DNA from: Candidatus Bruticola sp.
GTDB lineage: Bacteria > Vulcanimicrobiota > Xenobia > Xenobiales > Xenobiaceae
Length of the DNA: 33,808 nucleotides
NCBI GenBank assembly: GCA_051874735.1
Contig: JBJEGD010000035.1
Coordinates: 65,488-99,295 of the forward strand
Direction of reading: 5' to 3'
The first letter of the stretch is position 1, and each line of letters begins with the position of its first letter. This document shows, one piece after another, positions 1 through 33,808 of the stretch. Both the position numbers and the translations under genes were made by a program. The notes beneath the pieces were generated by a model that saw only the letters and a list, made by a program, of their open reading frames with translations, was not told the DNA's origin and searched no databases.

Positions 1-1349
1 CGGAAACGAATGCTTCTTATGTCCACACTTTTGTTCACGGCGATAAAGATACTGCCGAGACTGTGACCGTCAACAATGTAAGCACTTACGCTACCCATGT
101 TGTCGCTTCTTATTACGATAAAGATGGCAAGTTAGTGGCTGCCGGTCAAAACGATCTTTCCTTTGGTACTTCTAATAGCGCTGAAGTGGCTGAACCTGAA
201 GTTGCCGAAGTTAAAGGTGTTGAGTTATTAGCCTCTAATCATGTGGTAGCTCTTAATGGCGAAACTAATTTAGTAGTAGCTGGGACTATCGGTGAAGGCG
301 ACGAGGAAAAAGATCTTAACTTGACAGCTTTTGCTGACATTAAGGGCATCGATGCCGCGACTCTCCAGCCTTATTATGAATCTGAGATGGGCATTACTTA
401 CACTGGCATTAAGTACGGCACTGTCAGTGATGCTTACGCTGAAATTGGCGGCGAGAAGTACGCTCTCGAAAATCCTATTTATGCAACTGATCAGACTGTA
501 GCCGCTTTAGAAGTCGTTCCCGACGGTGATACTCCCTGCTCTATTTACGACAGAAATAAAATTGAGCTTCTGTATGCTCCCGATAAAGACAGTGAAGGCA
601 AAGTTGTCAACGGCTCATTCGGTTTAAATTTTGTTGATTTGTATAAAGTTGAAGACACCGAATTTAAAGAAGTTTCTTTAGTAGCTGCTGTCAATAGTGT
701 TCCTCTTCAAGTACCGGCAGTTTACACTAATGAAGATGGCAAAGGGCCTCAGCCTCAGAATATCGATTTGCTTGCTGAAAACGACAGCAATTTGAAGTTG
801 AACATTATCCCCGGTAATGAAGAGGGCGATGCTTCTCTGTTGCAAATAGACGACTTAGGTGTACTGCAGATCAATGGTCTGAGCAATGATCTGGGCAATA
901 TCGACTCTTACCGCGTTGAAGCTGTCTATGGTGAGGGTGAAGACGCTCCTACCGATTCCTTAGATGTAGAGGCTATCGATGGTCAGCCTTCATTGCAGCT
1001 TTGCGAGAGCACCTCAGAGGGTATTGTTTATACTACTGAGTTAGTTGCTAATAAAGGTGCAGAGTTTAAGGCTAATCTCATGCTTTATGGCCGTTTGGCT
1101 TTTGGTGAATTCTTCCAATCTCAGCCTATTGCCATTAGCGAGAGCATTATCGCGGCCGATGCTTATCCTGCTGCTAAACCTATAGACAGCGAGTATATGA
1201 CCTTCGTTCAGGATGAAGAAGGAGCTAACGGCTACACCTTTAGCTACGATGGTTCCAGTGAAGTTACCGAAGGTTGCACTTTAGACTTAGAAGCTATAGA
1301 TAAAGCGCCTACCTTTAAGCCAACTGAAGTTACTTTTGCTGAATTATAA
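1..1349 (+). CDS. Surface lipoprotein paralog 1 (5'-truncated by window edge)
   Basis: Frame is open from base 3 (ETNASYVHTF...) and is near-identical to 1772 onward inside paralog 2, so the GTG at 63 is not the real start. Acidic, beta-rich composition. Confidence 0.85.
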   Translation, partial: ETNASYVHTFVHGDKDTAETVTVNNVSTYATHVVASYYDKDGKLVAAGQNDLSFGTSNSAEVAEPEVAEVKGVELLASNHVVALNGETNLVVAGTIGEGDEEKDLNLTAFADIKGIDAATLQPYYESEMGITYTGIKYGTVSDAYAEIGGEKYALENPIYATDQTVAALEVVPDGDTPCSIYDRNKIELLYAPDKDSEGKVVNGSFGLNFVDLYKVEDTEFKEVSLVAAVNSVPLQVPAVYTNEDGKGPQPQNIDLLAENDSNLKLNIIPGNEEGDASLLQIDDLGVLQINGLSNDLGNIDSYRVEAVYGEGEDAPTDSLDVEAIDGQPSLQLCESTSEGIVYTTELVANKGAEFKANLMLYGRLAFGEFFQSQPIAISESIIAADAYPAAKPIDSEYMTFVQDEEGANGYTFSYDGSSEVTEGCTLDLEAIDKAPTFKPTEVTFAEL

Positions 1350-1378
1350 CTTAAGTTAGTTGCCATTCGCTAGCTAGC

Positions 1379-1430
1379 GGTCCCCCAGCTGTTTTATGGT
1401 AAAATAAATCAGCTGGGGGGCTTTTTTGTT
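1379..1430 (+). terminator. Intrinsic terminator after paralog 1
   Basis: Stem GTCCCCCAGCTG / CAGCTGGGGGGC followed by TTTTTTGTT. Confidence 0.8.
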
Positions 1431-1515
1431 GTCCACATACTGAGAAGGAATAGACTAAAATTTACTTAAGTAGAGCTTCACTTTATAAGAAAAAAGGAGT
1501 CTGCCGTATTTTCCT

Positions 1516-3132
1516 ATGATTAAAAAGAATACGTTTCGTTTTGTTGCCTTTACGGCTGCTGCTTTGGGAGTAAGCTTATTAGTATCAGGCTGCGGTGACA
1601 GTGGCTCTACTACTCCCAACGATTTAAATGCCAAATACGGCAAAGTAACTTTTAATTACAATGTTTTAGCCGCTTCTGCTGCTAAAGCTACCGATGTGCA
1701 GGCTGAAATTGTCACCGTAAAGTATGCCTTCTACGGTCTTAAAGAGGGTGGCGCCCGTTTCGTAAGCGGTCCGGAAACGAATGCTTCTTATGTCCACACT
1801 TTTGTTCACGGCGATAAAGATACTGCTGAGACTGTGACCGTCAACAATGTAAGCACCTATGCTACTCACGTTGTCGCTTCTTATTACGATAAAGATGGCA
1901 AGTTAGTGGCTGCTGGTCAGAACGATATCTCTTTTGGAACTTCCAACACTGTCGAAGTGACTGAACCTGAAGTTGCTGAAGTTAAAGAAGTTGAGTTATT
2001 AGCCTCTAATCATGTGGTTGCTCTCAACGGTGAAACTAATTTAGTAGTAGCTGGAACTATCGGTGAAGGCGACGAGGAAAAAGATCTTAACTTGACAGCT
2101 TTTGCTGATATTAAGGGCATCGATGCCGAAACTCTCAAACCTTATTATGAATCTGAGATGGGCATTACTTACACTGGCATTAAGTACGGCACTGTCAGTG
2201 ATGCTTACGCTGAAATTGGCGGCGAGAAGTACGCTCTCGAAAATCCTATTTATGCAACTGATCAGACTGTAGCCGCTTTAGAAGTCGTTCCCGACGGTGA
2301 TACTCCCTGCTCTATTTACGACAGAAATAAAATTGAGCTTCTGTATGCTCCCGATAAAGACAGTGAAGGCAAAGTTGTCAACGGCTCATTCGGTTTAAAT
2401 TTTGTTGATTTGTATAAAGTTGAAGACACCGAATTTAAAGAAGTTTCTTTAGTAGCTGCTGTCAATAGTGTTCCTCTTCAAGTACCGGCAGTTTACACTA
2501 ACGAAGATGGCAAAGGGCCTCAGCCTCAGAATATCGATTTGCTTGCTGAAAATGACAGCAATTTGAAGTTGAACATTATCCCCGGAAATGAAGATGGCGA
2601 TGCTTCTCTGTTGCAAATAGACGACTTAGGTGTACTGCAACTCAAGGGTTTGAACTATGAACTTGGTAAGGTCAACTCTTACCGCGTTGAAGCTGTCTAT
2701 GGTGAGGGTGAAGATGCCCCTACCGATTCTTTAGAGGTAGAAGCTGCCGATGGTCAGCCTTCATTGCAGCTTTGCGCAATCACTCCAGAGGGTATTACTT
2801 ATGCTCCTAATATAAATATTCTTGATAACGATAAGGTAACGGTCAATCTCGCACTTTACGGTTGTTTGACTTTTAGTAGATTATTCCAATCTCAGCCTAT
2901 TGCCGTTAGCGAGAGTATTATTGCGGCCGATGCTTATCCTGCGGCTAAACCTATAGACAGCGAGCATATGACCTTCGTTCAGAATGAGAAAGGGGCCAAT
3001 GACTACACATTTGATTACGATGGCTCGGAAGATGTTCACAATAGCACCTTAGATTTAGAGGCTATAGAAAATGCTCCTACCTTTGTACCATCTGAGGTTA
3101 TAGCGGAGGGAATTATTATAGTTGTACCTTAA
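1516..3132 (+). CDS. Surface lipoprotein paralog 2 (538 aa)
   Basis: Signal peptide MIKKNTFRFVAFTAAALGVSLLVSG-C with lipobox; AAGGAG at 1494-1499; shared motif YYDKDGKLVAAG. Confidence 0.85.
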   Translation: MIKKNTFRFVAFTAAALGVSLLVSGCGDSGSTTPNDLNAKYGKVTFNYNVLAASAAKATDVQAEIVTVKYAFYGLKEGGARFVSGPETNASYVHTFVHGDKDTAETVTVNNVSTYATHVVASYYDKDGKLVAAGQNDISFGTSNTVEVTEPEVAEVKEVELLASNHVVALNGETNLVVAGTIGEGDEEKDLNLTAFADIKGIDAETLKPYYESEMGITYTGIKYGTVSDAYAEIGGEKYALENPIYATDQTVAALEVVPDGDTPCSIYDRNKIELLYAPDKDSEGKVVNGSFGLNFVDLYKVEDTEFKEVSLVAAVNSVPLQVPAVYTNEDGKGPQPQNIDLLAENDSNLKLNIIPGNEDGDASLLQIDDLGVLQLKGLNYELGKVNSYRVEAVYGEGEDAPTDSLEVEAADGQPSLQLCAITPEGITYAPNINILDNDKVTVNLALYGCLTFSRLFQSQPIAVSESIIAADAYPAAKPIDSEHMTFVQNEKGANDYTFDYDGSEDVHNSTLDLEAIENAPTFVPSEVIAEGIIIVVP

Positions 3133-3160
3133 TTTAGTTTAGCTATTATTCATTAGTTGA

Positions 3161-3214
3161 GGCTCCTTCGGCTGTTTTATGTCAAAATAAATCAGCCGAG
3201 GAGCTTTTTTTGTT
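3161..3214 (+). terminator. Intrinsic terminator after paralog 2
   Basis: Stem GCTCCTTCGGCTG / CAGCCGAGGAGC plus T7; homologous to 1379..1430. Confidence 0.8.
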
Positions 3215-3304
3215 GCCTGTACGCTGAAAGGAAAATATCCGAAATTTATTTAATTAGCGTAAATCGCGTTATATCAAAAGAAAGGTGGGCTTTTCCGTTT
3301 ATTT

Positions 3305-4924
3305 ATGATTAAAAAGAATACATTCCGTTTTGCTGCTTTTACTGCTGCCGCTTTAGGGCTAAGTTTATTAGTATCCGGCTGCGGTGACGGCGGTTCTGTC
3401 GAGCCTAATCCTTTAGACGGTCTCCCTCGCATCGTAAATTCAGTTACTTTTAATTATAAGCTGTTGGCAGAGACTGTCGCCAATGCCAGACAGGAGATCG
3501 AACCCTCTATAACTTCTGTTAAGTTTTCTTTTGTAGGATTGCGTGACAAAGTCGCTTTTTGCGACATTACAGATAGCTACAAATTGGAGCACGGTTCCGA
3601 AGATACTGATTACGATTTAGTAGTAGAAAACGTTGATCCTAATTCGACAAAAGTTACAGCCGCTTATTTTGATAAAGATGGCAACTTAGTAGCTGTAGGT
3701 GTAAATGAGCTGAATTGGCACGAGCAAAATGCTACTGTAGGTTCTCCAGTCGTAACCAATTTGGGCAACGATTATATTGTTGGACTTTCAACTGACAAAG
3801 ATTTTTTGCCTCTTAATAGTGACGTACAGTTCTCCCTCAATATTCTTCCTGAGGGAGAGGAATTGCCCGTCGATATAACTCCTTTTGCTACTTTCAGCGG
3901 CATAGATGAAAATGTTTTTGCTCCATCTGCTAGTAAACTTCCTGGAGCTTACAGTGTCATAGGGTACGGACATATTGAAAAAGAAGCGATCTCTGCTTCA
4001 GTTGGCTCTATTAAAGCCTCTATACTCGAAGAAATTTATGCAACCGATCAAGTTCCTGCCAAAATTTCTTTTATTAGTTTTAATCCGGAAATTTCTCCTT
4101 TATATGAATCTGGGTCGATGGAAGCTACTAATCAGTACGTTATACTTCAATCTGATGGTGATCAAGATACTTTCGGTAAAGACTATGTTTACATGAGAGA
4201 CAAAGATTATATCAACAGCTATCGAAAATTAGAGGAGAAAGACTTTAACCGCTTTGCAGCTGCGGTTAACGATATGAAGTTTAAAGTTGTAATTGACGCC
4301 TATACTAATATCGATGGAAAAGGGCCTGTTCCAGAAGTTCCCGTTGATATTACGGCAAGTGATAAACTTTCACTGGCAATTACTAGGGTAACGGATCCGG
4401 ATAACCCTGTGGAATATGGTGAGGCTGATATCCACGCCTTCATTGAGGATCAAACTTTAAAAATCCGCAATATGTCTGACGATATAGAAACTTATAATGT
4501 CTGTGCGTCCTATAACTACAACGATGAAAGTGCTTGTGGTACTGACATTCGTTTGTCTGCGTCAAAAGTTAAATCTCGCTTGCGTTTCCAAGACGTCACC
4601 TATTACGGCAATTTCTTGATGTTAGATCTGAAATTCTCTGAAATTATACAGTACAATAGGATTTTAGTTAAAGGTCAAATTTGTGCTTTAGATGGTGCTT
4701 TCTTCAGTGCTCCTATTGATGTTCCTGAAAGTTTAATAGGTGCTGGAGAATATCCCGATGTAGCCCCTATCTCCGATCTTAATCTTAACTATTACAAACA
4801 ATTAGAACAGGGAGCTAACGGTTACGGCTTTCAGTTTAATGAATCTCCTGTGGCTCCTGTTGCGCTCGATTTAGCAAAGCCTACAACTCCAGCTTTTGAT
4901 CCGGTTGTTTTGAGCCGTAAGTAA
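3305..4924 (+). CDS. Surface lipoprotein paralog 3 (539 aa)
   Basis: Signal/lipobox nearly identical to paralog 2 (LLVSG-C); shared motifs YFDKDGNLVAVG, IYATDQ, YTNIDGKGP, GANGYGF; mature region strongly diverged. Confidence 0.85.
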   Translation: MIKKNTFRFAAFTAAALGLSLLVSGCGDGGSVEPNPLDGLPRIVNSVTFNYKLLAETVANARQEIEPSITSVKFSFVGLRDKVAFCDITDSYKLEHGSEDTDYDLVVENVDPNSTKVTAAYFDKDGNLVAVGVNELNWHEQNATVGSPVVTNLGNDYIVGLSTDKDFLPLNSDVQFSLNILPEGEELPVDITPFATFSGIDENVFAPSASKLPGAYSVIGYGHIEKEAISASVGSIKASILEEIYATDQVPAKISFISFNPEISPLYESGSMEATNQYVILQSDGDQDTFGKDYVYMRDKDYINSYRKLEEKDFNRFAAAVNDMKFKVVIDAYTNIDGKGPVPEVPVDITASDKLSLAITRVTDPDNPVEYGEADIHAFIEDQTLKIRNMSDDIETYNVCASYNYNDESACGTDIRLSASKVKSRLRFQDVTYYGNFLMLDLKFSEIIQYNRILVKGQICALDGAFFSAPIDVPESLIGAGEYPDVAPISDLNLNYYKQLEQGANGYGFQFNESPVAPVALDLAKPTTPAFDPVVLSRK

Positions 4925-5384
4925 ACTATGTAAAAATAGTGTGTCAGGCTGCCGAGCTGCCGCTAGTGTAGGTCGCTTGACAGGTTATTTCCGAGCAGTT
5001 GCTCTCTCTCGAAATAGTGAATTCTTCTTGGGAAGGGCAGCTGCTTTCTTATGTCCTATTTTTAAAGTTTGGGCTTAAGTTGGAGTAGTGGTAAATTAAC
5101 TGTTAAAGGTGCCATAAATGGTAAGGTATGACTGCTTACTGATAGTGAGTCTGTGTAAGGCTTATTTTCTGCCCAGGCAGGAGGGGAGGCAGGTTTCGGG
5201 AAAGTAAGCTGAATAACGTATATAATGCTATGTGCTGCAGAATCAGCTGTCTGCAATGAGCTAGTCAGGCAGCTCCAGCCTTTCGCAGTTTCTAGATTAT
5301 AAAAGCGGAGAGTATTTGAGTATATTTGCGCGTTTTTATCAGCGCAGCTGGACTCTTTATATATTTGAGAGGAATAAAAAGAAC

Positions 5385-7022
5385 ATGGCTCAATTCGCCC
5401 ATAAGAATCTATACGGATTCGCTGCTTTTGCAGCTGCTAGTTTGGCTCTTTGCTTTACTGCTGCCGGATGCAGCGATGATACTTCTAATCCCGATCCTTT
5501 TGCGCTGAACCGAGGCACAGTTACTTACAATTATACTAAGGCTGTGGCCAAGGCTGCTGAACTTCCTGCCGGTGCTGTAAAAGCCTACTATACTTTTAGT
5601 AACGACGACGCTTTTGTTTATACGGCTGAAGTTTCTATTAGTGACGCTGATGAGGAAGAAACTGCTGTTGGTGAACCGGTAGAACGTACTACAACCATTG
5701 AGCAGGTGCCCATTGAAGCCACCAAAGTTTCGGTGATGTATTTCAATAATGAGGGAAATCCTGTCGGTATTGGTGTTGACGAATTGAACTGGACCAAGGA
5801 CGCCAATGGAGCTTCATCGGCTGTGGTTGAAGAGCCCGATTACATGAACAGCGAGCTCATAGCTGCCGGTATTAAAGCTGAGACCATGAATTTTGATATC
5901 ATGACCTCCGCTCCATGCGTCAACAAAGGCGGTCACATCTGGGTAAAGCCTATTCTTTCCTACACCAATGGCTTGGGACGCCATGTGGCTTTTGATCTCA
6001 GTGCTTTCGCTTCCTACGATTTGCATAAGTCTCACGCCGATCAGCCTACATATTTGGAAGAGGACAGCTATAAAGGCTATGTTCTTAATGTCGCTCCCCC
6101 TGCTATTGGCGAGGCAATAGTCGATAATGGCAATGCCGAAGGTGAAGGTGAAGAAGCCGCTAAAGTTACAGCTAAGTCTTCTTCTGAATCGTCGACCCCT
6201 GGTTACTACTATGCTGTTGAGTACGGTCAGCAGACGGTTACTGTTTCTTTAGAGGATTTAGCTGCTTTAGGGATTGCATCTAAATCTACAGTTGTCTATG
6301 TGAGCGATGCTACATTAAAAGAAGTCAAAATTTCCGGCGATAAGGATGTGTATGTAGTCGTTCCCGAGTACGATTTCGGCCTGGAATCGGTGCTGGTTGA
6401 GGGTGTGGGGTTGTCGGATGTTCCTTTCTATACAACTTCATTTGAAGCTGTAGGCAGTTATGTCGGCACTAAAGGTCCCAGCTTTACAGCTGCTGCTAGC
6501 AAGTATGTGCGGTGGAATTTGTCTTCAGATGCAGATGTTACTTACACTCAAGATGCCGAAGGGCGTTTATTAGTAACTTCTCAGGCTACTTCTTTAAAAG
6601 ACATTGTTGTTTCTGCTGAATTCGGTAGCAATAAAGATCAAGTTACGCTGCACTCTTTACCCGCTGTTTCCAAAATCAAAATTGATATGGATGAGAGCAT
6701 ACCGGCCGGTAGTGGAACTAGCGGTACGATAGATAGTTACTTCTTAGTTTCTACCGATGCAGGTGAAGTGGCTACTTCGAGCAGTAGTCTTCCCGCAGAG
6801 GGATATCGTAGAATCAAACTGCTGACTCCGGTAAGCACCATGGCTTTGAGTTCACCTACTTTTATTAAAAATGAAACTGGAGACGGACTTGTTCTGATTC
6901 TTGATAAAGAAGAAGAAGGTACTTCCGTCAGTCTGTCTGCTGTTTACAGCGATAGAACGAAAAATTTTGTTGTCAGCACCGATCCTTTCACTGTACAGGT
7001 TACTGCTGGCGAAGGTGCATAA
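5385..7022 (+). CDS. Surface lipoprotein paralog 4 (545 aa; ATG 5385 preferred to TTG 5316)
   Basis: GAGAGGA upstream of ATG 5385, which gives a clean signal peptide MAQFAHKNLYGFAAFAAASLALCFTAAG-C; motifs GTVTYNY, YFNNEGNPVGIG, KGP. Confidence 0.8.
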   Translation: MAQFAHKNLYGFAAFAAASLALCFTAAGCSDDTSNPDPFALNRGTVTYNYTKAVAKAAELPAGAVKAYYTFSNDDAFVYTAEVSISDADEEETAVGEPVERTTTIEQVPIEATKVSVMYFNNEGNPVGIGVDELNWTKDANGASSAVVEEPDYMNSELIAAGIKAETMNFDIMTSAPCVNKGGHIWVKPILSYTNGLGRHVAFDLSAFASYDLHKSHADQPTYLEEDSYKGYVLNVAPPAIGEAIVDNGNAEGEGEEAAKVTAKSSSESSTPGYYYAVEYGQQTVTVSLEDLAALGIASKSTVVYVSDATLKEVKISGDKDVYVVVPEYDFGLESVLVEGVGLSDVPFYTTSFEAVGSYVGTKGPSFTAAASKYVRWNLSSDADVTYTQDAEGRLLVTSQATSLKDIVVSAEFGSNKDQVTLHSLPAVSKIKIDMDESIPAGSGTSGTIDSYFLVSTDAGEVATSSSSLPAEGYRRIKLLTPVSTMALSSPTFIKNETGDGLVLILDKEEEGTSVSLSAVYSDRTKNFVVSTDPFTVQVTAGEGA

Positions 7023-7050
7023 TAGCTTGTAGTTAATATGCTACGCGATT

Positions 7051-7097
7051 GGGTAGTCGCTTCCGCTGTGAGCTTGCGGCTGCCCTTTCTTTGTTTT
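7051..7097 (+). terminator. Intrinsic terminator after paralog 4
   Basis: GGGTAGTCGC / GCGGCTGCCC stem (with G-U pairs) followed by TTTCTTTGTTTT. Confidence 0.7.
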
Positions 7098-7192
7098 AAT
7101 TGTCTATTTATTCAAGCGGCACAGAGGAGAGCTGCTTTTGATGGCAGGTTATTAGTTGTTTCGCTTCCTTATTTTTATAGAAAGGATTTTTT

Positions 7193-8557
7193 ATGCAGTA
7201 TTTTCTGAAACTTAAGAAAACGTTCAGAATTTTTATCGCATTTCTGTGTGTGCTCAGCTTGTGCGCTGTGTTAAGCGGCTGCTCTGATGATGATGAATTG
7301 GGCAATCCTTCGCGCGCTTCCATTCTGGTAACTCATGAAATTTCTTCAGGCAAAATAGCTGCTTCTGCTCGTGCTTTAGGTCCTGATATTCATAGTGTCG
7401 TTTACTACTGCTACAACAGTCAGGGAGTCCGTACTTTCGGTCCAGCTCAATTGGTGAAGGCGCATCAAGTTCTGCTGCAGGCTGTTCCCGTCGAATCTGT
7501 CTCTATAGGTATGACTTATTACGATAGTGATGGTAAGGCGGTGGCTTATTACAGCCAGCCGGTAAGTTTAAAAATTGGCGAAGTTTATGAAGTAACTAAT
7601 CCCAACTGGAACTATCTCGATGAACTGGATAACTTAGTAGGCTTAAAAATCGCTCAGAATGACATGCGCATTCATACCGGCGATGATGCTGTTTTCTACG
7701 CTTTAGCCTTGTTTAAAGATTCTGAAAGTTCTTTAGTCTATCCTCAGTTGTTTACTAGCATGTGCTCTTGGAAGAGCAGTAATACTGAAGTAGCTTCCTT
7801 GACTAAAAGAGGGGATGACGGCAACGAGGTCACTTTAGGCGACGGTAAATTTTACACCTTAACTGCCGGTACCTCCGAAATTAGTGCTTCTTTTAACGGA
7901 TTGTCAGATACCGTCGCGTTAGAAGTGACGGACGCCTCTGTGGAATCAGTCACTTTTAATGTTGAGGAAATTACTTTACCTTTGGGGCTTCCTTCTTACA
8001 AATGCCCGGCTATAGCCCATTGGTCCGATGGTGTTGATAGCGACGTCAGCTTTCAAAGCAACTGGACTTCTTCTAATACTGAGCGTGTTTTAGCCAGTTA
8101 CGGTTCTATTTTCCCCAAAGCTTGTCAAGGAGAAGAAGAAACTGCCGCTTCCGTGATTGCTTCATTTACTTCAGAGAATAAGGCTCATCAGGCTACCTGC
8201 AAAGTAACCGTAGTTGACGGATCTTTCAAAGGATTGTCTCTCAATATTAGGCCGTATCCTTTATATGTTGGAGAAACCAGCAATATTGAAGTAGGTGCTA
8301 TTTTTGCAGTAAACGGTAGTACGGAAACTTACGAGCTGGGTAATTACAGTGAGTATATCATTACCTCTTCTAAACCTGAAGTAGCCTCTTTAAATGTTTG
8401 GGGCACTGAATTGACTGGCCGTTCTGTTGGCAGCACTGATTTGAAGGTCATTGTCAAGAATGACTACATTGGAAAAGAAGAAAAATCTGTAACTGTCGAT
8501 GTAACAGAGCCGGTCTCGTCTGATGAGGGTGCCGATCTCGCGGCTGATGGTGAGTAA
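7193..8557 (+). CDS. Surface lipoprotein paralog 5 with Ig-like (Big_2-like) repeats
   Basis: Lipobox VLSG-C; N-domain motif YYDSDGKAVA; three Big_2-type segments WKSSNTEVASL, WTSSNTERV, ITSSKPEVASL. Confidence 0.8.
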   Translation: MQYFLKLKKTFRIFIAFLCVLSLCAVLSGCSDDDELGNPSRASILVTHEISSGKIAASARALGPDIHSVVYYCYNSQGVRTFGPAQLVKAHQVLLQAVPVESVSIGMTYYDSDGKAVAYYSQPVSLKIGEVYEVTNPNWNYLDELDNLVGLKIAQNDMRIHTGDDAVFYALALFKDSESSLVYPQLFTSMCSWKSSNTEVASLTKRGDDGNEVTLGDGKFYTLTAGTSEISASFNGLSDTVALEVTDASVESVTFNVEEITLPLGLPSYKCPAIAHWSDGVDSDVSFQSNWTSSNTERVLASYGSIFPKACQGEEETAASVIASFTSENKAHQATCKVTVVDGSFKGLSLNIRPYPLYVGETSNIEVGAIFAVNGSTETYELGNYSEYIITSSKPEVASLNVWGTELTGRSVGSTDLKVIVKNDYIGKEEKSVTVDVTEPVSSDEGADLAADGE

Positions 8558-8578
8558 TTGTTACTTATATAGATGACT

Positions 8579-8630
8579 AATAAATACGGTCTCCCGCTCT
8601 GTACAGAGCTGGAGACCGTATTTATTTTTG
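8579..8630. terminator. Bidirectional terminator between lipoprotein array and radical SAM gene
   Basis: AATAAATACGGTCTCC-c-GCTCTG-ta-CAGAGC-t-GGAGACCGTATTTATT inverted repeat with A/T-rich flanks between convergent genes. Confidence 0.85.
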
Positions 8631-8662
8631 TTCAGTTTATACAAACTATTTTAGAAAGAGGC

Positions 8663-9769
8663 TTACTTGTCTTCAGCTTTCCAGCGTTCTGCACTTCCTG
8701 GTATTTCTGCACTGAGCCTTTCTAAAATGGCTTTCATAGCTTCACACATAATAGTTTGCTGTTCAGGGTTGCCGCTCAGCTGTCGCTCCCAAGCACAGCC
8801 GCCTCGGCAGAAATGGAACCATTTACAGCTGCGGCAGTTGACGGGAATTTGAGCCCAACGCCTGAAGAATTCTATAGCTTTAGGCGAAGTCATCAGTTCT
8901 TTTAAAGTATTTTGATGAATATTGCCCAAGCAGAATTCTTTCATGCCAGAAAATTCATCACAGGGATAGACGTCGCCATTGTGGGCAAAACCGACAAAAT
9001 GGGAGCATTTTCCCTGCAATTTGCAGTAGTGAGGAGTATGACCGGCTAGTTTACGAGAAATTTCAGAAAGAATGCGCACTCTGAAATTAGGGTTATTTAA
9101 AGCGAGCCAGCGATCTAGCACGCGCATAATAAATTGTTTATACTCTTGGCCGCTGATTTCTACTTCAAAATGACCTTGATGGTAACGGGTAGAGGGAACG
9201 AAATCCATCTCTTTGAAGCCCTGTGCTTCAAACCAATTAACCATTTTTTCTGGGTAGGGCAAACCCGCCGGAGTGAGTACTGCTGAAACTCGCGGATTTA
9301 TACCGACAGCCCGCAGACAGGATATACCTCTCCAAACTTCTTCAAAGCTGCCTTGCCCGGCTCGGGTTCCGGCCCGATATACTCTTTGGTTGTTGTGAAT
9401 TTCGGGCGGTCCGTCTAAACTTACTGTCACCGCAAAATTGCGGTCGGACAATAGCTGCGCCCATTCTTCATTTATAAGGGTTCCATTAGTCTGCAGACCG
9501 TGGTAAACGGAGCGTCCTGCAAAATAGCGGTCGACTAACTCCAGGGCTTCTGTAAAGCGCTTTACGCCGTATAAAGTAGGCTCGCCGCCGAACCAGAGAA
9601 GATGGATAGACCCTTGAGTGTTTTGGGCTACAGCTTCGAGTGATTTTTCTAAGGTGGCTCGGTCCATAAAATAACCAGAGCCCAGCTTCCCGTCTTGACA
9701 GCAGTACTTACAGGCGAGATTGCAGGACTCGGTTAACTTAAAGACTGGCCTTAATTGGCCGGAAATCAC
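8663..9769 (-). CDS. Radical SAM/SPASM domain enzyme (anSME-like, probable peptide maturase)
   Basis: CNLACKYC (CxxxCxxC), GGEP, QTNG, SLDG; SPASM C-x5-C-x14-C(D)...CxxC-x5-C-x3-C-x16-C; no N-terminal RRE; GTG start overlaps the stop of the upstream peptide (GTGA). Confidence 0.9.
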   Translation of the reverse strand: MISGQLRPVFKLTESCNLACKYCCQDGKLGSGYFMDRATLEKSLEAVAQNTQGSIHLLWFGGEPTLYGVKRFTEALELVDRYFAGRSVYHGLQTNGTLINEEWAQLLSDRNFAVTVSLDGPPEIHNNQRVYRAGTRAGQGSFEEVWRGISCLRAVGINPRVSAVLTPAGLPYPEKMVNWFEAQGFKEMDFVPSTRYHQGHFEVEISGQEYKQFIMRVLDRWLALNNPNFRVRILSEISRKLAGHTPHYCKLQGKCSHFVGFAHNGDVYPCDEFSGMKEFCLGNIHQNTLKELMTSPKAIEFFRRWAQIPVNCRSCKWFHFCRGGCAWERQLSGNPEQQTIMCEAMKAILERLSAEIPGSAERWKAEDK

Positions 9770-9858
9770 GCTTTAACCCAGCAAACGCAGTCTTTTTCTT
9801 CGGGATCAGCATTGATAGCTGCGGCAATTACAGCATTAACTTCTTTGGTCTCTGCCAT
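9766..9858 (-). CDS. Putative RiPP precursor peptide, 30 aa: MAETKEVNAVIAAAINADPEEKDCVCWVKA
   Basis: AAGGAG 8 nt before ATG 9858; TGA overlaps the radical SAM GTG; acidic/Ala leader and C-terminal CVCWVK. An in-frame GTG at 9987 (AGGAG 11 nt upstream) would give a 73-aa form. Confidence 0.7.
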   Translation of the reverse strand: MAETKEVNAVIAAAINADPEEKDCVCWVKA

Positions 9859-10058
9859 GTTGATATCTCCTTGTATTGTTAGGCGGCGGGGATCTGCTAA
9901 TAAAGCAGTCTCGTCTTGTATTGTATCTGTTCTGGAGAACGCTCTGCACAAGTGACGCCAGAAAACAGGTCTCCCGCCTTCGCCCACTAATAAAAGTGCT
10001 CCTGCCTTAAATTTTTTGGCAGTCGCCTATCGCTATTAAAGTTCACCAAGCAATAGGT

Positions 10059-11402
10059 CTATTTGTCTTTAGAGGGTTGCTGCTTGGAACTTTCAGATGA
10101 ATCTGAAGTAGGAGAGGGGGCGCCCTGTTGGGTTATTGTCTTGTTTTTCTGATTTGTATGGCCATAATTGCGCAGCTTGTTAACGAGCCGTTTACTACCT
10201 TGAACTTTGCCATGTACTTTGTTGACAATTTGCTTAACAGATTCGGTCGCTGACACGGTGCCGTTTTCTTCAGGAGGGTAGGGCGTATCCGGCTGACGCA
10301 TATCTTCCTCAGTAAGGGGGCCAAAAGCGGGGTTCTTTTCCACATAGAATTCTATAATAACTCGGGCAATAGCTGCTAGTGGGATCGCTACCAACATGCC
10401 CATAATACCTCCTAATTCAGCTCCGGCAATTAAGGCTACCATAACGGTGAGGGGAGGCAGTTTTACAGAACGTCCGATAACAGCAGGAACAATAATATGC
10501 CCTTCCAGCCAATGAACGGCCTGAAGCACAATTATCGTAAAGATCGCAAATAAAGGACCTTTATTCAGAAGAGCGATGATAAAAGCTGGAATGTAGCTTA
10601 TCGCTACACCTACGTAAGGAATAATGTCGATAATACCGGAAAACACACCGATTAAGACAGCGTAGTCTATACCCATAATCCACAAGGATAGACCGACAAA
10701 GAAGCCGATGGTAATGCAGACAATCAGTTGACCGCAGATAAATTTTCCTAAAACATAGTCTATGCGTCTAAGTAAATCGACAGCTCCTGGACGCCATTTC
10801 TTGGGCAAACAGCCGACAAAACTTTCTTTGTACACGCCAGCGTCTATTAAAATATAGAAGACCAGCAGAGGCACCAAAATAGCTCCGCCCATGATGCTAG
10901 CCATGCTGCGCATACCGGACAGGAAGCCGGGCATAGAACTTTTGACCAGGCTAGGGCTGTTGTTTTGCATAAAGTGAACGAGATGGCTGGGGCTGAGCTT
11001 TTCGGGGTTGACTATCGGTTTAAGAGAAGATGGCAGCCAGCTCTGTATATAGAGACACCATTTTGAGGTCATTTGGCTCAAGTTGGCCGACATAGTGCTC
11101 ATATTGCTAATTAAGCGATGAAATTCCAGCTTGACTATAGGCAGCAAATAGGCTACGAAAAATGATATGAGGGCTATTAAAACTATATAAACGATAGCTA
11201 TAGCCGCCGTCTTCGGTATGCCTTTCTGGTGTAGCCAGCTTACTCCAGGTGAGATTAAGTAAGTTACCAAAATAGAGACCACCAAAATATTGATGATCAT
11301 ATGGATTTGGCCTAAGAACCAGCACAATAAGCCAACTAAAATTAAAAGGCCCAGAATGTAAATTACGATCTGGTATTTATTTCTATTATTATCAGGTTCC
11401 AT
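10059..11402 (-). CDS. AI-2E (PerM-like) family transporter
   Basis: Multiple TM helices; family motifs IPYVG, QAVHWLEGHIIVPAVIG, LPPL, GGIMGMLVAIPLAA; hydrophilic C-terminal tail. Confidence 0.88.
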   Translation of the reverse strand: MEPDNNRNKYQIVIYILGLLILVGLLCWFLGQIHMIINILVVSILVTYLISPGVSWLHQKGIPKTAAIAIVYIVLIALISFFVAYLLPIVKLEFHRLISNMSTMSANLSQMTSKWCLYIQSWLPSSLKPIVNPEKLSPSHLVHFMQNNSPSLVKSSMPGFLSGMRSMASIMGGAILVPLLVFYILIDAGVYKESFVGCLPKKWRPGAVDLLRRIDYVLGKFICGQLIVCITIGFFVGLSLWIMGIDYAVLIGVFSGIIDIIPYVGVAISYIPAFIIALLNKGPLFAIFTIIVLQAVHWLEGHIIVPAVIGRSVKLPPLTVMVALIAGAELGGIMGMLVAIPLAAIARVIIEFYVEKNPAFGPLTEEDMRQPDTPYPPEENGTVSATESVKQIVNKVHGKVQGSKRLVNKLRNYGHTNQKNKTITQQGAPSPTSDSSESSKQQPSKDK

Positions 11403-11449
11403 ATTTAATACAGGTTAAAAATCCTTAATGTATATTTTCAAGAATAATT

Positions 11450-12463
11450 TTAGAAAGCTACAACAACCTTTCTGGCTTCTATTATACCTGCAGTATTGGC
11501 CATGCCCTGCACAGATACGGCCATTCCCGGTTGAATATTAGCTATATCTACATTCTGTCCTGAAGTATTGACTGGACTGATCATTTGGTGAATGGTAACT
11601 TGAATAGGTTGACTCTGACCATCTGGCATAATGGTGAGGCTGCGCGTGCGAGCGTCTGCATTCATGACTCTTCCGTTAAAATTTACCAACTGCATAGAAA
11701 AAGGACCGCCGGGAGCGGGCATAAAATTATTTTTCTCGTCTTTATCTTTATCATCGCTGCCACTTATAAGGGCTGCAGTGCTGTTAAATTCCGCTTGATT
11801 TCCCAAAGAATAGGGATTATTGGCATAGGGATTAGCTCCGCCGATTAAAGGATTTTGATTGGGAGCTCCTGGATTATTTTGCGGAGATGTTTGTGTAGCT
11901 GGAATTGCACCCTGAGCAGCCAAAGCAGGATTCCCTGCAGTGGGGGCCGCTGTATTATTTGAACCTGGAAAATTGCCGCCTATACCTAATGGGCCCATGA
12001 CGTTGGGGGTAGCGTTATTAGCATTGGAAAAGACGCTGGTAAGAGTTGCCGCTGGTCCGGCTGTACCGGCAAATCCGCCTACTGTGGTTGGGTTGGGAGT
12101 ACCTGCGTGACGGGCTACTACATTTTTAGACGACATGTAGTCGGCTATTAAATCGCATTCTAGAGGATCGCCAACTACTGAACCGCAGATACGCACGCAG
12201 ACTCTCATTTGAGGACGAAAAGAGTTACATGAAGTTTTGTTGCCATTAACCATAAATTGGCAGCCAGGGCGCATAATTATGGTTTTAACGACTCCGTCAT
12301 CGCGCTGTAATTGTAGACGTCTTCCTCCAGGATTGTAGCTTTTAATTGTTCCGGAAATAGTTGGTTTTCCAGCCCAAGCTGAAACAGGTATAAAAAGTAA
12401 TACCAGCATAAGTGCGGCTATCATTCTGCCTATTGATTTATGTGCAAGAACAGTCTGAGCCAT
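11450..12463 (-). CDS. Secreted protein with two OB-fold-like (DUF5666-like) domains and a Pro/Asn/Gly linker
   Basis: Signal peptide ending AWA; similar N- and C-terminal domains (ISGTIKSYNPGGRRLQL...MRVCVR vs FNGRVMNADARTRSLTI...MAVSVQG); AGGAG 12 nt before ATG 12463 (TTG 12472 is the alternative start). Confidence 0.6.
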   Translation of the reverse strand: MAQTVLAHKSIGRMIAALMLVLLFIPVSAWAGKPTISGTIKSYNPGGRRLQLQRDDGVVKTIIMRPGCQFMVNGNKTSCNSFRPQMRVCVRICGSVVGDPLECDLIADYMSSKNVVARHAGTPNPTTVGGFAGTAGPAATLTSVFSNANNATPNVMGPLGIGGNFPGSNNTAAPTAGNPALAAQGAIPATQTSPQNNPGAPNQNPLIGGANPYANNPYSLGNQAEFNSTAALISGSDDKDKDEKNNFMPAPGGPFSMQLVNFNGRVMNADARTRSLTIMPDGQSQPIQVTIHQMISPVNTSGQNVDIANIQPGMAVSVQGMANTAGIIEARKVVVAF

Positions 12464-12663
12464 GATGCGCAAATTCTCCTTTGTTATTTATTTAATTTTA
12501 CATAATTTCAATTTGGTTAGGCTACCCTCTTATATTGATCAACTTGTTTTTGAGGATAGCGCTTTAGAGGAAGAGGCCCTTTTATTAAGAACTAGTTCGG
12601 AACAGTTGTTTCGTTGTATTCGCTTTTACAGCGGGATAATTATATACTGGAGGTTTCGCTAGA

Positions 12664-13056
12664 ATGGATGCCAAGACAAATGCTTTGGTAAAGAGTTTAA
12701 TTCACATGATGTGGGCCGATGGAGTTATTGAGGAGTATGAGCGGGAATTCTTGGGTGGTGTTGTAGCAGAGTTGGGCTGTACCAAAGAAGAAATGGATGA
12801 AATCGCTCAAATGATGGCTGCTCCTCCGACTGAACCGCTCGATTTTGATATCGACAGTATAGATCAGGCCAAACGTGAAGAAATTCTGCAGATTGCTGCT
12901 ACTATGGCCATGGTAGACGGTGTTTTAGCTGGCAGTGAAAAGAATTTGATAGAACTTCTGGCTGCTCATTTAGAAATACCTATTGCCAGACGTCAGGCCT
13001 TGGTAGATGAAATCCGTCAGGGCGTCACTTCGGTACGTTCCTTAAGAGAGGAATAA
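12664..13056 (+). CDS. TerB-like family protein
   Basis: Duplicated motif MMWADGVIEEYEREFL / MAMVDGVLAGSEKNLI; GGAGG RBS. Confidence 0.75.
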   Translation: MDAKTNALVKSLIHMMWADGVIEEYEREFLGGVVAELGCTKEEMDEIAQMMAAPPTEPLDFDIDSIDQAKREEILQIAATMAMVDGVLAGSEKNLIELLAAHLEIPIARRQALVDEIRQGVTSVRSLREE

Positions 13057-13062
13057 TTTTTT

Positions 13063-13803
13063 TTGCCGTTTGTTCAGCCTGTAATTGCTTTTGAAGATAG
13101 CGCCTTGGTTGTGGTTGTCAAGCCGACAGGTCTGCCTGCTCAGCCGGATCCCAGCCGGGCGTTTTCTCTTTTAGATTGGGCCCAACAGTATTGGAAGCAA
13201 GCTTGTGTGATCAATCGTCTCGATCGTCCCGCTGGAGGGCTTATGCTGCTAGCCAAAACGCCAGCTGCCGCGGCGCAGGTGAATAAGTTGCTTCAGACTG
13301 GGCAGATCGAAAAAACTTACCTAGTTTTGGCCGAAAATGGCAGCCAACGGTTAAAAACTTCTGCCTTTTTGGAAAATTATCTACTTAAGTACGGATGCAC
13401 CAACCTCTCAAAAGTAGTCGAAGCCGGTACTGCAGGGGCTAAAGTCGCTCGGCTGCACTATAAAATTTTAGCGGTGGGCAAAACACGTACCCTGCTAGAG
13501 ATAAGGTTGGAAACGGGGCGCCATCATCAGATTCGCGCTCAGTTTTCCCATTTAGGATGTCCGGTGGCCGGCGATGTTAAATATAGAGCCAGACGTGCTC
13601 TGCGTCAGGGTGGTATAGCACTTTGGTCTTATAAACTTAGTTTTTTCTGGAAGGGAAGAGAGCGTAAGTTCATTTGTTATCCTTCAGGACCAGCCTGGCG
13701 ACCGTTTCTAGATATGATTGGGATTAGCTCTGCCCAAGCCTGTATACAAAAACTGAGCGCAAACGTTGAGGCGCCGATGGGGACGGCGGAGGAGCGTAAG
13801 TGA
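13063..13803 (+). CDS. RluA-family pseudouridine synthase
   Basis: KPTGL, NRLDRPAGG (catalytic Asp), KTYL, TGRHHQIRAQ, GDVKY. Confidence 0.9.
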   Translation: MPFVQPVIAFEDSALVVVVKPTGLPAQPDPSRAFSLLDWAQQYWKQACVINRLDRPAGGLMLLAKTPAAAAQVNKLLQTGQIEKTYLVLAENGSQRLKTSAFLENYLLKYGCTNLSKVVEAGTAGAKVARLHYKILAVGKTRTLLEIRLETGRHHQIRAQFSHLGCPVAGDVKYRARRALRQGGIALWSYKLSFFWKGRERKFICYPSGPAWRPFLDMIGISSAQACIQKLSANVEAPMGTAEERK

Positions 13804-14567
13804 GTCCTTATTCAGAAGTTACGCTAGGGCTTTCCTTCATTAGAGCATTCGAATATTCTGATTGGGGAAAAATCGTCTTAAGACGCACTAGCAAAGCGAA
13901 TGCTTATAATCAGCAGATGCTCGAAGAATTTGAGCGGGTGCTGCAGATGTGGCACCGTCAGAAAATGAAGGCTCTTTTGATAGAGTCTGAGTCGCCTCGT
14001 TTTTTTTGCGCTGGAGCTGACAAAAATGAGCTGCAGACCAGGTCGGGAGAAGACGCTTTTGAGTTGTACGTCCGTCAGGTATGGGCTGAACTATATAATT
14101 GGCCCGGAGTAACTGTGGCTTTAATTTGTGGAGCTGCACGAGGGGGAGGGGTAGAAATGGCTCTAGCTTGCGATTTGCGTATCGTTTCTGCTGAGGCGAG
14201 TTTGTCATTTCCTGAATTGTCCTTAGGCCTTATGCCGGCTGCAGGCGGTATCGGTCGTTTAGTGCAGCTAGTCGGTCTAAGTACGGCTAAAGATATGGTG
14301 CTGACTGGCCGCTTGCTCAGCGGGCAATCGGCAAAAAACTGCGGCCTAGCTCAGTACTTTGCTGCTAACAACCAGGAAGCAGCAAATTTGGCTGAAACGA
14401 TTGTTCAGCGAGTTGCGGCTCTCGATTATTGCGCTTTGCGCTTGGCTAAGATGGCCTGCAATGCAGCTGTGGGCAGCGGAGGTGACTCTGATACTCAAGC
14501 TGCTTTAGAAAGTGCTTCTCAAGCTTTTTTATATGAGAGACAGGCTCAAAAGTTAGGAAAACGGTAA
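13800..14567 (+). CDS. Enoyl-CoA hydratase/crotonase (possible DpgB/DpgD-type partner)
   Basis: FCAGAD, ARGGGVEMALACDLRI, FPELSLGLMPAAGG; GTGA overlap with the upstream gene. Confidence 0.9.
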   Translation: MSPYSEVTLGLSFIRAFEYSDWGKIVLRRTSKANAYNQQMLEEFERVLQMWHRQKMKALLIESESPRFFCAGADKNELQTRSGEDAFELYVRQVWAELYNWPGVTVALICGAARGGGVEMALACDLRIVSAEASLSFPELSLGLMPAAGGIGRLVQLVGLSTAKDMVLTGRLLSGQSAKNCGLAQYFAANNQEAANLAETIVQRVAALDYCALRLAKMACNAAVGSGGDSDTQAALESASQAFLYERQAQKLGKR

Positions 14568-14569
14568 AA

Positions 14570-15649
14570 ATGGATAACCCAAGAATAGCTTCTATCGGTA
14601 CGGCTGTGCCGCCAACTTCTTATACCCAAGCAGAATTAGCCCAATACTTTGGCGTCAATAATCGCAAAATTCAAGCACTTTTCTCTAATAGCCATATTGA
14701 GAAGCGCCATTTAACTTTGCCTGTTTTAGAAGAACTTATTCGGAGTAAGAGTAACGCTCTGCCCGTACAAAGTGAAGATCCCGATATTTTAGCTGCCAGG
14801 CATCGTCAGGGAGTGCTAAATTTAGGCTCAGAAGCTCTGCGTCAGGCTTTGCATCAGGCTGGTCTCGCTCCGGATAAGTTAGATTATATAGCTTGTGTCA
14901 CTTCTACTGGCTTTCTTTGTCCCGGAGCCAGTGCTCTTTTAACTAAGGAGCTTGGACTAGCGGAAGATATATTCCGCCTCGATATTGTGGGTATGGGATG
15001 TAATGCCGCTATGAATGCTTTACAGCCTTTGACCAATTTTCTGCGTGTTTACCCTGACAAAACGGCGGCTTTAGTCTGTATCGAAAATTGTTCGGCAGCT
15101 TATGTCGTCGATGAAAAGATGGTGACGGCTGTAGTTAACTCCCTATTCGGCGATGCTTGTGTCGCTTTAATTCTTACGGGCAGCCGTTTTAAAGAGGCCC
15201 CAGTCAATCCTAATTTGCCAGAGGTGCTCGATTTTGAAAGTCAGATAGTTACTGAAGCTCAGCATACTATGCGTTTCGAACACCAGCAGGGACGTCTATC
15301 TTTTTTCCTTGATAAGGACATTCCTTATTTCTTAGGGCAAAATGCTCATAAACCAGTGCGGCGCCTATGGGAACGTCATAATCTTAAAAAGCGCGATATC
15401 TCATGGTGGCTGGTTCATTCTGGCGGCAAAAAAGTTATCGACAGCATAAAAATGAATTTGGGGCTGTCTGATTACGATTTGCGCCATACGATTAGTATTT
15501 TAGCTGAGTACGGCAACATATCATCCTGTTCGGTGCTTTGGGCCTTAAAGCGTTTGAGCGATGAAGCGATAGCTCAGCCCGGAGATCTAGCTACTATTAT
15601 CACTATGGGGCCTGGGGCTTCAATTGAAACAGCGCTGTTGCGTTGGTAG
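14570..15649 (+). CDS. dpgA: Type III polyketide synthase, DpgA (3,5-dihydroxyphenylacetyl-CoA synthase)-like
   Basis: Cys-His-Asn triad in GMGC, HSGG, GNISS; segments CVTSTGF, DIVGMGCNA, CSAAY, AVVNSLFGD, HSGGKKVID, DLRHT, TMGPG.SIETAL..W resemble actinobacterial DpgA as recalled. Confidence 0.8.
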   Translation: MDNPRIASIGTAVPPTSYTQAELAQYFGVNNRKIQALFSNSHIEKRHLTLPVLEELIRSKSNALPVQSEDPDILAARHRQGVLNLGSEALRQALHQAGLAPDKLDYIACVTSTGFLCPGASALLTKELGLAEDIFRLDIVGMGCNAAMNALQPLTNFLRVYPDKTAALVCIENCSAAYVVDEKMVTAVVNSLFGDACVALILTGSRFKEAPVNPNLPEVLDFESQIVTEAQHTMRFEHQQGRLSFFLDKDIPYFLGQNAHKPVRRLWERHNLKKRDISWWLVHSGGKKVIDSIKMNLGLSDYDLRHTISILAEYGNISSCSVLWALKRLSDEAIAQPGDLATIITMGPGASIETALLRW

Positions 15650-15860
15650 TAGCGCGAATTGTAACTTAACGCAACTGAGGCGGGTGTCTGTTCGGCTGGG
15701 ACCTATTTATTTTTTGTATATCGTGTCAAAAATTCTAATATTACTCTAACACTCAGCAAGCATATTTCTTATATCGGAAGTAGTACATTATCAGCGAGAG
15801 AAAAGAAGTTTAGCATCCGCCCCCAAGATGGGGGGAGGGCGGATGAGGAGGATAAGTTTT

Positions 15861-17708
15861 ATGTCTAAAGTTGTCGGTATAGATTTAGGAACTACTAACT
15901 CAGTAATTGCTTTTATGGAAAACGGTAAGCCTACAGTTATTGCCAATGCTGAAGGTAATCGTACTACCCCGTCCGTGGTAGGTTTCTCTAAGACTGGTGA
16001 GCGCTTGGTCGGTGAATTGGCTAAGCGTCAAGCTGTAAGTAATCCTCATGGCACTGTCTCCTCCATTAAGCGTCATATGGGCAGCAATCATCGTGTGGAG
16101 ATTGATGGTAAGAAATATTCTCCCGAAGAAATTTCTGCTATGATTCTGCAGAAGCTGAAGACTGACGCTGAGGCTTATTTGGGTGAGCCCGTAAAAGAGG
16201 CCGTTATTACCGTTCCCGCTTATTTCAACGACTCGCAGCGTCAAGCTACTAAGAATGCTGGTATTATCGCCGGTTTAGATGTAAAGAGAATTATTAACGA
16301 GCCTACGGCTGCCGCTTTGGCTTATGGCCTCGATAAAGGCGAAGGCGATATGAAGGTTGTAGTCTTCGACTTAGGAGGCGGCACCTTCGATGTGTCTATT
16401 TTGGAAATCGGAGACGGCGTTTTCGAAGTTAAAGCTACCAACGGTGATACTAAGTTGGGCGGCGACGACTGGGATATGCGTATCGTAGATAAGATCGCTG
16501 AAGACTTCAAAAAAGAGCACGGTATCGATCTGCGCCAAGACAAGATGGCCGCTCAGCGTATTAAAGACGCTGCTGAGAAAGCTAAGATTGAACTGTCCCA
16601 GATGCTGACAGTCAATATTAACCAACCCTTCATTACAGCTGATGCCAGTGGCCCTAAGCACTTAGATATGAATTTGACCCGTGCTCAGTTCGAGGCTTTG
16701 ACGGCTGACTTGCTGGAAAGATGCGAGATTCCTTGCCGTAAGGCTTTGGAAGATTCCGGTTTGAAGAAGAGCGATATCGACCGTGTGCTGTTGGTTGGTG
16801 GCTCCACCCGTATGCCTCAGGTTGTCGAGTTTGTCCGCAAATTCTTCGGCAAAGAGCCTTCCAAAGATATTAACCCCGATGAGTGCGTAGCTTTGGGCGC
16901 TGCTATTCAAGGTGCTGTGATTACTGGCGAAGTCAAAGATGTAGTCTTAGTCGATGTAACTCCTCTGTCCCTCGGTATTGAGACTTTGGGTGGTGTGATG
17001 ACTAAGCTGATTGAGCGCAACACTGCTATCCCTTGCAAGAAGAGTGAAGTATTTTCTACAGCTGCTGATATGCAGACTCAGGTGGAAATCCACGTGTTGC
17101 AGGGCGAGCGTGAATTCGTCCGCGATAACAAGACTTTAGGCCGCTTCTCCCTTACCGATATTCCGCCGGCACCCAGAGGGGTACCTCAGATCGAAGTTTC
17201 CTTCGAGATTGATGCTAACGGTATTATCAACGTCAGTGCTATAGACAAGGGCACCGGTAAGAGCCAGAACATTAAGATTACTGCTTCTACGAACTTGTCA
17301 AAAGAAGAAGTTGACCGTATGGTAAAAGATGCCGATGCTCATGCCAGCGAGGACAAAAAGAAACGTGAAGAGGTAGAGCTGCGTCATAAGGCTGACAGTC
17401 TGGTTTATCAGATTGAGAAGGCATTGCGTGACGCTGGTGATAAGGTTCCAGCTTCAGTAAAAGATCCTATCGAAAAAGCTATGGAGAGAGTTAAGAAGGC
17501 TTCTTCCGCTGAGCCTTTGGATCGCGATGAGCTTAAGAAAGCTACTGACGAGTTGGCCCAGACCGCTCAGAAGATTGGTGAGAGCCTCTATCAGTCCGGT
17601 GCTGCTGGCCAGGCCGGAGCTGGTGCCGCTGGTCAAGAGGCACCTCAAGGTGGCAAGACTGATGGCGATGAAGAAGTAGTCGATGCCGATTACACCGTCA
17701 AAGATTAG
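15861..17708 (+). CDS. dnaK: Chaperone DnaK (Hsp70), 615 aa
   Basis: [36 protein letters not shown]; GAGGAGG at 15845-15851 supports ATG 15861 rather than 15828. Confidence 0.98.
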
Positions 17709-17774
17709 TTTACCACTTCAAATCAAGCGAGCTCCGCTCTAGGCAGACAGATGCTGATAGCGGACTGTGAGTAC

Positions 17775-17809
17775 AAATAGGCGCGGTTTAGGCCGGGCCT
17801 ATTTTATTT
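17775..17809 (+). terminator. Probable terminator of dnaK
   Basis: AAATAGGCgCGG...CCGgGCCTATTT then T-rich run. Confidence 0.6.
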
Positions 17810-17882
17810 GAGCGAGTATTTTCGTCTTGGGGGCAACTTCTTAGATATTGATACCAATTCCGTATTATGTATAAAGAGCGTT

Positions 17883-17921
17883 AAAAAAGCAGCCGCAATT
17901 TTTTTAATTCGGCTGCTTTTT
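17883..17921. terminator. Bidirectional terminator downstream of amidohydrolase
   Basis: AAAAAAGCAGCCG...CGGCTGCTTTTT. Confidence 0.8.
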
Positions 17922-17954
17922 ATGTTCTTTAAGTAGATTAAAGATTATATTTAA

Positions 17955-19397
17955 CTACTTCTTTTCCATGGATGGACGAGGCGCTTCCATGCCAGGGCCT
18001 TCTTTAGAACGCATGTCTATACCCGTTTCTTTTAAGGCTTTCTCTATCATGTAGTTCGACCAGCGGTTGGCTTCATGGAAAATTTCCATTTCATCGATTA
18101 AGCACAGCTTACTATCTTTAACCACTTGACGTCCATTAACCACAGAGAAATCGACAATGTGGCTGTCTCCGCAGAATACTACTGCAGCTACTGGATCGGA
18201 AAGAGCACCTGCATACCCGAGTTTGTTGAGGGAAATACCGATAATATCTGCACCGGCGCCTACCTCAAGCTTGCCCAGCTCCTTGTAACCTAAAACTCGG
18301 GCGCCTCCGCGAGTTGCTAAAGTGAGAGCTCTTTCGGCGGGCATGGCATCTACACCAAAGTGCAGGCGCTGCACCAGCATGCAGTTGCGCACTTCACCGA
18401 GCATATCTGAGGAGTCATTGGAGGCGCTGCCATCGACGCCCAAACCGACAGCTACATTATGTTCCACCATAGAAGGAACCCGAGCTACACCAGAAGCTAA
18501 GCGCATATTAGAAGCCGGACAGTGGGAAACGCCGGTGCCCGTCTCTGCTGCCCTCTTAATTTCATCTTCGTTTAAATAGCAGCAATGAGCAAACCAGATG
18601 TCATCACCTACCCAGCCTACACTTTCCATAAAGTCGTAGGGGCGTTTTCCATACATGTTGAGACAATAGGCGTCTTCATCTTTAGTTTCAGCTACGTGAG
18701 TATGGCAGCGCACTTTGTACTTTCTAGCTAGCTTAACCGTTTCCGAGAGCAGTTCTGGAGTAACTGAGAAAGGTGAACACGGAGCTAAGGCAACTTTAAT
18801 CATGGCCAGAGGATCTGGATCGTGATACTCTTTTATGACGCGTTCACAGTCAGCTAAAATTTTATCTTCTTTTTGGACTACGCTGCTGGGAGGCAGACCG
18901 CCTTGATCTTTTCCTCTAGACATAGAGCCACGTGTAGGATGAAAACGAATACCTACTTTCTGGGCAGCTTTGATCTGTTGATCAAAAAGGTTGTCTGGAC
19001 AATGGTTGGGGAACAAATAGAAATGGTCAGTACTAGTAGTGCATCCGGTTAAAAGCAATTCACCTAAACCAGTCATAGTTGACCAATATAAAGCTTCAGG
19101 AGTTAGCTCGCGCCAAAGTTCATACAGGTTGACCAACCAAGGGAAAAGTTCAGCTTCTTGAACGCGGGGAATATTGCGGGTTAAAGTCTGATAAAGATGA
19201 TGGTGGCAGTTAATCATGCCAGGCATAACCAGCATGCCGGAAGCATCTATCACCTTATCTGGTTGGGCTGTTTCAAGTTTAGGGCCTATTTCGGCAATAC
19301 GATTGCCTTTTACCAATATGTCACAATTTTTAATGCGCCTCATGTTGTCATCGAAAGTGGCAACCATAGCAGCATTTTTGATCAGGAGGGTACTCAT
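17955..19397 (-). CDS. Amidohydrolase, 8-oxoguanine deaminase / AtzB-like
   Basis: PGMINCHHHLYQTLTR, LAPCSPFS, HTHVAET, WFAH, HCPASNMRL, GVDGSASND. Confidence 0.85.
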   Translation of the reverse strand: MSTLLIKNAAMVATFDDNMRRIKNCDILVKGNRIAEIGPKLETAQPDKVIDASGMLVMPGMINCHHHLYQTLTRNIPRVQEAELFPWLVNLYELWRELTPEALYWSTMTGLGELLLTGCTTSTDHFYLFPNHCPDNLFDQQIKAAQKVGIRFHPTRGSMSRGKDQGGLPPSSVVQKEDKILADCERVIKEYHDPDPLAMIKVALAPCSPFSVTPELLSETVKLARKYKVRCHTHVAETKDEDAYCLNMYGKRPYDFMESVGWVGDDIWFAHCCYLNEDEIKRAAETGTGVSHCPASNMRLASGVARVPSMVEHNVAVGLGVDGSASNDSSDMLGEVRNCMLVQRLHFGVDAMPAERALTLATRGGARVLGYKELGKLEVGAGADIIGISLNKLGYAGALSDPVAAVVFCGDSHIVDFSVVNGRQVVKDSKLCLIDEMEIFHEANRWSNYMIEKALKETGIDMRSKEGPGMEAPRPSMEKK

Positions 19398-19662
19398 AAG
19401 GGAAATTTTCTAATTAGGGGGAAAAGTTCCTTTAAGGCTTGTTATGTATTTAAATGTATAACGCAATATACATATATGATTTAAAAATAAAATACTACAT
19501 ATTTGGTATAAGGTAGTTGTAAAGGACAATAATTTTTTCATTGTTATGGCATATGACATGTTTGTTAGTGCATAAACTATGTCTATATTTGTGCTTAGAA
19601 GGGGATAACGCTGTTTAAAAGCGAATTTTAGAGGGAAATTAGTTGTTAGGAAGTTTGTTATA

Positions 19663-20577
19663 ATGAAAGGTCGCTGGCTGCTAACTTTTATATTGGCTGC
19701 TTCTTTGTCAGTTTCAGCGTGGGCTTTCTCCGAACATTTAGAAAGAAGTGCAACTCAAGAAGGAGCGGCTGCTGCAGGTTCTCTGCTTGTAGCGGAGAGT
19801 GCGGGCGAAAACTGCTATTGGGCCGCTAAGCCGTCTGGCAAGCAGAATGAGGCGGCTAAGAAAAAGTCTAAGAGCAAATCTAAGGCGCAGGAAAAAAAAT
19901 CATCAGCCAAACTTAAGCCTAAACTTTCAGAAAAAGAGCGCAAAGTAGTACTGCATGGTACACGCAACACTAGAGAATTAGGCGGTTTGCCTGCTGCAGA
20001 CGGTAAATATGTCAAAGAGGGAGTTATTTACCGCTCAGGGGCTCTCTGTTACATAAACGATTCCGATGTCGAAATTTTGAAAGATAAAGGTATTGTCTCG
20101 GTTATTGAACTGCGCACCCCTAAAGAAATAACCTCTGAAGGAAGAGATAAACCTAGTTTTGCCGGTAGCGTTAAGAAAATTTATAATCTGCCTATGGTTT
20201 GTACCAGCGGACGAGGCGGCGAGGCCTATGCCTCCTATCTTAAGAAGCAGAACTACTCTTCTATAAGTCAATTTTTCAAAGTTTTGGCAAAAAAAGACAG
20301 CTATCCTGTGCTTTTTCATTGTTCTGCCGGCAAAGACCGCACTGGTATTCTAACTGCTTTAGTTCTTGAACTGCTGAGGGTGCCGCGTCCTATTATAATG
20401 GACGATTATTTAGCTTCTCAACGAAGCAGCAAAGGCTTGAAGGTGGAAGCTGACTGGCTGCGAGTAGTATTCAAAAATATTGATAAAGCCGGTGGTATTG
20501 AACCTTTTCTGCATAGTTGCGGGGTCAGTACTGCAGATATGAAAAAAGTTCGCGAGAATTTGCTTGTTGGCAAATAA
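19663..20577 (+). CDS. Exported tyrosine/lipid phosphatase (PtpB/IphP-like)
   Basis: Signal peptide ending AWA; Lys-rich linker; NTRELGG, IYRSG, IELRT, P-loop HCSAGKDRTG, DYLAS. Confidence 0.88.
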   Translation: MKGRWLLTFILAASLSVSAWAFSEHLERSATQEGAAAAGSLLVAESAGENCYWAAKPSGKQNEAAKKKSKSKSKAQEKKSSAKLKPKLSEKERKVVLHGTRNTRELGGLPAADGKYVKEGVIYRSGALCYINDSDVEILKDKGIVSVIELRTPKEITSEGRDKPSFAGSVKKIYNLPMVCTSGRGGEAYASYLKKQNYSSISQFFKVLAKKDSYPVLFHCSAGKDRTGILTALVLELLRVPRPIIMDDYLASQRSSKGLKVEADWLRVVFKNIDKAGGIEPFLHSCGVSTADMKKVRENLLVGK

Positions 20578-20625
20578 GCTATTTATAAGCTCTTTAAAAG
20601 AAGTCGGAGGTAATAATTTACATTT

Positions 20626-21723
20626 ATGTATAAATTCGCTGGAAAACTGATCCTATCCTTAGCCCTGTGCACTGTTAGTATTATGCCTTCCGCTGCTAAG
20701 GCTGAAGATACTACCGCTTACTTGTCCACTTTTTTGGCTAAAGCTCCGGCTACTGCCATTAAAGGCGAAGAATCTAAAGATCCGGCTGCCCGCCTTACTC
20801 CTCTGACTGCTTCTATATCTTGGTTGCAAACTTCAGCCGAATATAAGGGGTTGTGTTATCAAACTTACAATATGGCCTCTCAAGCGATCCGCGATAAAAT
20901 ACGCTGCGGTAGTTACGTTAATGTAAATGGTAAGCTGTGTCAGGAAGTTTACTACCGCCAGTCCGATGGTTCTATTCTTCATATTTACAAGCCTTTGGCT
21001 ATTGTTTTAGATGTGGATGAAACTGTAATTGACAATAGCGGTATAGAGGCTTGGTGCTTAATTAATAATATACCTTATAACGAAGAGTTGTGGAGTGCTT
21101 GGTGTCAGTGTCAGGGAGAAGTTCCCGCCGTTTGCCGTGAAGTTCCGGGCGCTGTCAATTTTTTATTGGAATGCCAGAAGCTGGGTATTACACCTATTTA
21201 TTTAACTAATCGTGATGAGTCTCTGCGCTCTGCGACTTTGAAAGCTTTAATCAATTTGGGATTGAATACTCCAAATTTGGATAATTGTTTAATCTTGCGT
21301 GACAAAAAGCGCGATAAAGCAGGAGCTAAGAAAATAGTTGAAGACCTGCAAATTTCTGCCTCCAGTATTTTGGGCAAAAATATCACTGCAAATTACAGTG
21401 ATAAATCGGGTCGCCGTGTAGAGGTGCGTACTCAATATGAAGTTATCGGTTGGTTTGGCGATAATCTCTACGACATGCCTGTTTTCGTACATTCTGAGTT
21501 AGATAATAACCGAGAAATTTTAAAAGAGCGCAATGAACAGGTAAAAATGTATACTTCTAAATTGGGCAATACTTTTTTCTTATTGCCTAACCCCATTTAC
21601 GGAAGTTGGCTTAAAGAACAAACTGTGCCGCCTCAGAAAATGCTCCAATATATGGACGACTACGGTTTTGGCAGTTGGTATAAAGAAAATAAAAACAAAG
21701 TTTCAGGAACTAGCGGACGTTAA
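20626..21723 (+). CDS. Exported HAD class C acid phosphatase / e(P4)-type 5'-nucleotidase
   Basis: WLQTSAEY, DVDET, VPGA, TNR, GDNLYD, LPNPIYGSW; signal peptide ending AKA. Confidence 0.85.
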   Translation: MYKFAGKLILSLALCTVSIMPSAAKAEDTTAYLSTFLAKAPATAIKGEESKDPAARLTPLTASISWLQTSAEYKGLCYQTYNMASQAIRDKIRCGSYVNVNGKLCQEVYYRQSDGSILHIYKPLAIVLDVDETVIDNSGIEAWCLINNIPYNEELWSAWCQCQGEVPAVCREVPGAVNFLLECQKLGITPIYLTNRDESLRSATLKALINLGLNTPNLDNCLILRDKKRDKAGAKKIVEDLQISASSILGKNITANYSDKSGRRVEVRTQYEVIGWFGDNLYDMPVFVHSELDNNREILKERNEQVKMYTSKLGNTFFLLPNPIYGSWLKEQTVPPQKMLQYMDDYGFGSWYKENKNKVSGTSGR

Positions 21724-21799
21724 GCCCTATTTTCGGCTAAGTTTGTTGTTGGTCTTTCAGATGAGTTCTGCTGCTGCAGTTATCAGGAGGAAATTTTAA

Positions 21800-22741
21800 G
21801 TGCTAAGGTGCCCGGCTTGTCAAGCTGAATGCTCAGAGGAAACGCGCTTTTGCATGGAGTGCGGCGCCCCTCTGTCCAAAGAACAGCCCCGTCAATCTGT
21901 CTCCAGCTTCGGTTTTGTGCAGACCGTGGCTAGATCCCAAGAAAATTATGCTGCAGGAGGGGCGAAGCAGACGCGGGCTTTGGATAAATCTTCTTCTGTA
22001 ATTAACTCTAAGCCATCCGATGCTTCCCGCAATCAAGTTGTTAGTTTAGCCAAGGATGATATTAAAGCTAGTGAGTTACCAAAGAAGACAGCTTCTTTAT
22101 CCTTGTCTGCCAATCAGAATAATTCAGCAGCGTCTCCCAACCGCAATAAGCGCTTAGAATTGGTCCTTCCTAATAATTCTGCCGTTTCTTCTAGCAAGGT
22201 AACTGCTCCATTGAGCGGTAAAGACATACCTAAATCGCCGTCTGAAGTTCCATCTGGGCGCACGCTTTTTTCTGCTCAGCAAAGACATGAAGGGGGAGGA
22301 GTTACCGCCGCTCCTTTCTCTTCTAACACTGAGCGTCCAGTTGCTTTTAGTGCTGCTCCTGCTGAGAAGAAGGCTCCCGGCGGACCTTTTTCTTCGCGCG
22401 TGGACTCTCCAGTAGTCTTTAAGGAGGTTTCTGCTGAAAAGCAAGCTACTAGTGGATCTTTTTCTGCTTCTAATGCTTCGCCAGTTGGCGGAAAGGCTAA
22501 TGTTAATAAAGCGTCTCAAGTTAGTGCTTCGGTTGCTAATGCTGACGCCCATACGGTTGCGCCTCGCTCTTCTGCTGTTAGGGCTGCCGCTTCAGAGGGT
22601 TATGCTACTGAGCAAGAAAAAACTAAAGATAAGTCAGCTGGTAAAAATATACTTTTAGGTATCTTTATTGGTGGTTGCGGTTGTGCGGCAGCTTTGTTTA
22701 TTATATTTTCTCTGTTTTTAATGTTTGCATCTGCCAATTAG
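21800..22741 (+). CDS. Zinc-ribbon protein with low-complexity linker and C-terminal TM anchor
   Basis: CPAC-x9-FCMECG at the N-terminus; S/A/P-rich middle; hydrophobic C-terminus; AGGAGG RBS before GTG. Confidence 0.75.
   Translation: MLRCPACQAECSEETRFCMECGAPLSKEQPRQSVSSFGFVQTVARSQENYAAGGAKQTRALDKSSSVINSKPSDASRNQVVSLAKDDIKASELPKKTASLSLSANQNNSAASPNRNKRLELVLPNNSAVSSSKVTAPLSGKDIPKSPSEVPSGRTLFSAQQRHEGGGVTAAPFSSNTERPVAFSAAPAEKKAPGGPFSSRVDSPVVFKEVSAEKQATSGSFSASNASPVGGKANVNKASQVSASVANADAHTVAPRSSAVRAAASEGYATEQEKTKDKSAGKNILLGIFIGGCGCAAALFIIFSLFLMFASAN
22313..22486 (+). repeat. Degenerate 72-bp (24-aa) coding tandem repeat, about 2.4 copies
   Basis: PFSSNTERPVAFSAAPAEKKAPGG / PFSSRVDSPVVFKEVSAEKQATSG / SFSASNASPV starting at 22313, 22385, 22457. 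Confidence 0.65.
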
Positions 22742-22772
22742 TAAAAAGTTTCAGATGTAAGCCATCCATGCA

Positions 22773-22828
22773 AATTTAAAGGGCCGCCCTTCCAGTTATT
22801 ATAACTAAGAAGGGCGGCCCTTTAAATT
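22773..22828. terminator. Long palindrome / bidirectional terminator between convergent genes
   Basis: Perfect 20-bp arms AATTTAAAGGGCCGCCCTTC / GAAGGGCGGCCCTTTAAATT. Confidence 0.8.
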
Positions 22829-22862
22829 AAGTAAATCCATTCTTGCAGATGGCTGCTGTAAT

Positions 22863-24908
22863 TTAATACTTACTTGGAATAATACTCTTGATTAATCCAG
22901 GCAAAGCCATCTTTAGAGCTATGGCTACGCCTATCAACGATTCACCGGCAATAATACCTGAAGCGACCGGTACTACATAGTCGTCGGAAATCTGCTTGTG
23001 CTTCTTCTCCAAATAAGAAGCCAGGCAGGCGCCGATGAACATAGAGAGAGAATTGTAAAATGGAATAACCATAGATAATCCCAATCCAGTAGCTGAAGGA
23101 ATGAATTTGCGGTATTTCTCTGGTAGATATTTTTCCAGTAGAGGAATGGCTATGCCGATTAAGCAGCCAATGAGCATGCCTAATTGAGCTGTTGGGTGAA
23201 GGGCGCTGAAGCCATTTTTCAAAAGTTCTGCTACTTTAGCCCAAACTTGAGCGCTAGGGGCTGGCCATTGGTCTCCGCCTAATACTGAGGCGTCGGGTAC
23301 AATTAAATAAAAAGCAGGAACAACTATTAATGTTCCGGCAAAGATACCGCTAAATTGGGCTAAAAATTGCTGTCTCGGATTCGCTCCTAGAACATAGCCG
23401 CTTTTCAAGTCAGTAAGCAGATCGGCTGAAGCTCCGGCGGCGCCGGCAGTTAAGCCTGCGGTCATCAAGTTGGTAGTGACATTTGAAGGAGCCAAAAAAC
23501 CGAAAGTAAGCTGGGTAATTTTACCCATTGCTCCTACTGGAGTTATGTCCGATTCACCAGTAGCGCGGCAGGCTACTAACGCTAAGAAGAAAGTTGCGAT
23601 AACAGCTACTAACCCCATCCACCAAGTAGTGTGGAATATAAAATGGAGCACTAAAATACAGCCTAGGCCTGAAACTAAAGTGCCTAATATAAACCACGAG
23701 TTCGGTACTTCTATATCTTCCAGGGGATCGTGCTCTTTATCTTCTTTTTTGCCGAACAGGTGAGCTAAGCCGCTGAAGGCTCGGGCCATAGTTTTCCACT
23801 CCATAAAGAACATGGTCAAACCTGAAGCCACCATAATGGCTGCTCCCGTCCAAGTGCTCCAGCCTACTATGGTGCGATAGCCGCTTTCAGCTAAGTCCGC
23901 ACTGTTGATAGCTCCAATACTGGTCATCCAGGGAGCCAAGACTGCATAGCAGATGATGCCACCCAAGAGCATTGACCAGGAGACGCGCCAGCCAACTAAG
24001 GCGCCGGCCGCAATCATCACGCCGCTCATATCAAAGCTGAAGGTTAGGCTTTTCAGCGAACAGCCGCGGATAGCGCCAGGTAAAGCAATTTGACTGGGAA
24101 TCCATTGCCAGGCGTCGCGCAAGATAGCTAGCAAACCGCCGACCAAGCCAGCTATACCTAAAGCTTTGGCTTTTCGCATAGCTTCAGCCCCGTGTGAGTG
24201 GAGGCTGCGCAAAGTTTCAGCGCAAGCAATACCAGAGGGGAACTTCAGTTGCTCAATATTAATCATCTGACGCTTCATGGGTATAGCCATAAAGACTCCT
24301 AAGGCAGCCAAGAAGAAAGTCCAGATGGTTAAGACTCCCCAGCTCATATGGGTGCCGGTCAAAATTAAGTAAGCTGCAATAGCTGAGACCATAGTTCCGC
24401 CTGTGGAATAACCAGCGGAAGAGGCGCATGATTGCATACAATTATTCTCTAGTATGCTCATCTGCGTTTTGAAAATTTTAGGGAAAATAGAGTGAAGTGT
24501 TGTCCAAACCGAATAGGAAAGGATGCAGGCTGTAATGGCTACACCCAATCCCCAACCAGTTTTTAAACCAACATATAGGTTGGATAGGGACATAACGCCG
24601 CCTATCAGAGCTCCCATAATTACGGCTCTGAAAGTTAGCTGAGGAACTCCTGGACCTCGGTAAATATGGCGGAACCAGTAGTGCTCCGGATCTTCGCCAT
24701 CTTTTAGAGGGGGAATAACGGCCGATTCGTCATCTTGCTTGTCCGGTGAGCTGTCTTCAGCAGTATGCTCAGCAGTAGTTGGCTGAGCTTTTTCCTGCTC
24801 TTGACTGTCAGTTTCAGCTAAAGAAGAGGAGAGATGAACTGCGTCTGCCATTTGTTCTGCGCCAGTTTCTGCTCCGGCCTTCGTTTTTAGATTCTCATTT
24901 TTTGTCAC
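22863..24908 (-). CDS. OPT family oligopeptide transporter (YSL-like)
   Basis: QLTFRA, YVGLKTG, LENNCMQ, LKFPSG.A.AE, DLKSGY.LGA.PR.Q, ASG.IAGE; many TM helices. Confidence 0.9.
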   Translation of the reverse strand: MTKNENLKTKAGAETGAEQMADAVHLSSSLAETDSQEQEKAQPTTAEHTAEDSSPDKQDDESAVIPPLKDGEDPEHYWFRHIYRGPGVPQLTFRAVIMGALIGGVMSLSNLYVGLKTGWGLGVAITACILSYSVWTTLHSIFPKIFKTQMSILENNCMQSCASSAGYSTGGTMVSAIAAYLILTGTHMSWGVLTIWTFFLAALGVFMAIPMKRQMINIEQLKFPSGIACAETLRSLHSHGAEAMRKAKALGIAGLVGGLLAILRDAWQWIPSQIALPGAIRGCSLKSLTFSFDMSGVMIAAGALVGWRVSWSMLLGGIICYAVLAPWMTSIGAINSADLAESGYRTIVGWSTWTGAAIMVASGLTMFFMEWKTMARAFSGLAHLFGKKEDKEHDPLEDIEVPNSWFILGTLVSGLGCILVLHFIFHTTWWMGLVAVIATFFLALVACRATGESDITPVGAMGKITQLTFGFLAPSNVTTNLMTAGLTAGAAGASADLLTDLKSGYVLGANPRQQFLAQFSGIFAGTLIVVPAFYLIVPDASVLGGDQWPAPSAQVWAKVAELLKNGFSALHPTAQLGMLIGCLIGIAIPLLEKYLPEKYRKFIPSATGLGLSMVIPFYNSLSMFIGACLASYLEKKHKQISDDYVVPVASGIIAGESLIGVAIALKMALPGLIKSIIPSKY

Positions 24909-25246
24909 GTTTTTGCAACGTTCTCCTATTCGGATCTTTGTTTACCGCTGTTTAATATAACTGAAAATAAAACTATCATTTCAGAATAAAAAACAGTGGC
25001 TTAGGCACCTATTTATCTGCGCCGTTTTCATTTGTCTTCTTATAGAAAAAGAACAAAAAGGCAAAGGTTCAATGATTTTTCTATATAAGTAGAAATTGTC
25101 TAAGCCCATTTTTCCTTTTAATTATTGTTCCCTTTTGATAGAATGTTGATTCTTTTTTTCTTTCTATAGGTTTTAGCTGAACAAACCAAAAGCGGTAGGG
25201 GCGGGAAAAAAAAGTTAATTTCTAGAAAAGCAAGGACACCATTGAG

Positions 25247-26632
25247 TTGGAAAGGGCATTTTTTAGATTGACTTTACATTGTCGTCATCAGGCCTTGGCG
25301 GCCGAGCTGCCTGGCTGTAGCGTTCTCCTGAGCAGTGGAAACACTCAGTGTCGCAATTATCCTGACAATACTTATCCGTTTAGACCCTCCAGTCATTTTC
25401 TTTACTTCGCCGGTTGGTCCGCTCCGGGAAGTTATTTTTTGCTTCATGAGGGGGAAGCTTGGCTTTTTTTACCTCCGACGAACCTCGATGACATTATTTG
25501 GAGTGGGCCAGGAGAAAGTCCTGAAGAAGCCGCTCGGCGTAGTCAGTGTCAGATCAGATGTACCGACGAATTAGCTTCATTTTTATCTACCATAGATAGA
25601 AACAAGCTTGCTATGTTACCTTTGCCCGATTCTGAGCAAAATATGGCTTTTGAGAGGTTGACAGGACGCCAACCAAGTTTGGCAATGGAACTAGATAAAA
25701 AACTGGCCGAAGCAGTGATAAAACTGCGTCTGAGTGCTGATGAAGAAGCCCATTCGGAACTGAAAGACGCCTGTGCTCTTACTGTTCAGGCCCACTTGGC
25801 CGGTTTAAGGGCCCTGCCGAAAGCTGAAAATGAATACGACATCGCGGCTGCTATGCTCAATGTAGTTAATAAAGTTGGCGGTTCATTGTCGTTTAATCCA
25901 ATTATCAGTACATCTGGAGAACGCCTACATCAAATTAAATTGGGCGCTCCGTTGGTAAAAAATCGCTTGCTTTTAGTCGACTTTGGTGCGGAAAATAAGC
26001 ACGGTTGGGCCGGTGATATTACTAATACGTGGCCCGTGGGTGGTCGCTTTAGTCCTCTTCAAGCGCAAATTTACAATTTAGTTCTATATACGCACCGTCG
26101 CTGTGCCGGAGCATTGAAGGCGGGTGTCAATTATGCTGATATTCACAAGTTAGCTTTAGAAAGTTTTGCTGTTGGGTTGTCTGATTTAGGCATTATTAAA
26201 GGCGGTACCCCTGAAGAATACCTGGAAAATAATGTAGTTTCCATGTTTATGCCTCATGGTATTGGCCATCTTATGGGCCTAGACGTTCATGATATGGAAG
26301 ATCTGGGAGATTTGGCCGGGTATGCACCCGGAAGAAAGCGCAGTCAACTTTTAGGTTGGAAGAGCCTGCGCCTAAACAGAGATCTGCAAAGTGGCATGGT
26401 TTGCACTATTGAACCTGGACTTTACTTTATAAGAGAGCTTATTAATCACAGTAGCTACGCCGATTTGAGCAGGCGCTATATTGATATGGACAAATTGGAA
26501 CCTTGTTTTACTGAAGTTCGTGGTATTCGTGTTGAGCGTGATTATATGGTTACCATCGAAGGTAGCGAGTTGCTTACTCCTGGCATGCCCGATGAAGTAG
26601 ATGAAATAGAAGAATTTATGGCTAAAATTTAA
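25247..26632 (+). CDS. pepP: Xaa-Pro aminopeptidase (M24B)
   Basis: YPFRPSSHFLYFAG N-domain; metal ligands in DFGAE, GDITNT, HGIGH.MGLDVHD, TIEPG.YF, RVERD. Confidence 0.88.
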   Translation: MERAFFRLTLHCRHQALAAELPGCSVLLSSGNTQCRNYPDNTYPFRPSSHFLYFAGWSAPGSYFLLHEGEAWLFLPPTNLDDIIWSGPGESPEEAARRSQCQIRCTDELASFLSTIDRNKLAMLPLPDSEQNMAFERLTGRQPSLAMELDKKLAEAVIKLRLSADEEAHSELKDACALTVQAHLAGLRALPKAENEYDIAAAMLNVVNKVGGSLSFNPIISTSGERLHQIKLGAPLVKNRLLLVDFGAENKHGWAGDITNTWPVGGRFSPLQAQIYNLVLYTHRRCAGALKAGVNYADIHKLALESFAVGLSDLGIIKGGTPEEYLENNVVSMFMPHGIGHLMGLDVHDMEDLGDLAGYAPGRKRSQLLGWKSLRLNRDLQSGMVCTIEPGLYFIRELINHSSYADLSRRYIDMDKLEPCFTEVRGIRVERDYMVTIEGSELLTPGMPDEVDEIEEFMAKI

Positions 26633-26701
26633 TCGAAGCAATTTTGTGCGCTCTAAGAGTCAGCTCGCATAACATATGCAATAGAAACAAAGGAGAAAAC
26701 T

Positions 26702-26989
26702 ATGCCCTCTGAAGATGGTAAGCCGCATTTGGTGCTGCGTAGTTACGAAAGGAAATCCCGCCGCATTAGTAGTGGACGCTATGTAACACAAAAATTGAAT
26801 GTTCAAGGAAATCCTTTTGTAGTTTTCTGTAGCAATGAATTCTGTGAAGCCTACATTTACAAAGAGTGTGCTTTGCCTTTTTGGTCGGAAGACTGCAGCA
26901 TTGAAATGGGAGTTTTGCGTTGTCCCGCTTGCGGAGCTCCGGTAGTTCGTCCGGATTCTCCTTTAGATAACAAGGAAATTAACGTTTAG
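26702..26989 (+). CDS. Small Cys-rich (zinc-finger-like) hypothetical protein
   Basis: AAGGAG RBS 6 nt before ATG; CSNEFC and CPACG motifs; same strand, 27 bp upstream of lpdA. Confidence 0.7.
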   Translation: MPSEDGKPHLVLRSYERKSRRISSGRYVTQKLNVQGNPFVVFCSNEFCEAYIYKECALPFWSEDCSIEMGVLRCPACGAPVVRPDSPLDNKEINV

Positions 26990-27016
26990 TTTATCTTTTT
27001 AGAGGGAGGCTAAAAA

Positions 27017-28432
27017 ATGCGTCTTTGTATTTTAGGAGGAGGCCCTGGCGGATATACTGCTGCCGTAAGGGCTGCTCTTTTAGGATTTGAAGTGACTCTG
27101 GTAGAGCAGGATAAAAATTTGGGTGGAACCTGCCTTAACCGAGGTTGTATACCTACTAAGGCATTAGTAGAAACAGCTTGCCGTTTTCAAGAAGCTAAAA
27201 ATGGGGCCGATTTCGGTTTGCTGATTGAGCCTCCCCAGCTGAACCTGGAAGCTGTGCAAGCACGTAAAAACAGTGTGGTGCGTCGTTTAGCTATGGGTGT
27301 AGATTCTCTTATGAAACGCCGGGGAGTAAAAGTAATAAATGCTCGAGGACGATTATTAAAGGATAATGAACTTGAAGCTGGAGAGGAAAGAATCACTTTC
27401 GATCGTCTAATTTTGGCTACGGGATCCTCTGTGGCCGTACCCAAAGTCTTTCCTGTGGACGGAGAGCGCATTTTGACTTCTGATCACATTTTGAATCTCA
27501 CTAAAATTCCTGAATCTTTGATTGTGGTGGGATCGGGCGCCGTCGGCATGGAGTTCGCCTCTATATTTTCCTCTTTAGGGACGCGAGTTAGCGTTGTTGA
27601 ATTAGCTGATCGTTTGCTTCCTGCTGAAGATAAAGAAATTTCCGCCGAAATTAAACGTTTGTACAGCAAAGCAGGATTAAAAATTTTTACTGGTGTTAAT
27701 ATCGAAAAATGCGAGCCTAATGAAGGCGGAGTGCGCATTTTTGGGCAAGGCCTTCCTGAAGTCGATGGTCAGTTTATGTTGGAAGGTCAGTATCTTTTGG
27801 CTGCCGTAGGACGTCGTCCCAATGTATTGGGAATAGGTTTGGAAGAAGCTGGAGTGGAGCTGGATTGCAGCGGTTTTGTTAAGATTGATAATTTTATGCG
27901 CACTTCAGTACCTTATATATATGCTGTAGGAGATATTGTGCCTGCTCCAAAATTGGCTCATATGGCCGCAGCTGAGGCTATTTTAGCTGTTGAACATATG
28001 GCCGGTCTTGATGTGCAGCCTCTGAACTATAATTTCTGCCCTTCCGCTACTTATTGTCGGCCCGAAGTCGCCAGTGTAGGCCTAACTCAGGAGCAAGCTG
28101 AGGCTCAGGGATACAAGTTGGCTATAGGAAAATTCCCTATGGCAGCTTTGGGTAAAGCGAATATCAGCGGACACACTGAAGGGTTTGTGAAAATTATCGC
28201 TTGTGCTGAAAAACATAAAGTGCTGGGAGTCCATATTATAGGCGAGCATGCCTGCGATCTTATAGCTGAAGGTGTACTAGCTTTGCAGCAGGGAGCGTGC
28301 TTAGAAGACATAGCCACTGCTGTTCACCCTCATCCGAGTCTGTCGGAGGCGGTGGCTGAGGCTGCACATCATGCCTTGGGAGCTCCTATAAATTTTATCC
28401 CTGCTCCCGCTCGCCGCGGTAGGCGTCTTTAA
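27017..28432 (+). CDS. lpdA: Dihydrolipoyl dehydrogenase (E3)
   Basis: GGGPGGY, GGTCLNRGCIPTK redox disulfide, GSGAVGME, AVGD, HPHPSLSE. Confidence 0.95.
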   Translation: MRLCILGGGPGGYTAAVRAALLGFEVTLVEQDKNLGGTCLNRGCIPTKALVETACRFQEAKNGADFGLLIEPPQLNLEAVQARKNSVVRRLAMGVDSLMKRRGVKVINARGRLLKDNELEAGEERITFDRLILATGSSVAVPKVFPVDGERILTSDHILNLTKIPESLIVVGSGAVGMEFASIFSSLGTRVSVVELADRLLPAEDKEISAEIKRLYSKAGLKIFTGVNIEKCEPNEGGVRIFGQGLPEVDGQFMLEGQYLLAAVGRRPNVLGIGLEEAGVELDCSGFVKIDNFMRTSVPYIYAVGDIVPAPKLAHMAAAEAILAVEHMAGLDVQPLNYNFCPSATYCRPEVASVGLTQEQAEAQGYKLAIGKFPMAALGKANISGHTEGFVKIIACAEKHKVLGVHIIGEHACDLIAEGVLALQQGACLEDIATAVHPHPSLSEAVAEAAHHALGAPINFIPAPARRGRRL

Positions 28433-28473
28433 TTTTACATGAAGTAAAGGCTGATAAGGGAGGTTATCCTGTT

Positions 28474-29442
28474 TTGACAGACCAAGATACGCAACTCAAA
28501 AGTATTGAGGCCAATTTTATGGCGGAAGAAGAGCTTACAATTCCAGAGTATGGTTCTGAAGGATGGAAAAATAATCCGCCTAAGCCTGAGTGGCTTAAAG
28601 TGCGCATGTACACTAATAACTCTTACGGACATGTCAGTACGACTCTTAAGAAGCAGACTTTGCATACTGTCTGTCAGGAAGCTCGATGCCCCAATATTTC
28701 TGAGTGCTGGAGCTGCGGAACAGCAACTTTCATGATTTTGGGTAGCATCTGTACTAGAGGATGCGCTTATTGTGCAGTCAATAAAGGAAAGCCTTTACCT
28801 TTAGAAGAGCATGAGGCTGAACGTTTGGCCGAAGCAGCTGCTCAATTGAATATTAAGTATCTTGTAATTACGTCTGTCACTCGTGACGATCTGTCCGATG
28901 GAGGAGCTGCCTGCTTTGCCGAAGTTATTCGAGCCGTGCGGGTTGCTTCGCCTGAAACTAAAGTTGAAGTGCTGATCCCTGACTTCGGCGGCAATTTGTC
29001 ATCGTTGCAAACGGTCTTGCAAGCTGAGCCTCAGGTACTTAATCACAACGTAGAAACCGTAGCTCGGCTTTATCCTCGCGTGCGCTCTCGAGGAAATTAT
29101 GAACGTTGTCTCAGCATACTTAAATACGCCAGAGAACATCTTCCGGCCACTTGCCTTACGAAATCAGGTTTAATGGTCGGTTTGGGAGAAAGTCATCGTG
29201 AAGTTCTGCAGGTTATGGATGATCTGCGGTCTGTTGGTACAGATATTTTAACTATTGGACAGTATTTGCGCCCCAGCTTAAGGAATGTGCCTGTGTTGAG
29301 ATACCGAACTCCGGAAGAGTTTAATTTTTACCGTCAAGAAGGATTGAAACGTGGTTTCAAGTACGTAGAATCATCGCCATTAGCCCGATCCTCTTACCAT
29401 GCGCGCTCTCATTCGGAGCCTCTGTTAAGCGCTAAAGGCTAA
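28474..29442 (+). CDS. lipA: Lipoyl synthase
   Basis: CQEARCPNISEC auxiliary cluster motif, CTRGCAYC, NHNVETV, GQYL, RSSY; GGAGG before TTG. Confidence 0.95.
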   Translation: MTDQDTQLKSIEANFMAEEELTIPEYGSEGWKNNPPKPEWLKVRMYTNNSYGHVSTTLKKQTLHTVCQEARCPNISECWSCGTATFMILGSICTRGCAYCAVNKGKPLPLEEHEAERLAEAAAQLNIKYLVITSVTRDDLSDGGAACFAEVIRAVRVASPETKVEVLIPDFGGNLSSLQTVLQAEPQVLNHNVETVARLYPRVRSRGNYERCLSILKYAREHLPATCLTKSGLMVGLGESHREVLQVMDDLRSVGTDILTIGQYLRPSLRNVPVLRYRTPEEFNFYRQEGLKRGFKYVESSPLARSSYHARSHSEPLLSAKG

Positions 29443-29559
29443 CTCCCCCAATAAATAGTCTCCACAGTTTCGGTCAGATTACACTTACTTTTCTTTTATA
29501 CTATCAGAATAAACATCTATTAGGCAGTCTTATTTATCAGCGAAAGGCCGGAATTTGCA

Positions 29560-32500
29560 ATGTTTCGAGTTATAAAAAACATTTTTCGCAAAGAAAATAT
29601 TGAGTCGGCAGACCATCCACCCCTTACAGAGTATACCGCTGCGGAAGCCGGCTTCTGTGTCTTTCGTGAAGATGATGTCGTCTCTTTTGCTCTAGGACAG
29701 AATCGAGTTCCTGTTTTTCAGGTTGACGGTCCAATTGCAATATCTGCTCCCGAGCTGTCCAGACGTAAGCGTGAGGGAGGAGAGGCCTATGTCTATAAAT
29801 TTGGCCCTTATTTTACCGTAACTTTTATTCCTGCAGCTGAGAAAACCGATTTTACTCAGGAATATACGGTAAAGAAGGCTGTTTCTATGAAGGGATGCGG
29901 TGGACGTTGGGGCATCGACATTCGAGCTGCTTTCGGTGCTAACTGTGTACGCTATTTGATAGAAATAGATGGTAATTGCGCCATTAAAGGCATGCAGGAG
30001 ATCAACTTTAAGGAAAATAGGGAGCACATAGAGATCCCCTCCTTAGAGGAAATGGTTTCTATTTTGCACAGTATTATCGATCAAAAACGTACTGTAATCA
30101 GTTGTATGCACGGTTTTATACGCCGTTGTTCCGATTATTCTGTATTTAATGTAGTAAACTTCATAAAAGAGCAATTCGCCGAGCATGAGGAACTTTTGCA
30201 AGGCGAGGTTAGTGAAGCTGAGTTGCGGATTAAATCGTCTGGTCGTTCTGTTGGTGCACCAGTCATGAGAGCTGTCTGCATTATCGCCGATATATTTTTA
30301 GGGAGCATCACGACCGATTCTCTGCGTCATTGTTTAGCTAAACAGCAGATTGTGCAGATTAGTGCGGCGGCTGTCGAGGCAGCAGTGGCTTTCTTTAATG
30401 AAATAGCTCCTGAAGATATAACTGATGAGAAAATACGGCAGGCTTGTCTATTTTTGAATTCTACCGGTAAAGGACGCACTTTCCGTTCTACTATTTGCGA
30501 TATCGTAGAAGATGGCGATCGTAAAACTTCCGTTTCCGCTTTGCGCAAACTGCTCAAAGTAGTGCCCGACAATGATGAAGGACTAGCCTCTCGCCGCTGC
30601 GCTCTCTGTTCTTTGTTGGAGGCTAATGGTAAAAAAATTGCTCCGGATACTATTTCGGCTCTTTGTCTTTTTGTCGATTTGGAAGCACATATTATTGATG
30701 AAGATTTAATAGAACAGTTTTTACCTGAAACTTACTTGAGTGAACATTCTCTTTATGCCACTATGGCTGTGGGACAAGTTTTCGGTTTAAATTTAACTAG
30801 TTTTAGTTTAAAAGGAAAAACGTACGACAGTATTTTGTATGACTTCAATAAATTACTGTCTATATCGAAGCATGGTGCTTTAGCTTTATTTATAGATTCT
30901 CGTCAAGACGCTTTTAAAATTTTATATGTCAAAGATAGTAAAGAACTGCAGGATCTGTGCGCTACCGATTATACGTTTACTGGTATAATAATTGTTGATA
31001 TTCCTATTATCTATCGCGTAAGCACTTTAGATATGGCTTTCTTTTTGCAGAAAGGCATACCAATTTTAACTCGTTTCTGTGAAGAGGGAGGAGCGTTGCG
31101 CTGGTCCGTCTTCAGTGCTAAGCAGGTTGGTGAATTGCCCTTTTCTGTGGTCGGGCGCTACGGATTTATAGATGGTTATAAAGTTTGCCGCTTTAATAAT
31201 CGCGTGGTAGGACGCCTATTAAACTGTACCGCGGAGCAACTGATTGGCAAAACGAAAATAGCTGCCGAATATGTTGATGCTCAAGGGAATGTGTGTTACC
31301 GCTTTATTGACAGTGTTGAAAAAGTGGATGATATTCTGCAAGCTGATGATAGCAGTCTAAAGTTTAACGGCAGAATTGTAGAGTTCCCCCTATTCAAAAG
31401 TTTCGCTAGTCGTATATTAGAGAGCAGCATTGATACCTTGGCTGGTCTAGATAGTTTTGAAAAGAAGACTACAAGCCGTTTAGATCTGTGCTGTTTAGGA
31501 GCTTGGGCTGCTCTTACAGAAGATTCCAATTTAGTTTCCGCGGCTCAAGATCAGAAAGTTCTCAATGTACTGAGACGTCAAATCCGCTCAACTGAATTGG
31601 CTGCTACTTTAGGCGGGGCTGTCAGTTCATCAGTTTGCTGGCGTTTGGGCATATTATTAGGCCCAAAAGATCACAAATTGCATGGCGATCTCAAATTATC
31701 TCCGGCTTTGACTGCTGCTTGTCATATCGAGAGTTTTGCCAAAGTGGCTGCTATGATCGTGCTTGGTAATATTTTGAGCTGTCCTGGGGCAATTCTTAAT
31801 TCACAGTACCTTTTATGGAATCCGTCACTGATGCGTTCTTTAATTCAGAAAGAGCTGTTCAAACTGATTGATGGAGGAACTGGAAAAGTCCGCAAGGCAG
31901 CCTGCTACTTTTTGGCCAGCAATCTGTTTGTATCTGATAAAGATAGCTTTGAAACTTCAGCTGCTAAACTTCGTTCTCTTTTGAATGATAAATATCTAGA
32001 AGAGGTTGCTGCTCATGCTTTGGCTAGGCTCTCTTTAGCTTTGACAGTGCACATACCTGCAGAAGCTCAAGTGGAAGGGTGGGATAGAGCTGAAAACTCC
32101 GATGCCGCCGATTTAGAATCTGCCGAAGAAATCGCTGCTAATGTCAACAGTTGGCTTGATGATCCTGATAAAAGCCCTCAGGATAAGCTTATTGAGGCGC
32201 CAGCTTTAGCTAATATTCGCGGTGAGAAGCCTAAAATTAAGCTTTTAAGCAAGTATATAATCAAAGTTAATGGGGCCTTTCAGCGAGAATCTTCCTCCGG
32301 AGTCCATTCTTACATTATTCTGCCGCCAAATTTCGCCAACACTCAGCGTCAAAAGCTTGTGGCTGCTTGGCGCAGTTTTTTAAGCGGTCGCAATCTTCCC
32401 CTCAGTAGTAAAGATTACGGTATGAATATTTTTGATAGTTTTCTCAACTATCTGCCCGGTTATGAACAAACTTCTCAAAATGAAATTGCGCTGCAGGATC

Positions 32501-33069
32501 TTGATATCTTCGATTTAACAAGCGGCTATAAACTAGCTCCAGGATCGGACCCTTTCTTTATAAAATTAGCCTCTCTGATTCCTCCTCCCGCTCGAACTGG
32601 CGATTTTGAATCGAGTACTCTACCTGTTATCTGCCGCAGTCCTTATAAATTGGCTGATGGAGAGGCTGTCGATCTTGGTATTTGCGAGGTGCTTAACGTA
32701 GAAAGTAATGAATGGGTTCCTTTCTTAGATTTCCGTTTTTGTATGGCTTTGCATTTAAGCGCTGAAAATCGTATTTTGTACGAAACTTTAGGCTATTTAT
32801 ACACTAGAGTTGTTAAGGCCAAGCAAGCTGATTCTGTTAGGGAGGAAAGTGTGGCGGAGTTCTCTGCTGAGCTGATAGCTGCTGACACTAAAGAAGTAAT
32901 TGCTACCGATCAAAAGTGTCGTATGTGTCTGACTTTAGAGAGTACTGCCGAACGTTTAGCTTCTTCATTTCAAATTGATTCAGATTCTATTGCTAAGGTT
33001 CAGCATATTCTCTTAGGGGTAAGAAATCAGAGCCTTTATAAGCTTCCTGGGGGAGTAGAAGTTAGATAA
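29560..33069 (+). CDS. Large hypothetical protein (1169 aa) with helical HEAT/ARM-like segments
   Basis: Long open frame; VRKAACYFLA...EVAAHALARL resembles HEAT repeats; no catalytic motif recognised. Confidence 0.65.
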   Translation: MFRVIKNIFRKENIESADHPPLTEYTAAEAGFCVFREDDVVSFALGQNRVPVFQVDGPIAISAPELSRRKREGGEAYVYKFGPYFTVTFIPAAEKTDFTQEYTVKKAVSMKGCGGRWGIDIRAAFGANCVRYLIEIDGNCAIKGMQEINFKENREHIEIPSLEEMVSILHSIIDQKRTVISCMHGFIRRCSDYSVFNVVNFIKEQFAEHEELLQGEVSEAELRIKSSGRSVGAPVMRAVCIIADIFLGSITTDSLRHCLAKQQIVQISAAAVEAAVAFFNEIAPEDITDEKIRQACLFLNSTGKGRTFRSTICDIVEDGDRKTSVSALRKLLKVVPDNDEGLASRRCALCSLLEANGKKIAPDTISALCLFVDLEAHIIDEDLIEQFLPETYLSEHSLYATMAVGQVFGLNLTSFSLKGKTYDSILYDFNKLLSISKHGALALFIDSRQDAFKILYVKDSKELQDLCATDYTFTGIIIVDIPIIYRVSTLDMAFFLQKGIPILTRFCEEGGALRWSVFSAKQVGELPFSVVGRYGFIDGYKVCRFNNRVVGRLLNCTAEQLIGKTKIAAEYVDAQGNVCYRFIDSVEKVDDILQADDSSLKFNGRIVEFPLFKSFASRILESSIDTLAGLDSFEKKTTSRLDLCCLGAWAALTEDSNLVSAAQDQKVLNVLRRQIRSTELAATLGGAVSSSVCWRLGILLGPKDHKLHGDLKLSPALTAACHIESFAKVAAMIVLGNILSCPGAILNSQYLLWNPSLMRSLIQKELFKLIDGGTGKVRKAACYFLASNLFVSDKDSFETSAAKLRSLLNDKYLEEVAAHALARLSLALTVHIPAEAQVEGWDRAENSDAADLESAEEIAANVNSWLDDPDKSPQDKLIEAPALANIRGEKPKIKLLSKYIIKVNGAFQRESSSGVHSYIILPPNFANTQRQKLVAAWRSFLSGRNLPLSSKDYGMNIFDSFLNYLPGYEQTSQNEIALQDLDIFDLTSGYKLAPGSDPFFIKLASLIPPPARTGDFESSTLPVICRSPYKLADGEAVDLGICEVLNVESNEWVPFLDFRFCMALHLSAENRILYETLGYLYTRVVKAKQADSVREESVAEFSAELIAADTKEVIATDQKCRMCLTLESTAERLASSFQIDSDSIAKVQHILLGVRNQSLYKLPGGVEVR

Positions 33070-33653
33070 TCGCTATTTTCTGTTAGCGGCGTCCTTAGGT
33101 TTAAGGACGCCCATTTTTTTATATGGTGGAAAGAGCAAAAATTGTTCATAAAATGAAAACTGACGGCAAAAGATAGGCTATTAGTTTGGAGAGATACTGC
33201 TCCTAGAAATATGCCCAAGCAGAAAGCTAAAAATGGCCAAAACCACATTTGCTTTGAGGCATAGTGAAGCAAGCCGAAAATAGTTGACGAAAGCAGGAGG
33301 CCCATCAGGGGTAGTAGCGTGCCTCTGAAGAGCAGCTCTTCACAAAATCCAGACAATATCGCTAAAAAAAGACATTGTGCAATTGTAAAGTGCTGAAATA
33401 TTGAGCCGGTTAAATACAAATAGTTTTGAACTGTTTGGTTTTTATGTTCGGCTAGTTTATTGAGGATCCATTTGGAAGACCCAGCAAAACAGAAGCCGCC
33501 AACAGCTCCGCCAATCCAACCGCTGATAGAGTTAAACTTGTTGATCAGCTCGATGTCAAAATAATAGCTTAAGATTAAGGCAGTAGTTAAGACGGCTAAT
33601 TGTACGGCAGTCAGACAGAAAAAAAGTTTTTGCTGATATTTATTTGAGAACAT
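33036..33653 (-). CDS. CPBP (CAAX/Abi) intramembrane glutamic endopeptidase
   Basis: EELLFRG, FGLLH, HFMNN motifs in a multi-TM protein; 3' end overlaps the large ORF by 34 bp. Confidence 0.88.
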   Translation of the reverse strand: MFSNKYQQKLFFCLTAVQLAVLTTALILSYYFDIELINKFNSISGWIGGAVGGFCFAGSSKWILNKLAEHKNQTVQNYLYLTGSIFQHFTIAQCLFLAILSGFCEELLFRGTLLPLMGLLLSSTIFGLLHYASKQMWFWPFLAFCLGIFLGAVSLQTNSLSFAVSFHFMNNFCSFHHIKKWASLNLRTPLTENSDYLTSTPPGSL

Positions 33654-33766
33654 GATTCTAAGAAAAAAATAAACAATTTTATTGTGTTTACGAAAGATAA
33701 AATTATAGTGATAAAATAGTATAGCGGATTTTTTATAATTTAGGAGGTTCTGTTATAACGCATAAA

Positions 33767-33802
33767 ATGGTTTGCGAGAATCTTAAGATGGTTTGCGAGA
33801 AT
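33767..33802 (+). repeat. Direct repeat ATGGTTTGCGAGAAT x2, 21-bp period
   Basis: Exact 15-mer at 33767-33781 and 33788-33802. Confidence 0.85.
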
Positions 33803-33808
33803 TTTTAG

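Follow-up and report, generated by a model that had tools for sequence, protein, structure and literature searches.

The question raised by this locus of Candidatus Bruticola sp. is whether a 30-residue peptide, encoded by a small ORF that overlaps a radical SAM/SPASM gene, is the substrate of the enzyme and, if so, which of its residues would be modified. The locus lies in a 33,808-nt stretch of DNA, hereafter the window, for which a sequence-only reading had proposed such a pairing. The two genes form a unit on the minus strand (Table 1). As that reading had described, an AAGGAG motif (9872–9867) is followed by an 8-nt spacer and the ATG of the peptide gene (9858–9856), the ORF is translated as MAETKEVNAVIAAAINADPEEKDCVCWVKA, and its TGA (9768–9766) overlaps the GTG of the enzyme gene (9769–9767). 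The translation also bears out the claim that both Cys residues and the sole aromatic residue lie within the last seven residues. The terminator proposed to follow the enzyme gene was recovered as a hairpin that 0 of 200 shuffled sequences matched in folding, and that probably serves as a two-way terminator; a simple promoter/terminator scan missed it, and likewise found no promoter-like site. The 5′ leader and peptide region gave no Rfam match at E values up to 1. The consensus fold of the leader (−12.4 kcal/mol) has a positive, that is, unfavourable, covariation term and no convincing covarying structure, so that no structure is claimed for it.

Table 1. Features of the two-gene unit and its flanks, in window coordinates.
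Feature	Position	Strand	Basis
Conserved 5′ leader, with genus-conserved blocks GCGAAGGCGG ... CCCCGCCGCC ... AAGGAG	9859..9990	-	genus alignment
Shine-Dalgarno sequence AAGGAG	9867..9872	-	read directly; kept in genus alignment
Putative precursor peptide gene, 30 aa + TGA	9766..9858	-	ORF read; conserved 5′ of 20/25 enzyme homologues
Putative leader recognition motif, residues 7–15, VNAVIAAAI (family consensus V-N-P-V-L-A)	9814..9840	-	alignment and complex model
Predicted core, residues 23–30, DCVCWVKA	9769..9792	-	W27 and K29 invariant among 29 distinct tails
W27 codon	9778..9780	-	family-invariant
K29 codon	9772..9774	-	family-invariant
RRE-less radical SAM/SPASM enzyme, 368 aa, GTG start	8663..9769	-	ORF, Pfam, NCBIfam, alignment, fold
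CxxxCxxC radical-SAM cluster motif, CNLACKYC (C16, C20, C23)	9701..9724	-	invariant; aligned to anSMEcpe motif
SPASM region, eight invariant Cys (C249, C255, C270, C312, C315, C321, C325, C342)	8744..9025	-	invariant columns; anSMEcpe alignment
Long G+C-rich hairpin between convergent genes, then U-rich tract	8579..8626		−34.1 kcal/mol, z = −8.06

Conservation marks the small ORF, at the sequence level, as more than a chance ORF. Among 25 homologues of the enzyme from related genomes (at least 37% identity; locus L026 was completed separately for this count), the peptide lies directly 5′ of the enzyme in 20, the remaining five comprising two contig-end cases and three second copies whose genomes carry a peptide-linked copy as well. 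On metagenome contigs, it was present at 10 of the 13 loci with upstream sequence, the others being two paralogue-type or contig-end cases and one non-member at 30% identity. Alignments of related loci show the peptide to be conserved 5′ of the enzyme across genera, and comparisons with two relatives at about 70–73% enzyme identity gave 8–12 synonymous versus 2–4 non-synonymous codon changes, a pattern by which the peptide is judged to be under purifying selection. A peptide profile has exactly one match among the genome's 69,049 stop-to-stop ORFs of at least 20 aa, and an ending of the form [CST]W.K[AG] is found in only three of them. Within the genus, 2–3 of 30 peptide codons changed, compared with about 136 of 350 enzyme codons, with synonymous sites conserved too; the peptide is identical in seven species, the enzyme having meanwhile diverged to about 87%. 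In a collection of 5.8 billion proteins, the search for the peptide, run with a natural 43-aa family member as the first row, yielded 21 clusters and that for the enzyme about 43; clusters sequence-identical to the window's peptide cover 107 contigs. In this collection, no functional name is attached to these clusters beyond "radical SAM protein" or the misleading "anaerobic sulfatase maturase."

The family peptides are 30–44 aa long, and their conservation is concentrated in two blocks, namely a leader motif and the C-terminal tail. Trp at position −4, Lys at −2, and a final Ala or Gly are present in all 29 distinct tails, an invariance that for Trp and Lys partly reflects the origin of 17 of these tails from a profile already containing both residues; in the bias-free, context-derived set (12 aligned sequences plus the peptides of loci L027 and L097), Trp and Lys are invariant too. 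Asp is found at −8 in 27 of the tails. Cys, Ser, or Thr occupies −7 in 27 tails and −5 in 27, usually with the same residue at both positions, the exceptions being Pro (P0150) and Ala (P0151) at −5 and Arg (P0137) and Glu (L055) at −7. Position −3, the X of W-x-K, is variable (Val in 23, Phe in 5, and Ala in 1). Thus, the proposed check for a conserved peptide 5′ of the homologues came out positive, but the conserved end is W-x-K-[A/G] and not the Cys-centred CxCW core that had been suggested. Of the three chemistries considered in the sequence-only reading, the W-V-K cyclophane fits the sole invariant residues, Trp and Lys. The variation at the Cys positions speaks against a thioether of the sacti- or ranthipeptide type and weakens Cys oxidation; thioether (sactionine) chemistry on the two Cys residues was rejected, since most lineages have Ser or Thr in place of Cys.

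By its family scores, the enzyme belongs to the anSME/DynA neighbourhood. Pfam assigns it Radical_SAM and SPASM domains only, and its cluster motif begins at residue 16, which leaves no room for an N-terminal RRE; no PqqD-family (RRE) match was found in the genome. The enzyme is RRE-less, as had been claimed, and the previously noted spacing is read as C249-x5-C255-x14-C270-D271. D271 and E272 are invariant in the family, with D271 aligned to the Asp of the P-C-D of anSMEcpe. The best NCBIfam family is TIGR03942 (anSME), at 242.8 bits against a cut-off of 349.45, that is, 107 below; five other family members score 210–245 bits on this model, and two true anSMEs score 399.5 and 430.3. DynA is second (215.9 bits, cut-off 450), and the best families after anSME are RRE-less cyclophane formers. 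Further scores, with cut-offs, are 111.7 (650) for DarE, 82.4 (450) for XyeB, 131.0 (310) for GrrM/OscB, 95.9 (370) for FxsB, 126.5 (445) for YhhB, 149.1 (425) for AmcB, 134.3 (340) for PapB, and 76.7 (425) for the SCIFF maturase, with DarW at 151.8 bits. No curated NCBIfam family covers the enzyme, every score being below its cut-off, in keeping with the earlier remark that the CxCW core was not recognised from a described class. Judged from these scores, the pair adds a new family to a kind of system already known. A score gap sets the family apart, with database matches of at least 275 bits followed by matches of at most 217, and genome matches of 304–654 bits followed by matches of at most 227.

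The best PDB sequence match is likewise anSMEcpe (233 bits), followed at a distance by SuiB (38 bits) and PqqE (32 bits). Foldseek gave TM scores of 0.80 for anSMEcpe, 0.77–0.78 for ChlB (solved with its precursor), 0.66–0.68 for CteB, and 0.61–0.63 for SuiB; with anSMEcpe and ChlB nearly equal, the fold comparison cannot separate a cyclophane from an oxidation. Differences from anSMEcpe were observed near the active site. D189, invariant in the family, and F60 each align with Gln in anSMEcpe, and a five-residue insertion after the cluster motif of anSMEcpe is absent from the family; this insertion holds the partner Tyr of the active-site Asp, which we take to be Tyr24 of anSMEcpe. Positions 1, 5, and 6 of a six-residue "catalytic site proximity" profile (PMC10288494) could be assigned to C/Y24, D271, and E272.

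A model of the peptide–enzyme complex scored 0.76, compared with 0.01 for the best of three controls (0.00–0.01 for unrelated 30-mers). In calibration, 58 of 80 solved complexes and 2 of 110 mismatched pairs attained the mark used for such models; the alignments and riding ligands of the calibration differ from those of the present model, and part of the pass may reflect likeness, since solved anSME–peptide and ChlB–ChlA complexes exist. The runs share at least 80% of their contacts, and the pLDDT of the partner is at least 63. In the model, leader residues 7–15 make the lowest-error contacts, with enzyme residues 221–244 and 352–357, including the family-invariant W221, L222, R232, L234, and R239. 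Core residues 21–29 contact 54–58, 87–93, 111–115, 160–162, 189, 247–249, and 271–272 in the barrel and SPASM domain, D189 thus being among the residues that touch the core; distances to SAM are not part of the model output.

It is very probable that the small ORF and the enzyme constitute an enzyme–substrate RiPP pair, and the earlier proposal that the peptide, now seen as a conserved partner, is the substrate of the RRE-less anSME-like radical SAM/SPASM enzyme holds at that strength. For the whole statement, namely that the RiPP module produces a three-residue cyclophane, W-x-K, of the kind found in triceptides and darobactin, the probability is put at about 0.5. We infer, rather than observe, the attacked atom, the product, the removal of the leader, and the biological role. 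The overlap between the stop and start codons would couple translation of the precursor with that of the enzyme, the conserved leader (V-N-P/A-V-L/I-A) would be bound on the helical region between the radical-SAM barrel and the SPASM domain, and the C-terminal core would then be threaded into the barrel. A 5′-deoxyadenosyl radical would take the C-beta hydrogen from the invariant Lys (−2), the Lys radical would add to the indole ring of Trp (−4), likewise invariant, and an auxiliary cluster would accept the electron. The outcome would be a single W-x-K cyclophane (−2 Da), separated from the free C-terminus by one residue. The alternating small residues (C/S/T at −7 and −5, V/F/A at −3, and A/G at −1) would point to the opposite side of an extended strand and represent a steric or hydrogen-bonding requirement, not reaction sites. 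The aromatic-X-X3 pattern defines triceptides, HTK is a proven cyclophane site, and an active-site Asp of HtkB selects Lys at X3 (PMC11499958); by analogy, D189 may be the equivalent of this Asp. YSK and FTK are also proven cyclophane sites (PMC12912966), and W-S-K forms the C–C ring of darobactin (PMC9055067).

Two readings deny the peptide its role as a substrate. One, in which the ORF has no bearing on an enzyme that is simply an anaerobic sulfatase maturase, is highly improbable, although some database records, for example P0025, carry that name. The ORFs of the window include no sulfatase, as had been noted from the letters, and PF00884 has 0 matches in the whole 2.47-Mb genome (92% complete). 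The co-occurrence with sulfatases that the sequence-only reading had named as speaking against itself is not seen in 8 of the 10 genomes of the genus: only two have a PF00884 match, and all ten have the enzyme. In addition, the score lies under the TIGR03942 cut-off, and the peptide is conserved with the enzyme; annotation pipelines will nevertheless keep naming some members sulfatase maturases in sulfatase-free genomes. In the other reading, also improbable if less so, the small upstream ORF is regulatory: it would encode an arrest or coupling peptide governing translation of the enzyme, which would act on something else. Such an ORF would account for the overlapping stop and start codons, the fixed distance of the conserved residues from the stop codon, the conservation within the genus even at synonymous sites, and the conserved blocks in the 5′ leader. 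However, the changes across genera are mostly synonymous, a second conserved block 15–23 residues before the stop is docked on family-invariant enzyme residues in the model, and no alternative substrate is conserved near the pair. The overlap itself is not conserved, the peptide stop lying about 110 nt before the conserved enzyme start in one genus-level group (loci L041–L043).

With the peptide taken as the substrate, the chemistry has to be weighed. Counting against a cyclophane are the highest family score and the nearest solved structure, each of which belongs to anSME and not to a cyclophane synthase; the thiol-acting Asp of anSME, invariant here as D271; the interchange of Cys, Ser, and Thr at −5 and −7, exactly as anSME tolerates; the scores on curated cyclophane-maturase models, far below their cut-offs; and the lack of a conserved protease or exporter beside the pair, when every triceptide characterised is cleaved ahead of its first ring (PMC12912966). 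The same family score, structural match, aligned Asp, and C/S/T interchange favour a retained anSME chemistry, by which C-beta hydrogen abstraction at Cys, Ser, or Thr in position −5 and/or −7 would give formylglycine or a beta-keto residue; this, the main rival to the cyclophane, is rather unlikely. The invariant Lys would then be an anchor, like the Arg of the sulfatase C-x-P-x-R motif, and the carbonyl may react on, for example with the Lys amine. The Asp of anSME is described as crucial to deprotonation of the substrate thiol, and the Arg of sulfatases as an anchor in the pocket (PMC13638132). DarE turns a Ser placed at X3 into formylglycine, so that in this group of enzymes the substrate determines the outcome (PMC10705402). 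Peptide-free second copies of the enzyme, which occur in larger genomes and one of which adjoins an FGE-sulfatase-domain gene, also fit an oxidation. Against it, neither −5 nor −7 is invariant (see the exceptions above), the C/S-x-P/A-x-R motif is absent and the basic residue stands at +3, not +4, the partner Tyr of the anSME Asp (Tyr24, as we assume) falls by alignment in the insertion that is absent here, the TIGR03942 score is 107 bits under the cut-off when true anSMEs reach 400–430, and the absolute invariance of Trp is left without explanation; we know of no natural anSME substrate in which Thr is the residue modified. Some other radical chemistry on Trp and Lys is doubtful, be it a Lys–Trp link through other carbons (as in streptide and WGK), an ether or C–N link, Trp beta-oxidation, or epimerisation. 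The evidence of linkage, conservation, and docking applies to it equally. The known streptide and WGK enzymes have an N-terminal RRE-type domain and are distant from the clade of the present family, and SuiB is only a weak match by sequence and fold. The neighbourhood enzymes make C–C, C–O, and C–N links in a substrate-dependent manner (PMC11499958; PMC10705402), and lytreptides carry Lys–Trp links of another topology (PMC9055067), but in the papers cited, an aromatic-to-C-beta link is the rule for RRE-less enzymes acting on aromatic-X-Lys.

The W-x-K cyclophane module, if such it is, is confined to the window's own class of uncultured bacteria, Xenobia (Eremiobacterota). Enzyme identity tracks taxonomic rank: it is 71–95% among members of the genus and 58–73% at family level, falling to about 47% for the order and about 43% for the class. 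The module is present in one copy per genome. The pair is kept in reduced genomes of 2.2–2.9 Mb, and several relatives in the genus are linked by their record titles to animal-gut or rumen samples; class-wide retention that includes such small gut-associated genomes hints at a physiological rather than an antibiotic role. On the grounds of the single copy per genome, the identity following rank, the 107 contigs with the peptide, its identity in seven species, the lack of an exporter, protease, or immunity gene, and the retention in reduced genomes, the module might make a lineage-wide small molecule, such as a cofactor or an intracellular or quorum signal, from the C-terminal Trp-x-Lys instead of an antibiotic, a speculative and on balance unlikely reading. 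If true, it would represent the logic of PQQ and mycofactocin carried out with an RRE-less anSME-like enzyme. In sequencing runs, matches reached only small shares (0.04–0.07), and none of the runs contained the window's own sequence. In two RNA libraries (four runs examined), contigs of relatives that differ by 40 of 367 and 6 of 149 letters cover the peptide gene and 5′ leader, one of them additionally spanning 277 nt of the enzyme gene; these are contigs, for which DNA carry-over is possible, and are not taken to prove transcription or the existence of one joint transcript. No literature combining the lineage (Eremiobacterota, WPS-2, Xenobia, Bruticola, or UBP9) with triceptides, cyclophanes, or daropeptides was found, and one ocean-microbiome paper is listed for both Eremiobacterota and RiPP (PMC9259500). 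Consisting of two genes and a precursor of 30 residues with a single ring motif, this would be the smallest version of such a system, which makes it an easy target for co-expression. Placed between anSME and the maturases that form cyclophanes, the family offers a useful test case from nature for what determines oxidation versus cross-linking.

In comparison with known systems, the enzyme has the length and architecture of anSME (TIGR03942; anSMEcpe, PDB 4K36–4K39), with no RRE, a CxxxCxxC motif, and eight SPASM Cys residues. These motifs align with those of anSMEcpe, and the three [4Fe-4S] sites of anSME are thus represented. Its predicted substrate, in contrast, is a 30–44-aa peptide without C/S-x-P-x-R in a genome without a sulfatase, and the post-motif insertion of anSMEcpe is missing and its two Gln residues are replaced, as described above. 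The triceptide systems (XyeB/XncB, GrrM/OscB, FxsB, YhhB, AmcB, HtkB, and ChlB) likewise pair an RRE-less radical SAM/SPASM enzyme with a short precursor, and their aromatic-X-X3 pattern is found here as W-x-K in all 29 tails, X3 being Lys, as it is in HTK, YSK, and FTK. Published cyclophane-synthase networks comprise 5,369 enzymes and about 3,900 pathways (PMC11499958). The enzyme belongs to no curated 3-CyFE family and its chemistry is predicted; there is a single motif one residue from the C-terminus and no conserved protease, exporter, or tailoring gene, and the pair is confined to one class, largely following its taxonomy. Relative to sacti- and ranthipeptides, there is no conserved donor Cys and no RRE, and the PapB and SCIFF scores fall below the cut-offs.

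Daropeptides are close in another respect. The DarE and dynobactin maturases are anSME-like by sequence (PMC10288494), and the second ring of darobactin is Trp-x-Lys, the first ring of dynobactin Trp-x-Asn. Removal of the DarA leader by unknown host proteases is documented (PMC9055067), so that a dedicated protease would not be required. The N-terminal extension of about 60 residues that DarE needs for binding (PMC10705402) is absent here, the cluster motif starting at residue 16; the single core aromatic residue gives no aromatic-X-aromatic ether motif, no DarBCD-type transporter is present, and the C-terminal S-F of BamA-targeting peptides (10.1101/2024.12.16.628070) is lacking. From PQQ and mycofactocin biosynthesis, the pair differs in that a PqqD-type RRE partner works there and has no counterpart in this genome, PqqE is a weak match, and no further pathway genes are linked to the pair. 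PqqA/PqqE and MftA/MftC each combine a very short, highly conserved precursor, modified at or near its C-terminal end, with a radical SAM/SPASM enzyme, inherited with the lineage and not in a patchy manner. The pair described here resembles them in having a short conserved peptide whose predicted modified residues are C-terminal and which is inherited with its lineage.

The peptide and enzyme genes were found to overlap by their stop and start codons (table below), and the sequence statements of the sequence-only reading, including the AAGGAG motif, the ATG at 9858, and the TGA/GTG overlap, all proved correct. A hairpin downstream of the enzyme gene lies between convergent genes and was calculated at −34.1 kcal/mol (z = −8.06). 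Only Radical_SAM and SPASM domains were detected in the enzyme with Pfam, and because its CxxxCxxC motif begins at residue 16, it has no N-terminal peptide-binding domain. Furthermore, no PqqD/RRE family match was obtained anywhere in the genome (2.47 Mb, 42 contigs, 92% complete).

Features of the peptide–enzyme module and its surroundings, in window coordinates unless another contig or locus is named
Feature	Position	Strand	Remarks
Shine–Dalgarno sequence	9872-9867	minus	AAGGAG, 8 nt before the peptide ATG
Peptide ORF	9766-9858	minus	MAETKEVNAVIAAAINADPEEKDCVCWVKA; ATG at 9858; TGA overlaps the enzyme GTG
Enzyme ORF	8663-9769	minus	368 aa; GTG start overlaps the peptide TGA
5′ leader blocks	within 9859-9990	minus	GCGAAGGCGG ... 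CCCCGCCGCC, invariant in the genus alignment
AI-2E family transporter gene	10059-11402	minus	PF01594, 206 bits; directly upstream of the peptide gene
Five consecutive ORFs	63-8557	plus	428-568 aa; no Pfam match
Enoyl-CoA hydratase gene, then type III polyketide synthase-like gene	13800-15649	plus	
Two adjacent radical-SAM genes (L002/L003)	17837-20419, contig C32 of the same genome		open frames of ~500 aa
FGE-sulfatase (SUMF1-like) domain gene	2068-2805, locus L053		PF03781, 166.9 bits
Second enzyme copy	2887-4074, locus L053		directly follows the FGE-sulfatase-domain gene
Second core-like string	~2830-2900, locus L055 (same as L026, L095)		D-C-L-T-W-V-K-D..., in a frame just upstream of the precursor

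Conservation of the small ORF was surveyed by searching 41 related genomes with the enzyme and translating the DNA upstream of each match. A homologous small ORF lies directly upstream of 20 of the 25 enzyme homologues (identity of at least 37%); two of the other five are cut by contig ends, and the remaining three are additional enzyme copies whose genomes hold a peptide-linked copy as well. In metagenome contigs, the peptide is upstream in 10 of the 13 loci having upstream sequence, and named genome contigs show the same linkage as the related genomes. The peptide profile matched one of 69,049 ORFs in the window's genome. In a large protein collection, the peptides form 21 clusters, all of them lacking a functional name, and when 1.84 billion representatives were scanned in full with HMMER, 17 matches were obtained, 14 being peptides of 30–73 aa; the remaining three, all long proteins, were taken as spurious, low-complexity matches.

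Alignment of the peptides showed two conserved blocks, namely a leader V-N-P/A-V-L/I-A followed by a hydrophobic residue, and the final eight residues. Counted from the C-terminus, W(−4), K(−2), and A/G(−1) each occur in 29 of 29 distinct tails, with 17 of these retrieved by a profile containing W and K and hence biased toward their invariance; in the context-only tails, which are free of this bias (12 aligned sequences and the peptides of loci L027 and L097), W and K are invariant too. D(−8) is found in 27/29 tails; V, F, or L occurs at −6, and V, F, or A at −3. At each of the positions occupied by Cys in the window's peptide (−7 and −5), 27/29 tails have C, S, or T, mostly the same residue at both (CVC, SVS, TFT); single sequences instead have R or E (−7) or P or A (−5). 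The proposed CxCW core is therefore one local variant of [C/S/T]-x-[C/S/T]-W-x-K-[A/G]-end, in which only W-x-K and the small terminal residue are invariant. At L055, the most distant peptide-linked locus, a second core-like string with no recognisable start or leader could be what is left of a precursor duplication.

The enzyme was best matched in NCBIfam by the anSME model TIGR03942 (242.8 bits; cut-off, 349.45), followed by the dynobactin maturase (215.9 bits; cut-off, 450), DarW (151.8), AmcB (149.1), PapB (134.3), GrrM/OscB (131.0), and YhhB (126.5) models, all of these matches being under their cut-offs. Five other family members gave a similar pattern, and two genuine anSMEs scored 400–430 bits on TIGR03942. 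The family comprises ~43 clusters in the protein collection down to 275 bits, below which the next scores are at most 217, where named anSMEs begin. In a sample of 301 genomes of the phylum, two score groups were likewise seen—members at 304–654 bits and all else at or below 227—with members in four families of the window's class (f1, 15/18; f2, 4/5; f3, 1/16; f4, 3/3) and none in the other families sampled. Among solved structures, anSMEcpe is the nearest in sequence (233 bits) and has in common with the enzyme every cluster cysteine and the P-C-D Asp. This Asp (D271), whose match to anSME the sequence-only reading had noted, is invariant across the family. The AlphaFold model (pLDDT 81.4) resembles both anSMEcpe (TM 0.80) and ChlB, a triceptide synthase solved with its precursor (TM 0.77–0.78). 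Larger genomes of a sister family carry a second enzyme copy, ~45% identical and with no upstream peptide (L053, L054, L056, and L029–L031).

The peptide–enzyme complex, predicted from both alignments with three clusters and SAM, scored 0.76 against 0.01 for the best control; the same mark was attained by 58 of the 80 solved complexes and by 2 of the 110 mismatched pairs in a calibration from which this prediction departs in its own alignments and riding ligands. At least 80% of contacts agreed between runs, and partner pLDDT was at least 63. Solved anSME–peptide and ChlB–ChlA complexes exist, so likeness to these may have added to the result. The lowest-error contacts join leader residues 10–15 to enzyme residues 221–244 and 352–356, including the family-invariant W221, L222, R232, L234, and R239. 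Core residues 21–29 contact the barrel-strand ends (54–58, 87–93, 111–115, 160–162, and 189) and SPASM residues 247–249 and 271–272. The model output holds no distances to SAM and is therefore silent on which residue is attacked.

The defining feature of triceptides is an aromatic-X-X3 motif in which the ring is cross-linked to the C-beta of X3; Lys is common at X3, as in HTK, YSK, and FTK (PMC11499958; excerpts of PMC12912966). In HtkB, an active-site Asp selects Lys at X3 (PMC11499958), and the second ring of darobactin is Trp-x-Lys (excerpts of PMC9055067). In the peptide core, Trp and Lys, two residues apart (i and i+2), provide the only invariant side chains, and X2 varies as in triceptides. 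Since the C/S/T positions alternate with W and K, they would face the opposite side in an extended strand. Moreover, the predicted complex places D189, invariant in the family and Gln in anSMEcpe, against the core. On these grounds, together with the variation of the C/S/T positions, a single W-x-K cyclophane is the favored product, at a probability of roughly one half.

A serious, if unlikely, rival is anSME-type oxidation of the C/S/T residues: D271 is retained, anSME tolerates just such an interchange of C, S, and T, and a paralogue without the peptide adjoins an FGE-sulfatase-domain gene in one case, but the C/S/T positions are not invariant. DarE converts Ser placed at X3 to formylglycine, and the product thus depends on the substrate (excerpts of PMC10705402). 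Other radical chemistry on the invariant Trp and Lys is likewise doubtful. That the enzyme is a plain sulfatase maturase is scarcely credible, given that the window's genome has no PF00884 match and that, within the genus, the enzyme is retained in all 10 genomes, 8 of which have no match to this sulfatase family. It is also highly improbable that the upstream ORF is purely regulatory; in two relatives with enzymes ~70–73% identical to the window's, the peptide shows 8–12 synonymous versus 2–4 non-synonymous codon changes.

The neighbors of the pair vary by lineage (AI-2E transporter, C-N hydrolase, Rex-like regulator, asparaginase, exonuclease VII, MFS transporter, and porin), and the conserved unit therefore consists of the peptide and enzyme genes only. 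The AI-2E gene is upstream of the pair in 8 of 10 genomes of the genus, the window's included, but not in other genera; its product is a possible exporter, though one that does not travel with the module. Otherwise, the window contains ordinary housekeeping genes (DnaK, pseudouridine synthase, lipoyl synthase, OPT transporter, and M24 peptidase) and several uncharacterised lipoprotein-like ORFs. Of the five ORFs at one end, the last two begin like lipoproteins (...GCSDD) and resemble each other only weakly (E = 0.001 over the N-terminal 150 residues). The enoyl-CoA hydratase and type III polyketide synthase-like genes are a small biosynthetic pair unrelated to the module. Elsewhere in the genome, the L002/L003 radical-SAM genes, 27–30% identical to the enzyme, may represent a second peptide-modifying locus.

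Enzyme identity falls with rank (genus, 71–95%; family, 58–73%; order, ~47%; class, ~43%) and the module is present in one copy per genome; this minimal module appears to be inherited vertically. Across seven species of the genus, the peptide's amino acids are identical, whereas the enzyme has diverged to ~87%. The peptide's DNA is nearly identical too, with 2–3 synonymous changes in its 30 codons as opposed to ~136 across 350 enzyme codons, so that its synonymous sites are conserved well in excess of those of the enzyme. RNA-level constraint on the peptide ORF and 5′ leader is possible; no Rfam family matched this region, and no covarying fold emerged in the leader.

No curated NCBIfam or Pfam family covers the peptide or the enzyme, and no paper linking the lineage to such peptides was found in the literature searched. 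The published cyclophane-synthase networks are large, and the clade may already be present in them, unnamed. The type of system, in which an RRE-less anSME-like maturase is paired with an aromatic-X-Lys precursor, is already known. Being very small, the module is attractive as a test of what decides whether oxidation or cross-linking occurs, and a possibly physiological role adds to its appeal. Although production of a cofactor or signal would seem rather unlikely, this reading is kept because the conservation pattern is closer to that of PqqA or MftA than to that of a typical antibiotic precursor.
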